Part shown: piece after piece, positions 1 to 64,000 of the stretch
How the letters are laid out: every line of letters begins with the position of its first letter
Numbering within the stretch: position 1 is the stretch's first letter
Assembly: GCA_965242695.1 (NCBI GenBank)
Contig: CBDESU010000001.1
Coordinates: forward strand, 544,001 to 608,000
Direction: 5' to 3'
Length of the DNA stretch: 64,000 nt
Origin: Cenarchaeum sp.
GTDB taxonomy: Archaea > Thermoproteota > Nitrososphaeria > Nitrososphaerales > Nitrosopumilaceae
The notes under the pieces: generated by a model
Told to the model about the DNA's origin: nothing
Seen by the model: only the letters and a program-made list of their open reading frames with translations
Databases searched by the model: none
Position numbers and translations under genes: made by a program

Positions 1-1297
1 CGCTGTGGGTCATCACCAAGACTCCTGCGCCGTCCCTCACGAGCCGGACCAGGTACTTTGCCAGGACCAGATGGGCTTTGGGATGGAGGTGCTCGTCGGG
101 CTCTTCGATGATGAGAAGGTCGCCTCTGCCTACGACATGCTTTAGGTACAGCGACAGCGGCGCAATGCCTGAGATCGCCGACGAGCACCGGCGCAGCGGC
201 ACCCTGCCCTCGTCACCATAGTACGCGATCTCGCGGCATCCGCCCCCTGTGGGCGCGTCCAGCCGGATGCTCCCGCCAAACAGCTCGTTGTCCATGGATT
301 CGGCCAGCGCCGAGAACGGCCCGCTTGTCGTCTCTGCCAGGGCCAGTTCCGACAAGAGATCGCCGGCGGCCCCCGTCATGCCCTGCGCGCCGCCCCCGTG
401 CCGTCCCGACGCTAGCGTATCGGGATCCAGCGCCCTGGGGACCTGCAGCATGCCGGAGGCGGCGGGAGGGATGTGGTGTACATGGCGCGGGGCGGCATGA
501 AACGCAATCCCCGCGGATATGCGCTCCATTATGTCCATGGCCAGCGCGTTGGACAGCTTGTGCGGATCCGTGTCCGGCCCCAATCCGATCGCGTCGACTT
601 CGGGCTGCGGTTGCGGCTGCCGTCCGTCTTTCCGGGCTGTGCCGCCCTGCCGGCCCGCGGGGGCGGCGGCGGCCACGCTGTAGCCGGGGCTTCCCGGGGG
701 CGCCTCTACTACATATCCCGATGCCATGCCGACCGCCCTTGCCGACAGCCGGTCGCCTAGCGCGACGGACAGCCTGCGCAGCCTGCCCGTGCGGGGGTCT
801 CGCTCGGAGATGTCGACGGCGGCCGTGCCGCCGCTTCCGTCCCTTGCCAGGCCGCGCGGCTCAGAGCCAAAGTCCCAGGCGATCTGCTCCTCCAGTACGG
901 GGCAGAGCTCCCCTGCCAGCAGGGATCGCAGCACCCTGCCGGACTCGGCCCCCGTTACGGCCATCCGGCGCCGGTTTTTTCCGTGCTTTCGCGCCAGCAG
1001 GCTGCGGAAGGCTGGGGCGGATTCGCTGTCGGCCAGCCTCCAGCGGGCGCCGGCTACGTCCCGCTGCGCCGTCAGGATCGAGCGCAGCATCGTTGCCACG
1101 TACGACTTGCCAGAGTTGTTGGGCCCGATGAGGATCGTCAGCGGCCTTATGGCGATGGATCCCCTCGCCACCGGCCCAAAGTTCCTGACTGCGATGTCGA
1201 GGCGGATCGGCGGAGGGCCAGACCCGCCGCCCCGACCCGCCGCCCCAGTTCCGCCTTTTGCGCCCCGCCGCCCCCGCGCTGCGCCCTGCCCCGGCAT
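1..1297 (-). CDS. AAA_21/AAA_15-type (ABC-like) ATPase, OLD/AbiEii-associated class; 3' end runs off the window
   Basis: Manual translation, not in the ORF track: ATG at 1297, then 'IAVRNFGPVARGSIAIRPLTILIGPNNSGKSY' (Walker A) and 'LLIIEEPDEHLHP...VLVMTHS' (Walker B, D-loop, H-loop), in the same frame down to base 2. Confidence 0.88.
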   Translation of the reverse strand, partial: MPGQGAARGRRGAKGGTGAAGRGGGSGPPPIRLDIAVRNFGPVARGSIAIRPLTILIGPNNSGKSYVATMLRSILTAQRDVAGARWRLADSESAPAFRSLLARKHGKNRRRMAVTGAESGRVLRSLLAGELCPVLEEQIAWDFGSEPRGLARDGSGGTAAVDISERDPRTGRLRRLSVALGDRLSARAVGMASGYVVEAPPGSPGYSVAAAAPAGRQGGTARKDGRQPQPQPEVDAIGLGPDTDPHKLSNALAMDIMERISAGIAFHAAPRHVHHIPPAASGMLQVPRALDPDTLASGRHGGGAQGMTGAAGDLLSELALAETTSGPFSALAESMDNELFGGSIRLDAPTGGGCREIAYYGDEGRVPLRRCSSAISGIAPLSLYLKHVVGRGDLLIIEEPDEHLHPKAHLVLAKYLVRLVRDGAGVLVMTHS

Positions 1298-1693
1298 GCG
1301 AGCGGGCGGCCGCGCCGGCGTAATGTGCCTTGCGCATGGTGGGCCGGAGGCGTCGCACGGCGGACGGGGTGCCGTTGGCAAACGACATGCGCTGCACCGC
1401 GGCGCCCTGTCCGAGGCCGCCGCTGCCCCCTCGTGGCCTTTCCCGTCGGCATCCGCCCCACAAATTGTCCTGCGATCGCCTGCGGCGTTCGCCGTCCGAC
1501 AGGGCGCTCGCTGCGCGCCGCCGGGCGCGATGCAGGCCGCCCTGCATACGCCTGGCCATCATCGGGGCCGGGCCCGACGCCCCGCCGTGGGGAAGTCTGG
1601 GCACCGTGTGGGGTTATATGGGAACGCGGTTGCGTGCCGCATGGGGCGGGTCATGGAAATTCACGTCTGCACACCACAGGAGGGGGCGCATCA

Positions 1694-2806
1694 ATGAATG
1701 CCAAGTCTGGCGCACGCGGGGCCCGACAGGCGGCGGTCGACAGTGTACTAGGAAGCGCCGGACGTAGGCGCCGCGGGCGAAACTACACCGCCGTGGACTC
1801 GGCCCGCACCTCTCCCGAATCGCCAAGGCCGCGCGTCTCGATCACGCACGGGGATGCGCTGTCCGCCTACTCCAAGTGGAGGACTCCCGTCGTCATCGTA
1901 TCCGACGGGCCGTACGGCCTCGGCATGTTCGACGGCGATCCGGACGGGGTCGAGGGCCTGGCCGAGTTCTACGAGCCGCACGTGATCCAGTGGTCCAAGC
2001 ACTCTACGAACCAGACCACGCTGTGGTTTTGGTGCACGGAGATCGGGTGGGCCACAGTCCATCCGGTCCTGGAGAGGCACGGCTGGCGCTACACCAGCTG
2101 CCACGTGTGGAACAAGGGCATAGCGCACATAGCGGGAAACGTCAACACGAGGACCATCCGAAAGTTCCCGGTCGTCACGGAGGTGTGCGTCCAGTACACA
2201 ATGGACAAGGGCGTGTCCGGCGTCCCCGTCAAGGACTGGCTCAGGGCGGAGTGGGAGCGCACCGGCCTTCCGCTGTACAGGACAAACGAGGCGTGCGGGC
2301 TGAAGAACGCGGCGACGCGAAAGTACTTTACAAGGGACAGGATGTGGTACATGCCGCCCCCGAAAGAGTTTGAAAAGATTTCCCGGTACGCCAACAGGCA
2401 CGGGCGGCGCCAGGGCCGGCCGTACTTTTCGCTCGACGGCGGCTCGCCGGCGGGGGCCCCGGAGTGGGAAAGAATGCGCGCCAAGTTCAGGTGCCCCGTC
2501 GGCGTCACCAACGTGTGGAGCGAGCCGCCGCTGCACGGGGGCGAGCGCATCAAGAGGGGATCGACACCCGTCCACTGCAACCAAAAGCCCGTGAGCATCA
2601 CGCGCCTGATCATAGAGTCGTCGTCCGACCCGGGCGACGTGGTGTGGGAGCCGTTCGGCGGCCTGTGCACCGCCGCCGTGGCGTCGGCAGGCCTGGGGCG
2701 GTGGTGCTACAGCGCCGAGATCGACCGGAAGTTTTATGACCATGCGGCCGGCCGCCTTGCCGATGAGTGCCGTGGACTCGGTGTCGGCCGCCGACGCCCC
2801 CGCTAG
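1694..2806 (+). CDS. Site-specific DNA methyltransferase (N4-C/N6-A, beta class)
   Basis: Catalytic-like 'SDGPY' near the N-terminus; 'HCNQKP' and SAM motif 'VVWEPFGG...SAEID' near the C-terminus. ATG at 1694 (MNAKS); the longer ORF-track start is GC noise. Confidence 0.88.
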   Translation: MNAKSGARGARQAAVDSVLGSAGRRRRGRNYTAVDSARTSPESPRPRVSITHGDALSAYSKWRTPVVIVSDGPYGLGMFDGDPDGVEGLAEFYEPHVIQWSKHSTNQTTLWFWCTEIGWATVHPVLERHGWRYTSCHVWNKGIAHIAGNVNTRTIRKFPVVTEVCVQYTMDKGVSGVPVKDWLRAEWERTGLPLYRTNEACGLKNAATRKYFTRDRMWYMPPPKEFEKISRYANRHGRRQGRPYFSLDGGSPAGAPEWERMRAKFRCPVGVTNVWSEPPLHGGERIKRGSTPVHCNQKPVSITRLIIESSSDPGDVVWEPFGGLCTAAVASAGLGRWCYSAEIDRKFYDHAAGRLADECRGLGVGRRRPR

Positions 2807-3536
2807 GGAGTGGGAGCACTACGGGGTATGGAGCGCCGTCCGCTCTGCCATGGGCTCCATACGGAAGGAGTTCGACAGCGCCGTGTCGGTGAGCGGCGTG
2901 TCCGCATGCGACCTGCACACGTGGGGCAGCGTGCTGTCGGCCGCGGTGGAGGTCGAGGTCGTCAAGTGCCTCAACGGCATCCGCGATGCCTGGGACGGGA
3001 ACGGGGAGTACGCCGGCTGCTCGTTTCGCCGCCAGGCCGAACGGTACCCCGACGTGGTGCTCGCCTGCGGGGAGCGGCGCGAGGATATCGTGCTGGGGAT
3101 AGAGATCAAGTCCTGGTACGTCATGGCCAAGGAGGGCGAGCCAAGCTTTAGGTTCAAGACCACGCTCGGCGCCTGCCCCCCGCAGGACTTTTTGCTGGTC
3201 GTCCCGTGGTCGCTCTCGAGCGTCCTGTCGGGCACGCCCGTGGTCTTTGATCCGTACGTGACGGGAACCCGGACGGTGGCAAGGCGGCGCAACAAGTGGT
3301 GGGCCGACACACGCAGGTCGCACGACGGCACCGGCATACGCGTGCCGGACGGGGTCGGACCCTACCCGGGCGCGCGCGAAAACATATCCGACGAGGCGGC
3401 CTCGGATGCCGGGGGCAACTTTGGGCGCCTGGCCAGGATGGGCATGTTTGACGAGTACAAGGGGCGGATCAACGGCGAGGAGATTGCGGGAGTTGCCGTG
3501 TCGCGCTGGCAGCAGTTTCTCGGCGGACTGCAGTAG
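2763..3536 (+). CDS. Putative type II restriction endonuclease (PD-(D/E)xK)
   Basis: 'RYPDVVL...LGIEIKSW' motif; overlaps the 3' end of the MTase gene. Confidence 0.72.
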   Translation: MSAVDSVSAADAPAREWEHYGVWSAVRSAMGSIRKEFDSAVSVSGVSACDLHTWGSVLSAAVEVEVVKCLNGIRDAWDGNGEYAGCSFRRQAERYPDVVLACGERREDIVLGIEIKSWYVMAKEGEPSFRFKTTLGACPPQDFLLVVPWSLSSVLSGTPVVFDPYVTGTRTVARRRNKWWADTRRSHDGTGIRVPDGVGPYPGARENISDEAASDAGGNFGRLARMGMFDEYKGRINGEEIAGVAVSRWQQFLGGLQ

Positions 3537-3805
3537 GGCGCAGCGGCCGCGCCGAGGCGGGCGGCGGCGTCTGCGGCCGCGCCCGCTGCCGCCTGGCGGC
3601 GTCCGGCGCGGCGCATGCAGGCCCTTCCGCAGGCATCCATGCCGCCCTGCCGATGCGGCCGCCGCGGCGGCGGGGACGCGATCGGAGCGGGGCCGCGGGC
3701 GGGCCGCATCAATCCGCGACTTGCGGGCCGCCGGGGCCCCCGCTGCACGGCCGCCCGCTTGGCGCATCCAAAACCGATTAATCCGGCGCCCGCCGCGGCC
3801 CGCCC

Positions 3806-5140
3806 GTGAGGGTCCTGTTCGTAGGTCCGAGCGGCGTAAACCTGCGCGTTGCGGTCGAGCGCATCGCCGCGCACTGCCGCGGGGACGGGGAAGCGGGGAG
3901 CGGGAGCGGCCAGAGCCGGCTCGGCCCAGAGTGGGAGGGCGCCGCCGGCGCGGCCCCGCTGCGCGGCGGCCCCGACGGCCCCGTCGGCGAGATCTCTACG
4001 CACTACGTCGAGGACCACATCGGCGACATGCAGCCGTACCTGGACAGGGACGGGCTTGCGCTGCAGCAGCGCACGTGGGAGGACGCGTGCGACGAGGCCC
4101 TCGACGAGGTCGAGTCGCAGGACGGGCCAGGCGCCGTTCACCACTTTCTCGGCATGCACATGCCGCACTACCGCAAGGACCGGCTGTTCCCCGTGCCGTC
4201 GATGAAGCGCTTTGGGCGGTACGCCCCCGACGTCGTACTGACGCTAGTCGACGACGTGCACACCTGCTACCAGCGCATCAGGCGGCGGCCGCGCACGCGC
4301 AGCAACTTTACCCTACACGACATACTAGTGTGGAGGTCGCTGTCCGTGTACGAGGGCGACACGATCGCCGCCGCCATGACGGACATGCTCGGCAGGCCGG
4401 TCCGAAACTACGAGGTGGCCGTAAAGCACCCCCTCTCGACGTTCGAGCGCCTCTTGTTCCGCCCGTCGGCGCGGCGCATGTACGCATCGTTCTCGATATC
4501 TGGCGTGCGCGGCGATGCGGACAAGAGAAGGGCGATCGACTCGTTTCGGGCAAAGCTGCACGCCCGCTTCTGCGTGCTCGACCCGCTCACAATAGACGAC
4601 AGGCTGTGCCAGAACCGGCTAGAGGCGATGAGGGCCGAGCGGGGCGGCGGGCCGATCGATCCGTCCGAGATGGTCGTGCTGACGGGGGCCGAGAGGTGGC
4701 CGCTCGGCGAGGGGTTCTCGACGGTAGGCGACGTTCTCGACGCCGAGACGGGCGCGCCGGTGTTCCCCGTCGAGCTGCCGGCGCGCGAGATCGCAGAGAT
4801 TGCCGAGCCGAAGGAGACCGAGCAGGGGCGCGACCCGAGCGTCATCGACAACATGATACGCGAGCGCGACCTGCGGATGATAGACCAGGCATCAGTCGTC
4901 GTCGCGTACAGGCCCAACATCGCCGGCAGGATCTCGAGGGGCGTGGCCCACGAGGCGGCGTACGCCTCGCAGGTGAGGCCGAGGCGTTGGTACTGCGTGT
5001 GGCCGCAGTGCGACGGGCCGGCCGACGACGGGCCGTTCGGGCACCTCGCCGGGACCGGCATATCGTACGAGGACGAGGACGAGCTGATCCGCGACCTGGA
5101 GGCCGAGGATGCGGGCGGGGGAGGGCGGGGGGCGGAGTGA
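3806..5140 (+). CDS. Adenylate-kinase-like P-loop domain fused to a C-terminal nucleoside 2-deoxyribosyltransferase-like domain
   Basis: N-terminal 'RVLFVGPSGVN' (degenerate Walker A); C-terminal 'YASFSIS...RDLRMIDQASVVVAY...ISRGVAHEAAYA' resembles NDT motifs. TATA-like 'gattaaat' about 25 bp upstream. Confidence 0.6.
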   Translation: MRVLFVGPSGVNLRVAVERIAAHCRGDGEAGSGSGQSRLGPEWEGAAGAAPLRGGPDGPVGEISTHYVEDHIGDMQPYLDRDGLALQQRTWEDACDEALDEVESQDGPGAVHHFLGMHMPHYRKDRLFPVPSMKRFGRYAPDVVLTLVDDVHTCYQRIRRRPRTRSNFTLHDILVWRSLSVYEGDTIAAAMTDMLGRPVRNYEVAVKHPLSTFERLLFRPSARRMYASFSISGVRGDADKRRAIDSFRAKLHARFCVLDPLTIDDRLCQNRLEAMRAERGGGPIDPSEMVVLTGAERWPLGEGFSTVGDVLDAETGAPVFPVELPAREIAEIAEPKETEQGRDPSVIDNMIRERDLRMIDQASVVVAYRPNIAGRISRGVAHEAAYASQVRPRRWYCVWPQCDGPADDGPFGHLAGTGISYEDEDELIRDLEAEDAGGGGRGAE

Positions 5141-5642
5141 GTGCATGCCCAGAGTGTGCCTGCGCTGGCTGCCTTGCGACCCGCATGCGCGGCGGCGGCA
5201 CGGGGGCATGGATCCCGGTGCGAGTGGATCTGCGCGACCGTCTAGGCCGGCGCCGTTCCAAGGGCGGCGGGATGCGCGGAGTGGGGCAGATGCCAAGCCA
5301 GCAAGAGTCCGTCAGGCCGGCCGGCGGAAGATCCTGCCGGTCCTGCCTCAAGCATCCGTACGCCAAGCGATCCGCGATCGCTCTGTGGCATGTGCGCGAC
5401 GGCGGCCGACACGTCGACACGCCATGGCCCTGCATGCGGCATGGTCGCGCACGAACCAGTCGGCAAGGGGTGCGGCCTGTCCTGCCGTAGAGGCGTTGCG
5501 ACGCCTGAACTGGCACACCGCATTTAAATGTGGCTGTTGTCCAGCGGCGGCAATGCGCATGCGACAAGCCGCCGGCCCCTCCCGTGCGACACTATCCAGA
5601 GGTTGACGGGCAGGCACGGTGCCGGCACGGGAGTGGCTTGCC

Positions 5643-6119
5643 ATGTTCATCACAAAAAAGTCTGCCGTTGAGCTGGGATACATACTAAAACACGTACCCG
5701 GGTACGAGTTTTCCTTGGACGAGTTCGATGATCGCCTCAGGTTTCAGAAGACGGTGTACCTTTTGCAGGCGTTTGGAATAAACATGGGGTACGAGTTCGC
5801 GTGGATCCTGCGGGGGCCGTACTGCACGCTTGCCGCGCACGACGGCTACGACCTGCGCGACGTCTACGACTCTATACCTACAGGGGGCAAGGTGTTCAAA
5901 AGTGGAAGTGCCAACAAGGCGTTCAAGAAGTTCTGCCGGTACGTGGGGAACAAGAGCACGAGGGACTTGGAGATCGCCGTGTACCTGCACTATTACAAGC
6001 TCACGGAGGACTGGGACGAGGCGCGCATCAAGGAGGCTGTCGCGGGCTGCCGCGAAGAGTTCACAAGGGGCATGGTCGACCGGGTGTGGTGCGATATGAG
6101 GCAGGCGGAGCTGGTTTGA
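5643..6119 (+). CDS. YwgA/Panacea(SocA)-like winged-helix antitoxin-type protein
   Basis: 'RLRFQKTVYLLQ...YEFAWILRGPY...LEIAVYLHY' signature; lower GC than the flanks. Confidence 0.7.
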   Translation: MFITKKSAVELGYILKHVPGYEFSLDEFDDRLRFQKTVYLLQAFGINMGYEFAWILRGPYCTLAAHDGYDLRDVYDSIPTGGKVFKSGSANKAFKKFCRYVGNKSTRDLEIAVYLHYYKLTEDWDEARIKEAVAGCREEFTRGMVDRVWCDMRQAELV

Positions 6120-6648
6120 TGCGCGAATCCAAAGCGGCGCTCGGCCTTGACGCTGATCTGTCGTCCAAAGCGCGGTTCGGCTCAGATGTCGGGCCTTGCG
6201 ACGACCCTCGCAACAGTTAATGATGCCAGAGCGGGATGCAAGCCGCCTGCAACGCGCAGCAAGGGCTGCCTGACACGGGCGGCCGGCAGATCCGGCTGCG
6301 CCCGTGGGTTCGGAAACGGCCTACATCGGACACATTCCGACGGGAGGGAGGGGGGTGGCGGTTCTGACATCGCCGTAGCATCGCGGACGGCGGCGGGGCC
6401 GGCACCCTGCGCACTGCGAGGGCGGGGCGTGATTGAAAAGCCGCAGCCGCCTCTTGCGAATTCTGCCCGATGCCGCATGCTTGGCGCAGGCTGCGCCCGG
6501 GGCGCCAGCGACGCCGCTCCTGTGCGAGGCGGACAGGCGCCCGCAGGCCGAACAATGGCGGCGCGACGGTCGTCGTTCCGCAGGACCGATGTCTGCTCGA
6601 CGGCGACTCGAAACCGATTTAACGCCGCCGCTAGGCCGCGCCGCCGTC

Positions 6649-6882
6649 GTGCTGTACCACTTTGAGCTGCAGATGGCAGGGGTCGTCCTGTTCGCGGCCA
6701 TGGCCGCCGGCGCCGTCAGCCTGTGGCTCAAGAGGCGCCGCGAGAGGGCGGCCGACGAGGAGCGGGCGCGCGCCGAGGCCGAGGAGCGGGCGCGCGAGGT
6801 GGAGATGGGCGCGAGGGCCGACGGCGGGCAAGAGCCGAGGCAGGCCGGCGGCGACGGCGAGGGCCCGCAACCAAACAAATAG
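6649..6882 (+). CDS. Small single-pass membrane protein
   Basis: GTG after TATA-like 'tttaac'; hydrophobic 'MAGVVLFAAMAAGAVSLWL' followed by a charged tail. Confidence 0.55.
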   Translation: MLYHFELQMAGVVLFAAMAAGAVSLWLKRRRERAADEERARAEAEERAREVEMGARADGGQEPRQAGGDGEGPQPNK

Positions 6883-6902
6883 GCCGCCCCAGCGTGCCCG
6901 GC

Positions 6903-7490
6903 ATGCGGCTCGTCGTGGCCATTACTGGCAGCACCGGCGTAGTCTACGGGGTGCGCCTCCTAGAGGCGCTCGGCGAGGCGGGTGTCAAGACAGACCTCGT
7001 CCTCTCAAAGTGGGGCGCAAAGTGCATACCGATGGAGACCGACAGGACAGAGGCGCATGTCCGGTCGCTCGCCGATGCGGTCCACGACGACTCGAACATG
7101 GCGGCCCCCGTCTCTAGCGGCACCCACCGGACGGACGGCATGGCCATCGTCCCGTGCAGCATGAAGACGCTCTCGGCCGTGGCGCACGGGTACGACGACA
7201 CGCTCGTCGCGCGCGCGGCAGGCGTGACGATAAAGGAGGCCGGCAGGAGGCTTGTCGTCGTCCCGCGCGAGGCGCCCCTGTCCGCAATACACCTCGAGAA
7301 CATGCTGCGCCTTGCAAGGCTCGGCGTGGTGGTGCTGCCGCCGGCCCCGGCGTTCTACACGAGGCCAAGGTCGGTCGCCGATATAGTCGACCATACGGTC
7401 GGCAAGTGCCTCGACCAGTTCGGCATAGATCACTCGCTGTACAGGCGGTGGGGGGACCGCGGGGACGCCGGCAGGCAGGTGCAGCTCTAG
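6903..7490 (+). CDS. ubiX: Flavin prenyltransferase UbiX
   Basis: 'MRLVVAITGSTG', 'SSGT...PCSMKTL', 'RAAGVTIKE', 'PREAP', 'PAFY'. Confidence 0.95.
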   Translation: MRLVVAITGSTGVVYGVRLLEALGEAGVKTDLVLSKWGAKCIPMETDRTEAHVRSLADAVHDDSNMAAPVSSGTHRTDGMAIVPCSMKTLSAVAHGYDDTLVARAAGVTIKEAGRRLVVVPREAPLSAIHLENMLRLARLGVVVLPPAPAFYTRPRSVADIVDHTVGKCLDQFGIDHSLYRRWGDRGDAGRQVQL

Positions 7491-7553
7491 GGGGCCGGCG
7501 TGCTGCGGGGCCCCGCAAAAACGCTTAAGGGAGGCAGGCGGGCGGCGGCCACG

Positions 7554-8492
7554 TTGGACTACGACGAGATGGCCGACTTTGTACGGCATACGATGAAGAT
7601 GACGAGCGTGTACCAGCCGATTGTAATACGCACTCTCATCGAGTCGGGTGGGGAGGCGACCGACGAGGACGTGGCCAGGGCGTTCCTAGGCGAGGACAAG
7701 AGGCAGCTGGAGTACTATGTCCGTATTGCAAAGCGGTGGCCGCGAAATGTGCTAGAGGGGCACGGCGTCGTGGGGTACCGCAAGGGGGCCCGGGGCGAGA
7801 GCGGCACATTCACCCTCCGCCTGGAGGGGGCGACGGATGCGCAGCGCCGGAGGATCGCCGAGCTGTGCAACCTGCGCCTGGAGGAGTACATCGACAAAGA
7901 GACCGCCGGCATGCCGCTGTTCGGCGGGACCGGGCAGAGGCCGGCCGCGTCCGATGCGGCCAGGGACGCGGCGCTTGCACGGTCGGGCGGCATGTGCGCC
8001 GCATGCAGCACGCCGCTGCACAAGACCTCGACGCGCTTCGACTACATCGTGCCGCCGGGAATCGGCGGCGGCGCCGACGACCCGTCCAACCTGCAGGCGC
8101 TGTGCGCCGTGTGCAGCGTTTCCCGGAAGGACAGGAACGCGCTCGAGTTTCTGCTGGTGCGCAACCGCCTCATGTTCCGTAAGGGGTGCTACCTGTGCGG
8201 CGTGCGCGAGAGCGCCGACCTGGGCAACGAGCTGGCAGTCGCCGTGCCGGCCAGCCGCAAGGCGACATACGGGGACCACTGGATCGTGGCCCCCAAGAGC
8301 CACGTGCCGCGCTTCGAAGATATGCTGCCGGCCGAGAGGCACTTTTGCATGGATCTGATCGAGCCGGCCAAGGTGCGCATGCGCCAGGCCGGCTACATGG
8401 GGCGCGGGTTCAGCGTGAGCATGCGGGACGCGGCCGCCGGCGGCCGCGGCCACTTTGGAATCGACGTCGTGCCGGCGCCAAGCGCGGCGTAG
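7554..8492 (+). CDS. HNH-like + HIT-like fusion protein with degenerate catalytic motifs
   Basis: 'MKMTSVYQP' N-terminal domain; 'CAAC...DYIVP..GGGADDPSNLQALCAVC' (HNH-like); 'CYLC...HWIVAPKSHV...HFGIDVVP' (HIT-like). TTG start after 'cttaag'. Confidence 0.7.
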   Translation: MDYDEMADFVRHTMKMTSVYQPIVIRTLIESGGEATDEDVARAFLGEDKRQLEYYVRIAKRWPRNVLEGHGVVGYRKGARGESGTFTLRLEGATDAQRRRIAELCNLRLEEYIDKETAGMPLFGGTGQRPAASDAARDAALARSGGMCAACSTPLHKTSTRFDYIVPPGIGGGADDPSNLQALCAVCSVSRKDRNALEFLLVRNRLMFRKGCYLCGVRESADLGNELAVAVPASRKATYGDHWIVAPKSHVPRFEDMLPAERHFCMDLIEPAKVRMRQAGYMGRGFSVSMRDAAAGGRGHFGIDVVPAPSAA

Positions 8493-8512
8493 GCGGTTGC
8501 CGCCGATCGCGC

Positions 8513-9784
8513 CTACAGCAGCCCCAGGCGGCGGCCCGCCCTGCCGAACGCGTCGAGCTGCGCCGTCGATGTCGGCGGCATCGAGCAGGGCGGTCACCGA
8601 GACGCGCATCCTGGCGGCCCCGCGCGCCACGGTCGGGTACCTCACGGGGAGCGCGTACACGCCGAGCCGCGCCAGCTCGGCCCCAAGATCCACGGCGGCG
8701 CCCTCTGAGCCGACCATTACCGGCATGATGTGGGTCGGGCCTCCTCCCGGCGGCTCGCCGCCGGTGGCCCCTGCGCCGCTCCCCCTGCCCCCCGCGCCGC
8801 ACTCGAACCCGAGGGACGCGAGCCCCCCGCCCAGGCGCTTGACGTTGGACCACAGGCGCCGGCGGCGCGACTCGCGGGCCGGCCCGTCGGCCATTCTGGC
8901 GGCGGCATCGCGCACGACGGCAGGCGGCAGGGCCGACGTGTAGACGAGCGGGCGGGACGCGTTGACGAGCAGGTCGACGACGCCGGCATCGGCCGCAACG
9001 TACCCGCCGAACGACCCGAGCCCCTTGCTCAGGCTGCTCGTGTGCACGTCGACCATATCGGACACGCCTAGAGCGTCCGCCGTGCCGCGCCCTTCACCGC
9101 CCATGACAAAGTCGCCGTGCGCGTCGTCAAGCACGACGGACGCGCCGTGCGAGGCGGCCATCTCGCATATCTCGGGCAGGGCCGCCACGTCCCCGTCCAT
9201 GCTGAACACGCCCTCGGTCAGGACGAACGTGCGGCCCCCTCTGCCCCAGCGCCGCCCTCTTTCGCCCCTGCAAGGGCGCCCCGCAAAGAGTCCATGTCGT
9301 TGTGCGCGTACACGGCAATCCTGGCGCCGGACAGCCTGCACGCGTCGATCATGCTCGCGTGGTTGAGCGAGTCGGACAGGATGGCGTCCCCGGGGCCGGC
9401 AAGGCACTGCACGGCGCCGAGGTTGGCCATGTACCCCGTCGGGTACACGAGAGCGGCGCCGGCCGAGCGGTGGGCCGCAAGGGCCTCTTCAAGCCCCCCG
9501 TACGACGCGTCGTTGCCCGAGGCGAGGCGCGAACCGGGCGATCCCAGGCCGCCCTCAGCCCCGATGCTGGGCGCTGCCAGGCCGAGATAGTCGTTTGACG
9601 CAAGGTTGATCAGCGGGCGCCCATCAACCACAATCTTCGAGCCGCGCACCTCGCCGCCGCGCAGCCTCCGGTACAGCCCGCCGCGGCGCAGCCCGTCCAG
9701 GCGGGCGGACGCGGCGGCTGCGAGCGAGCCAGCCGCGGTGGCCCCAGACTGCAGCGGGCCATATGCCGCCCCACTTGCATCCAT
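8513..9784 (-). CDS. bioF: 8-amino-7-oxononanoate synthase BioF, with two apparent frameshifts (~9240-9290 and ~8555)
   Basis: 'NLASNDYLGL', 'GYMANLG', 'SDSLNHASMIDA' in one frame; 'TEGVFSMDGD', 'DDAH', 'SLSKGLGSFGG', 'PTVARGAARMRVS' in another; a third frame ends 'LDAFGRAGRRLGLL*'. Confidence 0.88.
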
Positions 9785-9803
9785 GCCAGCACCGCGCGCA
9801 CTG

Positions 9804-10904
9804 CTAGGCCGCCGGCGGCGGCTCCTGCGGCCGCCCCTGCCGGCCTTTCCCGGCCGCATCCGCCCTGCTGCCGCCGGCCTCCAGCCCCTCGCCCTTGATC
9901 ATCGCAATGTCGCTTGCCGCATCCCTGCCGCCCATCGTCAGGTACCCCTCGGTGATCAGCCCGTTGGCGCCGCCGCGCAGCAGCGACCTGCCCGCGTCGG
10001 GCAGCATCGCCTCGCGGCCGCCAGACATCTTGATTACCGCCTCGGGCAGCAGGAACCGCAGCACGGCAAACATCCTCTCGGCCTCGCCGGCCGGCAGCGG
10101 GCGCTGCAGCTCGAGGGGCGTGCCGGGGACGGGCACGAGGATGTTGACCGTCACCTCTTCGGGCGCCAGGGCGGCGAGCTCGCAGGCGAGCTCGAGCCGC
10201 TGCCGGCGCGTCTCGCCCATCCCGATGATGCCGCCGGTGCACAGCTCTAGCCCCGCCGAGCGGGCCCTGCGCAGCGTGTCTATCCGGTCGTCGTACGTGT
10301 GGGTCGTGCATATCTCGGGAAACTTTGAGCGGGCCGTCTCTAGGTTGTGGTTGTACCTGCGCACGCCGGCGGCCCTCAGCTCGGCCGCCTGCCCGTCCGT
10401 GAGGAACCCGAGGCTGCACTCGACGCCTATCCCGACCTCGGCGACTATGCGGCGGACCATCTCGCAGACCCTTGCGAACCCGTCGGCCGGCGGGCTGCGC
10501 CAGGCGGCGACCAAACAGTACGAGTCCGACCCCGCATCGCGCGCGCGCCGAGCCCTCTCGACGACCTCGTCCGTTCCGGGCAGCTCGAACGGCTCGCGAC
10601 CCGACGGGTAGAACGCCGACTGGGCGCAGAACGAGCAGTCCTCGGTGCACGAGTTGCGCCGTATGTTGGCCAGCTGCTCGACGTCGACGGACGGCCCGTT
10701 GAACCCGCGCGTTATCGAGTCGGCCGCGGCGGCCAGGTCCGGCAGGCGCGCGTCGGGCACGTCCATGAGCGTCCCGGCATCCTCCAGGCCGATGCCTACG
10801 CCCGACATGACGTCCTCCATGCAGCGCGATATGGGATCGTCCTCGGGGGGCTGCCCGGGGCCGGATGTGCACTGCTCCGCGCCGTCGGACTCGCCGCCGC
10901 CCAT
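9804..10904 (-). CDS. bioB: Biotin synthase BioB
   Basis: 'CTEDCSFCAQS', 'YNHNLET', 'CTGGIIGMGE'. Start codon uncertain. Confidence 0.95.
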   Translation of the reverse strand: MGGGESDGAEQCTSGPGQPPEDDPISRCMEDVMSGVGIGLEDAGTLMDVPDARLPDLAAAADSITRGFNGPSVDVEQLANIRRNSCTEDCSFCAQSAFYPSGREPFELPGTDEVVERARRARDAGSDSYCLVAAWRSPPADGFARVCEMVRRIVAEVGIGVECSLGFLTDGQAAELRAAGVRRYNHNLETARSKFPEICTTHTYDDRIDTLRRARSAGLELCTGGIIGMGETRRQRLELACELAALAPEEVTVNILVPVPGTPLELQRPLPAGEAERMFAVLRFLLPEAVIKMSGGREAMLPDAGRSLLRGGANGLITEGYLTMGGRDAASDIAMIKGEGLEAGGSRADAAGKGRQGRPQEPPPAA

Positions 10905-11495
10905 GCGGCGCGCCGACGAGCGGCGGCAAATAAACCATCGTTGTGCTGCGCCGGGGGATATGGCGGCCCTGAACTGTACTGCCAAATCCCTCCGCGCTGG
11001 CGGCCGTACATGGTCGCAATATCTACACTCGCCTTTGCCGTCGGCGCACAGGCATCCTCGGCGCGGTCGCGTACGGCGGCGGCGACTCGGAACCCGCCTC
11101 CGAGGACGGCACTGCCGCCAGCGTGCCGGCCGCCTGCGCCGAGGGCAATGCCGCCTGCGCCGCCGAGGATGCCCTACGGACGGCCGAGTGGCTGGCCGCC
11201 GGTACGCTCCGCGCTGCCGCCGACGGTGCGGTGGCCGCCGCCGCCGCTGGCCTAGCGGATGTCGCGGTCGACACGGCCGCCGACATTGGTCGGGATGCCG
11301 TGCATGACGTCCGCCAGTCGCAGTCAGGCCTGCACTCGCCGATCGGGCAGTCGAACGCCTGCATGTGCCTGGCCCCTAGCGCCGGCACTGCCGGCATGTT
11401 TTTGCGTCGCCGATCCGAGTCCTATCGACGTCGGCGGCCTGGCGAGGGCCGCCGCCGGTCCGCGTCGGCCATCCGGGCACTGCGGACGGCCAGAT

Positions 11496-11515
11496 TGTCT
11501 TACATATGTAAGACA
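11496..11515. promoter_or_regulatory. Perfect 20-bp palindrome, candidate transcription-factor operator
   Basis: TGTCTTACATATGTAAGACA equals its own reverse complement; AT-rich in a GC-rich divergent intergenic region. Confidence 0.5.
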
Positions 11516-11812
11516 TGTGCGGCGGCCGGCAGGCTCCTCGGCAAGTGCAGGGGCGGCGGCGGACTCGCATCGGCGCCGACACTGGCGGCGGGCATTGAGG
11601 CCGCCACCGCGTCCCGGCCTCCACCGCCGCGTCCCGCCCGGCTCGCCTCTTTCGCCGCATGTCAATCAAGGGCAGTGCGGCGGGCACTGCGGTGGCCGCC
11701 ATGCCGGGCCCGATTGGGTGGGGGCCCCGCGCCGATCGAGGGCAGTGCGGCCGCGCCGCCGGCGGCCATCCGGCCCGACGGAGTTATAGCCAGGCGCGCG
11801 GCCGCCGCCTGC

Positions 11813-14110
11813 ATGTCCCGAGTCCCGTGCCGCCGCCCTGCCCTGTTGCTTGCCGCAGTCCCTGTTGCGCTGGTGGTGCTCTTGCTGGCGACGCCGGCGC
11901 CGCCGGATGTGGCCCATGCCCAGCCCATGCCCCCCCAGCCGCCGGCCGGCAATGATGCCGCCACAGGACTCTCGTCGCCAAGCGACATAGATTACCGTCA
12001 AGGCCGGGCCGTCATTGCCGACACCGGCAACCATCGCATTGCGGTATTCAATGTTGACGGCACCTTTGACAACGTGAACATCACTCTTGCGTTCATGATC
12101 GGCGGGCCGGGCAGCGGCAACGGCACCGGCGAGTTCTCGTCGCCGAAGTCGGTCGCCATGACCCGCAACCACCGAATCGCCGTCGCCGACACCGGCAACC
12201 ACCGCATCCAGGTCTTCCATCCCAACGGCACGTTCGACTTCATGATCGGCGGGCCAAATAGAGGCAACGGCACCGGCGAGTTCTCGTCGCCAATGGGGGT
12301 GGCCATGTTGTCACGCAGCGAGCTGTATGTAGCCGACACCGGCAACCACCGCATCCAAGTCTTCCGCCCCAACGGCGTGTTCGATTTCATGATCGGTGGG
12401 CCAACGTACTTCGGCAACGACACCGTTATCGAGGAGTTCTCGTCGCCCGAGGATGTGGAGGTAGAATTCCCATCTGGAGATATCGCCGTCGCCGACACCG
12501 GCAACCACCGCATCCAGCGGTTAGATCCTGACGGCAGTTTTTGGATCGAGTTCGGAACGGAGGGCAACGGCACTAGGCAGCTAAGCGCCCCAGGATCTAT
12601 TGAGATTGCCGGGAGCACGCTTGTCGTCGCCGACACCGGCAACCACCGCGTTCAGCTGTTCACCTCACTGGGGACGCATGCTGACGTAATAGGAACGAAG
12701 GGCACCGGCGACGGGCAGCTATTGTCGCCGGAAGGGGCCGTGATTGGCGGGTGGTCGATGCCCTACGTCGCCGACACCGGCAACCACCGCATCCAGGTCT
12801 TTTATCGCAACGGCACGCTGCATCCAAACAGCACGTCATTTTTTAATCTGCCGTTGCCGGGCGGCAACGGCAACGGCACGGACGGCCCGCCGGCGACGGG
12901 GATGCCGGGCGGCAACGGCACGGACGGCCCGCCGGCGACGGGGATGCCGGGCGGCAACGGCACGGACGGCCCGCCGGCGACGGGGATGCCGGGCGGCAAC
13001 GGCACGGACGGCCCGCCGGCGACGGGGATGCCGGGCGGCAACGGCACGGACGGCCCGCCGGCGACGGGGATGCCGGGCGGCAACGGCACGGACGGCCCGC
13101 CGGCGACGGGGATGCCGGGCGGCAACGGCACGTCCTCCCCCTCCACGCATCCCGCTGACCTCTCTCACATCGCCCCAGACTCGAACGGCATGCTCCCTCC
13201 TGACCAGTCCGGGATCTCAAGGGAGGCGGCGGCGGTCATGTTCGCTCCCCGCACCAATTTTACCCGTGCCGGCACCGGAGAGGCGCACACAGGGCAGATC
13301 AACGTCACGGTGGCCAGCGGCGAAAGGCAGGAGGCCGCCGTGGCCGCGCTTGTGGGGCTCGGGAATGCCGGCGCATCCGAAAGGATCGGCACCGTAGTGG
13401 AGATCGGCAGTCCCGACGAGGACATTGCACTGGACGGCATCGCGATCGTACTGCTCCGGGGCCAGCCGCCGCATGCCGAGCTCTACCACATGGATAGCGC
13501 CGGCAGCGTAACGAAGATACCGGAGTGCGGCAGCGCCGAGTATCCGGCAGACTGGCTTGGGGACAACCTAGCATCGACGCCGTTCTGTCATGTCGCATCG
13601 GGAGGCAGTGCGGCCATGTGGAACTATACAATCTACACGTACCGCCTGAGCGCATTCTTCGCCGTTGGGTCGCAGCCGCCGCCGGCGGGCGCCGTGGACA
13701 GCTGCTCGATAGCGCTCGCCGACGAGTCGCTTGCCGTAAGCGCCGCCCCGGGCAGTGCCTCGCAGCCGGTCAAGCAGACCCTGAGCAATGCAGGCTCGCT
13801 TGTCCTCAAGAACGTCGAGATCAACGCGACGCGGTGGTTTTTCGACCCCGCGGGCGAGCCTCCGTACGGCGCGAATGCCGCGTCGTTGCCGCCCACCCTC
13901 ACCGAGCTGAGCTTGACGTATCCGGCCCTGGGCACGTTCAAGGCCCTGCCCGCTGGAGGGACGGCTCTGCTGCCGCTGGCCGCCGGCCTGCCGCCCGACG
14001 GCGAGCTTAGCCTATGGTACAGGCTCAACCTGGACGGCCGGCAGGCCGGCGGCGGGGTGCTCGTGCAGTACGTATCGTATGTGGCAGAGTGCGCCGCCCC
14101 TGCCCCCTAG
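11813..14110 (+). CDS. Secreted NHL-repeat (beta-propeller) surface protein
   Basis: Signal peptide 'ALLLAAVPVALVVLLLA...AHA'; about six 'VADTGNHRIQVF' repeats; low-complexity linker; 'ttatag' upstream. Confidence 0.88.
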   Translation: MSRVPCRRPALLLAAVPVALVVLLLATPAPPDVAHAQPMPPQPPAGNDAATGLSSPSDIDYRQGRAVIADTGNHRIAVFNVDGTFDNVNITLAFMIGGPGSGNGTGEFSSPKSVAMTRNHRIAVADTGNHRIQVFHPNGTFDFMIGGPNRGNGTGEFSSPMGVAMLSRSELYVADTGNHRIQVFRPNGVFDFMIGGPTYFGNDTVIEEFSSPEDVEVEFPSGDIAVADTGNHRIQRLDPDGSFWIEFGTEGNGTRQLSAPGSIEIAGSTLVVADTGNHRVQLFTSLGTHADVIGTKGTGDGQLLSPEGAVIGGWSMPYVADTGNHRIQVFYRNGTLHPNSTSFFNLPLPGGNGNGTDGPPATGMPGGNGTDGPPATGMPGGNGTDGPPATGMPGGNGTDGPPATGMPGGNGTDGPPATGMPGGNGTDGPPATGMPGGNGTSSPSTHPADLSHIAPDSNGMLPPDQSGISREAAAVMFAPRTNFTRAGTGEAHTGQINVTVASGERQEAAVAALVGLGNAGASERIGTVVEIGSPDEDIALDGIAIVLLRGQPPHAELYHMDSAGSVTKIPECGSAEYPADWLGDNLASTPFCHVASGGSAAMWNYTIYTYRLSAFFAVGSQPPPAGAVDSCSIALADESLAVSAAPGSASQPVKQTLSNAGSLVLKNVEINATRWFFDPAGEPPYGANAASLPPTLTELSLTYPALGTFKALPAGGTALLPLAAGLPPDGELSLWYRLNLDGRQAGGGVLVQYVSYVAECAAPAP
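12869..13132 (+). repeat. 42-bp coding tandem repeat, 6 full copies plus a partial (GNGTDGPPATGMPG)
   Basis: Identical unit ggcaacggcacggacggcccgccggcgacggggatgccgggc. Confidence 0.95.
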
Positions 14111-14227
14111 ACGCCGAGCGCTCTTGCCCAGGTCAGGGCCACGGCTTGAATTTTTCGGGCGGCCGCGACACCCAAGGCAGCGGCCGGAAAACGGTAACCA
14201 TACATATGACCGTGGGGCGGCGCGGGG

Positions 14228-17200
14228 ATGGCGACATCCCGAGCGGCCATTGCGTTGCTTGCCGTCGCCGCCGCGGCGCTGGCGACCGTCCCGCTTGCGG
14301 CCCCTGACGCGGCGCATGCCGTCGCCGAGACCGCCGACGGCACAGCGGCCACCGCCACCGCCACCGCCACCGCCGCGCCGGAGGTTGCGGCCGGCATGGC
14401 GGCCGTCGCCGACACCGGCAACCACCGCATCCAAGTCTTGAATGCCGACGGCACTCCCGCCTTCGAGTTCGGGTCGCACGGCAGCGGCGCCGGCGAGTTC
14501 TCGGCGCCGGAGGGGGTCGCACTGGGCGGCGACGGCATGATCGCCGTCGCCGACACCGGCAACGACCGCGTGCAGGTCTTCCATCCCAACGGCACGTTCT
14601 ACCATGCGTTCGGCTCGCACGGCTCCGCCGTTGGGCAGTTCGACGGCCCGCGTTCGGTCGCCTTTGTTCCGTGGCTTGGCATGATCGCCGTCGCCGACAC
14701 CGGCAACGATCGCATTCAGGTGCTCTACATAGACGGCACTCCCGCCTTCGAGTTCGGGTCGGAGGGCCGGGCCGCGGGGCAGTTCTCGGCGCCCGAAGGG
14801 GTCGCCTTTGCGCGCGACGGCATGATCGCCGTCGCCGACACCGGCAACGATCGCATTCAGGTGCTCTACATAGACGGCACTCCCGCCTTCGAGTTCGGGT
14901 CGGAGGGCCGGGCCGCGGGGCAGTTCTCGGCGCCCGAAGGGGTCGCCTTTGCGCGCGACGGCATGATCGCCGTCGCCGACACCGGCAACGACCGCGTGCA
15001 GGTATTTTGGCCCGACGGCGATTTTTGGCGCATGTTTGGATCCCACGGCGACGGCGACGGGCAGTTCGACGGCCCGCGTTCGGTCGCATTCGCGGCATCG
15101 GACAACCGGATCGCCGTCGCCGACACCGGCAACGACCGCGTGCAGATCTTGGGCATTGGCGGCGGCTTTGTCAGCGAGTTTGACTCGCCGGGCACTGCCG
15201 GGCAGATCAGCTACATGCGGTTGGCTACGCCTGTTCCGTTCGCGTTGCCGTACGACGATGTTGGCGGCCCGTCCGGTTTGCTCGGCCCGTCCGGCGCATC
15301 GGGACCGTCCGGCGCATCGGGACCGTCCGAATGCCGGCAGGCGGGCAGCGGCGTGCATGCGGCGGCACCTTCCGGCGTGAATTTCTCTAGCGCGTTTGCC
15401 GTTGCCGATCGCAACAACCACCGAATCCAGGTCTTCCATGCAAACGGCACCTTTGACTTTGCGTTCGGGTCGTTAGGCAGTGGCGAATGCGAGTTTAGGT
15501 TGCCAGAGTCCGCGGCCTACTCGCCGTCCGGTGATCAGATCGCCGTGGCCGACCGGCGGAACAACCGAATCCAGGTCTTCCATGCAAACGGCACCTTTGA
15601 CTTCATGATCGGGGGGACGGCAAGCGGCAACGGCACCGGGCAGTTTGCCAGTCCGCGCTCGGTCGCATACTCCCCGGACGGCACCCGGATCGCCGTGGCC
15701 GATAGGTTCAACTACCGCATCCAGGTATTCCACGCCGCCGACGGCGCGTTCGACTTTGCATTTGAGCCGCCTGCCACCGCCAACAGAACTTATATCGAGC
15801 CGCGCTCCGTCGCGTACTCGCCGTCCGGCGATCTAATCGCCGTGGCCTTGGGCAACCACAGCGTCCAGATCTTCCACGCCGCCGACGGTACGTTTGCCGG
15901 CGACCTCGGATCGTGGAGCGGTGATCGCAGGGAGAATGATTACACCGATCCCACATTCGCCGGCTTTTCCCCTTCGGGCGACCAGATCGCGACGGTTAGC
16001 CCCTAGGACAATACTGTAAAGGTGATCGGCGCCTATGGCGCCTTTGGGCATGCAATTGGGCGGTACGGCTTTGGCGAGGGAGAATTGGACGGGCCCAGTG
16101 GCGCGGCCTACGACTCGTCCAATGCCAAGATCGGCGTGGCCGATACGTACAACCACCGCATTCAGGTCTTCCGCGCCGACGGCACGTCGTCCACCCCCAT
16201 TGGGCTCTGGGGCTCCGGCGACGGGCAGTTTAAGCTGCCATACTCCGTTACATTCGCGCCGCCGCCGCTGCCCATGGCGCTGCCCGGGATGTTTGTGGTG
16301 GCCGACACCGGCAACGACCGCGTGCAGGTGTTCAGCGCCAACGGCACGTATGCCGGCAAGATCGCCGCGGGGCAGCTCAACGCGCCGGCGTCCGCGGCGT
16401 ACTCGCCCGACGGAACACGGATCGCCGTCGCCGACGCGGGCAACGACCGCGTGCAGGTGTTCAGCGCGGCGGACGGCGCCCATGTCAGGAGCATCGGGGC
16501 GGCCGGCGCCGGCAACGGGCAGCTCAACGCGCCGGCGTCCGCGGCATGGTCGCCCAACGGCACGGCGATCGCCGTCGCCGACGCGGGCAACGACCGCGTG
16601 CAGGTGTTCAGCGCGGCGGACGGCGCCCATGTCAGGAGCATCGGGGCGGCCGGCGCCGGCAACGGGCAGCTCAACGCGCCGGCGTCCGCGGCGTACTCGC
16701 CCGACGGAACACGGATCGCCGTCGCCGACGCGGGCAACGACCGCGTGCAGGTGTTCAGCGCGGCGGACGGCGCCCATGTCAGGAGCATCGGGGCGGCCGG
16801 CGCCGGCAACGGGCAGCTCAACGCGCCGGCGTCCGCGGCGTACTCGCCCGACGGAACACGGATCGCCGTCGCCGACGCGGGCAACGACCGCGTGCAGGTG
16901 TTCAGCGCGGCGGACGGCGCCCATGTCAGGAGCATCGGGGCGGGGCAGCTCAACGCGCCCGCATCGGTGTCGTATTCCCTGTCCGGTGACTTGATCGCCG
17001 TCGCCGACGCGGGCAACGACCGCGTGCAGGTGTTCAGCGCGACCAACGGCAGCTTGGCCCTCGGCTTTGGTGCGGCCGGCGACGGCGACGGCCTGTTCAA
17101 CCGTCTGGCGTCCGCGGCCTTTGTTGGCGCGACGGCAGTCATGCCGACGCCGGCCGAGCCCGAGCCGCCGGCCGAGCCCGATCCGCCGGCCGAGCCCGAG

Positions 17201-19000
17201 CCGCCGGCGGACGGCAGGCTGGCGCCAGGCGCGATCGCAGTTTCCGAGCGCGGCGCGCACCGCGTACAGGTGTTCCACCCCAACGGCACGTTCGACTTTG
17301 CGTTCGGCGGGCCGGACGCGGGCAGCGCCAACGGGTCGTTCAGCGAGCCCATGTCGGTGGCCCTCGCGCCAGGCGGCGGCGCGATCGCCGTTGCCGACAG
17401 CGGCAACGACCGCGTACAGGTGTTCCACCCCAACGGCACGTTCGACTTTGCGTTCGGCCAGTCCGGCGCCGCCAACGGCTCGTTCAGCTACCCCGTCGGC
17501 ATTGCGTATTCCCGCGACGGCGCCCGGCTCGCAGTCGCCGAGTTCTACAACCACCGCGTGCAGGTGTTCGGCGCGGCCGACGGCGCCCACCTTGCCACGT
17601 TCGGCGGGCAGGAGGGCGGCGGCAGCGATCAGTTCAAGACTCCCCGCACCGTGTCGTTTTCCCCCGACGGCGGCACGATCGCCGTCGCCGATGCGTTCAA
17701 CAACCGCATAAAGCTGATCAACGCCGCAACCGGCGCGTACATCGGCCAGCTGGGCCCCGGAGGGGCGGGCAGCAGCGCCGTCGGCGCGTTCAGCACTGCC
17801 CGAGCCGCGGCGTACTCGCCCGACGGCGGCGAGATCGCCACGGTCGACAGGGGCAACAACCGCGTGCAGGTGTTCTACACGGAAAACAGGACGGTCGACT
17901 ACGAGTTCGGCTGGCAGGGCTCGGGCAACCGGCAGTTCAACAACCCGACCGGGATCGCGTACTCTGCCGACGGCGGCCTGCTCGCCGTCGCCGACATGAA
18001 CAACCACCGCGTGACGGTGTTCCACGCCGCCGACGGCCACAGGGCCCGGGACTTTGGATCCGACGGTTCCCTCGCGGGGAACTTTAGCCGGCCTGCATCC
18101 GTGGCTTTTGTCGCGCCGCCCCCATCCCCGCCCAGTTCCATGATTGCTGTCACCGACCATTCCAACAACCGCATCCAGGTGTTCGACGCCGCGACCGGCG
18201 ACTCCGTGCTCAAGTTCGGGGGGAGAGGCTCCGCTAACGGGGAGTTCCACTCACCGACCGGCGTCGCATACTCGCCCAACGGAAGCAGGCTGGCCGTGGC
18301 CGATCACAACAACCACCGCATCCAGGTGTTCGACGCCGCGACCGGCGACTTTTTGCTCAAGTTCGGTAGGCTTGGCAGCATTGCCAGCGGGTCGCTCAAT
18401 GGTCCGACCGGCGTCGCATACTCGCCCAACGGAAGCAGGCTGGCCGTGGCCGAGTGGGGGAACAACCGCATCCAGGTGTTCGACGCCGCGACCGGCGACT
18501 CCGTGCTCAAGTTCGGGGGGAGAGGCTCCGCTAACGGGGAGTTCCACTCACCGACCGGCGTCGCATACTCGCCCAACGGAAGCAGGCTGGCCGTGGCCGA
18601 TCACAACAACCACCGCATCCAGGTGTTCGACGCCGCGACCGGCGACTTTTTGCTCAAGTTCGGGGGGAGGGGCTCCGCTAACGGGGAGTTCAACAACCCA
18701 GAGGGTGTCGCGTATTCGCCTCTCGACGGAAGCAGCTTGGCCGTGTCAGATAAACGCAACCACCGCGTCCAGATGTTCGACGCCGCGACCGGCGACTTCG
18801 TGTTCAAGTTCGGGCAGCCTGGCGGTGGTAACGGGTCGCTCATTTACGCGGGATTAATCGCGTACTCGCCCGACGGAAGCAGGCTCGCCGTGGCCGACGT
18901 ACGCGGCGTCCAGGTGTTCGGCGCCGCCACCGGCGTCTATATGCTTGAGTATGCTAGTGGTATTTGGGGAACCGGCGTTGCCTACTCGCCGTTGCAGTAG
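14228..19000 (+). CDS. Large secreted NHL-repeat protein interrupted by one in-frame TAG at 16004-16006
   Basis: ORFs 14228..16006 and 16022..19000 share a frame; the junction 'IATVSP*DNTVKVIG' lies inside one NHL repeat; N-terminal signal peptide; blocks of near-identical repeats. Confidence 0.85.
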
Positions 19001-19171
19001 TGTACCGATGTCGTGATCTAGCTGCCTTGTTGCATAAAGTACTTCTGACGCCTATGCGCATTTATGCTGTGGTCGTCAGTGGTGTGGGTGTGCAATAAGA
19101 TGGATACAGTGCCAATGTCAGGTTTTGGGCTTGCGGACTTGCGCCTAGCAATAAGAAAAAGGGGATGGGTG

Positions 19172-19561
19172 TCACTGCTTCACTGTCGCTGGCAGTGCCG
19201 GCCGCACCGGCTTGGCGAAGGGCGGCCGCGTCGGGCCGAGTTCCGCACTGTCGCCGAACACGCGCGTCCGCAGAAACTCGGCGCGGGTCATGCCGGCCTG
19301 TCGCGCAGCCTTGTCGAGTGCGCCGGCCTCGGCGACCGTCATGCCGAGCGACGCGCGCACGCGCTTCGGTGCGTCCCGCCCGGTGAGCCGCCTGATGGTG
19401 CGCCGCAGTTCCGCGACCTCGGCCTCGGCCGCGGCCAGCCTGGTTTCCAGCCCGTCCCGTCCGCGCATGTCGAGCGCGTCCGCAACGAGCTCGGCCATGG
19501 CCGCCGATTGGGATATGCGGCGGCCCTCGGCCCGCTGCCGCACTGCCTCGATGGTGGCCAT
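19172..19561 (-). CDS. Small protein with two ribbon-helix-helix-like motifs and a coiled coil
   Basis: 'IEAVRQRAEGRRISQSAAMAELV' and 'LGMTVAEAGALDKAARQAGMTRAEFLR' (CopG/MobC-like). Confidence 0.6.
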   Translation of the reverse strand: MATIEAVRQRAEGRRISQSAAMAELVADALDMRGRDGLETRLAAAEAEVAELRRTIRRLTGRDAPKRVRASLGMTVAEAGALDKAARQAGMTRAEFLRTRVFGDSAELGPTRPPFAKPVRPALPATVKQ

Positions 19562-19660
19562 CGGCAGGCGCGCCGACCAGACCTGTTGTTATGAGTCAAT
19601 CCGGCCGCGCGGCGGGCGGCCCCGCCGCATCTTTATAGGCGGCCCCCGGACGGGCCCCCC

Positions 19661-20734
19661 ATGGCATCGCGCAGGGCCATATTCGTCAACGGGTACGGCT
19701 CGATAGGGCGGCGCATCGCCGCGTTCCTCGCCGAGGATGGCGACATCGAGATTACCGGCGTAGGCAAGCACACGCCGGACGCGGGCGTCGGCGAGGCGAT
19801 CAAGAGGGGCCTGCGCGTGTACGCCCCCCGCGACAGGCTCGGCAGGTTCGCCGGCACCGGAGCGGCGGGGGCGATCGAGGATGCCGTGCGCGACAGCGAC
19901 CTCGTAATCGACGCGTCCCCGGGCGGGACGGGCATCCGCAACAAGAGGTCGCTGTACGAGCCGCACGGCACGCCTGCCATATACCAGGGCGGCGAGACCG
20001 TGCGCGGGCCGGACGCCGTGTCCGACCTCCTGTTCAACTCGCGCGTAAACTACGCCGAGGCCGTAGGCAGGGACCACGTCATGCAGGGCAGCTGCAACGT
20101 CACGGGGATCGGCAGGGTCGTCGAGCCACTGCGCGCCAGGTACGGCCCCCGCATAGAGAGGATCGACGTGACGCTCGTGCGCCGCTGGGCCGACATCGAG
20201 CAGTCGGAAAAGGACGTCGCCGACACGATAGAGATGACGCAGAGCCCCCACCACGGCGACGACGTAAGGTCGTACATGGGCGAGGAGACGCCGCTGTTCC
20301 TGCGCGCCATAAAGGTACCGAGCCGCCAGATGCACCTGCATATAATGGACGTGAGGTTTGCGGCCGGCGGGGGCGATGCGCCGCGCCCGTCAGAGTTCCT
20401 CGCCGCCCTGGCGGGCGAGCCAGGCGTGGCGACCCTGTGGACGGCCGGCGGGACGGCCGACGTGCGCCGCTTTGCCGGCGAGATGGGGTTTAGCTTTGCC
20501 GACACGAACATGATCCACGTGCACGCCAACATGACTGCGACCGTCGGCGATACGGTCCAGACGATGTACTCGGACGACCAGACGGGGATCGTCATACCCG
20601 AGAACCACATGCTCGCGCAGGCCATGCTGTTCGGGCGGCCGTACGAGGAGGCGCGCCGCCGCACCGACTCGCTCTTCCACATGCCCGAGAAGAAGCGCCG
20701 CCTCGAGGAGCGGTTCGCGCGGCCGGCCGAGTAG
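19661..20734 (+). CDS. gap: Archaeal type II glyceraldehyde-3-phosphate dehydrogenase
   Basis: 'VNGYGSIGRR', 'SCNVTG', 'SPHHGDDV', 'IVIPEN'; TATA 'tttata' upstream. Confidence 0.93.
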   Translation: MASRRAIFVNGYGSIGRRIAAFLAEDGDIEITGVGKHTPDAGVGEAIKRGLRVYAPRDRLGRFAGTGAAGAIEDAVRDSDLVIDASPGGTGIRNKRSLYEPHGTPAIYQGGETVRGPDAVSDLLFNSRVNYAEAVGRDHVMQGSCNVTGIGRVVEPLRARYGPRIERIDVTLVRRWADIEQSEKDVADTIEMTQSPHHGDDVRSYMGEETPLFLRAIKVPSRQMHLHIMDVRFAAGGGDAPRPSEFLAALAGEPGVATLWTAGGTADVRRFAGEMGFSFADTNMIHVHANMTATVGDTVQTMYSDDQTGIVIPENHMLAQAMLFGRPYEEARRRTDSLFHMPEKKRRLEERFARPAE

Positions 20735-20882
20735 GGCGGCGGGCCGGCGCCCTAGCGCCGCGGGCCGGCGGGGGCCGTCCCCCATGTCCGCCTCGCCCGA
20801 CCTCCGTGGCGGGCCGGCGCCCTAGCGCCGCGTGGGCCGGCGGGGGCTAGTTCTTATATGCAAGTTAGGCGCCCCTAGGCAC

Positions 20883-20999
20883 GTGGACGAGATAATATGC
20901 CTCCACTGCGAGGGCGTCATTGTCGTGTACTACCACTACGGGTACAGGGGCACGCGCGGCCGGTGCCCAAAGTGCGAGGCAGAGTTCCCGCTGGAATGA
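20883..20999 (+). CDS. 38-aa zinc-ribbon microprotein (not in the ORF track)
   Basis: GTG-started MDEIICLHCEGVIVVYYHYGYRGTRGRCPKCEAEFPLE*, two CxxC pairs; 'ttatat' about 25 bp upstream; 7 bp before the cyclase start. Confidence 0.7.
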   Translation: MDEIICLHCEGVIVVYYHYGYRGTRGRCPKCEAEFPLE

Positions 21000-21006
21000 T
21001 GCGCGC

Positions 21007-21855
21007 ATGGGCGGCGAAGAGGCGGCGCGCGGGAGCGGCGGCAGGGGCGGCGGATCTGCGGGCCCTGCGCGGCCAGCGGCGGAGGCGGCCGGCGGCAGCG
21101 GAACGGCGGGATCGGGGCCGGCCCGGGCCGGGGGCCGAAGGGGGGCGCCGGCCGATGCCGACTCGATCGTGACGAGCATACAGACGAGGGTCTGGCGGTC
21201 GCTCAAGGAGGGGTACACGTACGAGGCGCCGTTCGAGGAGTCCGACGCCTTCCTGCGCAGCCACGTCCTTGAAAAGGTCGACATGGCCGTAATGTACACC
21301 GACCTTGTCGGCTCGACTGCGATGACGCTGGAGATGTCCGAGGAGAGGGTCGCCTCGATCATCAGCTCGTTCGTCCACGAGATGTCGTACGTGGTGCGGC
21401 AGTACAACGGGTACGTCCTAAAGTTCGTCGGCGATGCCGTGATCGCCTACTTTGACGGCACCAACGACATGCTCATGGCCGCCGACAGGGCCGTAGAGTG
21501 CGCAAAGTCGATGATCAGGGCCGTCGACGAGGGCATCAACCCGCTGCTCAACCAGTACGACTATCCCGACCTGTCGGCAAAGATCGGCATCGACTGCGGC
21601 AAGGTACTAGTCGTCCGGTACGGCTCGGACGCGCAGCGCTCGTACGTCGACCTGATGGGGCCCGTCCTGAACATTGCGGCAAAGATCCAGTCGCACGCAA
21701 AGCCGTGCCAGGTGCTCGTCGGGTCGGACGTGTACGAGAGCATGCACCCCTCGGGACGCGGCGCGTTCAGGGAGGTCGTGTGGAGGAACGACGAGTGGAG
21801 GTACAGGTCGCGCATCACGAGCCAGATCTACAAGGTGTACGAGCATGCCGGGTAG
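21007..21855 (+). CDS. Class III adenylate/guanylate cyclase domain protein
   Basis: 'MYTDLVGST', 'LKFVGDAV', 'KIGIDCG', 'DLMGPVLNIAAKIQ'. Confidence 0.92.
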   Translation: MGGEEAARGSGGRGGGSAGPARPAAEAAGGSGTAGSGPARAGGRRGAPADADSIVTSIQTRVWRSLKEGYTYEAPFEESDAFLRSHVLEKVDMAVMYTDLVGSTAMTLEMSEERVASIISSFVHEMSYVVRQYNGYVLKFVGDAVIAYFDGTNDMLMAADRAVECAKSMIRAVDEGINPLLNQYDYPDLSAKIGIDCGKVLVVRYGSDAQRSYVDLMGPVLNIAAKIQSHAKPCQVLVGSDVYESMHPSGRGAFREVVWRNDEWRYRSRITSQIYKVYEHAG

Positions 21856-21874
21856 CGGGGACGGCCGCGGGCGG

Positions 21875-22072
21875 CTACACCGAGAAGCGGCCGGGGCACT
21901 CTACGTGCTCGTAGTGGTGCTCGGTAAAGCGCTCGCCGACGACGTACATTACGATCTTGTGGAGGTCGTCGTCGGCGATGATCGCGTGGCACTTGGCGCA
22001 CCGCCGCACGCGCCCCGCATCCTCTACACGCGCCCTCTTCCCGGCCCCTGCTAGCTGCATGGCGACCCCCAT
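21875..22072 (-). CDS. Small putative Zn-binding protein
   Basis: 'RCAKCHAII...EHHYEHVECP'; protein-like composition. Confidence 0.6.
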   Translation of the reverse strand: MGVAMQLAGAGKRARVEDAGRVRRCAKCHAIIADDDLHKIVMYVVGERFTEHHYEHVECPGRFSV

Positions 22073-22254
22073 CGCGCCGCGACCCCTTAAGATCCGATGT
22101 CAAAATAAATCGAGCCCATGGCGCAAAAAAATAGACCGGTATGGCGCCGCGGCGCGCCGCGGCGGGATTTTTGGGCGCCGGGGCGGCCCCGCGCCGGCGC
22201 CGGGGGCCGCCTAGGGGCTCCTAGGCGCGGGCGCGCGCCGGCGCCTGGGCGCAA

Positions 22255-22773
22255 ATGCAGAAATATCCCCTCGTGCGGGGCCGTGCCGTGTCAATCTACG
22301 GCGCCGTCGCGCTAGGGTGGCAGATGGGCGCCTGGGCGCCTGGGCCGGCCGATGCTCCTGCTGCCTTGTTCCACGCGCACGCGCTCTCTCCGGCCGTGCC
22401 GCCGGGCGCCTCGCCGCCGGGGCTCGGCCGCGGACCCTACAGGGGCGGCGCGGCCGGCCTGGCCCCGCCGGCGGCCGCCCTGGGACCTAGGGCGGCATCG
22501 GCTCCGCTCCTTGACGGGTACCGCGAGGCGTACCGCCGGCTTGCGTCGGGCCTTGCGGGTGGCGGGCAGGGGAGGGCGCTGTACCCGCCGGGCCACCCGT
22601 TCTACTCGCGGTCAGAGTCTGCCGAGGCGCTGCGCGCCGAGAACGAGCGGCTGCGCAAGGAGATTGCGGACCTTAGGGCGCAGCGCGGGGACGGAACGGA
22701 CGGAGGCGGCGGCGCGGGAGACGGGATGCCCGGCGCCCCGCCGTCGGCGCCCTTTGGGCCGGATCGCATCTGA
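22255..22773 (+). CDS. Hypothetical protein with a C-terminal coiled coil
   Basis: 'LYPPGHPFYSRSESAEALRAENERLRKEIADL' is protein-like; start uncertain. Confidence 0.5.
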   Translation: MQKYPLVRGRAVSIYGAVALGWQMGAWAPGPADAPAALFHAHALSPAVPPGASPPGLGRGPYRGGAAGLAPPAAALGPRAASAPLLDGYREAYRRLASGLAGGGQGRALYPPGHPFYSRSESAEALRAENERLRKEIADLRAQRGDGTDGGGGAGDGMPGAPPSAPFGPDRI

Positions 22774-22915
22774 CCTGCCGTTGCGGCGGCGGCGGACGGC
22801 AGCGGGTTGCGGTGGCCATGCCATCCATTCCAAGCCAGTGACGCCTTTGTCACAGCGGCAGCCATCGTGTCGGGTACGGTGGAGTGGCAGGCGAGACGAA
22901 ACCTGCGACGCGGCC

Positions 22916-25900
22916 CTACACCAAGCCGACAGGGATGCGCTCGTCGACCGCAGCCTCGCGCTCGATCCGCATTTCGAGGGCCTCTGCGTAGTGGCGGAGA
23001 AACGACAGCACGTTCGGATCGGACTCGCCTGCGGCCAGCTGCTGCGCCCGCTTCTTCTTGTCCGCATAGTGCGACACAAGGGATCCCCTGTAGGTGCCGG
23101 CCATGAGGTTTGCGGCCAGCCCGTCCCTGACATCCTCGCGGTCGCCAAACCTCGCGACAAAGCCCCTGAGTGCGGAAAAGACGTGCGGCAGGTGGCGGGA
23201 CATGCGCCACGCCCTTTCGTCGGGATCTTCCCCGACCCATGCGAGGATCTCGGGCATGAGCGCAGCCATCAATTCATCGGCCCCGACCGCCTTTGACCAG
23301 CCGCCGTGCCCGATCCACTCGAGCAGCTCAAACGCCCCCTGGTCCAGGGGCGGAACGATGCGCCCGGCGATCATCTGCCACACCTCGCGCGGCCTTTTGA
23401 CCGCAACCACTGCCAGCGCGGAGGATGGCGGCTCCGACCCGGGGGCATGCAGCAGCACAGAGTCCCCGAACCGGTCGATCATCTCCCGGGCCAGCGCCAG
23501 GGCCCCGCCTCCGCCCTGCCGGGCAAGCGCAGATGCAAGATCCCTCCACGCGCCGCACACGACATGGTCGGGCTGTGCGCCGTCCGCGGGGTCGACGAGC
23601 CCCTTGTGCAGCAGGACATCCAGGGCGAGCCGCTCCGGCATGCGGGGCGCGGCGGCGGACTCCGCCCTCGGCCCCGCCACAAAGTAGGAGTAGAGCATGT
23701 CCAAGGCCGTGGCGCCGGCCGCTTCGTCCTGGCCGCACTTTTCAAGCACCAGGGCAACCAGGCCCGTGACGGCCTCGGCCGGGACGCCCCGCAGGCGGTG
23801 GCCGTACCGGAGCGGCTGGATGGACTCCAGCCCAAGCCTTTGGTCGGACACGCCCTGTGCTATGCGCTCGGCGGCCCTCTTCGTCATGCCTGTCCGCCCG
23901 GTGATCTCTGGCACGTGGGAGCAGAGGGCGTCATCGGCGAGCATCTTGTCAAGCAGGTCTTCAAGGGCGTCCCGGCGATCCTCCGCCATCTGATGCAGGT
24001 ATCCGCTCAGGAAGAGCGCCGTCGCGGCGCGGCCGGCCCTTCGCATCGCGGCCAGGAGGGGGCCCAGCATCCGAAGATCAGGATCCCGCTCGGCCACTGC
24101 GTGTCCAAAGTCGAGGCCATTGACCGCCTTGTCCGTGACCAGCCAGTCCAGCTCGGGCAAAAGGGCATCGCCGAGGACGGCCTCGCCTGCCAGCTTTTGG
24201 ATGGCGTCCGCGGCGCGATCGGGGTGCGGGCCAGTCCCCCACCCGCGCAGCGAATGCCGCCCCACATGGCGCCTTAATTCCGCCGAAAACCCCGTTCCCT
24301 CCATCGAGTCGCGCAGCGACGAGAGGCTCGCGGGCACCTCGGCGCTGATCCGGTCAGACTCCATGTCAAGGACCCGTGCGATCTGGTCAAGGAGGGGCAC
24401 CTTCTCCACGCGGCCCGACGCTGCCAGGGCCTCGAGGAGCGAGACGACGGGCCGGGAGAGCTCGGGGACGAGGAGGGCCTGGCGCGCCGTCCTGACGGCG
24501 GTCGCCGCCGCCTCTTCCTGGAGCTTGGCACTCCTTGAATCCAGGGCCGCCGTTTTGAGCAGGTTGAAGACGTCTAGGTAGTATCCGACCGCCTCGCCGC
24601 GGTCCCTTGGAGCCCACGGCTCGGGCATGTGCTCAAACCCCACGCAGCGCGGAACTGCGATCGAATGGCGGTGCATTTCGAGGACGTTGCCGCATGCCAG
24701 TACGGCCACGCGCCGGGCCTCGGGCGAGTCCGAGACCATGGCCTCCCTCACGACGGCAAGGCGGGCACGGTATGGGGCCGAGACGGCCGCGTCTGCGGGA
24801 TCGAGTGCGCGGCAGTAGGCGTCCAGCGAGGGGTTTGGATCGTACGCCTGCGACGCGCCCACGCCCCCGCCGGCCACTGCGAGCCTCAGCAGGAGCCGCA
24901 TTGCGCCGGCAAACGCGTCGGCATGAGAAAGCATCCGCGCCAGTGCATACGGTATGCGGCGATCGACGCGCCGCATGCCGGCCTCGAAGTCTGCCCCAAT
25001 CCTGCCGACTATCCGGTCGATGCATGCGAGGGCCGATGCGGGGTCGACCGAGCTGAGCGCCGCAAAGAAGCTTGCGTTCAGCCCTCTCCTCAGGGTGCGC
25101 TCCGAGTCCAAGGGATCCCCGGGCCGCAGCATGCCTTTGACGACTTTTGACGACTCGGGAGAGCCGCTCGCATAGCGGAACATGTCGAGGTGCCGCTGCA
25201 GCAGGCGATCGGATTCGTCCGCGGCCCCGCACTGGCCGGCAAGATCGCCCGCATAGGGGGCCGCTTCGGCCGGGTGGTTCTTCCACCACTCGGCCCACAG
25301 GTAGACGTGGAGCATCTTGGGCGTAATGTGGAGCATGTATGTGCCCTGCAGCACCTTCATCCTGCGCAGATCGCGTATGGTGGACATGAACTTGTCCCTG
25401 GGCATCTGGGCGCTCTCCTCGACCAGCGCCGCTATGCGGTCAAGCTCGCGGCCGTAGGTGCCGCCGTACCCAAACGCCTTGAAGAGGCTCAGCCATTCCA
25501 GCGCCGTCTTTCGCGCATCAAACTCGCTCCCGCGCGGGTCGCCTTGCCCGGCGATGTGCCGATCCCAGACCGCCACGGTGTCAGGATCCCGCAGCGCGTC
25601 GCCGGGATTGTCCCTCAGGTTGGCGCCCGCGACATGGGCGGCGCGAGGCGATCCCCTGCAGTACTCCGCCCACGCGCCCGTGTCGGCGCCTGTTCCCGCA
25701 TACGCCGACAGTATCTCGCGGAGCTTGGCATCGGACAGCATCGGCACGCCCATGTGCTCCGTGCCGTCCGCGCCCTCGATCTCCTCGCTGTCTATGCTCA
25801 CAAGCCGCATCCTGCTCGAGCTTTTTGCGCTGTCCCAGACGCCTACCTGCTCTGAATAGCCGCAGTCGTCGACTACGACGATCGAGCTGGCCTGGCCGCC

Positions 25901-26713
25901 CGTCCCGCCCCTGTGGATGTGGCTCAGCATGGGCCCGAGCGAATCGGGGCCGCTGGCGTAGACGACCCTGTCCCTCAGCCTGTCGTCGCGGAGGGCCTCT
26001 AGGACCATTCGCGTCTTGCCCGCGCCGGGCTCGCCGGTGACCCTTACGTGCAGGGGCCCGTCGCCGAGCAGGTGCCCGCGCAGGCGGCGCACAAAGTCGG
26101 CCTCCCCGTCTCCCGACCTGAAGGCGCAGGACATGTCGCGGGACCCCGACCATTCGTCGTACGTGCAAAGCCCTTCCGCGCGGACGGGGCTTGCGGAGAG
26201 GGCCAGGTGGGGATGCCGGCCGAGCAGGCCCGCTATCCTTGCAGGGGCCCACACCTTTACGGATCCCCTGCACGGCGCCCGGGCGCGGCGCAGCTCTTCC
26301 GAAAACTTCGCCTCGAGGCCCCCCTCGTCCGCGTTCGGCCCGCCCCATGCGGTGAGCACTACCACAAGCGTGCCGCCGTCTCCCAGGCAGCTGCGTATGG
26401 GCTCCCCGAGCGCGTTGTCCCTGAACAGCATTCCGCGCACGTCTGCCGCACCGATGGATGCGCTAGACTCGACCCGGTACAGCGTTCGGCCCTGCCCTAT
26501 GAGGCCGCTGGCGCTTTCACGGGGGGCATCCGCAACCTCAAAGTCGACGCCGGCATCGTTGGATGCGATTCGGCCGCCGTCGTATATCCGGTCAGGGCTG
26601 ACTCCAGCGCTGTCCGCCTCTGCGTTGATCATGCGCCGGACAAGGGCCTCAGAGTCCTCGGCCGAGAGTGCCGCCAGCGCTTCTACGGGCACTTGAAACG
26701 GGCTTTCCAACAC
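22916..26713 (-). CDS. Large STAND-like P-loop NTPase with an N-terminal nuclease-like domain and a long helical C-terminus
   Basis: GTG at 26713 after TATA 'tttatat'; Walker A 'VTGEPGAGKTR'; Walker B 'IVVVDDC'; 'CRGSP' GxP motif; N-terminal 'NDAGVDFEV...TLYRVES'. Confidence 0.75.
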   Translation of the reverse strand: MLESPFQVPVEALAALSAEDSEALVRRMINAEADSAGVSPDRIYDGGRIASNDAGVDFEVADAPRESASGLIGQGRTLYRVESSASIGAADVRGMLFRDNALGEPIRSCLGDGGTLVVVLTAWGGPNADEGGLEAKFSEELRRARAPCRGSVKVWAPARIAGLLGRHPHLALSASPVRAEGLCTYDEWSGSRDMSCAFRSGDGEADFVRRLRGHLLGDGPLHVRVTGEPGAGKTRMVLEALRDDRLRDRVVYASGPDSLGPMLSHIHRGGTGGQASSIVVVDDCGYSEQVGVWDSAKSSSRMRLVSIDSEEIEGADGTEHMGVPMLSDAKLREILSAYAGTGADTGAWAEYCRGSPRAAHVAGANLRDNPGDALRDPDTVAVWDRHIAGQGDPRGSEFDARKTALEWLSLFKAFGYGGTYGRELDRIAALVEESAQMPRDKFMSTIRDLRRMKVLQGTYMLHITPKMLHVYLWAEWWKNHPAEAAPYAGDLAGQCGAADESDRLLQRHLDMFRYASGSPESSKVVKGMLRPGDPLDSERTLRRGLNASFFAALSSVDPASALACIDRIVGRIGADFEAGMRRVDRRIPYALARMLSHADAFAGAMRLLLRLAVAGGGVGASQAYDPNPSLDAYCRALDPADAAVSAPYRARLAVVREAMVSDSPEARRVAVLACGNVLEMHRHSIAVPRCVGFEHMPEPWAPRDRGEAVGYYLDVFNLLKTAALDSRSAKLQEEAAATAVRTARQALLVPELSRPVVSLLEALAASGRVEKVPLLDQIARVLDMESDRISAEVPASLSSLRDSMEGTGFSAELRRHVGRHSLRGWGTGPHPDRAADAIQKLAGEAVLGDALLPELDWLVTDKAVNGLDFGHAVAERDPDLRMLGPLLAAMRRAGRAATALFLSGYLHQMAEDRRDALEDLLDKMLADDALCSHVPEITGRTGMTKRAAERIAQGVSDQRLGLESIQPLRYGHRLRGVPAEAVTGLVALVLEKCGQDEAAGATALDMLYSYFVAGPRAESAAAPRMPERLALDVLLHKGLVDPADGAQPDHVVCGAWRDLASALARQGGGGALALAREMIDRFGDSVLLHAPGSEPPSSALAVVAVKRPREVWQMIAGRIVPPLDQGAFELLEWIGHGGWSKAVGADELMAALMPEILAWVGEDPDERAWRMSRHLPHVFSALRGFVARFGDREDVRDGLAANLMAGTYRGSLVSHYADKKKRAQQLAAGESDPNVLSFLRHYAEALEMRIEREAAVDERIPVGLV

Positions 26714-27154
26714 GCTAGGCGATTCGACGGCGCATATAAACCGACCTGGGCGGGGGGCCTGCGGCGGGGCAGTGCAAGCCGGGCGATCGCGCGCCGCATC
26801 GTGTTGCAGCGCGGCGGCAGTGGACGGCGGGCCGCCCTGGGAGGCGGGGTTGCGCGCAGGCTCGCGCAGTGTACAGGCAGGCCAAGGCCGCAGGCGGCCC
26901 GCCCTCGGCCCGCCCTGCGGGAGGAGGGCACATGCATGCCGCAGCTGCCCGCCGCAGGCGTTGCGCCGGTTCGCGCTGCGGCCAGCCGCCCACAGATATT
27001 GCATGCCTGATGCCGCCGCAGAGGGGTTGGGTGCATCCGAGCCTCGGGCCCGGTGCCCGTGCAGGCGACCTTCTCCGTGCATGTCCGGGCATGCCCGGCG
27101 CCCAGATCCCGGGCGCCAGCCGCATGCCGTGCGCCAAGCCATTAATAGTCCTGC

Positions 27155-27577
27155 ATGCCGCGCGCCGGCATGGCAAGGACGGCCTCGCAGAAGTGGGGGA
27201 CGCGCATCGCAAGGCACAAGGCGGCATGCCGCGGGATCGTCAGCCTGTCGGGCGCCGTCAGGTACGCCGGCGTGATCAACGAGTTCGGGCGTACGCTGGC
27301 CGGCGCGACAAGGCCCGGCGTAAAGTCGCACCTGAGCGCCGAGCAGGCCAAGAACGAGTTCTTTGCCGTCGCGACGCTGCTGTCGGTGCGCAAGAGGTCG
27401 TCGGCTGCCATCGGCGGCCTCGACCACGCCGTCATCCGCCACGAAAAGATCACCATAGTCGCGTTCATGTCCGGCAAGGACACCTACTACGTGTCCGTCG
27501 AGGCAGGCCATGCGGTGAGCGCCGCGATGGTGGCAAGGATGAAGAAGATCGCCGCCTCTGGCGGGGCGGCAAAGTAG
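27155..27577 (+). CDS. DUF6659/roadblock-like thaumarchaeal protein
   Basis: 'VRYAGVINEFGRTLAG...IGGLDHAVIRHEKITIVAF...YVSVE'. Confidence 0.7.
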   Translation: MPRAGMARTASQKWGTRIARHKAACRGIVSLSGAVRYAGVINEFGRTLAGATRPGVKSHLSAEQAKNEFFAVATLLSVRKRSSAAIGGLDHAVIRHEKITIVAFMSGKDTYYVSVEAGHAVSAAMVARMKKIAASGGAAK

Positions 27578-27863
27578 CCGTCCCGATCGCCTTACGTCTG
27601 CGCCGAATCGCTCCGACCCGCCCCCTTCTGCCCCTCGGACTGCCGGCGAGTGCCCTGCGCCGGGCCCTTTGACTATCACCGGCAACGGCCGGGCCGGGGG
27701 TGGAACTCCGCTGCACCTGCGAGACTCTCGCACATCCGTCGGGGCCCCACGCCGGCGGGGGAGCCGGCATGGGCCTGCGCCGTGGCCCTGCCTGGGCCGG
27801 CGTGCACCCGTGGTGCCTTGAGCCGAGTCGCGATGCCGCTCCCGCCCTTGAAGGGGCCCCTGC

Positions 27864-28277
27864 CTAGGCCGGCGTGTACCCGTGGTACCCGCCGGTCTGC
27901 TCGGCCTTGTCCGAAAAGTCCGGCTCGAAGAGCGAGACGAGGTAGCCGTCGGGGTCGACGACGATGGCGTTCTTGCCGGCCTCGCGGTTGACGATGTCGC
28001 GGTACACCTTTACGCCCTTTGACTTTAGCTCCTCTACGGCCGACCTCACGTCGCCGACGATGAACCCGATGGTGATGCCGTTGTCGATCGAGCTGCCCAT
28101 GTGCTCGGCCGTCAGCGAGGCGGGGTGCAGGCTGAGCAGGGCGCCGGTCGTCCCTAGGTCGATCCACGTGCGCCGCTGGTTCTTGATCGGCAGGCCGATC
28201 ACGTCGTGGTAGAACGACAGCGACCTGTCGAGGTCCTTGACGGCGAGTATGACGTTGCCGACCCTCTTTATCTGCAC
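27864..28277 (-). CDS. VOC (glyoxalase/bleomycin-resistance) family protein
   Basis: 'VILAVKDLDRSLSFY...IGFIVGDV...VVDPDGYLVSL'. Confidence 0.9.
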   Translation of the reverse strand: MQIKRVGNVILAVKDLDRSLSFYHDVIGLPIKNQRRTWIDLGTTGALLSLHPASLTAEHMGSSIDNGITIGFIVGDVRSAVEELKSKGVKVYRDIVNREAGKNAIVVDPDGYLVSLFEPDFSDKAEQTGGYHGYTPA

Positions 28278-28699
28278 GCCCGGCGCGGGGCGGCTAGGCG
28301 TTAAAACCCTTGCCCTTGGCCCCTAGGCGCGGCGGGAGGGCGCCTGCCCTGCGGCGGGCGGCGTGGATGCGGACGCGGCAGGGCTTGTCGCGTCCTAGAC
28401 CGCGCACTGCGCCCGTCCACCGGCGGCCCGAGCTCCGGCGAGCGGGGCCCCTCCGCAGGCGCCAGCAAGGATCGTCTCGTTGTTGCCGACTATGCCGCGC
28501 GCGCCGTACGCCGACGGCCGGCGACAAACCTGTCGGTCGAGCTTCCATGACACGGCGCCGCGACGGTAGGAGATGTGACCCAGGCCGATCCAATGTGGAA
28601 CGTGCCGTGCCACGGCAGCCGCCCGCCTGCAACAGGCTGGCCTACAACCCCTCCAGAGTGCGCCGGCAGGGCTCCCTCTGCCCTTGCGATGCGCGCATC

Positions 28700-29610
28700 C
28701 TAGGTATGCACCAGCGCGGGGACGGGCGCGCTTGAGTGCGGTCCTTCCACCGCAGCCGGCGACGCCGGCGCACCATCCTGTCCCTCGAACCACGCGATGT
28801 AGTGCCAGCCAAGTTTTCGGGCAGGACGGACGGTCACACGCGCACCCTGAGGCCGGTGGCTCCTTGCGCTCGGACCCGGCGTATGCTTTGGCGCGCATCC
28901 CCTCGTAGCGCGCGTGGGCCGTACCTACCGCGACCACAAACGCATCGAACGTGGATCCTGCTGAGCCTGCCTACATTACGACCGCATCGGGGGCGAGTAC
29001 GCCGGCGCCGTTGGACTACAGGGACACCTCTAGGTCGGACTCGGCTGGGACGGCCGCTGCGTGGCTGGTGCCAGAGGTCCGCTCGACTAGGTGGACGGCG
29101 CTTACAATGTGTCGTGTGCACGTCGACGGGGGTAGCGTAATGGCTAGGCCCAGCCCGTCGCTCGCTGGGTCGATCACCGTGACTGTTTCTTCGACGAACT
29201 CGCCGCCAACGGATGCGTGGATCGTATGGGCTCCACCACCAGCCCCTTGAAGGAAAAGATCCCATGGTCCGCGCCGGGCGGCATCTCGACGTACGGAGGG
29301 ACAAGGACGGCGGCCGGGTCCGCGCCGAGGTGGATCGTCATCGAGCCGCCACTGTCTTCGCCGCCGCCGGTACTGCCGGTACTGCCGGAGCCACGCGGCC
29401 CCTCGTGGCGGACCATTCCATAGTACCATGCTTCTGGCATCACATGAGCCGGGACGTACAGCTCCGCGCGGGGGACATCACCAGGCATGTCGGCGGCATG
29501 CGCGTGTGGCAAGGGGGATCATATTCCACGCCGGCGCCAACCGCCACCGCTACGGCCGCAACCGCGCTCATGCCGCGAGCGCAAGAATGCATGCGCGTCC
29601 GGCATGCGGC
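28700..29610 (-). pseudogene. Decayed remnant of a surface/exported protein gene
   Basis: Protein-like segments ('AELYVPAHVMPEAWYYGMV', 'VLVPPYVEMPPGADHGIF', 'IHASVGGEFVEETVTV', 'DLEVSL*SNGAGVLAPDAVVM*AG') spread over several frames with in-frame stops. Confidence 0.55.
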
Positions 29611-29965
29611 CCATCCTGCAGGCCTCCGGCGGGCATTGCACGCGGCTTGTGATATGATTTATGGGGCAGGCGGATTAGTGTCGAATGGTAGGCTGGCCGT
29701 CGGCCGACGCGCTTCGGACTCGACACTGACATCGCACTAGCCGCCTCTACACACGCATGGCTGCTCGAGCGAGCACGCATGGCTCTCATCTTGCTGGTGT
29801 TCCATGTTAGACGGGCGCATCGTTGACCATTCGCCTCTGAAGTCAGAGAGTAAGAGCCGCACCTGCAGACAGCACCGGCAAGCGCGGACTAAGACGATGG
29901 ATTGTCAGACGTGGGTTGAAAAACGCCGCCTAAGAGTTATATGAAGGCCGTCTAGACGCCCGCTG

Positions 29966-32746
29966 TTGAAGCGCACGCTTACAAGGGGCGAGATTCAAGC
30001 TAGGGCATCTAAATTTGCCAGCAAGTATGAGTCCATCTCGTACGAAAAGGGCGAAGCGCAGACGTTTTACAACGACTTTTTCAGCGTGTTTGGGCTAGAA
30101 CGATTTGGGAATGCGATGTTTGAAAGATATATAAAAAAGGTACATAACAGGCACCACGGGTTCATAGATTTATTGTGGCCCAAGGTACTGCTGGCTGAAC
30201 ACAAAAGCGTTGGGTATGATTTAGACAAAGCACTTGAACAAGCAGAAGACTACATAATAGAGCTTCCCGAATACGAGAGACCGCAATGTGTCTTGGCATG
30301 CGATTTTCAGAATTTCCTACTGATAGATCTAGATGCAAAAACAAGACATGAATTCAAACTGCGTGAACTGCCCGAGAAGACGGAATTATTTGATTTTATG
30401 AGGGGTATACACCGACGCGATTTTACAACGCAAGATCCGGTAAGTGTGCAGGCATCGGAAATAATGGCTAGTGTGTATGACGGTCTTCGGAACAACGGGT
30501 ATCCGGAACAAGATGCGGCACGCCTTCTTACAAAACTAACGTTTTGTTTTTTTGCAGATGATGCGGGAATATTCGATCCTCGTGGCATAATGCAAGAGTA
30601 CCTAGAAGAAACTAGAGAAGACGGCTCCGATTTAGGAACGCGACTCAACGGCTTATTTGAAGTCCTAAACACGCCCGAAAAGAAAAGATTAAAGAACACG
30701 CCGCGTGATCTGGCACAATTTCCATACGTCAATGGCAGTCTCTTTAGAGACACGCAGATGATTCCGCAGTTTGATGCCGACGCAAGGGCCCGACTCTTAA
30801 AGGCGGCTGAGTTTGATTGGGCCGCAGTATCTCCGGCCATATTCGGGAGTCTATTCCAGTCAGTGATGAATAAAAAGGAAAGACGAGCAGCTGGAGCGCA
30901 CTACACCACCGAAGAAAATATAATGAAAGTAATACGCCCCTTGTTTTTGGATGATTTGACCAAAAAACTAGACACAATACTGTCAAAGAAGAGCGAAAAC
31001 CTTGCGCAAATCAAGGCGTTTCAGAACATGCTTGCAAACATAAATATATTAGATCCTGCATGCGGTTCGGGCAACTTCTTGATCATCGCATATAGGGAGC
31101 TTCGCAGGTTAGAGACCAAAGTGATACTCAAATTGCACGATCCAACGGAGCAACGGCTTAACATAGACGGACTATCAAAGATGGACGTAAACCAATTTTA
31201 TGGCATGGAAATTAATGAGTTTTCTTCTAAAATCGCGGAAGTGTCTTTGTGGATGATGGACCACATAATGAACAAAGAGCTTGGGGCAAAATTTGGTTTG
31301 TCGTACGCGCGAATACCACTGGGAAAGTTCCCCCCTCCGATAAAAAACATTGATGCGTTAGAAACTGATTGGAACTCAGTGTTGCCAAGAGATAATTGTA
31401 CATATGTATGTGGAAACCCCCCATTTGGGGGAAATAAAAGAATCGATGAAAAGAAACGTAACCAAATCAAAGCAATTGCCGGAATCAAAAATGGCGGTGG
31501 CAATTTGGACTACGTGACGTGCTGGTTTATTAAGGCGGGACAATACATGGCACCACATACGCGAATTGGATTGGTGGCCACAAACAGCATATCACAGGGT
31601 GACCAAGTAGGGCAGTTTTGGCCACTTGTGTACAAAAATGGCATCGATATATCTTTTGCACACGAACCATTTAAATGGGGATCCGAAGCAAAGGGCAAGG
31701 CGCAGGTACACGTGATTATAGTGGGACTTGCAAAAAAAGAAGAACTGCGGGGCAAGGCAAAAAGAATGTTCTACTACGAAGGGACAAAAGTGTTTGAATC
31801 AAACCCAGCCTACATATCACCATACATGCTAGGATCGGCTGAACCACTGCCAGTCGTCGTCAGGTCGCCCAAACCGCTCAATGGCCTGCCAAAGATAGTC
31901 GATGGCGCTGTACCGCTAGACGGTGGCAACCTGACCCTGACTGCTAAAGCGCGAGGGGAACTGCTGGCGGCAGAGCCGGAATCGGAGGCATTCATACGCC
32001 CCTTCGTCGATGCAGATGGCTTCATAAAGGGCAAGAAAAGATGGGTGCTATATCTGAAAGATATTGAAGTCGCGGACATAAAGTCTAGGCTTCCTCACAT
32101 TATGGAGCGCGTAAATGCGACGCGGGCATATAGGGCATCGTGTGACAGGAAAGCTACAAGGGATTTGGCAGACAGCCCCACACTGTTTGCTTGGGGTGTT
32201 GTGCCTGATAACACATTCTTGCTTATACCGAGAGTCACATCAGAAAACCGGAAGTACATACCCATTGGATACATGAAACCTCCAGAGATGACGAGTAATA
32301 GCTCCATGGTGCTTGAAAATGCAGATCTTGGTGTTTTTGGGCTACTTACATCGTGGATGCATATGGTGTGGGCTGGTGCAGTCGGAGGTAGGTTAGAACA
32401 ACGATATCGTTATTCTGCAAGTATAATATATAATACATTCCCCGTGCCTGATGGACCATTAGATGCCCTGCGACCCTTTGCGCAAAAAATATTGGATGTG
32501 CGAAAATCTCACCCAACTTTGACCATGGGAAATTTGTATGACAGAGAAACCATGCCTGTCGATTTGATGAATGCCCACAAACGTCTTGATCGGGCTGTCG
32601 AGAAAATGTATCGAAAGGAGCCATTTTTGTCAGATCGTGACAGGCTAGTATTCCTACTTTCAAAATATGGTTTGTTGCACCAAAAAAACCAGACTTTGGA
32701 CGATTCGCCTAAGCGTAGAAGAAAGCGCAAAAGTAAACACATATGA
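29966..32746 (+). CDS. MmeI-like type IIL restriction-modification enzyme (fused endonuclease, m6A MTase and TRD)
   Basis: 'FIDLLWPKVLLAEHKS', 'GAHYTTEENI', 'LDPACGSGNFL', 'GNPPFGG', 'GGRLEQRYRYS...YNTFP'; much more AT-rich than the flanks. Confidence 0.93.
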   Translation: MKRTLTRGEIQARASKFASKYESISYEKGEAQTFYNDFFSVFGLERFGNAMFERYIKKVHNRHHGFIDLLWPKVLLAEHKSVGYDLDKALEQAEDYIIELPEYERPQCVLACDFQNFLLIDLDAKTRHEFKLRELPEKTELFDFMRGIHRRDFTTQDPVSVQASEIMASVYDGLRNNGYPEQDAARLLTKLTFCFFADDAGIFDPRGIMQEYLEETREDGSDLGTRLNGLFEVLNTPEKKRLKNTPRDLAQFPYVNGSLFRDTQMIPQFDADARARLLKAAEFDWAAVSPAIFGSLFQSVMNKKERRAAGAHYTTEENIMKVIRPLFLDDLTKKLDTILSKKSENLAQIKAFQNMLANINILDPACGSGNFLIIAYRELRRLETKVILKLHDPTEQRLNIDGLSKMDVNQFYGMEINEFSSKIAEVSLWMMDHIMNKELGAKFGLSYARIPLGKFPPPIKNIDALETDWNSVLPRDNCTYVCGNPPFGGNKRIDEKKRNQIKAIAGIKNGGGNLDYVTCWFIKAGQYMAPHTRIGLVATNSISQGDQVGQFWPLVYKNGIDISFAHEPFKWGSEAKGKAQVHVIIVGLAKKEELRGKAKRMFYYEGTKVFESNPAYISPYMLGSAEPLPVVVRSPKPLNGLPKIVDGAVPLDGGNLTLTAKARGELLAAEPESEAFIRPFVDADGFIKGKKRWVLYLKDIEVADIKSRLPHIMERVNATRAYRASCDRKATRDLADSPTLFAWGVVPDNTFLLIPRVTSENRKYIPIGYMKPPEMTSNSSMVLENADLGVFGLLTSWMHMVWAGAVGGRLEQRYRYSASIIYNTFPVPDGPLDALRPFAQKILDVRKSHPTLTMGNLYDRETMPVDLMNAHKRLDRAVEKMYRKEPFLSDRDRLVFLLSKYGLLHQKNQTLDDSPKRRRKRKSKHI

Positions 32747-33510
32747 ACATTTATATGTTTTACTGCCAAGATCGTAATCAACTACTAATAGTGTGTGTGG
32801 CAGTGCAAGTCTATGACGTCTGAGTTAAAACGCATATAATCGTACAGCGTAAAACATAACAAATACGTGGATTCTATCGCACGAATATCGACTCTGCCGA
32901 TTTAATATCTCTGACGACGTCAAATCTATGGTACTTGTTTAGATGTGGACATATACCCAGCTGTCCGACTTATGACTTGCAGACACATGGGCATGGAAGT
33001 GTTCGTGGGCAATACGTGTGTCACAGATGGGGATGTCCTAGAGACGTACTGTGGACAGCACAGCGTCCGACGAATGAGCACACATGTGCGTGTCTATGCT
33101 GGCACTCGTCCCCTAGACGTGGTCATGAGCAATGTTGCCTCTCCTAGTGGCCGCACTGCACATGAGTGCTCATTGGCGTGGATCGGGCGGACGACCGGGA
33201 GGATCGGAGCCGGCGCACAGAAAAGACGGTGGTGGGGGGCGGGGTGAGCGTGGGGGTATAACCGCAACGCACGGGTTGGACGCTAGATGTTGCAACAGAT
33301 GCGACCGACTTGACACCATCGACTCGACGCCGCCTTTGGACTACCAGGGAGGGAGGGGAGATGCGTATGCTCATCGTGGCCCCAGTACGTGTTGCACAAC
33401 TGCGCTATTGATGCCTGTGGCACAGATGTGCGTAGGCGTAAGAATGGCCTCATGCATTGTAGGCCCCCGTAAAACCTTAAACGTATAGCCTCAAGCCCGC
33501 GTGCGGTAGC

Positions 33511-36500
33511 ATGAAGGTGGGGCAGGGACCTGCGCCGGCCGCTGAGGCCTGTAGACGGTCCGCACTTGGGGGCGTGGGGAGCCCGGTACGCGGCCGCCTG
33601 CCCGCGCCACGGCGGGCCTTTGCCGCCCTTGCCGGCGCGGCGGTGGTGGCCGTGGCCGCAGCCGCGGCCTGCATGTCTGCATACTCCCCCGCGCAGGAGC
33701 CGCTAGACGCAGCCGGCCTGCCCGCCACGTGGTCGTGGCTGGCCGGCGCCACCGACCCGCTCGATGCGGTGCTGCCAGAGGCCGACGCGACCAGAATCTC
33801 GTACGTCAGGGGCACGTTCAAGATCACGGGCCCGCACACGATCACCGCGACGTACTCGGCCTCGATCTACGCGGACGAGAGCGACTACGGCGACCTGCAG
33901 GTGACCGGCGGCGGCACGCGCGACGTCCGCGGCCTCTCGGGGCCGTACCAGACCCGCAGCTACTTTGGCATCACGACCACGCCGGCGCAGACGCACACGC
34001 TGACCCTTGCTGGAGATGCGCTCCCAAAGTCTGCGACCGGCCGGATGACGGTCGCCCAGCTACACTACTACGACACGGGGCCCATTTTCAGCGGCCAGGA
34101 CGTAAACTACTACTTTGTCCGGCAGACGGTGAACGTCGGCGACGGGCAGGCCCCGGCGCTCAGCAGGTCAGGCCATGCGGTGAACTTGGAGGATGCCACC
34201 GTGTCGTTCTCGTTCGACGAGCCCATGGACGCATCGAGGACCGTTCCGGCGGGGATAACCCTGTCGTGCGGCTCGAGCCGTCTGGGCCTGGACGGCGCGT
34301 CCGCCGTCGAGCCAGATGCGAACACCGTAACGGTAAAGCTCACGCCGGGGCAGAAGTCCGACCTCTTGTCGCGCGCGACGGGCTGTGCTAGCAACGGCTG
34401 GAGCGCCGCGCTGCGGGCCTCGACGTTCTTCGACGTCGGCGGAAACGCGGCGCCGGCGGCGTCCCGCATATCGATGGGATTCCATGGCGACAACGCCCAC
34501 CCGGCGGTCGTCGGGCAGCCGCGCCTGGACCTCGGGACGGGCGAGCTTGAGGTGCGGTTCAGCGAGTACGTAAAGGTCGGAACCGGGGGGACAACGGAGT
34601 CTAGGTCGGTTCGGATTGGCAGTAGCGTGTCCGTCCCTGCAACTCGATGTCAATCTCGGGCGAGACGGCCTCGACAACGCTAGGCGAGGATGAGCGCATA
34701 GACCTGATCTTAGAGTACGACGGGATCAGCATGGACGTGAGATTCGGCGGCGATTCGTTCCTTGACCTGGTCGACCGGCCGCTGCTAGCAGATGATCGCC
34801 GGAAGACGCTGGTTGTGGAGGACGACACGTCCCCGCCTGGCCTCCCTCCGGGGACGCGGCCGGCGCTGGACCTAGACGGGGGCACCCTGTCGTTTGCGTT
34901 CAACGAGACCGTCAGCCTGGCGAACGTGGACATGACCGACGCAAAAATACTCGACTCGAGCTCGTCCAAGCTTGCCGACCTTGACGGCTTGGAGCTGGAG
35001 GCCGGGCAGGTCGCCCATCCGACATCCGTGAAGTTTGTCCTCGGCAGGGAGCTGCGCGCCGATGCAGTCGGGGCCGCGCGCATCACCGTGCCGCCCGGAG
35101 CGTTCCGCGACGCGGCGGACAACCCGAGCCCCGCCCTTGACGCCGCGCCGCTGGACGTGACGGCCGACACGACGCCCCCGCAGGCCGTCGGGAACCCTGC
35201 GCCGACGCTCTACCTGGGCAACGGGACACTGGCCGTAAAATTCGACGAGTATATCGGGAACGTGCGGCCGTGGGGCATACTGCTGCGCGACGCAACACTG
35301 GCCCGCAACGTCGCGCTCGGCGGCGCAGAGGTGTTGTCCCCTCCCGACGGCGACAAGTACACCGACACAGTCGTCGTCAACCTGACGCGGCAGCAGGCGG
35401 CCGCGGCGGTCATCCACAACGTGACGATAATAGAGGCCAACCGGGCCGTCTTCGAGGACATTTCGGGAGTCCCGTACACGGGTGTCCTGCCGGCCCTCGT
35501 CAAGGTTCCAGATACGGCGGGCCCGGAGCTTGACGCGGCGCGGCCGCCGCTGTACAAGGCGCTGGACAATACGTTGGCCCTGTCGTTCGCCGAGTACGTC
35601 AACACATCGTCCGCAGTCTTGGAGAGGATCAACATAACCGACACGGGAAGCGGGGGAGCCTCGTTCTATCTTGACAGCAACGCCATGGTGCAGGAATCAA
35701 ACACGGAAATGGTGGTAATCACGGTGTCGAGCGCGCAGGCCTTGTCCATATCGTCGCCGGCGGGATCCCTGTTGCTCGGCATGGATGGAGGTGCGTTCAA
35801 AGACATGTCGGGGAATGACTCGCCGGCGGACTCGGGCGTTGCCATCACGAGCGTGGCCGATCTGACGGTGCCGGGCCTGGCGGGAACGCCGTCGCTGAAC
35901 CTTAACAATCTGAACCTGACAATGCAGTTCAACAAGACGATCGTCCCGGCAGTCGACCCGTCGGGCATAACGATAGCGGCGATCAGCGGGGCCAACGCAA
36001 CGCACCTGGGCGGCGCGCAGGTGCTGTCGGTGGATGCGAACACCGCCGTCGTCGGGATAACCGAAGAACAAAAGGCATCGATCATCATCGCGCGCGTCCC
36101 TGCGGAGCGGGAGATGCGCATCTCGATATCGCCCGCCGCGGTGACCGACCAGCCGGGCAACCCCCTTGCGGGGGCGGCCAACAGGAGCCTTGCAATTACC
36201 AACGACAGAACTATGCCGGCCGTCTCGGCGTCGCAGCGACCCGTCCTTGACCTGGCGTCTGGGCTACTCACCGTCTACCTGAACGAGCATGCCAACGCCT
36301 CGCGAACCCATACAGGGCAGGTGCAGCTGGTCAACGAGAATTGTCTGAACAATGTGCAGTCTGAAGGTTGCGAGTCCCTCACACTGAGTGGCGCGACTGT
36401 GCTTGTACCGTCGGGCTCGCCGCAACAGCATGTCTCAGTGCAGCTTACGCCTGACCAGAAGGCAGATGCCGCGGCCAAAAACGCCTCGCGCATCCGGTCG

Positions 36501-39500
36501 ACGGCGCCCGGTGTGGGGGAAACCAGAGGCCCGTTCTTCGACCTGTCGGGCAACGGGATGCCGCTTGAACTGGGAGCCTCCACTCGCGTTGGGGAACTAC
36601 AGGGCCATCGAATGCATGTCGTCGAGGATGCAGCTGCTCCTGTTCTGACCGTCTCTGACGACACGCCGGGCCTAGACTTGGGCACCGGAAAGCTGGCTGT
36701 GAGTTTTGACGAGCATGTTGCGATCGCTGACACGTTGCCGGGCTTGGTTGAGCTGATCGGCGCCGCCCCCGGGCGCGAGCGCATCGCACTGGGGATGTCG
36801 GGCGTGGAGGCGGCCAGTCCGGCCGACTCCGATGCCATGTCTGCGACGGGGGCCGTCCTGTCACTCTCGCCCGCCGAAAAGGCCGCCGCCGCGGCGTCGC
36901 GCGCGAACATGGTAAGTCTTGTCGCCGGCGCGTTTTCCGACCCGTCGGGGAACCCGATCGCCAACACGACTGCGGCGGTACGCGTGGCCAGCGACGAGGT
37001 CGCCCCGCGCCTCGACGCGACCGCCCTGCCCGTCCTTGACCTGGGCGACGGCACGCTCACGATGCGCTTCGACGAGTACGTCGGCGTGTCCGCATCAAAC
37101 TCTTCGCGCGTGTCCCTGTCGGCGGCAGGGCAGGCCGGCGGCGCCGGCGGGGCATGCGCATCGCCGGGCGGCAGCGTGCGGCTGGCGGATGCCGGCGTCG
37201 CAGCTGTGGAGGTTGCGGCGGTAGATGCCGTCGTGCCGGGCGTGCCGGCCGGGGCCGCCCCGGGCATTGTCGTCTCGCTTACGCCGGCCCAAAAGGCGGC
37301 CGCCGTGGCCTGCGCAGGAGCATCGGCCGTGCCGGCGGCGCTGTCGGCAACCTCCGAAGCGGGCGCGTTCTTCGACCTTGCCCCGACTCCCAACGAAAAC
37401 GAACAGAACAGCACGGGCCTGGATACGATTGCAGATGCGGCCGCGCCGCGCCTTGATGCGGCTGCCCCGCCGGTCCTCGACCTCGGCGACGGCACGCTCA
37501 CGATGCGGTTCGACGAGTACGTCAACGTGTCCGCCGCCGACCCGTCGCTCGTGTCGCTCGGACTGTCGGGCGGGGCGGGCCCGGGCGGCGGGACGAGCTT
37601 GGCATGCGCCGCCGCACCGGCCGGCGGGCTGCTGTCGGGCGCAAGCGTCGAAGCCGCACCTGTGCCCGCAGCGGCGCAGGGCGTGCCGTCCGGCGCCGCC
37701 CCGGGCGTCGTCGTCAAACTTACTCCTGCCCAAAAGGCCGCGGCGGGGCACTGCGCTGGCGGCCAGGCCGGCGCGCGTGCGAACGCAGTAAGCGCCTCCC
37801 CCGGCGCGTTCGCCGACCTGTCGTGGAACCCGTCGGAGCGGGTGCGCGGCGCCGTCTTGTCGGTGAACGCCGACACGACGCCGCCCGGGCTGGCCACGCG
37901 GCGCACCGCCGCTGCTCAACCTTGCGACCGGCACGCTCTCGCTCACGTTCGACGAGTTCGTCGATGCCTCTACGCTCGTCATATCGAGCGTCGCATTCGA
38001 GGACGACAACGGGGGATCCAGGGTGGCCCTTGACGGCACCGCCACCGCCTCGCAGGGGCACGACGGCACGGTCGTCGTGGTGGGCCTCACCCCTACGCAC
38101 CTGGCCGGCATAGCGACGGCCAACTCGACTGCGCCTCCCGTCCGCCTAGAGGTTGCCGCCGGCGCCGTGGCCGACCTTTCAGGCGAAGCGAACCGCCTCT
38201 TGGACAACGTGGCCGTCGAGGCAAGCCGCGACACGGCGCCGCCGCTCCTTGACGCTGCGAGGCCTCCTGCGCTGGATCTTGGCACGGGGGCGCTGACGGT
38301 GCGGTTCAGCGAGGCGGTGCGGCCCGCATCCGATGCCGCGTCGCTGCTGTCCATAGTGTCAGCCGGGGGCGGATGCGATCGAACTTGACGGCTCGTCCGT
38401 TGGATCCGATGCCGATCGGTCTGTGGTTGTAGTGGATCTGATGCCGGATCAAAAGGCCGCGGCGGTCGCCGCCCAGGCGGCCGCCGCGGCCGCCGGCTTG
38501 CAGCTCGCACTGGGCGTCTCTGCCGGCGCCGTAGCCGACTATGCGTTCAACGAAATAGGCGCAGTGGATGCGGCCGGCCTGACAGTGCTCGCCGACGGCT
38601 CGCCGCCTGCCATCCTGCCTTCCATCCCGCCTAGGCTGGATCTTGGCAGCGGCGAGCTCGCGATACGGTTCGACGAGCACGTCTCGGCAGAGTCGGCCGA
38701 CACGTCAAGGATGGCACTCGTCCTGGACTCGCCGGCCGGCTCGCAGCTGCCACTGGGCGGCGGCGCAGCAGGCGCAGCCGCGCCTGCGACGATCGTCGCC
38801 GGCGAGTCCGACACCGATGCGATCGTCGTCCGGCTCACGCCCGACCAAAAGGCGCTCGCCGCCGCCGGCGGTGCGAGCCGCGTCGTACTAGAGGCCGGCG
38901 CCGTCGCCGACCTGTCGGGGAACGCCCTCGCGCAGGATGCCTCGGCCGCCCTGTCGGCCGTCCGCGACGCCTCGGCGCCTGGGCTGGAAAACCCCGCCCG
39001 CCCCGTCCTCGACCTGGCTGCCGGCGTACTGGACGTCGCGTTCGACGAGCACGTCGACCCGCAGTCGGCAAACCTCTCGCGCCTCCTCATAGTCGACCGG
39101 TCCGGCGGGGTCGAGATCGGGCTCGGCGGCGCATCGCTGTCCCCGCTGCCGGCGGGTCGGCAGGCCGGCGCCAACCTGACGGTGCTCCTCACGCCGGCCC
39201 AGAAGACGGCCGTCTCTGCCGCCGATGCCGAGTCGGGGCCCGTCATGCTGTTTGCAAGGGAGCCTGGCGCGATAGCCGACACGTACGGGAATGCAATGGA
39301 GCCGTTTGACCAGACCGCCCTGCTGGTGCTGCCAGACTCGGCCGGCCCCGTGCCCGTGGCGTCCGGACCTGGCCGCCCGTCGCTCGACCTGGGCACGGGG
39401 GTGCTGACGGTGCGGTTCGACGAGGAGGTGCTGGCGGCCGAGTCCGACTTGTCGGCCGTTCGGTTCGTCAATGCGAGCGACGGCACACAGTTCGCCAACC

Positions 39501-42500
39501 TTGACGGGCATACTGCCATGGTGCCTGGGGGCGACACCTCGTTGCCGTCGTCAAGCCTGTCCGTGAAGCTCGCGCCGGACCGCATGGCGGCAATCGTCGG
39601 CGCGGCCGAAGTCGGGGGCGACTACTTCCCCCCTTGGTGTGACTATGACAACTATCCCACCTGTTGAACTAGCAAGGCTGTTTCGAGCTTGAAGTCAACG
39701 ATACGGTGCGCCTAGTGGCAGATGCCGGAGCTTTTTACGACCCGTCCGGCAACCCGTCCACTCCAATGAATGCGGCCGTCCTTGACGTCGCAACCGACTG
39801 GCGCCGCCGGAGCTCGATCCGACCAAGCCGCCGCTGCTCAACTTGGTCAACAGATCGATCGTAGTAAATTTTGACGAGCCGGTGCAGAATATACGCATTG
39901 CTTTGGCAAGCGTTGAGAATGCCAGCGAGAGTCCATCTGTCCCCCTGAACTCTGCCCAGACTGTGGCCGAGGATGGCGGTCGACGCTTACACATTCAGCT
40001 CTCCCAGTCAGATGCAGCACTGAGTAGGGACATTTGTCGACAACGCGCACATCTACATGCGGGAGGATAGAGGGGGAGTAGTGCGCGATTTGTCGTGTCT
40101 TTTCCCGTCCACTGAGCTGCGCGCGGCTCTGGAGCGCTCATCGGACAACGCCCCTCCGCGTATGACAGCGGCGGACGCTCGACCTGGGAACCGGCAACCT
40201 GTCTATGGACGTTCAGCGAGGATATAGACGCCGGAACCGTCGACACGGCGGCCGTGTCAATCGTAACGGCCGACGGGGAAATCCGACTCGACGTTGCAGC
40301 CGCCGTCACCCCACCGTCGGGCCCCGCAGCCACGGTGGGCCTAGCGCTCTCGGATGCGCAAAGGTACGCCGCAGTCCGTGCCTACACCGGGCCGGGTTCC
40401 CTGTCCATAAGCATGGGCGCCGGCGCCGTCAGCGACCTGTCGTACCTGGGATCCGCCGAGCTTACCGGAGGGTCGTTGCAAGTTGTCCCCGATATGCACA
40501 GCCGCCCCGCCTGCTCGACGGCGACGGCCCGCGGCAGCGCCCGGTCCTAGACGCAGAGGACAAGAAGCTGACGCTCCACTTTGACGAGCATGTAAAGATT
40601 GAGCCGCCTCCGTCGGGGAGTGTCGACCTCCTCGCGGCAGGGGAGATGATCGTAGATCTCACGGGCAACCTAGCTGTGTTGGCGGCCGGCTTTGGGGACG
40701 ACGAGACGACGGCCGCCTCGACATCGATATCCATATCGCTCGGCGGCGCCAACACGCTGAGGGCCATACTCGGCGGGGCGACCCACATGAGCGCCGAGCC
40801 GGGCGCGTTTGCCGACGCATCGGACGTGCTATCTACCCGCATCGATTCCGTCAAGATGCACGTCCTGCGAGATCCTACTCCCCCCAGGCTCAACCTGTCT
40901 GCCCCGCAGTACCTTGACCTTGGGGACGGACGGCTCGAGATCACGTTCAGCGAGCCCGTGAATGCGACGACCACGGGCGCCGCGGGCGTGGTCCTGACGC
41001 CCGCCGGCGGCGGCGCCAACGGTAGCCGCGAGGTGGCCCTGGCCCGCTCCGGCGTAGAGTCCGACCTCCTGAGCAGGACGATCAACGTTTCGCTCGCCCA
41101 GCCGGACAAGGCCGCCGCCGTGGTCCTGGCCGTCAAGCGCCTCTCGATCGAGGCCGACTCGTTCAGCGACGCGTCCGGCAACCTTGTCGCCGACGGGCAG
41201 GGCGTCCCGCTCGTAGTCACGGACGACACGACAAACCCAAAGCTGGATCCCGACGCGGCGCGCCCTCCCGTCCTCGACCTGGACGCGGGCACGGTCGTGA
41301 TCCGGTTCGACGAGCACGTCAATACGACGGAGGCGGACCTCGGCTCGGTGCACATAGCCGGCGCCGAGGCGGGGCCGCCGATCTTTTCGCTGGCCGGCGC
41401 GCCTGCGGCGCCGTGGCTGCCCCCTCCGCCGCCGGGCCAGACGCATGCCGACATACTCTCGCCGCTTCAGCGCGACGCGGGTCTAGTCGGCGCGCCGGGG
41501 ATCGAGGCGTCCCTCTCGCAGCGCCAGAGGGCGGCCGCCGCCGTTTTGGCCGAGCCGTGGCTTGCCGTCGACGCCGATGCGTTCGAGGATATCTCGCGCA
41601 ACAAGAACCTGCCGGATGCTGCAAGGCTCGCCGTCCTGCGGGATGTCACTGCGCCAGCGCCCGACGACGGCGTGCCGGCGGTGCTCGACCTCGGCGCCGG
41701 CAGCCTCGCCGTCCGGCTCGACGAGTACGTGCGCGTGCCGGATACGGACGCATCAAAGATCGCAATCGGGCGCGCCGGCCAGCCGGCGCAGGATGCGGTG
41801 CAGCTGGCCGGCGCGGCCGTCTCGCGCGGCGCGCCGCACGATCCATCCGCGCAGCCGACGCTGCCGCCTGCCGCGTCGCTCTCGGTCAACTTTACCATGA
41901 ATGCGGCCCAAAAGGCGGCCGCTGTAATCCTTGCCGGCCCCGCCGGAGATATGGACATCATCGTGCAGTACGGCGCGAATGCGTTTACAGACCTGTCCGA
42001 CAGAAAGTCCGGCGCATCCAGCGCGCGCCCCGCCGTACTGCCCGACAGGACCGCGCCGATGCTCGCCGACGGCTCGCGGCCGCTGCTCAACCTAGAGTCA
42101 AGGACGCTCTCGGTCAGGTTCGTCGAGTACATCGACGCGTCCACGGTCGATGCGAGCCGGATATACGTCGAGGGCGCGGACGGCGGGTCGGCCGCGGCCC
42201 TCGAAGGCGCCGCGCCCCGGGACCGCGACGGCACGGTGGTCGTACTGGACCTCACGGATGCAAACTTTGATGCGATCGACGCGGCCAACGAGTCGGCATC
42301 GCCTGTTCGACTGGACATCGGCGCCGATGCGTTCCGCGACCTGTCTGGCAACGGGAACGATCCTGCGCCAGACGTCACGCTAGACGTCACGAGCGACACG
42401 ATCGCGCCGGCGCTGTCCGCCGAGCGCGGCCCCGAGCTCGACCTCAACGACGGCTCGCTGCGCGTGTGGTTTACAGAGCCGGTCGATGTGGCGGGGATCG

Positions 42501-45500
42501 ACCTGTCCGAGGTGTCGCTTTCCGCCGGGGACACATCCGTCCAGCTCGGCGGCGCGCGGGCGGGCGCCGACTTGGGCCCGTCCGCGGCGGTGCTCGTCTC
42601 GCTCACGCTCGAGCAGCGCGCGAGAACGGCGCTCGCAGAGGCGGCCGCCCCGGCCGGCCTGGTAACCCTGGGAATCGGGGCGGGCGCCGTCGCGGATGCG
42701 GCGCACAACGGGATCGAGGCGGTCGAGGGCCGCGCCGTCGACGTCGCGCCGGACAGGACGGCGCCGGCCCGGGACGAGGCCCCGGCTAGGCTCGACCTTG
42801 GAACGGGCATGCTCGCGATCGGCTTTGACGAGCACGTCAATGCGACGGCCGCGCGCCTGGATCTGGCGTCGCTGGAGGCGCCGGGCGCCGGGACCGGGGG
42901 GACGGCGCAGCCCGTCCTGGACTCGCTCGCCGGCGCAACCGTCGCCGAGGCCGGCGACATCGGCTCGCCGCTCGTAACAATAGGCCTGACCGCATCCCAA
43001 AAGGCCGCCGCCGCATCGGCGCCCGGGGGAAGCCTGCGGATCGCCTCGCAGCTCGGGGCGTTCAGCGACCTGTCGGGCAACCCGTCGGACGCGTTTGGCG
43101 AGCAGCTGCGCATCGACCCCGACGGCGCGGGGCCGAGCCTGGCGGCCGGCGTGCGGCCGCTGCTCAACCTGGCGGCGGGCACGCTCTCGCTCACGTTCGA
43201 CGAGTTTGTCGACGCGGCGCTGACGGACGCCTCGCGCATATCGGTAAGGGACTCGCTCGGCGGATCCGTCGGGCTGGGGGGCGCCGCGCCGCGGGCCGGC
43301 GGCAGCGGAACCGTCGTCACGCTCGGCCTCCTGCGGGCGCACCTGGACGCCGTATCCGAGGCCAACAGGACCGCGCCGCCGATCCTGCTCGACGTCGAGG
43401 CAGGCGCGTTCCGCGACCTGTCGGGCAACGGGAACGGGCAGGCGCTGGGGGTGCGCATCGCGTCCACGGACGATGCCTCGGCGCCCGAGCTGTCCGCCGA
43501 CCGCGGCCCCGAGCTCGACCTCAACGACGGGACGCTGCGCGTGTGGTTTACAGAGCCCGTCGATGCGGCGGGGATCGACCTGTCCCGGGTGACCCTGTCG
43601 GTTGCGGGCGGGGATGCGGTGGCCCTGGGAGGCGCAAGGGCCGAGGCCGCATCCGCAGCGTCCGATGCGGCCGCCATAACGCTCACGCTCGCGCAGCGGG
43701 CCGCCGCCGTGGCGCTCGCCGCGGCGGCCCCGTCGGCGGGCGGCGGCCTGTCGCTCGGCATCGGCGCGGATGCCGTCAGGGACCTGGCGTACAACGGGAT
43801 CGCCGCCGTCGAAGGCAGGGAGGTGGCAGTCACGCCGGACACGACGGCGCCGGCCCCGGACGGGACGCCTCCGCGGCTGGACCTCAACGACGGCACGCTT
43901 ACGGTGCGCCTTGACGAGCACGTCGATGCGGAATCGACGCGGACCGAACTGCTGTCGCTGTCGGCCCGGGGATCGAACGCGACCATACTGCCCTCGCTTG
44001 CCGGAGCGTCGGCGTCCGCCGGCGGGCAGGACGGCGATGCGGCCCGGGGCGCAGGCTCGCCGCTCGTCGTCGTAAAATTGACGGGTGCGCAGAGGGCCGC
44101 CCTGGCCGCCTCGCCGCTGCTGGCCCTGCCGGCCACGGAGCCGGGGATGCGGGCTGAATCCGGGCAGGGCGCAGCCCGGGACTTGAATGCCGCGGATGCC
44201 AATGCGGCGGCCCTCGCCGCGGCGGCCGCCTCGGACCTGCTCGTCCTGGCCGCCCCCGGCGCGTTCAGCGACCTCTCGGGCAACCCGTCGGCGCAGGCAG
44301 ACATCAGGGCCCTGCCCGTGCCCGACTCTAGCGCGCCGGTACTGGCCGCCGGCTCGCCGCCCGTGGTCAACCTGACGGCGGGCACGCTCTTGCTTGCGTT
44401 CGACGAGTACATTGAGGCATCGTCGGTAAACGCGTCCCTGATTGCCGCAAGGGATGCGCGGGGCGGCTCGCAGGTGCGGCTCGCCGGCGCCTCGACTCCG
44501 GCGATGAACGGCACGGCCGTACTGCTCGACCTCACGGAGGCGCACGTGTCCGGCGTACTGGCGGCCAACTCGACGGCGCCGCCGGTCCGCCTGGACGTTG
44601 CAGCCGGCGCGCTCTACGACCTGTACGGCAACGCGTACGAGGGGGCGGCGAACGTGACGGTGGAACTGGCCGCAGCGGCGCGGCCTGCGATGCCCCCACC
44701 ATCGCCGCCGGACGGCGGCACGAACGGAACTGTAGAACCGCCGCCCGTGCAGCCGCCCGTGCAGCCGCCCGTGCAGCCGCCCGTCCAGCCGGCGCAGCCG
44801 GCGCAGCCGGCGCAGCCGGCGGTCGTGTTCCCCTCGGGCGGAGGCGGAGGCGGAGGCGGGGGAGGAGGCGGCACGGGCGGCAGCGGCCGCACCGGCGTCG
44901 GGCCGGCCGGTGGCGCCGCCCCGGCCGTATTCGTCCATTCCGTGTCGTGGGACTGCGAGGCAGGCTCGGCGACCGTCCTCTTGGGCGGCATCGTATCGGG
45001 CGATCCCGAGGTGTCGCTGCTTATGGCGTCGGGCGCCGAAAGGGGAGAGCGCGATCCCGATCGCGACATGCACGGAGCCGCGGCGTACACTGCGCCGTTT
45101 GCCGGCGACGAGATAATCTCGGTGAGGGTCGTCGTGGCCGACGGCAGGAACGTCCAGTCGCTCTCCGAGACTGTCCGCACCTGGGGCGAGTGCGCCGGGC
45201 GGGCAGTGGTTGCCGGCGGCGCCGGAGCGGCGCCGGATGCGGATGCCGGTACGGATGGGCCGGATGCGGAGGCGGGCCGGCAGCCCGCCGCCCTAGGCGC
45301 GCCGGACGAGGACGGGGCGGAGGATGCCGCGATGCGGCCCGAGCCTGCGCCCCTGCCGGACGAGGGGGCGGAGCGGGATGCAGAGCCGGCGCCGGGCGGC
45401 TCGGCTCCGGCCGGGGCGGAGCGTCCGCAGGACGTCCCCGACGCGGCCGGCGCGGGGCAAATGCAGGAGCCGGCGCCGCCCGCGCCGGCCCCTGCAGGCG

Positions 45501-46009
45501 GGCCGGCCCCCGCCCCTCCGCCAGCGGACGATCGGGATGCGGATGGGCAGATGCCGGCGCCGGCGCCGCAAGAGGACGATGCGCCGCAGGGAGGAGGGGG
45601 CTGCCTGATCGCGACGGCTGCGTACGGGACCGAGCTTGCGCCGCAGGTGCAGGCGCTGCGCGAGATGCGCGAGGCGGCGATCGCATCGTCGCCGCACGCC
45701 GCGTCGCTCCTCGGCGCGCTCAACGCCGCGTACTATTCATTCTCGCCGCATGTGTCCGACCTGGAGCGCTCGTCGCCGGCGCTGCGCGCCGCCGCGGGGG
45801 CCGCGATCGCGCCGCCGCTGGCCCTGCTGCACCCACTGCATGCGGCCCCTGCCGGCGGCGGAGGCGGGGATGCGCCCCACCTTGCGGCGCTTGCCGTGCT
45901 TGCAGCTGTCGCCGCCGCGGCTGCGCCGGCCGTTGCCGCTGTGACAAGGCGCCGCCCAGCCTCCTGCGGCCCGCCGCCCCCTGAGCGTCCTAGCGTATGC
46001 CGTACCTAG
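33511..46009 (+). CDS. Giant Ig-like-repeat surface protein with CFI-box-CTERM anchor, broken by several frameshifts
   Basis: N-terminal hydrophobic leader; many ~120-140 aa repeats 'P.LDLG.G.L...FDEY/HV...GAF.DLSGN' continuing across ORFs 33511, 34647, 38023, 38423, 39843, 40254 and 40205; C-terminal 'GGGCLIATAAYGTELAPQVQALRE...YYSFSP' plus a TM segment. Confidence 0.85.
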
Positions 46010-46087
46010 GCCAGTCGCCAACCCTACCTAGCCTGAACGACTCTTCTCGGTGGTTGATGCACACGCCAAACACACTGAAAAAGCCGT

Positions 46088-46513
46088 CTAGGCCAGCAGG
46101 AACGGCCAGCGGGAGTTTGGATCACGTGACCACTCAGTGTCTGGGGCGACCACTCTGACGGCGCCCTTGTCGATCCATCTGTTATCGTACTGCATCTCCA
46201 TTGCTACTTCTGAATGATATGCATCGAATATGCCTGACACGCTGTACATTGACCGCTTCGACTCTTCGCTGACGGTGACCTCAAGCTCTTGAAGTAACCA
46301 CAGCGGCACTACGGACGTCGATGCGCCCGAGTCAAGCACGCCCCATCCTTGGACGCTCGCCGTGCCTGCATCTAGAACCGTGCAATCCCTGCGCCTTACA
46401 CGCAATACGACCGCTGCTTTTCTGGACCCCTTCATACTGCCGTCCTTAGTTGGCATTAGTACCTGGATATGCTTCAGCTTTCTCCACACCACGGGAGGCG
46501 CGTATGGGGCCAT
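46088..46513 (-). CDS. Retropepsin-like aspartyl protease (probable 1-nt frameshift near the C-terminus)
   Basis: 'GVLDSGASTSVVP' catalytic motif; 'WPFLL' continues in another frame as 'GLDGFFSVFGVCIN'; its ATG overlaps the upstream stop (TGATG). Confidence 0.78.
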   Translation of the reverse strand: MAPYAPPVVWRKLKHIQVLMPTKDGSMKGSRKAAVVLRVRRRDCTVLDAGTASVQGWGVLDSGASTSVVPLWLLQELEVTVSEESKRSMYSVSGIFDAYHSEVAMEMQYDNRWIDKGAVRVVAPDTEWSRDPNSRWPFLLA

Positions 46514-46851
46514 CACTCTACATGGAGGAACGTAAGCTCCTCCGGCCCCGCATAGATGTACTCCATAAAGGGCTCGCCCTTGCCCGCCTTCCACCCTTCT
46601 TGGTGGACGCGCCTCGGGTCCTTGCCGTGCGCCACGATCCCGCCACCTACCACAGCCAGCCATTCGCCCCTGTACTTTTCAAACTCCTCGGGCCGCATCG
46701 ATCTCAGGAACTCTAGGTTTTTTACGATGTCGTTGTCGATCCTCACTCCGAGGCCCTCGGCGGCCCACCCGCTGCACTCGTCTAGGGGATCGTACCCCGC
46801 ATTGCGATCGCCGCTGTGGGTGTCCGCACCGGCCGCATCCTTGCCTGCCAT
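46513..46851 (-). CDS. DUF5678-like small protein, copy 1
   Basis: 'EFEKYRGEWLAVVGGGIVAHGKDPRRV'; 'ttatat' upstream. Confidence 0.78.
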   Translation of the reverse strand: MAGKDAAGADTHSGDRNAGYDPLDECSGWAAEGLGVRIDNDIVKNLEFLRSMRPEEFEKYRGEWLAVVGGGIVAHGKDPRRVHQEGWKAGKGEPFMEYIYAGPEELTFLHVE

Positions 46852-46964
46852 TGGCAACTGCCGCCCACGCTCAATATAAGTTTACTCTTTTTTCACAATG
46901 CGCAACGCCTCCTGCCACGTAGGCGCACCAAATGCTTATGTGGGGGCCCCTGCGACGCGGCTTG

Positions 46965-47417
46965 ATGGGCGTAACAGGGCGGGAGCCGGCACAGGGCGGC
47001 GATCGCGGCCAGGCGGACGAGAAGAGGCGGTGCGACGCCGTCCCGTTCGACGTGTTCCTCAAGCTGTGCCACATGGACGCGCTGGCTAGGCGCGACACTG
47101 CGTGGGTGGAGTGGTACAAGGGGTGGCTCAGGGACGTGCCCGAGAAAGGCCGCGAGGCCTACATGGCTAGGACAAAGGCCGAGTACGAGGGGCGCACGGG
47201 GGAGACGACCGGCGAGTGCCTGATCCGGATGCGCAAAGAGCGCATCAAAAAATATCTTGCCGAGCGCCGCGCCGAGCGCCGCGCCGAGAGTCTTGCCGAG
47301 CGCATCGCCGAGCGTACTAGGAGCAACGTCGAAGCTGCGATCAACAAGCAGATCATGGTGGACAACTTTAGGATCTTTCGGGACGAGTACATGGGCATGA
47401 TGGGCCGCCGATCCTGA
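46965..47417 (+). CDS. Hypothetical helical protein, tandem paralogue 1
   Basis: Near-identical to 47821..48336; contains short AERR/AERI repeats. Confidence 0.72.
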   Translation: MGVTGREPAQGGDRGQADEKRRCDAVPFDVFLKLCHMDALARRDTAWVEWYKGWLRDVPEKGREAYMARTKAEYEGRTGETTGECLIRMRKERIKKYLAERRAERRAESLAERIAERTRSNVEAAINKQIMVDNFRIFRDEYMGMMGRRS

Positions 47418-47820
47418 CGGGTTCCGGCGGCGCGGCGGGCTTTCGATCTGTGCGGCCGCTAGGCCCGCGCCGGGCTCCGACTCTGCGCAAGGCAGGGCGC
47501 ACCGCGATGCGGTTCCGCGGATTGCGGGCCGCCCTGGGGACGTTTTTTGGAGACCGGGCGCCCGATCGCGTCGGTCGCTGTCACTGCCCGCCCGTTTCGC
47601 ACCCGCCTGCTCCCGCAGGGGCCTGACCCCTGCATGGGGCGCGGCATACCGCCCGGAGCGGGCGCGGCCCAGGGGGCCATGACGAGGTGGCCGGGAGGGG
47701 CGGCCGGCGGATGCGGGCAGGGTGCGGCCGGCCGCGAGGCTTCCAGCATCTCCCTGCGCGAGCCTCCGACCCTGTAGGATGCACCGAATGCTTATATCGG
47801 GGCCTAGGCGCCACTGTTCG

Positions 47821-48336
47821 ATGAGCGTAACAAGGCGGGAGCCGGCACAGGGCGGCGATCGCGGCCAGGCGGACGAGAAGAGGCGGCGCGACGCCGTCCC
47901 GTTCGACATGTTCCTCAAGCTGTGCCACATGGACGCGCTGGCCAGGCGCGACACTGCGTGGCTGGAGTGGTACAAGGGGTGGCTCAGGGATGTGCCCGAG
48001 AAAGGCCGCGAGGCCTACATGGCTAGGACAAAGGCCGAGTACGAGGGGCGCACGGGGGAGACGACCGGCGAGTGCCTGATTCGAATGCGCAAAGAGCGCA
48101 TCAAAAAATATCTTGCCGAGCGCCGCGCCGAGCGCCGCGCCGAGCGCCGCGCCGAGCGCCTTGACGAGAGCCTCACTGAGCGCATCGCCGAGCGCCTTGA
48201 CGAGAGCCTCACTGAGCGCATCGCCGAGCGTACTAGGAGCAATGTTGAGGCGGCGATCAACGAGCAGATCATGGTGGACAACTTTAGGATCTTTCGGGAC
48301 GAGTACATGGGCATGATGGGCCGCAGATCGTGCTAG
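47821..48336 (+). CDS. Hypothetical helical protein, tandem paralogue 2 (expanded repeat tract)
   Basis: Same protein with an extra AERR unit and two 'LDESLTERIAER' units. Confidence 0.72.
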   Translation: MSVTRREPAQGGDRGQADEKRRRDAVPFDMFLKLCHMDALARRDTAWLEWYKGWLRDVPEKGREAYMARTKAEYEGRTGETTGECLIRMRKERIKKYLAERRAERRAERRAERLDESLTERIAERLDESLTERIAERTRSNVEAAINEQIMVDNFRIFRDEYMGMMGRRSC

Positions 48337-48403
48337 GCTCCAACTGATTTGGCATTTTCTACCCGTGCAGTGCACGGTATGTCGTTGAATGAGCATCCTG
48401 CCG

Positions 48404-50893
48404 CTACGCGCCCCAGTCTCCTGATGCCCCGTATTGCTTCCGTTCTACGTCAGGATCGATTTCCACTGCGCGCTCGTATGCCCGTTGCGCCTCTGTATTC
48501 CATCCAGTCATGGACAGCGCCTCGGCTAGTCCAAGGTGCGCCATTGCGCTGCCGGGATCCAGCCCTGCTGCCCTGCGGTACGCCCGCGCGGCATCATCGT
48601 GCCGTCCCGCATCCGAGAGCGCCTCGGCCAGGCCTATCTGAATGCTCGCGCTGCCGGGATCCAGCCCTGCTGCCCTGCGGTACGCCCGCGCGGCATCTTC
48701 GTGCCGTCCCGCATCCGAGAGCGCCTCGGCCAGGCCTATCTGAATGCTCGCGCTGCCGGGATCCAGCCCTGCTGCCCTGCGGTACGCCCGCGCGGCATCT
48801 TCGTGCCGTCCCGCATCCGAGAGCGCCTCGGCCAGGCCTATCTGAATGCTCGCGCTGCCGGGATCCAGCCCGGCTGCCCTGCGGTACGCGGGGACGGCCT
48901 CCTCGGGCCTGCCTGCCCTTGAGAGCGCCTCGGCCAGGCCATGGTGAGCCCTTGCGCTGCCGGGATCCAGCTCGGCCGCCCTGCGGTACGCGGGGACGGC
49001 CTCCTCGGGCCTGCCTGCCCTTGAGAGCGCCTCGGCCAGGCCATGGTGAGCCCTTGCGCTGCCGGGATCCAGCTCGGCCGCCCTGCGGTACGCGGGGACG
49101 GCCTCCTCGAACCGCCCCGCGCTCAGGAGCGAGTCGGCCAGCCCGAGGTGCGCCTTCGCGCTGCCGGGATCCAGCTCGGCCGCCCTGCGGTACGCGGGGA
49201 CGGCCTCCTCGGGCCTGCCTGCCCTTGAGAGCGCCTCGGCCAGGCCATGGTGAGCCCTTGCGCTGCCGGGATCCAGCTCGGCCGCCCTGCGGTACGCGGG
49301 GACGGCCTCCTCGAACCGCCCCGCGCTCAGGAGCGAGTCGGCCAGCCCGAGGTGCGCCTTCGCGCTGCCGGGATCCAGCTCGGCCGCCCTGCGGTACGCG
49401 GGGACGGCCTCCTCGAACCGCCCCGCGCTCAGGAGCGAGTCGGCCAGCCCGAGGTGCGCCTTCGCGCTGCCGGGATCGATCTCGGCCGCCCTGCGGTACT
49501 CGGGAATCGCCGCCTCCCACTGGCCGAGGATTGCCAGCATTCCGCCCGCGCCGGCATGCGCCTCCGAGCTGCCGCCGTCAAGGTCGATCGCATCCCTGTA
49601 GTACGCCAGCGCCTTTTCGTGGCGGCCGGCCCTCGAGAGGACTCCGGCCAGCCCAAGGTGCGCCGATGCGCCGCCGAGCCTGTACCTGATGCGGGACGCC
49701 TTGTCGATCCGCACGCCGGATGAGGCGAGGCCGAGCCCCGTCCTTGCGCCCGCATCGATCGCCCCCTCGTACGAGGCGCCGGCCTCGACGTCCCTGCCCT
49801 CGGCCGCCCTTGCGTGCCCGAGCGCCACGTACGAGGCGGCATCGTCGGGGTCGATGCGTATCGCGTCTTCAAAGTGCCCCGCCGCCTCGCCGTGCCGGCC
49901 CTGCTCGGACAGGGACAGGCCCCGCGCCACGTGCGCCGACACGTCGTGGGGGTCGACCACCAGCGCGCCGTCGTACTCGGAGACCTCGAGCCTGCCGTCG
50001 GGCCCTCTTTGCATGCGCAGCGCGTACCCCCTGAACACGCGCGCGGGCGCGTACGTCGGGTCCAGCTCGATCGACCTTGCGTACAGCCTGCCGGCGTCCG
50101 CGTGGCGCCCGGCAAGCCGCGCTAGGTGCCCGAGCTCGAGATGTGCCAGGGGGTTGGCCGGGTCCAGCCGCGCGGCCTCCCGAAGCATGGCCTCGGCCTC
50201 GCCTGCCCGCCCCAGGTGGGCCAGCGAATGGCCGGCGCAGAGGTGCGCCCACACGCTCTCAGCCTCTTTCTTGATGTGGGCAAGGCACCGCCTCAGGGCG
50301 TCTTCGTACGCGGCGGCCGCGTCCCCGACGCGCCCGGCCATGTCCATGTGGCTGCCCTCCACGAGCCGCAGGGCCACAATGTCCGCGGGGCGGCCGTCGA
50401 ATATGGCGACCAGTACGGCATCGGTCGTCAGGCATGCGGCGACATCGTCGGGGATGCTGTGCGAGAGCGAGTGGACATGGGCATGCCGATCGTCGAGCAT
50501 GCCGCCGAGTCGGCGCGCGCCGCCCTCGCAGTCTAGCATCCGCAGCAGGGCGTCCAGCCCGCACTCGACGGCCGCATCCCTAGCGGCGCCCACGGTCAGG
50601 CGGACGTGCATTGCCGCATCGATGCGGGCGGCAGGGACCGATGCCTCTTCCCCGATGTCCTCTATGCGCACGTCCACGCTCCCGCCGCCGTCCCTCTTCC
50701 CGCGGTGCAGCTCCACCTCGCCCTGCAGGGCCTTTTCCACGATCGTTCCCGAGTCGCCCAGTATGGACCTCTTGTCGCGCGGGCGCGAGCCTCCCGAGTC
50801 TGCCTTGTTCTCGGCGGTCCTGACTAGGATGTCGTGGCGGCTCTGCAGCACCATGTGCGACGTGATCGGATACCGGTACCTCTTCACTGCCAT
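48404..50893 (-). CDS. TPR-repeat protein
   Basis: About ten near-identical 34-aa (102-bp) repeats 'A.AH.GLAEALS.AGR.EEAVPAYRRAAELDPGS' plus diverged N-terminal TPRs. Confidence 0.92.
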   Translation of the reverse strand: MAVKRYRYPITSHMVLQSRHDILVRTAENKADSGGSRPRDKRSILGDSGTIVEKALQGEVELHRGKRDGGGSVDVRIEDIGEEASVPAARIDAAMHVRLTVGAARDAAVECGLDALLRMLDCEGGARRLGGMLDDRHAHVHSLSHSIPDDVAACLTTDAVLVAIFDGRPADIVALRLVEGSHMDMAGRVGDAAAAYEDALRRCLAHIKKEAESVWAHLCAGHSLAHLGRAGEAEAMLREAARLDPANPLAHLELGHLARLAGRHADAGRLYARSIELDPTYAPARVFRGYALRMQRGPDGRLEVSEYDGALVVDPHDVSAHVARGLSLSEQGRHGEAAGHFEDAIRIDPDDAASYVALGHARAAEGRDVEAGASYEGAIDAGARTGLGLASSGVRIDKASRIRYRLGGASAHLGLAGVLSRAGRHEKALAYYRDAIDLDGGSSEAHAGAGGMLAILGQWEAAIPEYRRAAEIDPGSAKAHLGLADSLLSAGRFEEAVPAYRRAAELDPGSAKAHLGLADSLLSAGRFEEAVPAYRRAAELDPGSARAHHGLAEALSRAGRPEEAVPAYRRAAELDPGSAKAHLGLADSLLSAGRFEEAVPAYRRAAELDPGSARAHHGLAEALSRAGRPEEAVPAYRRAAELDPGSARAHHGLAEALSRAGRPEEAVPAYRRAAGLDPGSASIQIGLAEALSDAGRHEDAARAYRRAAGLDPGSASIQIGLAEALSDAGRHEDAARAYRRAAGLDPGSASIQIGLAEALSDAGRHDDAARAYRRAAGLDPGSAMAHLGLAEALSMTGWNTEAQRAYERAVEIDPDVERKQYGASGDWGA

Positions 50894-51229
50894 GCCGGGA
50901 GCGCGCATACGGCCCTATTTATGTATTATACCTATGTTGCATGGATATTTGACGTACAGGCTTGACGGGCGTCCGCGCGGCGCCCCGCGCCCCGCGGCGC
51001 GTGCGTCCGCACCGGCCGCACGCTCGCCTGCCATGCGGGCCTGTCACATTCCTGGGGCGCATCTAGGCGCGGGAGCGAGATCCCTGTGGCCCGCAACCGG
51101 GCGCGCCAGCAGCCTGCCGTGCAGGCGCGCGCATGATGCTCGCCGGCTGCGCCGGCGCGGGCCGGCGCATCCCAGCAGTTCGTTGTAGTTGCGCTCCGTG
51201 CCGGGCGGGGGCCCGGCCCTAGGCGGCCG

Positions 51230-51381
51230 ACGTTCCTGTGCCTGACACTGCGATTCTTCTGCCTTGCGTGCACTGCGGACGGCGCTTTTCTGGACCCCCT
51301 CATGCCGCCGTCCCTGCTTGGCATTAGTACCGGGATGCACTTCAGCTTCTTCCACACCATGGGAGGCGCGTGGGGGGCCAT
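51230..51381 (-). pseudogene. Truncated second copy of the aspartyl protease gene (5' part only)
   Basis: 'MAPHAPPMVWKKLKCIPVLMPSRDGGMRGSRKA' matches the start of the gene at 46513; similarity is lost before the DSG motif. Confidence 0.75.
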
Positions 51382-51719
51382 CACTCTACATGGAAGAACG
51401 TAGGCTCCTCGGGCCTCGCATAGATGTACTCCATAAAGGGCTCGCCCTTGCCCGCCTTCCACCCGTCCTGGTGGACGCGCCTCGGGTCCTTGCCGTGCGC
51501 CACGATCCCGCCGCCGGCCACGGCCAGCCATTCGCCCCTGTACTTTTCAAACTCCTCGGACTGCATCGATCTCAGGAACTCTAGGTTTCTTACGATGTCG
51601 TTGTCGATCCTCACTCCGGGGCCCTCGGCGGCCCACCCGCCGCACTCGTCCAGGGGATCGTACCCCGCACTGCGATCGCCGCTGTGGGTGTCCGCACCGG
51701 CCGCATCCTTGCCTGCCAT
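51381..51719 (-). CDS. DUF5678-like small protein, copy 2
   Basis: Near-identical to 46513..46851. Confidence 0.78.
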   Translation of the reverse strand: MAGKDAAGADTHSGDRSAGYDPLDECGGWAAEGPGVRIDNDIVRNLEFLRSMQSEEFEKYRGEWLAVAGGGIVAHGKDPRRVHQDGWKAGKGEPFMEYIYARPEEPTFFHVE

Positions 51720-52065
51720 TGGCGACTGCCGTCCAGCCCTCAATAAGAATTCACTGTTTTTTCACAATGCGCAACGGCGCAGGGGCGCGGCGGCCCTGCG
51801 GCCGCATCCTGGCGCGCCGGGGGTGGGTTGCGCGCAGCGCGTGCATCTGCGGCGCCGGCAGCGGGGATCACCCCTGCGATGCGCCGCCGCGCCCTGGCCG
51901 CTGGGCGCGGGGATGACCGCCCGTCCTCGGCCGCAGGCTCCGCCCGCCTGCCGGCCGCACGCGCAGGCGCGAGGCGGCCCGCTCCCCTCCCCCGTTCGCA
52001 TCCTGCATGTCCGCTACCGGGAGGTCTGCGATCGGCGGGCGCCGCCGCGCCCGCGGGCTATTCGA

Positions 52066-52383
52066 TCAACCCTTGCCGTACACTGCCTTGTGATCGCCTA
52101 CCCGTAGAAAGCGTATGCAATCGCCGCTGACACAGTACAGAATTCTGTATGATCTGCCCACCCTGCAAGCAAAGACATGGGTTGGCACTCCGTCGACGCG
52201 AATCCTTCCCTTGCTGTCCCTAGGATCCATGACATTTTCCGACATGAGCAAGTCGTCGACCGCCTGGTTTACTCGATCTACAATGTTTTTTCCCAAGCCG
52301 AGGCGCTGGCGCTCGAACTTTGGATCATACGCGGCTCTCCACCTTTTGCCCTCGCCCGATTGTCCTCTTGGTGTTTCCTTCAT
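52066..52383 (-). CDS. RelE/ParE-family toxin
   Basis: 'WRAAYDPKFERQ...VFACRVGRSYRILYCV...IRFLRVGDHKAVY'; ATGA overlap with the upstream gene. Confidence 0.8.
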   Translation of the reverse strand: MKETPRGQSGEGKRWRAAYDPKFERQRLGLGKNIVDRVNQAVDDLLMSENVMDPRDSKGRIRVDGVPTHVFACRVGRSYRILYCVSGDCIRFLRVGDHKAVYGKG

Positions 52384-53618
52384 GACTCGTCGCATCTCGT
52401 AGGGACTGTGGTCCCAGCCTCCCCTCTGATCTTGGCTACGAAGTCTGATCCATCCATCACGACCACCTCGCTGCTGGATGCGGACTCTTTTATGTCTGCC
52501 CATTCCTCGGCCGTCAGGGGAGGCGAGCGCATGCCGGACTCGATCGGAGTCTTTCCGCCCCCGCGCGGCTTGTGCGCTAGGCAGTACTCGATGTACCCGC
52601 GCGCGGATGCGTGGTCGGGATCCATTGCATGCCCGATGCCGGCAGGGGGCGGGCCGCGCTCGACGCGGGCCGCCTCCGAATCGCCGGCCCCGCCCTCGCG
52701 CGCATGCGAGTCCGGGCACCCTCCACCGTCCGGCTCGCCGCGGGATGCCCGCCGTCCGGCCCTGTCGATGCCGGCCATGGCCAGCTCGTGGTATTCGTCG
52801 ATTCCGATCGCCCGCTCGTAGGCCGACAGCGCCTCTGCATGCCGGCCGAGCGACTCGAGGGCCAGCCCGCGTCCCGCGTGCGCTGCCGCCGAGCCGCCGT
52901 CCAGCTCGACGGCCCTGTCAAAGGCGGGCAGCGCCTCTGCATGCCGGCCGAGCGACTCGAGGGCCAGCCCGCGTCCCGCGTGCGCTGCCGCCGAGCCGCC
53001 GTCCAGCTCGACGGCCCTGTCAAAGGCGGGCAGCGCCTCGGTGGGGCGTCCCGTGCCTGCCAGAACCCTTCCGCGAGCAGCATGGGTCGCGGCGGATTCC
53101 GGATCCAACCGGGCCGCCATTTTGCACGCCTCCAGTGCATCCTCGAGTCGTCCTGCGCCCGCTAGCGCAAAGGCATGCCCCGCGTGGACGTCCCCGTTGT
53201 CCGGCGCCAGTCGAATTGCCTCCTTGTACGCCACCACGGCGTCCTGGTAGCACCCGAGGCGCGTCACTGCGAGCGCGTAGTCCGCGTACGCCGGCGCGCA
53301 CTCTGGATCGCATGCGATGGCATCGCAGAATGCGTCTAGTGCCTCGCCGGGCTTTCCCAGGCCTGCAAGCGCCCTGGCGCGCCCCGCATGCGCCGGAGGA
53401 TAATCGGGGCATGCTCGCACTGCGGCGTTGCACGCGGCGAGCGCCTCGTCGTGCCGCCCGTACTTGTGCTGTAGGATGCCATGTATGGTCAGGATTGCCA
53501 CATCGGCAATGCCGCTTCCAAGCTGCTTGGAGTCCTGCACTGCCGAACCGTCCTCTTTTTCACCGGCCGGCGCATGGCGCCTACTGACCGGAGCTACTGT
53601 GACTACTGTGGGCCTCAT
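52380..53618 (-). CDS. TPR-repeat protein with a C-terminal antitoxin-like tail
   Basis: About seven TPRs, a GC-rich linker, then 'MDPDH...PPLTAEEWADIKES...MDGSDFVAKIRG'; stop overlaps the relE start. Confidence 0.8.
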   Translation of the reverse strand: MRPTVVTVAPVSRRHAPAGEKEDGSAVQDSKQLGSGIADVAILTIHGILQHKYGRHDEALAACNAAVRACPDYPPAHAGRARALAGLGKPGEALDAFCDAIACDPECAPAYADYALAVTRLGCYQDAVVAYKEAIRLAPDNGDVHAGHAFALAGAGRLEDALEACKMAARLDPESAATHAARGRVLAGTGRPTEALPAFDRAVELDGGSAAAHAGRGLALESLGRHAEALPAFDRAVELDGGSAAAHAGRGLALESLGRHAEALSAYERAIGIDEYHELAMAGIDRAGRRASRGEPDGGGCPDSHAREGGAGDSEAARVERGPPPAGIGHAMDPDHASARGYIEYCLAHKPRGGGKTPIESGMRSPPLTAEEWADIKESASSSEVVVMDGSDFVAKIRGEAGTTVPTRCDES

Positions 53619-53890
53619 TGAATTGCCGCCCCCATGCCTAGCGCACGGCGGGCACACTACCGTAGCGTATATAGCCGTTGCGCGCCCGCACGCAGGCCGC
53701 CCCCGTCCACACCCTGCGGCGCCATCTGGCCTGGGGTTGCATGATCGGCTAGGCCGCCGTGCCCCGCACATTCGGCAGGGGATGGAGGTGGACCTGCCCT
53801 GGCGCAGGGGGCGCCGGCGGCGCGGGCGCCCCGTCCCGCGCGCATGGAATCGCGGCAGGCCTTAAATACGCGCCCCCGTCCCGCGCGCGC

Positions 53891-54499
53891 ATGCGCCGCC
53901 AGGCCGCGCCGGTGCGCGGGTACGCATGCGTGCCGTACACGCACGACCACGACTCTGTGTCGCTCAAGGAGGACTGGGACCGCTCGCGCAACGTCGAGCG
54001 CATGCACTTTGTGACGGCCACGTTCTCTCCCGACTGCCTGCCGTACTTTGACTCCATATCGAACCACTACATACTCGCGCAGTTCCGTGACTGCACCCGC
54101 GCGCTGCGCGACATCGAGAGGCGCGGCCACGAAAAGGCCTCGTTCGTGTTCGGCATCGACGAGGACCTGTTCGAGCGCGAGGCGACGGGCGCCGTGAACT
54201 TTGTGTCGGTGTACTACCTAGAGTACGGCGAGACGGACGAGGACGTCGGCGAGGTGGCCTTTGTCATATCGCGCAAGGACAAGGTCGGCAGGGCGGGGGT
54301 GGGGCGCATGGACCTGCACTCGGCCACGCGCCGGTTCGACTTTCCGTACGCAGACCGGATAGTCGTGCTGGAGGTCTCGAGCGACAAGGGCCCGCAGAGC
54401 ATCAACAAGTACTGCGAAAAGACGCGGCGCGACGTGTGCCGCATCGGGATTACCATGACAAACCTGGTCAGCCTGTCGCTGCTCGAGCGGCTGAAGTGA
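53891..54499 (+). CDS. Hypothetical protein, probably conserved in Thaumarchaeota
   Basis: TATA 'ttaaata' about 25 bp upstream; strongly coding-like codon usage. Confidence 0.75.
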   Translation: MRRQAAPVRGYACVPYTHDHDSVSLKEDWDRSRNVERMHFVTATFSPDCLPYFDSISNHYILAQFRDCTRALRDIERRGHEKASFVFGIDEDLFEREATGAVNFVSVYYLEYGETDEDVGEVAFVISRKDKVGRAGVGRMDLHSATRRFDFPYADRIVVLEVSSDKGPQSINKYCEKTRRDVCRIGITMTNLVSLSLLERLK

Positions 54500-54673
54500 G
54501 CGGCTGAAGTGAGCGGCTGAAGTGAGCGGCTGAAGTGAGCGGCTGAAGTGAGCGGCTGAAGTGAGCGGCTGAAGTGAGCGGCTGAAGTGAGCGGCTGAAG
54601 TGAGCGGCTGAAGTGAGCGGCTGAAGTGAGCGGCTGAAGTGAGCGGCTGAAGTGAGCGGCTGAAGTGAGCGGC
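54485..54673 (+). repeat. 13-bp perfect tandem repeat GAGCGGCTGAAGT, 14 copies plus a 7-bp partial
   Basis: Counted directly; the first units include the last codons and stop of the upstream gene. Confidence 0.97.
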
Positions 54674-55225
54674 GCCGGCGGCCGCGGCGAACCGGCCGGC
54701 GCGGAGACGGCCGCCGGGGCGCCCGTGTGCGCGGCCATGCGGCGCGCCCTGGGGCATCGCGCGGCGCGCCTCGGCGCGGCTCGGGGGCCGTCCTGCCGGA
54801 GAGGCGGCCGGGGCGGCGCGCCAGGCGCCGTCGTCGGGAATGGAGGGCGGGCGCTCCCGGCCGAGTCAAAGTACGGGCGCGCGCGTGAAAGGGTCGGACC
54901 TGCGGGGAACCCGGGGGCCTGCCGGCCGGCTCGGGGCGGGCATGGGCATCGCCGTGCCCGGCGGGGGCGCGGGCGGGGCCGGAGGAGGGACCGCCATGAT
55001 CCCGCCGCGCCTGTACCTGCCGATGGGGAGGGGAAGGAGGAGGGGAGCGCGGCGCCCGCCCGCGGATCGGCGCAGGATGCCGCCGTGCCGCGCGGATGGC
55101 GCGGCGCCGCCCCAGCGCCGGCCTTTCCGGCCCGGCGGCGCCCCCCCCGGCGCCCCGCCCGCCAGCCTGCCGCTCCTCCCGCCTTTCCCAAAGGCCAAAA
55201 TAGGTTTGGCGGCGCCGGCCCGCGC

Positions 55226-56482
55226 ATGCAGAGGCCGACGTACGAGGATGTAGTGCGCGCCTCCGAGGCGCGGCGCCGGGGCGACGGCGGGGCGGACGAC
55301 ATCCGCCGCACCGACCTCGTGCACTCGCCCATGTTCAGCCGCATGACCGGCTCGGACGTGTACCTAAAGGCCGAGTACCGGCAAAAGACCGGCTCGTTCA
55401 AGATACGCGGCGCCTACTACAAGGTGCGCTCGCTCTCCGAGGCCGAGCGGCGCAACGGCGTCGTGGCCGCCTCGGCCGGCAACCACGCGCAGGGCGTCGC
55501 GTACGCGGCCTCGGCCGAGGGCATACCCTGCACGATAGTGATGCCGCAGTCGGCCTCGCCGGCAAAGGTGGCCGCCACGCGCGGGTACGGCGCGACCGTG
55601 GTCCTGCACGGCGCAAGCTACGAGGAGTCGTGGGCCAGGGCCCGCGAGATATCCGGGCGGACGGGCGCGACCATCGTCCACGCCTTCGACGACCCGCACG
55701 TTATAGCCGCCCAGGGGGTCGTCGGGCTGGAGATACTCGAGGACCTGCCCGACGTCGACGAGGTGTACGTGCCGATCGGCGGGGGCGGCCTGGCCGCCGG
55801 GGTGCTGATCGCGATAAAGGCGCGGCGCCCCGGCGTGCGGGTCGTCGGGGTCCAGTCCAGCTCGTTCCCGTCGATGAGGCGATCGCTCGACGCGGGCAGG
55901 CCTGTGCCGCTCGCCGCGGGCGGCGGCGGGGGCGGGCAGGCCCCGGCCAGGACCATAGCCGACGGCATATCCGTAAAGGCGCCCGGCGAGCTCACGTTCT
56001 CCATAATACGCGACATGATCGACGACATCGTGCTCGTCGACGACTCGGAGATCATAGAGGCCATGTTCCTGCTCATGGAGAGGATGAAGGCGGTGGTGGA
56101 GCCTGCCGGCGCCGTCGGGCTGGCGCACCTTCTCGCCGCAAGGCCCTCGCCGGGAAAGAAGGTGGCCGTCGTCCTGGCAGGCGGCAACGTCGACATGTAC
56201 CTGCTCGGGCAGATCGTCGACAAGGGGCTTGCGCGGATGGGGCGACTCCTAAAGGTCTTCATACTGCTGCCCGACCGGCCTGGCGCGCTCAAGGAGGTCG
56301 TCGACGAGATCACGTCGGCGCGCGCAAACATAGTGGAAGTGGTCCACGACCGGTTCAGCCGCGACATCGACGCGGGCTCGGCCGGGGTGACGCTCAGCCT
56401 AGAGACGGACGGGCGGGACAACGCCGAGGATCTTGTGCGCCGCCTCGAGGCGAGGGGAATACGGTTCCGGGTGATGACCTGA
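55226..56482 (+). CDS. ilvA: Threonine ammonia-lyase with a C-terminal ACT domain
   Basis: 'KAEYRQKTGSFKIRGA', 'ASAGNHAQG', 'PIGGGGL', 'LPDRPGAL'. Confidence 0.95.
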   Translation: MQRPTYEDVVRASEARRRGDGGADDIRRTDLVHSPMFSRMTGSDVYLKAEYRQKTGSFKIRGAYYKVRSLSEAERRNGVVAASAGNHAQGVAYAASAEGIPCTIVMPQSASPAKVAATRGYGATVVLHGASYEESWARAREISGRTGATIVHAFDDPHVIAAQGVVGLEILEDLPDVDEVYVPIGGGGLAAGVLIAIKARRPGVRVVGVQSSSFPSMRRSLDAGRPVPLAAGGGGGGQAPARTIADGISVKAPGELTFSIIRDMIDDIVLVDDSEIIEAMFLLMERMKAVVEPAGAVGLAHLLAARPSPGKKVAVVLAGGNVDMYLLGQIVDKGLARMGRLLKVFILLPDRPGALKEVVDEITSARANIVEVVHDRFSRDIDAGSAGVTLSLETDGRDNAEDLVRRLEARGIRFRVMT

Positions 56483-56651
56483 CGACTGCGGCCGCTCCGG
56501 CCTCCGCCTCCGCCTCCGCCTCCGCCTCGGCCGCGGGCTGCGGCGCCGCCCGCGCCCGCTCCGCGCCGCCCGCCGGCGCGCATGCGGCCGATCCCGGCCG
56601 GGCATTACGCCAGCCCGAAACGGTAATAGCGCGGGCCGATTGCCCGCGGGC

Positions 56652-57251
56652 ATGGCGGAAGGCAGAACCGCACTGGACGCGGACAACGCCGTGCAGGCGT
56701 CGATCCTGCTGTTCGCCGCGGACGGCGGCGAGCCGGCCGCAGGCCCGACCCAGATGCGGATGATGGTCTTTCTCCTGCTCAAAAAGGTCGGACCGGTTGC
56801 CGGCAGGGGGCTGGGGGGCACGGACGCGCACGCGCGCTGCGACAGCGGCGACGTCGATGCCGAGCTGCGGCGCCTCTCCGATGCGGGCGCCATCCGCTGC
56901 GGCCGCTTGGGGATCGAGGCCACCGGGGCGGGAAGGGATGCCGCCGATGCGCTAGCGGAGCGGCTCGGCAAGCGCGCCGCGACCATACTGCGCAACGCCA
57001 AGGAATTCTACAACAGCATGACCGACGACGAGGCGCTCGTATATGCCCGCGCGGCGTACCCCGGTGCGGCAGGGGGGGATGCCGGGCGCATTCAAAAAGG
57101 ACGAGCAAAAGACGGTGGAGGATGTCCTGATCGGCCTCACGGGAAGGGGGGGGGGGTGATCAGCTCGTCGCATGCCGCCCGGTTCCTGCGCCGAGACCTG
57201 CTGGATGTCATGCGTATGATGAGCGCGGCCGCCATACCGGTGTTCCAGTAG
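56652..57251 (+). CDS. YwgA/Panacea-like wHTH + UPF0175-like HTH protein, copy A1 (locally frameshifted between two poly-G tracts)
   Basis: Paralogue of the five copies downstream; 'KTVEDVLIGLTG' lies out of frame between G7 (57072) and G11 (57146). Confidence 0.75.
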   Translation: MAEGRTALDADNAVQASILLFAADGGEPAAGPTQMRMMVFLLLKKVGPVAGRGLGGTDAHARCDSGDVDAELRRLSDAGAIRCGRLGIEATGAGRDAADALAERLGKRAATILRNAKEFYNSMTDDEALVYARAAYPGAAGGDAGRIQKGRAKDGGGCPDRPHGKGGGVISSSHAARFLRRDLLDVMRMMSAAAIPVFQ

Positions 57252-57383
57252 GCGCGGCGCGGTGGGCGGCAACGGCATGCCGCCCGCTCCTCCACTGATC
57301 GTCCAAATGCGTGCGGGCCTCGCTCTTGGTGCCGCATCGCGCCGGATCAAAATGGTTATATGTATAACCAAACTGGTTGCGGC

Positions 57384-57974
57384 ATGGCGAAAAGCGAAGC
57401 CGTCCTGGACGTGGACGGCGCCGTGCAGGCGTCGATCCTCCTGCTCGCCGCGGACGGCGCCGAGCCGGTCGCAGGCCCGACCCAGATGCGGATGATGGTC
57501 TTTCTCCTGCTCAAAAAGGTCGGACCGGTTGCCGGCAAGGGGCTGGGGGGCACGGACGCGCACGCGCGCTGCGACAGCGGCGACGTCGACGCAGAGCTGC
57601 GGCGCCTCTCCGATGCGGGCGCCATCCGCTGCGGCCGCTCGGGGATCGAGGCCACCGGGGCGGGCCGCAAGGCCGCCGCCGCGCTCTCGGAGGGGCTCGA
57701 CGAGCGCGCCGCGGCCATACTGCGCAACACCAAGTGGTTCTACAACGGCATGACCGACACCGAGGCGCTCGTCTACACCCGCGCGGCGTACCCCGGCGCT
57801 GCGGGGGTGAAGGGCATGCACGAACCCGTTGAGCAAAAGGCGGTCCAAGACATCCTGATCGGACTAGTGGGCAAGGGGGTGATCACCACGGGGCACGTGG
57901 CAGAGTTGCTGGGGCGGGATCGTGCGGATGCCATGCGCATGGTGAGCGCGGCCGGCATACCGGTGTTCAACTAG
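57384..57974 (+). CDS. YwgA/Panacea-like + UPF0175-like protein, copy A2
   Basis: 'ASILLLAA..EPVAGPTQMRMMVFLL...SGDVDAELRRL..IEATGAGR...YP' plus 'GVITTGHVAELLG..ADAMRMVSAAGIPVF'. Confidence 0.8.
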   Translation: MAKSEAVLDVDGAVQASILLLAADGAEPVAGPTQMRMMVFLLLKKVGPVAGKGLGGTDAHARCDSGDVDAELRRLSDAGAIRCGRSGIEATGAGRKAAAALSEGLDERAAAILRNTKWFYNGMTDTEALVYTRAAYPGAAGVKGMHEPVEQKAVQDILIGLVGKGVITTGHVAELLGRDRADAMRMVSAAGIPVFN

Positions 57975-58039
57975 GCGCGGGGGCGGCAGGGCGACGAATC
58001 TTCGGGGATGCCGCCAGGGAAAGCCCGCGCGCGGCCGGC

Positions 58040-58548
58040 GTGCTGGTGTTTGACGCATCGACACCAATCGGAACATCCGACATGCGGCGCCCGGACCTGT
58101 TCGATCGGTTCAGGGATCTGGGTTATGATCTGGCCGTCCCGTCGCATGTGGAGCAGAAGGAACTAGTCGATGCAGATGTCAGGGCAATGATCAGCGGCCT
58201 GCTGGATCGCGGCACCATCCGCATCACTCACTCGAATAGACGCAGGGAAGTGCTTGATCTTGGGTCTGATCTTCAAGGAGTGGGGCTCGGGGAGTGCGAT
58301 GCCATGCTGACATGCTAAAGATGCGGCGGAGGGCCGCTAGGGCACAATGCGTACTGGATGACAAGGCGGCAAGGGCGGCGGCAAGGCGGATTGGAGTTGC
58401 GCATATCGGGCTTACAGGCCTGCTAGGCGAGCCCGCAACCGCCGGCCTGGTGTCGGCGCGGGATATGGCCTGCATAGTGGCGGCGCTGCGCGGAACAAAC
58501 TTCCGCATCGGCGACGACCTGCTCGACGGGCTGGTAGGGGGCGCTTGA
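58040..58548 (+). pseudogene. DUF3368/COG2405-type PIN-domain toxin, copy P1, with a 1-nt frameshift at ~58315
   Basis: 'VLVFDAS...VPSHV..E...GLGECDA' then 'CVLDDKAARAAA...GLTGLL...LRGTNFRI' in a second frame. Confidence 0.8.
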
Positions 58549-58829
58549 TGCAAGGGCGGGAACTGCGCCCCGAATCCGCCTTCTGGTAGGGAGCCGCAAG
58601 CCGCCCCGCCTGGCAATGCCGTGCCGCAGGCTGGCGCATGGGCGCAGGCGGCACGCATCGCGGCAGGGATCCTGCAGTGTCCAAATCACGCGAGCCGTGC
58701 ATGTTCACCCGCATGCCCCCTGCAGGGATTCTGCCCCCGCGGCTTGGCGCAGGCGGACCGTGCGCCTGGCGCGCCGGGAATCCGACCCGGCCCAAAACGA
58801 CTATAAGGGCGGGCAGGGCGGCCTAGGCC

Positions 58830-59420
58830 ATGCCTGGAAGCGGGGCCGCCCTGGATGTGGACAACGACGTCCAGGCGTCGATCCTGCTGCTCGCAGCAGA
58901 CGGCGCCGAGCCGGTCGCAGGCCCGACCCAGATGCGGATGATGGTCTTTCTCCTGCTCAAAAAGGTCGGACCGGTTGCCGGCAAGGGGCTGGGGGGCACG
59001 GACGCGCACGCGCGCTGCGACAGCGGCGACGTCGATGCCGAGCTGCGGCGCCTCTCCGATGCGGGCGCCATCCGCTGCGGCCGCTCGGGGATCGAGGCGA
59101 CCGAGGCGGGCCGCAAGGCCGCCGCCGCGCTAGGGGAGCAGCTTGACGAGCGCACCGCGGCCATACTGCGCAACACCAAGTGGTTCTACAATGGCATGAC
59201 CGACGACGAGGCGATCGTCTACACCGGCGCGGCGTACCCCGACGCCGCAGGAGGGCAGGACGAGCGCGGAACGGCCGGGCAGAAGGCTCTCGAAGACGTC
59301 CTGATCGGCCTGATTGGGAAGGAGAAGTTTACCTCTGCGCACGCGGCCCGGCTGCTGCGCCGGAGCAGGGCGGAAGTCATGCGCATGGCGAGCGCGGCCG
59401 GCATACCGGTGTTCAACTAG
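58830..59420 (+). CDS. YwgA/Panacea-like + UPF0175-like protein, copy A3
   Basis: Paralogue; C-terminus 'KFTSAHAARLLRRSRAEVMRMASAAGIPVFN'. Confidence 0.8.
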   Translation: MPGSGAALDVDNDVQASILLLAADGAEPVAGPTQMRMMVFLLLKKVGPVAGKGLGGTDAHARCDSGDVDAELRRLSDAGAIRCGRSGIEATEAGRKAAAALGEQLDERTAAILRNTKWFYNGMTDDEAIVYTGAAYPDAAGGQDERGTAGQKALEDVLIGLIGKEKFTSAHAARLLRRSRAEVMRMASAAGIPVFN

Positions 59421-59572
59421 GCGTAGCGCGAGGGCGACGGCGGAAGATGGCCACCCCCTGTGCCGCCCGCCCGGCCACTGATCGCACTCCCTCAACGCAC
59501 TCGGGCCGCCCGTCTGGCGCCCGCATCATGTGGATCAAAACAGTTATAGGCATAGGGACACCGGTTGCGGGC

Positions 59573-60163
59573 ATGGCGGAAAGCGAAACCGTCGTAGACG
59601 CGGACAACGCCGTGCAGGCGTCGATCCTGCTGTTTGCCGCCGAGGGCGGCGAGCCTGTCGCGAGCCCGACCAGGATGAGAATGATGGTATTCTACCTGCT
59701 GAAGCACATGGGGCCGATTGCGGGCAGGGGCCTAGGTAGCACGGACGCGCACGCGCGCTACGACAGCGGCGACGTCGACGCCGAGCTGCGGCGCCTCGCC
59801 GGTGCGGGCGCCGTGCGCTGCGGCAGTACGGGGATCGAGGCGACAGAGTCGGGAAGGGCTGCCGTCGATGCGCTAGCGGAGCGGCTCGGCAAGCGCGCCG
59901 CGACCATGCTGCGCAACACCAAGGAGTTCTACAACAGCATGACCGACGACGAGGCACTCGTGTATGCCCGCGCGGCGTACCCCGGCGCGGCAGGGCGGCA
60001 GGATGCGCCCGGAAGTGACGAGCCAAAGGTTGTGGAGGACGTCCTGATCGGCCTGGTGGGGAAAGGGGTGATCAGCTCGTCGCACGCGGCCCGCCTGCTG
60101 CGCAAGGACCTGCTCGACGTCATGCATATGATGAGCGCCGCCGGCATACCGGTGTTCCAGTAG
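59573..60163 (+). CDS. YwgA/Panacea-like + UPF0175-like protein, copy A4
   Basis: Paralogue; 'gttatagg' upstream; C-terminus 'VISSSHAARLLRKDLLDVMHMMSAAGIPVFQ'. Confidence 0.8.
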   Translation: MAESETVVDADNAVQASILLFAAEGGEPVASPTRMRMMVFYLLKHMGPIAGRGLGSTDAHARYDSGDVDAELRRLAGAGAVRCGSTGIEATESGRAAVDALAERLGKRAATMLRNTKEFYNSMTDDEALVYARAAYPGAAGRQDAPGSDEPKVVEDVLIGLVGKGVISSSHAARLLRKDLLDVMHMMSAAGIPVFQ

Positions 60164-60293
60164 GGCGGCGGCGAGCAACCTCCTGTGCCGCCCGCCGCGC
60201 CGCTGATCGCACCAAATGCGCGCAAGCCTCGCACTTGGCGCCCGCACCGCGTCGAACCAAAATGGTTATATGTACAACCAGACTGGTTGCAGC

Positions 60294-60875
60294 ATGGCGA
60301 AAAGCGAGGCCGTCCTGGACGTGGACAACGCCGTGCAGGCGTCGATCCTCCTGTTCGCCGCCGAGGGCGGCAAACCGGTCGCGGGCCCGACCAAGATGCG
60401 AATGATGGTGTTCTACCTGCTGAAGAACGTGGACTCGATTGCCGGCAGGGGACTCGGCGGCACGGACGCACACGTGCGCTGCGACAGCGGCGACGTCGAC
60501 GCCGAGCTGCGGCGCCTCGCCGGTGCGGGCGCCGTGCGCTGCGGCGGCCCGGGGATCGAGGCCACCGAAGCGGGAAGGGTTGCCGCCGATGCGCTCGCAC
60601 AGGGGCTTGACGAGCGCACCGCGACCATACTGGCCAACACCAAGGAGTTCTACAACGACTTGACCGATGACGATGCGCTCGTCTACACCCTTGCCGCGTA
60701 TCCCGACGCTAGGGGCCCAGACGGGAGCGAAAAGGGCGAGGATGCGGAAGATGTCCTGATCGGTTTGGTAAGGAAAGGCAAGATCACCACGGGGCGCATG
60801 GCCGCGCTGCTGCGCTGTGACCGTGCGGACGCCATGCGCATGGCGAGCGCGGCCGGCATACCGGTGTTCCAGTAG
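60294..60875 (+). CDS. YwgA/Panacea-like + UPF0175-like protein, copy A5
   Basis: Paralogue; upstream region matches that of A2. Confidence 0.8.
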   Translation: MAKSEAVLDVDNAVQASILLFAAEGGKPVAGPTKMRMMVFYLLKNVDSIAGRGLGGTDAHVRCDSGDVDAELRRLAGAGAVRCGGPGIEATEAGRVAADALAQGLDERTATILANTKEFYNDLTDDDALVYTLAAYPDARGPDGSEKGEDAEDVLIGLVRKGKITTGRMAALLRCDRADAMRMASAAGIPVFQ

Positions 60876-60949
60876 CGCGGCGCGGGGGCGACAGGGCCAC
60901 GAACCCTCCCAAGAGACGACAAAGTAAGCTTGCGCACGGCGCAACGCTG

Positions 60950-61546
60950 GTGTTTGACGCATCAACACCGATTGGAATATCGGACATGCGGCGCCCTGAC
61001 CTGTTCGACCGGATCGTGGCCCTTGGCTATGACCTGGTTATTCCATCGCACGTAGAGCGCGACGAGCTAGTCCGCCCGGAAGTCAGGGCGATGATCGGTG
61101 GCCTGCTGGATCGGGGGGCCATCCGCACCGTGCACATGAACAGGCGGAGAGATGTCCTTGATTTCATGATGAAGTTTCACAAGATCGGGATTGGAGAGAG
61201 TGATGCCATCCTGACGTGCATGAAGATGCACCTCGAGGGGGTGGAGGCGTACTGCGTGCTATAGTCCCGAGCATAAGTTCCTGACCCTTTTATGTGCATC
61301 GATTAGGCGTCGATGCAGCAAAAAGAGGGTCAAGGACATGTGCTCGTGACTATAGACGAGACGGATGCCAGGGCGGCGGCAAAGCGAATTGGCATCGGGT
61401 ATGTCGGACTAGCGGGACTGCTCGGCGAGCTCGCATCCGCCGGACTGGTGTCGGCGCAGGACATGCGCGGCATAGTCGCAGCGCTGCGCGGGACGAATTT
61501 CCGCATCAGCGACGATCTACTCGACGGACTTGTGGGGGGCATCTGA
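60950..61546 (+). pseudogene. DUF3368-type PIN-domain toxin, copy P2, interrupted by a MITE
   Basis: 'VFDAS...GIGESDA...YCVL' [insert] 'DETDARAAA...LRGTNFRI'; both halves in the same frame. Confidence 0.85.
61262..61352. mobile_element. 91-bp palindromic MITE with TA target-site duplication (IS630/Tc1-mariner-like)
   Basis: Left arm tagtcccgagcataagttcctgaccctttt..tgcatcga is an imperfect reverse complement of the right arm tcgatgca..aagagggtcaaggacatgtgctcgtgacta; TA at 61260-61261 and 61353-61354; removal restores GTG CTA GAC GAG (VLDE). Confidence 0.85.
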
Positions 61547-61867
61547 TACGATGGCAGGGGACGTCCAGATTTTCCCGGGTGCGGTACAGCGAATTGCTTC
61601 GCCGGCGCCCTGCGCCGCGCCGTAAGGCAGATGCGGCGGCACAGGGAGGCGCGCTTCACGGCAGTGCACCGGTAGCATGCGGGCTTCAAAAACCATTCCT
61701 CCTCGTCCGCCTCCCGGTTCTGCCCTGCGGCCCGCAGCGTGTGCACCTGGCCTTGGACGGCGAGGCGCCGGCGCCGCTCTCAGCGCGCGCCCGTGGGCCC
61801 AAGGCATCGCGGTCCATGCGCGCGGCATGCCTGCCCGAAACGGTCATAAGGGCGGGCGGGCCGCGGC

Positions 61868-62458
61868 GTGGCAGAAAGCGGAACCGTCCTTGACGTGGGC
61901 AACGCCGTGCAGGCGTCGATCCTCCTGTTCGCCGCCGAGGGCGGCGAGCCGGTCGCGAGCCGGACTAGGATGAGAATGATGGTGTTCTACCTGCTGAAGC
62001 ACATGGGGCCGATTGCGGGCAGGGGCCTTGGCGGCACGGATGCGCACGCGCGCTACGACAGCGGCGACGTCGACGCCGAGCTGCGGCGCCTTTCCGATGC
62101 GGGCGCCGTGCGCTGCGGCCGCCCGGGTATCGAGGCCACCGAAGCGGGAAGGGTTGCCGCCGATGCGCTAGCGGAGCGGCTCGGCAAGCACGCCGCGACC
62201 ATGCTGCGCAACGCCAAGGAATTTTTCAACAGCATGACAGACGGCGAGGCGCTCGTGTATGCCCGCGCGGCGTACCCCGGCGCGGCAGGGAGGCAGGATG
62301 CGCCCGAAGGGGACGAGCCGGAGGTTGTGGAAGACGTTCTGTTCGGCCTGATAGACAGGGGGATAATCAGCACGGGGCATGCCGCTAGGCTGCTGAACCG
62401 GAGCAGGGAGGACGTCATGCGCATGGTGAGCGCGGCCGGCATACCGGTGCTCAACTAG
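61868..62458 (+). CDS. YwgA/Panacea-like + UPF0175-like protein, copy A6
   Basis: Paralogue; upstream spacer homologous to that of A3. Confidence 0.8.
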   Translation: MAESGTVLDVGNAVQASILLFAAEGGEPVASRTRMRMMVFYLLKHMGPIAGRGLGGTDAHARYDSGDVDAELRRLSDAGAVRCGRPGIEATEAGRVAADALAERLGKHAATMLRNAKEFFNSMTDGEALVYARAAYPGAAGRQDAPEGDEPEVVEDVLFGLIDRGIISTGHAARLLNRSREDVMRMVSAAGIPVLN

Positions 62459-62720
62459 GCGCGGCGCGGGGGCGGCAGGGCGACGAATCCTCGGGGATGC
62501 TGCCAAGGGCAGTCCGCGCGCGCCGGCGTGCCCCGGTGCGGCCGGGGGGCGGAAGGGCGCGCACGGCATGGATGGGCAGAGGTCGGCGCAGGCTGTCCTG
62601 TTCTGACCGGTAGGAGGGGCAAGATCGCCACGGGACGCGCCGCCAGGCCGCCGCGCCGGGGCCGCGGGGACGCCGTGCGCACGGCGAGCGCCGCCGGCGC
62701 TCTGCCGGGCGCCACACGGG
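62459..62720 (+). pseudogene. Remnant: PIN-gene leader joined to a decayed UPF0175 3' fragment
   Basis: 62470-62531 matches 57980-58042; 'ggcaagatcgccacgggacgcgccgcc...acggcgagcgccgccggc' matches the 3' end of the A copies. Confidence 0.65.
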
Positions 62721-62787
62721 GCGGCGATCCTGTCCGGCCCCGCCCGCCCCGCGAACGCTCTAAATACGCGCGGGCCGCACGCCGGCC

Positions 62788-63078
62788 GTGTTCGCCATCG
62801 ACAGGCGCCTGCTCGCCGGCGGCGCGGCCATGATCGCCGCCGGCATCGCCATATCGCTGCACCTGTCGGCCTCGATGCCGGTCGGCACGCCTGGCATGAC
62901 CGAAGAGGCAGCGGCCGAGCTGATACTCGACCAGCGCGCGAACCGCGACATGGGGATGCTCGCGACCCTGCTAGCCGGCGTCGGGTTCCTGCTCGTCCTG
63001 GTCAGCTTTGGGGCGAGGCGCAGGCGCCGGGCGGGGGGCGCCCCGGCGGTGCGCGCGCAGGAGCGGCCGGCCGAGTAG
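62788..63078 (+). CDS. Small two-TM membrane protein
   Basis: TATA 'taaata' upstream; two hydrophobic helices flanking 'TPGMTEE'. Confidence 0.75.
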   Translation: MFAIDRRLLAGGAAMIAAGIAISLHLSASMPVGTPGMTEEAAAELILDQRANRDMGMLATLLAGVGFLLVLVSFGARRRRRAGGAPAVRAQERPAE

Positions 63079-63091
63079 CGGGCCCGTTCGA

Positions 63092-64000
63092 CTAGAGCCT
63101 CCTGAGTATCCCAAAGTGCGTGTCGCGCTGCGCGGCCGGCCTGCCGATCTCGCGCGCCATCGAGGCGAGCCCCTCCAGCGACGACTCGGCCGGCTTGCCG
63201 GCGGCCCGGTATATCTCCTCGGAGAATGCGGTGCCGACCAGGTCGTTGCCGCCGGACGCGAGTGCGACCTGGGCGAGCTTTCTGCCGTACGCGACCCAGT
63301 ACACGGATATGTTGTCTAGGGCGCCGGCGAGCATGAGGCGCGAGAGCGCGACGACCCTCAGGTCGTAGAGCGACGAGCACTCGCGCTCGACCATCCCCTT
63401 CTGCTCGAGCTCTGTATTGTCCAGGCTGAACCTGAGCGGAATGAACGTGATGAACCCGCCCGTGCGCTCCTGCAGGGCGCGTATGCGCGCGAGGTGGTCG
63501 ACGACGTGCTCTATCCGTTCTACGTGCCCGTACAGCATCGTCGCGTTGCTGCGTATGCCGAGCGAGTGCGCCTGCTCCATCGTGTCTAGCCACTGCTCGC
63601 CGGTGCACTTGCCGCGCGCGACGGCCGGGCGCACGGACGGGTCGAGTATCTCGGCGCCGCCGCCTGGCATCGAGTCGAGGCCGGCGTCGCGCAGGCGGGC
63701 GAGGACCTCGCGGACGGTGTTCTTTGTGAGCCTGGCGATGAAGAAGACCTCGGCCGCGGTGAACGCCTTTACGTTCATTGCAGGCTGCGAGCGCTTTATG
63801 GCGCGCATCATATTCTCGTAGTAGTCTAGGCCGAGGCGGGGGTGGAACCCGCCGACTATGTGGACCTCGGTCGCCCCCATGCGGCTTGCGGCGGCGACGC
63901 GCGCCTCCATCTGCTCGGGCGTGAGCGTGTACGCATCGTCGTTTCCCTCGCGCCGGTAGAACGCGCACATCTGGCAGCTTGCCGCGCACACGTTCGTGTA
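63092..64000 (-). CDS. mqnE: CofH/MqnE-family radical SAM enzyme, probably aminofutalosine synthase; 5' end outside the window
   Basis: 'TNVCAASCQMCAF', 'EVHIVGG', 'MPGGGAEI', 'SNATMLYGH', 'FITFIPLRF'. Confidence 0.85.
   Translation of the reverse strand, partial: YTNVCAASCQMCAFYRREGNDDAYTLTPEQMEARVAAASRMGATEVHIVGGFHPRLGLDYYENMMRAIKRSQPAMNVKAFTAAEVFFIARLTKNTVREVLARLRDAGLDSMPGGGAEILDPSVRPAVARGKCTGEQWLDTMEQAHSLGIRSNATMLYGHVERIEHVVDHLARIRALQERTGGFITFIPLRFSLDNTELEQKGMVERECSSLYDLRVVALSRLMLAGALDNISVYWVAYGRKLAQVALASGGNDLVGTAFSEEIYRAAGKPAESSLEGLASMAREIGRPAAQRDTHFGILRRL

Follow-up and report, generated by a model that had tools for sequence, protein, structure and literature searches.

A RelE-type toxin gene overlapping a TPR gene with an antitoxin-like C-terminus in an ammonia-oxidising archaeon

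Classical type II antitoxins consist of a DNA-binding domain and a toxin-binding tail. The locus analysed here raises the question of whether such a tail can instead be carried by a large protein-binding array and, if so, what the array does there. It lies in a window of 64,000 nucleotides from the genome of a Cenarchaeum species, an ammonia-oxidising archaeon whose DNA is present in sponge metagenome runs. We consider, with a probability of about 0.7, that the two genes of the locus form a type II toxin-antitoxin cassette of RelBE kind, in which an antitoxin peptide of about 40 aa is tethered to the C-terminus of a TPR superhelix.

Layout and recurrence of the cassette

An earlier note had read the locus as a TPR gene fused to a small acidic antitoxin and overlapping a relE-like gene. 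Translation and Pfam searches confirmed that TPR array and antitoxin-like tail share one minus-strand ORF (P0001; Table 1), and the tail quoted in that note is present: it begins A-MDPDH and contains LTAEEWADIKES and DGSDFVAKI. The overlap with the downstream gene (P0002) likewise proved correct, since the TGA stop of the fusion gene (52380-52382) and the toxin ATG (52381-52383) together form ATGA. A second in-frame toxin ATG, 12 nt upstream, is conserved as well. The P0001 frame is open upstream to 53771, and the ATG at 53618 is the start common to the paralogues. Similarity among the cassettes starts about 60 nt upstream of this ATG, and one of the few blocks conserved there among three paralogous cassettes is a TATA-like box some 50-56 nt upstream of the TPR start, which is likely the archaeal promoter of the two-gene cassette. 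The window copy has another TPR gene, a DUF5678 gene and an ilvA-like gene as neighbours, and no defence island was seen among them.

Table 1. Features of the cassette, with positions in the window
Feature	Position	Strand	Basis
Fusion gene (TPR-linker-antitoxin, P0001)	52380-53618	minus	412-aa ORF, translations
RelE-fold toxin gene (P0002)	52066-52383	minus	105 aa; profile, model, structure search
TATA-like box (CTATATAC, coding strand)	53667..53674	minus	block conserved among three paralogous cassettes
TPR superhelix, aa 35-292	52743..53516	minus	Pfam, AF2, Foldseek
Disordered, very GC-rich linker, aa 293-330	52629..52742	minus	AF2 pLDDT, dN/dS, codon phase
Motif 1, aa 331-353, AMDPDHxSARGYIEYCxxHxPR	52560..52628	minus	alignments A1 and A5
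Invariant internal Met (M332) within motif 1	52623-52625	minus	alignment
Motif 2, aa 364-398, R-S-PPLTxEExADIxES...V-M-DGSxFVxxIR	52425..52529	minus	gapless alignment to small ORFs

A search for the architecture elsewhere, which the earlier note had proposed, showed that it recurs. The fusion is found in two further paralogous cassettes of the same genome (G000), once in another species of the genus (G440) and in seven metagenome proteins (P0015-18, P0023, P0063 and P0076). In all four cassettes toxin and antitoxin are separate overlapping ORFs, and the overlap is kept: ATGA in the window, GTGA and ATGA in the other two G000 copies, and 11-32 nt in G440.

The possibility of an assembly artefact or a hidden stop was rejected. 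In two other studies, contigs (runs X2 and X6) extend across 52000-52856 and thereby across the segment 52630-52780 for which a read check had been suggested; they show no insertions or deletions and the ORF stays open. The X6 variant carries 21 substitutions, with the fusion ORF still open and the toxin protein identical. In all runs compared the contigs break inside the TPR repeat (52810-53010), and the gene is not covered end to end by any one contig. A stop separating the TPRs from the tail, which the earlier note had named as one refutation, is absent from all four genomic loci and from the contigs of both other studies. Judged from these intact copies in paralogues, G440 and independent contigs, the fusion is not an assembly artefact. 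Two loci deviate: a 1-nt deletion in the L006 cassette removes the conserved toxin C-terminus and leaves the TPR-tail gene intact, and a fourth, degenerate TPR copy in the genome retains no more than a fragment of the tail and lacks a toxin.

The toxin and its candidate antitoxin peptide

As a single sequence, P0002 scores below curated cut-offs (TIGR02385 RelE_StbE, 21.5 bits against 27.9; PF24732 ParE_like, 12.8 against 24.4). The A2 profile of 19 sequences, by contrast, matches T. thermophilus RelE (2khe) with an E-value of 5.8e-9, and also M. jannaschii RelE3 (3bpq; 8.1e-4), YoeB and Rv2866 (both about 2-3e-3); the precomputed annotation of P0004 and P0007, both close relatives, includes PF06769 and PF05016. 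The RelE fold consists of two N-terminal helices on a four-stranded antiparallel sheet plus a short C-terminal helix. In the AF2 model of P0002 (pLDDT 85, pTM 0.76) we find E16-19, H21-28, H32-47, four strands at 57-97 and H98-102. Foldseek placed this model closest to 2khe RelE (E 9.9e-6), YafQ, RelE2, aRelE and YoeB; it returned 18 matches with E<=0.001, the 17 listed being RelE/YafQ/YoeB toxins, related toxin-antitoxin complexes and H. pylori toxin-like proteins. Profile and model together back the assignment made in the earlier note, and on the predicted structure P0002 has a RelE fold.

Among the 19 toxin sequences R80 and H98 do not vary and Y102 hardly does; 2khe aligns at the R of 'YRI' and at the terminal Y. 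These residues are candidates for the basic and aromatic catalytic residues near the sheet and the C-terminus, and may correspond to E. coli RelE R61, R81 and Y87. A dN/dS of 0.19-0.27 across W, C and G440 indicates that the toxin is under purifying selection. By family, P0002 would be a putative ribosome-dependent mRNA endonuclease. When genome contigs were scanned with P0002, two distant loci only were found, in a Nitrosopumilaceae MAG and in Pseudoduganella.

The tail comprises the last 82 aa of the fusion protein (P0003, 52383-52628) and occupies the position of an antitoxin, directly upstream of the toxin gene, on the same strand and overlapping it. It is acidic (pI 4.85) and P0002 is basic (pI 9.81), so that their charges are complementary; AF2 models it as short helices within a disordered segment. 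Motif 2 aligns without internal gaps to ORFs of 42-54 aa upstream of RelE-like genes in relatives, and in related archaea genes of the same RelE subfamily are preceded by small ORFs whose sequence matches the final ~40 aa of the tail (PPLTxEExADI...EFVxxIR). Because these ~40 aa belong to a family of tiny stand-alone ORFs, the statement that RelE antitoxins are normally small, stand-alone and encoded upstream holds for this family.

The A4 profile, a mixed profile that includes the window tail itself and the only one with which the homology is significant, finds motif 2 in 14 of the 201 genomes of the order. Of 1.84 billion representatives it matches 83, and 66 of these are no longer than 100 aa. 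In 22 of 28 tail-matching loci, including loci outside both profiles, the next gene downstream is RelE-like. The other six, among them an SRA-like fusion and the degenerate TPR copy, have none, so the tail peptide may have other partners or uses. When an HMM was built from seven small antitoxins of relatives, it scored the window tail at E 2.6 among 59,312 six-frame ORFs, its best match in the genome being the SRA-like fusion (E 1.7e-4). P0003 alone, searched against the 201 genomes of the order, matched G000 only, apart from two chance-level matches. Taken with the gapless alignment, the A4 matches indicate that the tail is kin to cognate antitoxins of the same toxin subfamily. Searches of Pfam and NCBIfam placed it in none of the described antitoxin families (RelB, DinJ, Phd/YefM, ParD, HigA and others): neither the tail nor 13 related small antitoxins gave a match at E<=1 beyond chance level. 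The tail profile matched no solved chain, and an ESM Atlas search with the tail returned nothing above 0.8.

Motif 1 accompanies the antitoxin in its TPR form only, and its sequence is similar to that of a degenerate TPR inter-repeat segment. The motif-1 HMM recovered the three cassettes only among the 59,312 six-frame ORFs, plus partial matches inside the TPR array, and a scan of metagenome contigs with A5 found nothing.

A structure prediction of the tail with RelE, as the earlier note had suggested, passed, though weakly. The pair scored 0.52, above the mark used, and the best of three controls reached 0.01; the predicted contacts agree in at least 69% between runs, with partner pLDDT of at least 55. 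The mark is reached by 58 of 80 solved complexes and by 2 of 110 mismatched pairs, and the support from a score of 0.52 is weak, as only 7 of the 80 complexes, along with both passing mismatches, lie at 0.60 or under.

The cassette resembles RelBE pairs (P. horikoshii aRelE-aRelB, 1wmi; M. jannaschii RelBE3, 3bpq; T. thermophilus RelE, 2khe; E. coli RelBE, 4fxe) in toxin fold and profile match, in an upstream and overlapping antitoxin gene, and in pairing an acidic, largely disordered antitoxin segment with a basic toxin. It differs from them in that this segment matches no RelB, Phd, ParD or other Pfam/NCBIfam family and no solved chain, lacks a DNA-binding domain and hangs on a TPR array of 258 aa. 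Related ammonia-oxidising archaea have pairs of minimal antitoxin (42-54 aa) and RelE-like protein, for which we know of no published name. They share with the cassette the toxin subfamily (33-38% identity, ending ..RVCDHKSVYGKD) and the antitoxin motif, but their protein consists of nothing but the peptide (open frames of 43-95 aa), whereas in the cassette and in G440 the peptide forms the end of a TPR protein and follows the extra motif 1.

The TPR array, the linker and the readings they allow

TPR repeats cover about aa 40-280 of P0001 (Pfam TPR_1, E 3.4e-35; TPR_2, E 1.2e-30). AF2 predicts 15 helices in 7-8 repeats (pLDDT 75-95), and Foldseek matches this tandem-repeat superhelix to consensus-TPR and OGT TPR superhelices; with the full-length model it returned generic TPR superhelices only. 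A duplication of 102 nt, 98% identical, lies inside the array at 52820-53039 (TRF). Neither Pfam nor NCBIfam revealed a DNA-binding family in the N-terminal part of P0001, RHH, HTH, AbrB and Phd/YefM included. With a dN/dS of 0.18-0.27 and 75-78% identity among the three paralogues, the TPR array is the most conserved part of the cassette and is under purifying selection. Mean column entropy is 0.55 at the helix-A positions that face the groove (2, 5, 9, 12 and 13) and 1.10 at the helix-B positions on the outer side (18, 22, 25, 26, 29 and 33). The greater conservation of the groove side suggests a conserved TPR partner, and the pattern of variation fits such a partner better than an arms-race sensor.

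The linker that joins array and tail behaves differently. It is predicted to be disordered (AF2 pLDDT < 50), measures roughly 40-50 aa (about 50 aa when counted from the last TPR motif) and shows a dN/dS of 0.62-0.88, which points to almost neutral evolution. It carries no codon-phase signal: GC1/2/3 are flat and all three frames are open. With a composition like that of non-coding DNA and every frame open, openness alone proves little, and the open linker frame was rejected as proof of fusion. With at least 71 TPR loci in the G000 genome, a chance fusion with so abundant a type of gene is conceivable. Linker length varies between copies, always by multiples of three, and the indels are in frame in all four genomic loci.

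The same peptide, always C-terminal, also ends proteins with other N-terminal domains, which marks it as a portable C-terminal module. Mrr_N-tail fusions are L004, P0030, P0057 and P0084, and the Mrr_N form in the window genome directly precedes a RelE-like gene. SAD_SRA-like domains, scoring 21-27 bits against a Pfam cut-off of 30.7, are joined to the tail in L009, P0053, P0056 and P0071; the SRA-like fusion of the window genome has no RelE-like gene downstream. The nuclease-like proteins P0045 and P0070 place it behind a weak VRR_NUC/NucS_C-like region. These sister fusions carry the same antitoxin module on a linker, but their N-terminal domains bind DNA and could be classical operator binders, whereas TPR is not a DNA-binding fold.

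We infer the following working scheme for the cassette. The tethered peptide would fold onto RelE and block the toxin, as RelB-type tails do, holding back its RNase activity. The TPR array would stand where classical antitoxins have a DNA-binding domain and the sister fusions an Mrr_N or SRA-like domain. It may gate the toxin by making the stability or availability of the antitoxin depend on a conserved partner, a protein or peptide that occupies the TPR groove; this could be a cellular factor, or else motif 1 of the cassette itself.

The earlier note had favoured a gate of another kind, in which binding of a viral or host protein by the TPRs releases the mRNase. Spelled out as an abortive-infection module, the bound trigger would pull the peptide off RelE or expose it to proteolysis and so free the RNase. 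We regard this as unlikely, though there is something to be said for it. TPR arrays bind proteins and peptides, and the tethering of the same peptide to recognition domains of the type IV restriction kind (Mrr_N, SAD_SRA-like and the weak VRR_NUC/NucS_C-like regions) looks like a swappable sensor slot. Precedents exist on either side of a toxin-antitoxin pair. In the fused system CapRel(SJ46), sensing of a phage capsid protein by the antitoxin side is established according to extracts of PMC9712102; there, as here, the antitoxin element is joined to a larger polypeptide, which in CapRel doubles as the phage-protein sensor, but CapRel is one chain with a RelA/SpoT-type toxin, whereas the cassette has separate genes and a RelE-like toxin. 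CapRel serves us as the working model for any gated reading of the TPR cassette. Cami1 (CARF-RelE; PDB 8phb and 8phj, both among the Foldseek matches) likewise places a RelE-fold ribosome-targeting RNase under the control of a sensor domain, yet there the toxin itself carries the sensor, which responds to cyclic oligoadenylate, whereas the extra domain here is a TPR array on the antitoxin. The DNA is also found in sponge metagenome runs, and phage exposure in sponges is discussed in extracts of PMC7848895. Against a trigger-sensing gate stand the purifying selection on the array and its 75-78% identity among paralogues, the location of the variation on outer helix B and not on the groove side, and the lack of a defence island around the window copy; Mrr_N, for its part, may simply be an operator-binding wHTH.

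If instead the working antitoxin were a short product started at the internal M332, or at a Met a few codons upstream, the TPR-tail protein would be a tolerated read-through by-product: a TPR gene lying upstream of a small antitoxin gene would have lost its stop. The internal start that the earlier note had also raised agrees with the invariance of M332 in all seven A1 rows, with the 'AMDP' also read in G440, P0019, P0020, P0023, P0063 and P0076, and with a synonymous divergence that is lower around M332 than in the TPR (pS 0.12-0.25 against 0.27-0.46). The nearly neutral linker without codon-phase signal, two gene calls in metagenomes (96 and 93 aa) that start just upstream of AMDPD, and the sufficiency of 42-54 aa at the same position in relatives point the same way. 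However, no copy has a stop between TPR and tail, so a ribosome translating the selected TPR must enter the tail. Linker indels are all in frame, the sole conserved promoter-like block lies upstream of the TPR, no conserved Shine-Dalgarno-like block was seen by eye before M332, and P0019 and P0020 may be truncated calls. Motif 1, moreover, occurs only together with the TPR, which ties TPR and tail together. On balance we doubt strongly that the short product is the working antitoxin.

A module in decay or domestication, with an inactive toxin or a pair that is no longer a toxin-antitoxin system and a TPR-tail protein put to another role in a TPR-rich symbiont, appears very improbable. The frameshifted L006 toxin, the toxin-less fourth copy and the TPR loci of the G000 genome, at least 71 in number, speak for it. 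The toxin, however, keeps its low dN/dS across W, C and G440 together with R80, H98 and Y102, its protein is identical in X6 despite 21 nucleotide changes in the stretch, and the gene overlap persists in every one of the four cassettes.

A putative minimal antitoxin on different domains

The ancestral antitoxin of this group would be the tail alone, to which evolution later joined domains of quite diverse kinds, a large protein-binding TPR array among them. At 42-54 aa it is, to our knowledge, among the smallest antitoxins known. The TPR-tethered antitoxin beside a RelE-type toxin represents an unusual but conserved toxin-antitoxin design. We found no description of a TPR-fused antitoxin in the literature searched, exact phrases included; in extracts of two papers (10.1101/2023.12.08.570793; PMC3710099) TPR genes come up only where they adjoin, or are fused to, toxins of other families. 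If the TPR array controls the hold of the tail on RelE, the cassette would be a naturally occurring RelBE system of two genes, and an archaeal one, in which the antitoxin side does the sensing.

A broader reading, which we advance only tentatively and think improbable as it stands, is that a RelE-neutralising peptide of 40 aa acts as a 'leash' on interchangeable recognition domains, so that engagement of a ligand decides whether RelE is held or released. The TPR form would respond to protein or peptide, and the Mrr_N, SRA-like and nuclease-like forms to DNA or modified DNA. Such a set would belong to ammonia-oxidising archaea and would have expanded in the large-genome forms found in sponge metagenomes. 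If true, the leash would amount to modular antitoxin-side sensing for abortive infection or stress arrest, undescribed so far for RelBE and for archaea. As far as we know, toxin-antitoxin biology has been little studied in archaea. The analysis defines a putative family of small antitoxins that is absent from Pfam and NCBIfam and is missed by current genome annotation. Among the many TPR genes accumulated by sponge symbionts, it gives a few a function that can be tested.

A RelE-fold toxin overlapped by a TPR fusion gene

The gene downstream of the fusion encodes a RelE-fold toxin, P0002. As a single sequence it scores below the curated cut-offs of TIGR02385 (21.5 vs 27.9 bits) and ParE_like (12.8 vs 24.4). 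A database search gave 14 candidates, 12 of them homologues, and YoeB or ParE Pfam domains are precomputed on 2 of these 12. A profile of 19 P0002 homologues (A2) matched solved toxins, namely RelE of T. thermophilus (E 5.8e-9), RelE3 of M. jannaschii (8.1e-4), YoeB and Rv2866. The AF2 model of P0002 (pLDDT 85, pTM 0.76) gave 18 Foldseek matches at E≤0.001, and all 17 among the matches listed are toxins (RelE, YafQ or YoeB), TA complexes related to them, or toxin-like proteins of H. pylori. Across the 19 sequences R80 and H98 never vary and Y102 hardly does; these three residues may be the counterparts of the E. coli RelE catalytic residues. Toxin dN/dS is 0.19–0.27 among the window copy, one paralogue and the orthologue in G440, a second species of the genus. 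Judged by its fold, P0002 would be an RNase.

The upstream gene product, P0001, joins TPR repeats (residues ~40–280; Pfam, TPR_1 E 3.4e-35) through a linker to an 82-aa tail (residues 331–412). The AF2 model, made with seven homologues as input, is summarized in the table; its Foldseek matches are generic TPR superhelices only (consensus TPR and the OGT TPR domain). The stop codon of P0001 (TGA, 52380–52382) shares bases with the ATG of P0002 (52381–52383). The two partners are oppositely charged, the tail being acidic (pI 4.85) and P0002 basic (pI 9.81). Translation of the window bears out the coordinates and the tail residues quoted in the earlier note.

Features of the fusion locus and of related loci in the window's genome (G000)
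Feature	Position	Strand	Remarks
P0002 ORF, 105 aa	52066-52383	minus	translation of window
P0001 ORF, 412 aa	52380-53618	minus	translation of window
P0001 N-terminus	aa 1-34		disordered (AF2)
P0001 superhelix, 15 helices	aa 35-292		well folded, pLDDT 75-95 (AF2)
P0001 disordered stretch	aa 294-338		AF2
P0001 three short helices	aa 339-348, 370-380, 390-400		low confidence (AF2)
834-aa TPR protein	48404-50908	minus	~1.2 kb downstream of toxin gene
Mrr_N + linker + antitoxin peptide	L004 1495-2511 = G000:C1:2096956-2097972	minus	Mrr_N E 3.6e-13
SAD_SRA-like + C-terminal antitoxin peptide	L009 838-1683 = G000:C1:1915278-1916123	plus	E 3.3e-6, below cut-off
Fourth TPR paralogue (L008/L065)	G000:C1:258200-259393	minus	TPR 54% identical
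1-nt deletion in RelE-like gene of second cassette	L006 ~1900-1960, G000:C1

Since G000 encodes archaeal AmoA (E 2e-118), it belongs to an ammonia-oxidising archaeon. The stretch is present in sequencing runs of five studies, and every run whose label is not coded is a sponge metagenome. At 3.9 Mb and 67.5% GC, G000 stands beside same-family genomes that in the collection are mostly 1.1–2.2 Mb; other large genomes of the genus or family are G440 (3.7 Mb), G362 (3.2 Mb) and G092 (4.3 Mb). Similar TPR arrays occur at at least 71 places in G000, many clustered at C1:1.17–1.24 Mb, and the neighbouring 834-aa TPR protein is built of 102-nt (34-aa) units (9.7 copies, 89% identity). Just downstream of P0002, on the same strand, lies a 120-aa DUF5678 protein (51381–51743, minus; E 3e-9), for which no obvious partner gene was seen. 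A perfect 13-nt tandem repeat, GAGCGGCTGAAGT (54485–54673; 14.5 copies, 100% matches), lies between a no-family ORF (53954–54499, plus) and an ilvA-like PALP+ACT gene.

The tail as a probable antitoxin

Within the order, 13 of the 201 genomes searched have a match to P0002. Upstream of the relatives' RelE-like genes (86–93 aa) are ORFs of 42–54 aa, replaced in a more distant group by ORFs of 79–80 aa. These small ORFs share with the last ~40 aa of the tail a gapless motif: (S)PPLTxEEIxDIxE..., ~10 residues, then S/T-xxEFxxxL. A profile built on 45 positions of the motif (A4) matched in 14 of the 201 genomes, including 9 of 40 other genomes of the family. Long open frames (243–493 aa) around the match were found only in G000 among the 14; elsewhere the frames were mostly 43–95 aa, with a few weak matches in longer ones. 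Thirty loci were returned, and a second HMM confirmed the tail match in 28; at 22 of these 28 an A2 match follows immediately downstream in the same orientation, and several of the 22 loci contributed to neither profile. Against 1.84 billion representative proteins, A4 gave 83 matches (E≤1e-3), 66 of them to proteins of 100 aa or less. The motif matched no family in Pfam or NCBIfam and no solved chain. With an HMM of seven relatives' antitoxins alone, the window tail scored E 2.6 among 59,312 ORFs of G000, and the case for the tail as antitoxin is therefore one of motif and position.

Complex prediction of the tail with P0002 lends weak support: the pair scored 0.52, vs 0.01 for the best of three controls, with contact agreement of at least 69% and partner pLDDT of at least 55 across runs. 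Of 80 solved complexes 58 attain the mark applied, as do 2 of 110 mismatched pairs; those attaining it with scores of 0.60 or less are only 7 of the 80 complexes but both passing mismatches. From kinship, position, charge and this weak prediction, we infer that the tail is the antitoxin of the P0002 toxin subfamily and that it would bind and neutralise the toxin.

Conservation of the TPR-tail fusion

The TPR-tail fusion is real and conserved. G000 (3.89 Mb, 2 contigs) has three paralogous cassettes of TPR array, linker, tail and RelE-like gene. Their DNA similarity begins ~60 nt ahead of the TPR start codon, takes in a conserved TATA-like box and ends at the stop codon of the toxin gene, and in each of the three the two genes overlap by 4 nt at stop and start (ATGA, GTGA, ATGA). 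In a six-frame search of 401 genomes of the class, a profile of the TPR-type tail (A5) matched only in G000 and G440. The G440 tail is 56% identical and continues the reading frame of a TPR array across a 53-aa linker; the stop of this ORF is again overlapped by a RelE-like gene. Searching with the tail alone thus gave four genomic loci, and every one is a fusion. Further fusion proteins came from a protein search (P0015–P0018, four matches among 22 candidates) and from the representative proteins (P0023, a fragment, P0063 and P0076). The earlier note had asked whether reads bridge the junction: contigs of two other studies span 52000–52856 without indels, and over this interval the strain of run X6 has 21 substitutions, an open ORF and an identical toxin protein. 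All contigs from the runs break within a 102-nt near-perfect TPR duplication, so that the TPR repeat number rests on the assembly.

The linker is GC-rich (~77–80%), lacks a codon-phase signal and has no stop in any frame, so that an open frame here is by itself weak evidence for a fusion. The evidence that counts is that frame is kept through every change of linker length, both at the four genomic loci (50, 53, 52 and 53 aa) and with the deletions of 12 aa in P0017 and 27 aa in P0018. Paralogue dN/dS is 0.18–0.27 for the TPR array, 0.62–0.88 for the linker, 0.34–0.51 for motif 1 (residues 331–353) and 0.34–0.92 for motif 2, the antitoxin module proper (364–398). Motif 1 (AMDPDHxSARGYIEYCxxHxPR) is confined to the TPR-linked form of the antitoxin, resembles a TPR inter-repeat segment and is as conserved as the TPR array (entropy 0.59 vs 0.60). 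Helix A of a TPR lines the groove. With the repeat register taken from the Pfam match, mean entropy in ten fusion proteins is 0.55 at helix-A positions 2, 5, 9, 12 and 13, and 1.10 at helix-B positions 18, 22, 25, 26, 29 and 33. Purifying selection and the conserved groove side suggest a conserved TPR partner, for which a cellular protein and motif 1 of the cassette itself are both candidates.

One peptide on several domains

The antitoxin peptide is a portable module. In G000 it also follows an Mrr_N domain, a winged helix, in a gene that immediately precedes a fourth RelE-like gene, whose product shares 45% identity with P0002. Here the antitoxin family takes a more classical form, a tail behind a DNA-binding domain. 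No RelE-like gene follows the SAD_SRA-like fusion, which has homologues in lower-GC organisms (P0053, P0056, P0071); the ORF after it (155 aa) belongs to no family. Seventeen of the 83 representative proteins matched by A4 exceed 100 aa; two, P0021 and P0068, are repeat proteins and were judged spurious. In the remaining 15 the motif is C-terminal, mostly within ~10 residues of the end (22–25 residues short of it in P0054 and P0084). Three have TPRs, three Mrr_N and three SAD_SRA-like domains (all under the Pfam cut-off), two have weak VRR_NUC/NucS_C-like matches or none, and four are without a family. Degenerate copies occur as well. Of the motif, the fourth TPR paralogue retains just the beginning, SPPLTPEEWADI; it lacks a toxin gene and is probably a decayed cassette. 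In the second cassette the frameshift precedes the conserved ..RFLRVGDHKxVYG toxin end, which is lost, and the TPR-tail gene is intact; the deletion marks either decay of the toxin gene into a pseudogene or a mistake in the assembly.

Most likely, the locus is a RelBE-type toxin-antitoxin cassette in which a minimal antitoxin peptide is tethered to a TPR array. The earlier note proposed that the TPR array is a virus- or host-triggered gate on the toxin; this is a less likely reading, to which the swapping of recognition domains across fusions of the same peptide points indirectly. The note's short antitoxin isoform may be initiated at M332, within motif 1. Two short gene calls, of 96 aa (P0019) and 93 aa (P0020), start just upstream of that motif and may be truncated.

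PMC7848895 treats the TPR and toxin-antitoxin content of sponge-associated Thaumarchaeota in general terms, and its passages on this subject make no mention of the TPR-tail-RelE architecture. No description of a TPR-fused antitoxin was found in the literature searched, whose coverage leaves out most subscription journals. We conclude that the cassette is probably a type II RelBE system with a non-canonical, domain-swapped antitoxin, of a family absent from Pfam and NCBIfam, and it would be of greater interest if the TPR array proves to gate the toxin.

Follow-up and report, generated by a model that had tools for sequence, protein, structure and literature searches.

The 64-kb stretch of DNA analysed here (the window) belongs to a Cenarchaeum sp., a sponge-dwelling ammonia-oxidising archaeon. 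It carries an array of six + strand paralogues, A1 to A6, together with two broken PIN genes. The original prediction had described six paralogues of ~195 aa and two PINs in the order A-A-PIN-A-A-A-PIN-A, and we observe the ORFs in this order at the coordinates below, with A products of 193-199 aa (~196).

56616-56628, + strand: promoter-like motif CRAAAYRRYNATA (BRE/TATA-like), 23 nt before the A1 start
56652-57251, + strand: A1, 199 aa, HTH type SSSH (that of A4)
57384-57974, + strand: A2, 196 aa, HTH type TTGH; PIN1 directly downstream
58040-58318, + strand: PIN1 N-terminal piece, 92 aa, ending at a TAA made by a 1-nt frameshift; acidic residues kept
58312-58548 (ORF from 58294), + strand: PIN1 C-terminal piece in the +1 frame, DUF3368-like helical part
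58830-59420, + strand: A3, 196 aa, HTH type TSAH; no PIN after it
59573-60163, + strand: A4, 196 aa, HTH type SSSH; no PIN after it
60294-60875, + strand: A5, 193 aa, HTH type TTGR; PIN2 directly downstream
60950-61261 (ORF to 61264), + strand: PIN2 N-terminal piece, 104 aa, which reads on into the inserted element
61260-61354, no strand assigned: palindromic MITE-like element, 91-nt core at 61262-61352, with a flanking TA duplication
61355-61546 (ORF from 61313), + strand: PIN2 C-terminal piece in the frame of the N-terminal piece, DUF3368 match
61868-62458, + strand: A6, 196 aa, GTG start, HTH type STGH; downstream, a lost PIN has left its leader
62459-62531, + strand: third-PIN remnant, 73 nt, comprising the A-PIN spacer and a PIN start codon, GTG at 62528-62530
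57348-57360, 58793-58805, 59536-59548, 60258-60270 and 61836-61848: CRAAAYRRYNATA motif before A2, A3, A4, A5 and A6, respectively

The spacers between A2 and PIN1 (65 nt) and between A5 and PIN2 (74 nt) are short, and A2 and A5 are the presumed cognate antitoxins of PIN1 and PIN2, respectively. As had been proposed, a colinear [A,A,PIN,A] unit of ~2.9-3.0 kb occurs twice, in three matches at 78-79% identity (56646-58324 with 59567-61229, 58369-58560 with 61367-61558, and 58787-59436 with 61830-62474). A1 is 65-76% identical to A2-A6, and the non-positional pairs A2/A3 and A4/A6 are 86% identical, closer than the duplicated unit itself. The claim that all A copies remain open stands for the reading frames of A1-A6 but not for the A1 helix: ~24 residues of its first C-terminal HTH helix are out of frame because of +4 nt and +5 nt indels, both in G runs. 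Contigs of runs X1 and X2 reproduce this region (57011-57262) without any difference.

Each A gene has the CRAAAYRRYNATA motif 19-24 nt upstream of its start. These are its 6 matches in the 64-kb window, where 0.06 would be expected by chance, a count made with a pattern derived from the same six sites. The motif may be an archaeal promoter for leaderless mRNAs. The A upstream regions fall into two classes; in one, that of A2 and A5, the TATA-like box is covered by a 7-nt inverted repeat.

Disruption of the PIN genes

The PINs are of the DUF3368/COG2405 type, corresponding to the PADLOC defence candidate PDC-S70. The PDC-S70 model matches intact PIN relatives at E 2e-12 and 9.5e-10, and PF11848 is carried by 11 of 12 PIN homologues. 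In a structure model of the PIN (pLDDT 86), the near-top Foldseek matches are all PIN-domain proteins at a probability of 0.99-1.0, including 2mdt.

Both PIN genes are broken, as the original prediction had it. A 1-nt frameshift splits PIN1 into two pieces, each matched by the PIN HMM (E 4.5e-40 and 1.3e-33), with the ATG of the C-terminal piece at 58312 overlapping the stop of the N-terminal piece. The frameshift site is spanned without indel by contigs of 4/4 public runs, which include a diverged strain (7 substitutions in 1192 nt). PIN2 is interrupted by the MITE-like element, which lengthens the gene by 93 nt, keeps the frame and brings in three in-frame stops; its first three bases are the in-frame TAG that ends the N-terminal piece. 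The C-terminal piece matches PF11848 at E 8.4e-6 (26.0 bits, cut-off 27.3). We found 10 copies of the element in the genome (87-100% identity, 2-nt flanking duplications), a repeat of 96 nt with a predicted hairpin of -60.3 kcal/mol (z -12.3). At the edges of the insertion, 61258-61261 and 61354-61355, a depth spike and many loose ends were observed in 4/4 runs.

The remnant listed originally is partly borne out. The 73 nt after A6 retain the A-PIN leader and start codon, with 90% identity to the A2-PIN1 spacer over 69 nt; beyond the start codon, no PIN coding sequence was found by tblastn, and the best hmmsearch hit has an E of 0.79. The PIN1 and PIN2 breaks look recent. An intact, continuous PIN2 orthologue (P0218) on another metagenome contig is 97-98% identical to the PIN2 pieces, and PIN1 versus PIN2 gives a dN/dS of 0.25 (dS 0.83, 166 codons). 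On these sequence comparisons, the toxin breaks are specific to some strains.

Domains of the A proteins

The A proteins have two parts, an N-terminal winged-helix module and a C-terminal UPF0175-type HTH, in agreement with the fusion originally proposed. The N-terminal module had been assigned to the Panacea family, and we detect no such membership. The Pfam PF13274 model matched 0/12 A-family copies of this genome at E<=1 and does find another of its genes, a true Panacea gene. Only 3/85 family members match PF13274, weakly, and hhalign against the true Panacea gene of that genome gave 1.7% probability. Among neighbouring ESM Atlas clusters, one bears the automatic name 'putative DUF4065 domain-containing protein'.

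Among characterised proteins, the one nearest to the module by both sequence and structure is instead DarG, through its C-terminal toxin-binding domain. The family profile matches DarG chain 7yk3_B at E 1.3e-5, with the motif QKxxYF...GPYSE, and canonical family members weakly match the DarG models of NCBIfam and PADLOC; a profile dominated by the window's own subfamily, however, has no DarG match at E<=10. For the A3 structure model (pLDDT 87.5), the top structural match is 7yk3_D (Z 8.4, 142 residues aligned, rmsd 4.8), a score with which generic winged-helix regulators tie (Z 8.0-8.3). The reported replacement of the LQK...GPYS signature is confirmed: all six A copies have MRMM and RCDS/RYDS where the six distant paralogues of the same genome have LQK...GPYS/GPHS.

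UPF0175 is matched at E<=0.01 by 62/85 family members (best 3.7e-15), which, together with PF11848 in the PIN homologues, upholds the assignment of the locus to a UPF0175-type and DUF3368-PIN toxin-antitoxin-like pair. In the window, 4/6 copies match UPF0175 weakly (E 0.027-0.15), and all six lie under the Pfam cut-off (12-15 bits vs 27.9). A C-termini match PADLOC PDC-S70 at E 1.7e-4 and 6.1e-4.

The C-terminal HTH is the most diversified part of the A proteins, with variation concentrated in the HTH helices, and the differing helix types SSSH (A1, A4), TTGH, TSAH, TTGR and STGH are as originally listed. These types are discrete, common to other strains and nearly invariant between them. The A2 type is identical in P0002 and P0004, which lie on other contigs; the A6 type is identical in P0034; and the A4 type recurs with one to several substitutions in P0007, P0008, P0010, P0011, P0018, P0020, P0021 and P0029. 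Such near invariance between strains suggests selection on the extra A copies.

Recombination and selection in the array

Within A1-A3, dS is 0.10-0.16 for the winged-helix part vs 0.50-0.73 for the C-terminal parts, and the A3 N-terminal module is 91% identical to that of A2. The domain trees conflict; P0021, for example, belongs with A6 in the tree of the N part but with A4 in that of the C part. Additionally, a contig of run X6 joins 60844 to 62428, so that A5 and A6 form a hybrid and PIN2 is missing; the shorter flank of the junction measures 255 nt. Sequence comparison thus shows homogenisation of the N-terminal modules within the array. The per-domain dN/dS of the A copies, a check put forward with the original prediction, is 0.27-0.93 (0.41-0.93 pairwise for the C-terminal part), hence neither neutral decay nor positive selection, and indicates purifying to relaxed selection.

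The association of A with PIN extends beyond the array. A PIN lies directly downstream on the same strand at 9/15 loci with a two-domain A (8/14 outside this genome), whereas this holds for 0/11 loci that possess just the N-module. An intact PIN adjoins four of the six distant A paralogues in the same genome, a decayed PIN one, and none the sixth.

Interpretation and comparison with known systems

We consider it probable that the locus is a tandemly amplified, recombining type II toxin-antitoxin-like array, belonging to an archaeal family, whose toxins were recently disabled. From the gene anatomy, the basic module would be a two-gene operon in which the gene of a DUF3368/COG2405 PIN nuclease (PDC-S70) lies 65-75 nt behind A. 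The putative antitoxin encoded by A would begin with a winged-helix module like the DarG C-terminal domain, continue with two helices and end in a three-helix HTH of the UPF0175 type. It is predicted to bind and neutralise its PIN, probably through the UPF0175 domain, since no other partner domain is constantly found with this PIN type, and would probably repress its own promoter as well. Sequence comparison shows that, in the sponge-symbiont lineage, duplication of the module gave rise to an array with additional A genes that appear to be promoted separately, and that unequal crossing-over and gene conversion homogenise the N-terminal modules while the C-terminal HTH stays in few discrete types. 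All three toxins here are disabled, and recently so, PIN1 by the frameshift, PIN2 by MITE insertion and the third PIN by deletion, and the A1 antitoxin gene is starting to decay.

A plain toxin-antitoxin model is insufficient to explain the surplus of A over PIN, which is 6 to 2 in the window, or 6 to 3 counting the remnant, and seems to extend to related contigs, one of which (16,068 bp) has four A clusters and one PIN cluster. This surplus, the promoter-like motif before each A gene, the near invariance of the C-terminal types across strains while the N parts recombine, and the three independent toxin losses here, together with the deletion in run X6, could reflect an antitoxin bank or anti-addiction array. 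Selection would then keep A genes that are promoted separately and whose HTH or toxin-binding types are discrete, their products would neutralise various related PINs (own, viral or from mobile elements), and the resident toxins would be dispensable and repeatedly lost. The four other intact same-family PINs in the genome are possible targets, and orphan antitoxin-like counter-defence genes are documented for DarTG in phages in PMC11825919. We regard this reading as possible but rather unlikely. The toxin breaks are recent and strain-specific, so the open A frames are hardly informative on selection since the toxins were lost; A1 itself is already scrambled; and the C-terminal dN/dS looks relaxed rather than strongly constrained.

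The DNA-binding-type folds of both domains, the variable HTH helices and the two upstream classes with their inverted repeat would also suit a family of mainly DNA-binding regulators, whose diversified recognition helices control their own or other promoters and to which the PINs are accessory. This is improbable given that a PIN follows the two-domain A at most loci and never the N-module-only relatives, and that, by the title of Deep et al. 2023 (via PMC12170906), what the nearest characterised relative of the N module binds is a toxin rather than DNA. An assembly artefact, in which the array or the PIN breaks are long-read errors in a repetitive region, was raised originally and is very improbable: no single public contig spans the whole array and the A1 indels sit in G runs, yet the pieces are matched by contigs of four public runs from three studies, those of X1, X2 and X4 with <=2 substitutions in most listed pieces, both PIN2-MITE junctions are covered in two runs, as is the A1 indel region, all four runs carry the PIN1 frameshift site, and although the best-matching runs could stem from the source sample itself, X6 comes from a different study and represents a diverged strain.

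Returning to the toxin-antitoxin-like array, the recent disabling of the toxins and the decay of A1 make it most likely that this is a disarmed array early in decay rather than a system already selected for a new role. The repurposing after toxin loss that had been suggested is therefore not favoured.

UPF0175 (PF03683, COG2886), a predicted antitoxin (PMC2701414), and the COG2405/DUF3368 (PF11848) PIN are described as a predicted type II pair (Makarova et al. 2009, PMC2701414; Matelska et al. 2017, PMC5499597), with UPF0175 reported in PMC5499597 to adjoin COG2405 exclusively. The array shares with this pair the PIN subfamily, the HTH domain immediately upstream on the same strand and a mostly archaeal distribution. 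It differs in that UPF0175 takes up the C-terminal quarter of a protein of 196 aa that also has a winged-helix module, the module is amplified with surplus A genes, and the PINs are broken. PDC-S70 is treated in PMC12988326 as a single-gene candidate, whereas here the PIN is paired with A. The DarG domain (DarTG, Mycobacterium tuberculosis, PDB 7yk3), the best sequence and structure match, binds its toxin directly and so neutralises it, judging from the title of Deep et al. 2023; A has neither a macrodomain nor a DarT partner, its toxin is a PIN, and the window subfamily has other residues (MRMM, RCDS/RYDS) in place of the shared motif. Panacea/SocA (DUF4065, PF13274) is described as an antitoxin domain that occurs with a wide variety of toxins and frequently in fusion with an HTH (Kurata et al. 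2022, PMC8832971). It is likewise winged-helix-like, but its extra HTH is N-terminal in the proteins of PMC8832971 and C-terminal in A. By description, the array also resembles paREP6, the expanded, PIN-linked COG2886-like family of Pyrobaculum (Makarova et al. 2009, PMC2701414), another lineage-specific multi-copy UPF0175-like HTH expansion with PINs in Thermoproteota. Altogether, rather than the undescribed system first proposed, the array is an unusual form of a predicted toxin-antitoxin pair, one that has been amplified and recombines, and not a new kind of system altogether.

Layout of the array and its genomic setting

We observe six paralogous antitoxin-like genes (A1 to A6) and two PIN nuclease genes on the plus strand of the window in the order A1-A2-PIN1-A3-A4-A5-PIN2-A6. 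The A proteins are 193-199 aa long and 65-76% identical to A1. Gene calls and self-comparison agree with the original prediction on this order, and on a colinear [A,A,PIN,A] unit of ~2.9-3.0 kb that is present twice at 78-79% identity. The PIN-linked A genes are A2 (PIN1), A5 (PIN2) and A6 (remnant), leaving A1, A3 and A4 (3 of 6) without a PIN.

Features of the array and related loci (window coordinates unless marked C1 or C2, which refer to contigs of the genome)
56652-57251, plus: A1, antitoxin-like paralogue
57384-57974, plus: A2, antitoxin-like paralogue
58040-58548, plus: PIN1, broken; N-terminal piece ends at TAA 58316-58318 and the remainder lies in the +1 frame (1-nt frameshift)
58830-59420, plus: A3, antitoxin-like paralogue
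59573-60163, plus: A4, antitoxin-like paralogue
60294-60875, plus: A5, antitoxin-like paralogue
60950-61546, plus: PIN2, broken; two same-frame pieces on either side of a 93-nt insertion that brings in three in-frame stops
61260-61354: MITE-like palindromic element, 91-nt core (~96 nt overall), flanked by a 2-nt duplication that is mostly TA
61868-62458, plus: A6, antitoxin-like paralogue
62459-62531: remnant; the 73 nt after A6 hold the usual A-PIN spacer and a PIN start codon, where PIN similarity ends
C1:115889-120803, minus: second small array; three canonical (LQK..GPYS) A paralogues, two with intact ~160-aa PINs, beside amoA (C1:121535-122083)
C1:117655, 359562, 709842, 967364, 1115841 and C2:433990, 558070, 837440, 1019804: other copies of the MITE-like element

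Pieces of the array are reproduced by contigs from four public runs in three studies. The PIN1 frameshift site is crossed without an indel in all four runs, and the region of A1 with odd indels is covered in two of them (X1 and X2) with no difference. The run X6 represents a diverged strain (7 substitutions per 1192 nt), and X4 has an extra 1-nt gap at 58072, at a depth of 5.8, that may be an error. At the PIN2 insert, run contigs end within the insertion, depth is 4-8 times the flanking value, and numerous loose ends fall at 61258-61261 and 61354-61355, as expected since the element is multi-copy. It is unlikely that an assembly artefact explains the array, with these contigs on one side and, on the other, gene order resting on the assembly itself because no contig spans the whole array, and best-matching runs that may be the source sample. 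Joints that would give array forms lacking A4 or carrying an extra unit (59415-60264, 59421-60264, 59449-60178, 59451-60176, and 62466 back to 60264) were not counted because their sides are short (39-68 nt), their likeness is 90% and they may be repeats or other strains.

The genome holding the array is 3.89 Mb in two contigs with 67-68% G+C; most of the genomes nearest to it measure 1-2 Mb and belong to one family. It encodes an archaeal amoA (E 2e-118), and sponge metagenomes are among the public runs containing this stretch; the organism is therefore a sponge-associated ammonia-oxidising archaeon, for which a place in Nitrosopumilaceae is plausible. The array begins at a break in synteny with the closest same-genus genome (G004), since similarity to that genome stops at 56579, ~70 nt 5′ of A1. 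G004 itself has one A-PIN pair of the same subfamily, located elsewhere (locus L062), with both genes broken. In all 4 same-genus genomes the downstream radical-SAM gene is absent from the 12-13 kb around the ilvA-like gene, so that a clean empty site is undefinable. No tRNA gene occurs in 45000-64000, and there is thus no sign of a tRNA-linked island; Rfam gives no match across 54000-64000 at E<=0.1. Two simple repeats lie nearby: a perfect tandem repeat at 54485-54673 (13-nt unit GAGCGGCTGAAGT, 14.5 copies, 100% identity), upstream of a threonine-dehydratase-like gene, and (CTCCGC)x6 at 56495-56532, immediately before the array.

Loss of the PIN genes

Neither PIN1 nor PIN2 retains an intact frame, and the prediction that both toxins are broken was correct: PIN1 has a frameshift and PIN2 the 93-nt insertion. 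The C-terminal piece of PIN2 matches PF11848 (E 8.4e-6, 26.0 bits, slightly below the 27.3 cut-off), and PF11848 is present in 11 of 12 PIN homologues. Models of the PADLOC defence candidate PDC-S70 match two homologous proteins encoded elsewhere, P0219 (E 2e-12) and P0225 (E 9.5e-10). The structure model of P0225, an intact relative, has a PIN fold (pLDDT 86.2), and Foldseek pairs it with Nob1, PAE2754, SSO1118 (2mdt) and VapC at a probability of 0.99-1.0 and TM of 0.41-0.63, although E is only 0.014-0.05. On this evidence, both window PINs are of DUF3368/COG2405 type.

The PIN alignment has invariant E and D columns, and PIN1 and PIN2 keep the equivalent residues. Together with a dN/dS of 0.25 between the two genes at a dS of 0.83, this argues that PIN1 and PIN2 were functional through most of their history. 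Another metagenome contig encodes a 155-aa protein (P0218) that is 97-98% identical to the PIN2 pieces and continuous across the insertion site; among those listed, the other related PINs range from 143 to 180 aa. In X6, a contig of 3757 nt joins A5 to A6 with PIN2 wholly absent. We conclude that a third PIN has been deleted behind A6, because the A-PIN spacer and start codon persist there without PIN similarity downstream. The predicted remnant thus stands as a leader alone, with nothing recognizable as PIN beyond the start codon. The A-PIN spacers show no stronger folding than shuffled sequences (z +0.66 to +0.97).

The insert in PIN2 is one of 10 genome copies of the MITE-like element (87-100% identity), and its depth in sponge metagenome runs suggests many copies. 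The element forms a long hairpin (z -12.3) that is preserved among copies by paired changes in its two arms, and it has no Rfam match. Reading the PIN2 insert as an archaeal bulge-helix-bulge intron was abandoned, because the insert is palindromic, occurs in 10 copies and carries 2-nt duplications. One copy of the element lies in an intergenic spacer of the second array.

All six A frames are open, as had been noted from the sequence; A1 is partly scrambled by +4 and +5 nt indels that shift ~24 residues of its first C-terminal helix out of frame. From the PIN1/PIN2 dN/dS, the intact P0218, the X6 form and this scrambling, toxin loss appears to be recent and to have followed three separate routes (frameshift, MITE and deletion), with antitoxin decay having begun after it. 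The idea of a repurposed toxin-antitoxin locus was not borne out, as the toxin breaks are recent.

A two-domain protein with a UPF0175-like and a possibly DarG-like part

The structure model of A3 is confident (pLDDT 87.5) and has a winged helix (~13-104), which two helices (107-135) and a loop connect to a three-helix HTH (148-189). The N-terminal module had been assigned to Panacea (PF13274, SocA, DUF4065), an identity that is not supported: at E<=1, PF13274 matches none of the 12 A-family genes that this genome encodes, and it matches 3 of 85 A-family members at E<=0.01 (weakly, best 9.4e-4), and hhalign gives a Panacea relation a probability of 1.7%. The same model does match another gene of this genome at 65.2 bits, a true Panacea/SocA-domain gene at C2:567619-567945 (locus L023).

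A broad A-family profile instead matches DarG of the Mycobacterium tuberculosis DarTG system (7yk3_B, E 1.3e-5) across the QKxxYF...GPYSE motif (DarG residues ~180-255). The NCBIfam DarG model is matched weakly, at about 1e-3, by canonical relatives (3 of 16), and the PADLOC DarG model matches one canonical paralogue (2.6e-5) and neither of the two window copies scanned. A profile of the window's own subfamily has no DarG match at E<=10, in keeping with the presence of MRMM and RCDS/RYDS in this subfamily where relatives have the shared motif. In a structure search against 48,161 chains, A3 aligns best with 7yk3_D, over 142 residues at rmsd 4.8 and with Z 8.4, a score tied with those of the generic winged-helix proteins that come next (Z 8.3-8.0, ~80 residues aligned); Foldseek of the A3 model against the PDB returns nothing at E<0.27. 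From these profile and model comparisons, the DarG C-terminal domain would be the best characterised relative of the N-module and a better comparison than Panacea. One canonical A paralogue also matches PDC-M19A, a PADLOC candidate (E 2.6e-15), and has a weak match to the end of a model for a type I restriction specificity subunit.

The C-terminal part was predicted to be UPF0175-like, and this assignment, with that of the PINs to DUF3368, is upheld. The Pfam model PF03683 matches 4 of 6 window copies (E 0.027-0.15, 12.2-14.6 bits) and not the other 2, and none of the six reaches the gathering score of 27.9 bits. Among relatives from the deep profile search, 62 of 85 match at E<=0.01 (best 3.7e-15), and the small PDC-S70 partner model of PADLOC matches A C-termini at E 1.7e-4 and 6.1e-4. 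UPF0175 homology is thus supported at the family level. The predicted complex of A5 with P0218 scored 0.01 against a mark of 0.32, in a run without controls, a value that speaks neither for binding nor against it.

A search for the two-domain family yields 595 cluster representatives at E<=1e-3, of which 184 reach E<=1e-10; the ESM Atlas clusters closest to it are 92-100% archaeal. In a phylum sample, 44 of 301 genomes have an A-family match, and the 30 loci fetched comprise 15 with two-domain A, 11 with the N-module alone and 4 fragments. A PIN lies directly downstream on the same strand at 9 of the 15 two-domain loci, compared with 0 of the 11 N-module-only loci. The stand-alone N-modules (~140-150 aa) are found in other genomes of the phylum (L043-L049, L052, L053, L056 and L057) without a UPF0175 domain or a PIN neighbour. 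The genome itself encodes six further A paralogues that are distant (29-35% identical) and have the canonical LQK..GPYS/GPHS motif. An intact ~160-aa PIN lies behind four of them and a decayed PIN behind one, while the sixth has none; three of the six make up the second array. Scans of the six-copy alignment against genome-contig and metagenome-contig collections gave no relative.

Expression, recombination and interpretation

A 13-nt BRE/TATA-like motif, in a pattern derived from the same six sites that it detects, occurs exactly 6 times in the 64-kb window (0.06 expected), always 19-24 nt 5′ of an A start. We infer for every A gene a promoter of its own and a leaderless transcript. The PINs are probably co-transcribed with A2 and A5, because they lie 65-75 nt behind these genes without a motif of their own. 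Upstream regions fall into two classes, A2/A4/A5 and A1/A3/A6.

The two parts of the A proteins have different histories. In the N-module, dS is 0.10-0.16 among A1-A3, 0.23-0.31 among A4-A6 and 0.33-0.55 between the halves, which shows homogenisation within each half of the array. The C-terminal part is far more diverged (dS 0.36-1.03, 43-66% identity). The trees of the two parts disagree, and all C-terminal types except that of A3 recur nearly unchanged on other contigs in proteins whose N-parts group elsewhere. Recombination therefore shuffles a few discrete C-terminal types onto homogenised N-modules. In pairwise comparisons the winged helix has a dN/dS of 0.27-0.55, apart from one pair at 0.92 with a dS of just 0.10, and the C-terminal part one of 0.41-0.93; these crude pairwise values give no signal of positive selection in the A copies.

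The simplest account, which we consider probable, is a toxin-antitoxin array that was tandemly amplified, kept recombining and has only just been disarmed. A disarmed array leaves two observations unexplained: A genes with separate promoters are in excess, and their C-terminal types are near-invariant between strains. The same two observations keep alive a rather doubtful alternative, that of an antitoxin bank or immunity array. In its combinatorial form, which we consider unlikely, a two-headed antitoxin (DarG-like toxin-binding module and UPF0175 HTH) would come in a handful of discrete specificity types, each with its own promoter. These types would jointly guard the symbiont against a spectrum of PDC-S70 PINs from its own genome, its viruses or mobile elements, and the resident toxins would be expendable and repeatedly lost. 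If so, surplus antitoxin arrays would be a selected trait in archaeal symbionts and not debris. A pure family of transcription regulators is improbable, less likely than a bank.

Under amplification followed by recent disarming, the array would be a case, caught in the act, of toxin-antitoxin modules amplifying, recombining domain by domain and shedding their toxins first. If the extra antitoxin genes turn out to be under selection, that would bear on the purpose of chromosomal and orphan antitoxins.

The DUF3368 PIN (PDC-S70) has been described as an archaea-enriched, uncharacterised putative defence gene that is among the commonest in Archaea (PMC12988326), and UPF0175-COG2405 as a predicted toxin-antitoxin pair (PMC2701414, PMC5499597). 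This locus and its relatives indicate that in Nitrososphaerota the PDC-S70 PIN is accompanied by a fusion protein that joins a DarG-C-terminal-like module to UPF0175. Our literature searches on these families gave no description of this fusion, though supplements may hold one. The fusion joins two antitoxin types thought to be unrelated and suggests a common toxin-binding mechanism. Unlike in DarTG, Pfam finds no macrodomain in any A copy, and the neighbour is a PIN and not DarT. COG2886/UPF0175 members are called 'small proteins' in Makarova 2009 (PMC2701414), and the Pfam model has 75 positions; the A proteins, with the HTH at ~148-189 of 193-199 aa, differ from such a stand-alone small HTH. 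Like UPF0175, A2 and A5 sit directly 5′ of a COG2405/DUF3368 PIN on the same strand.
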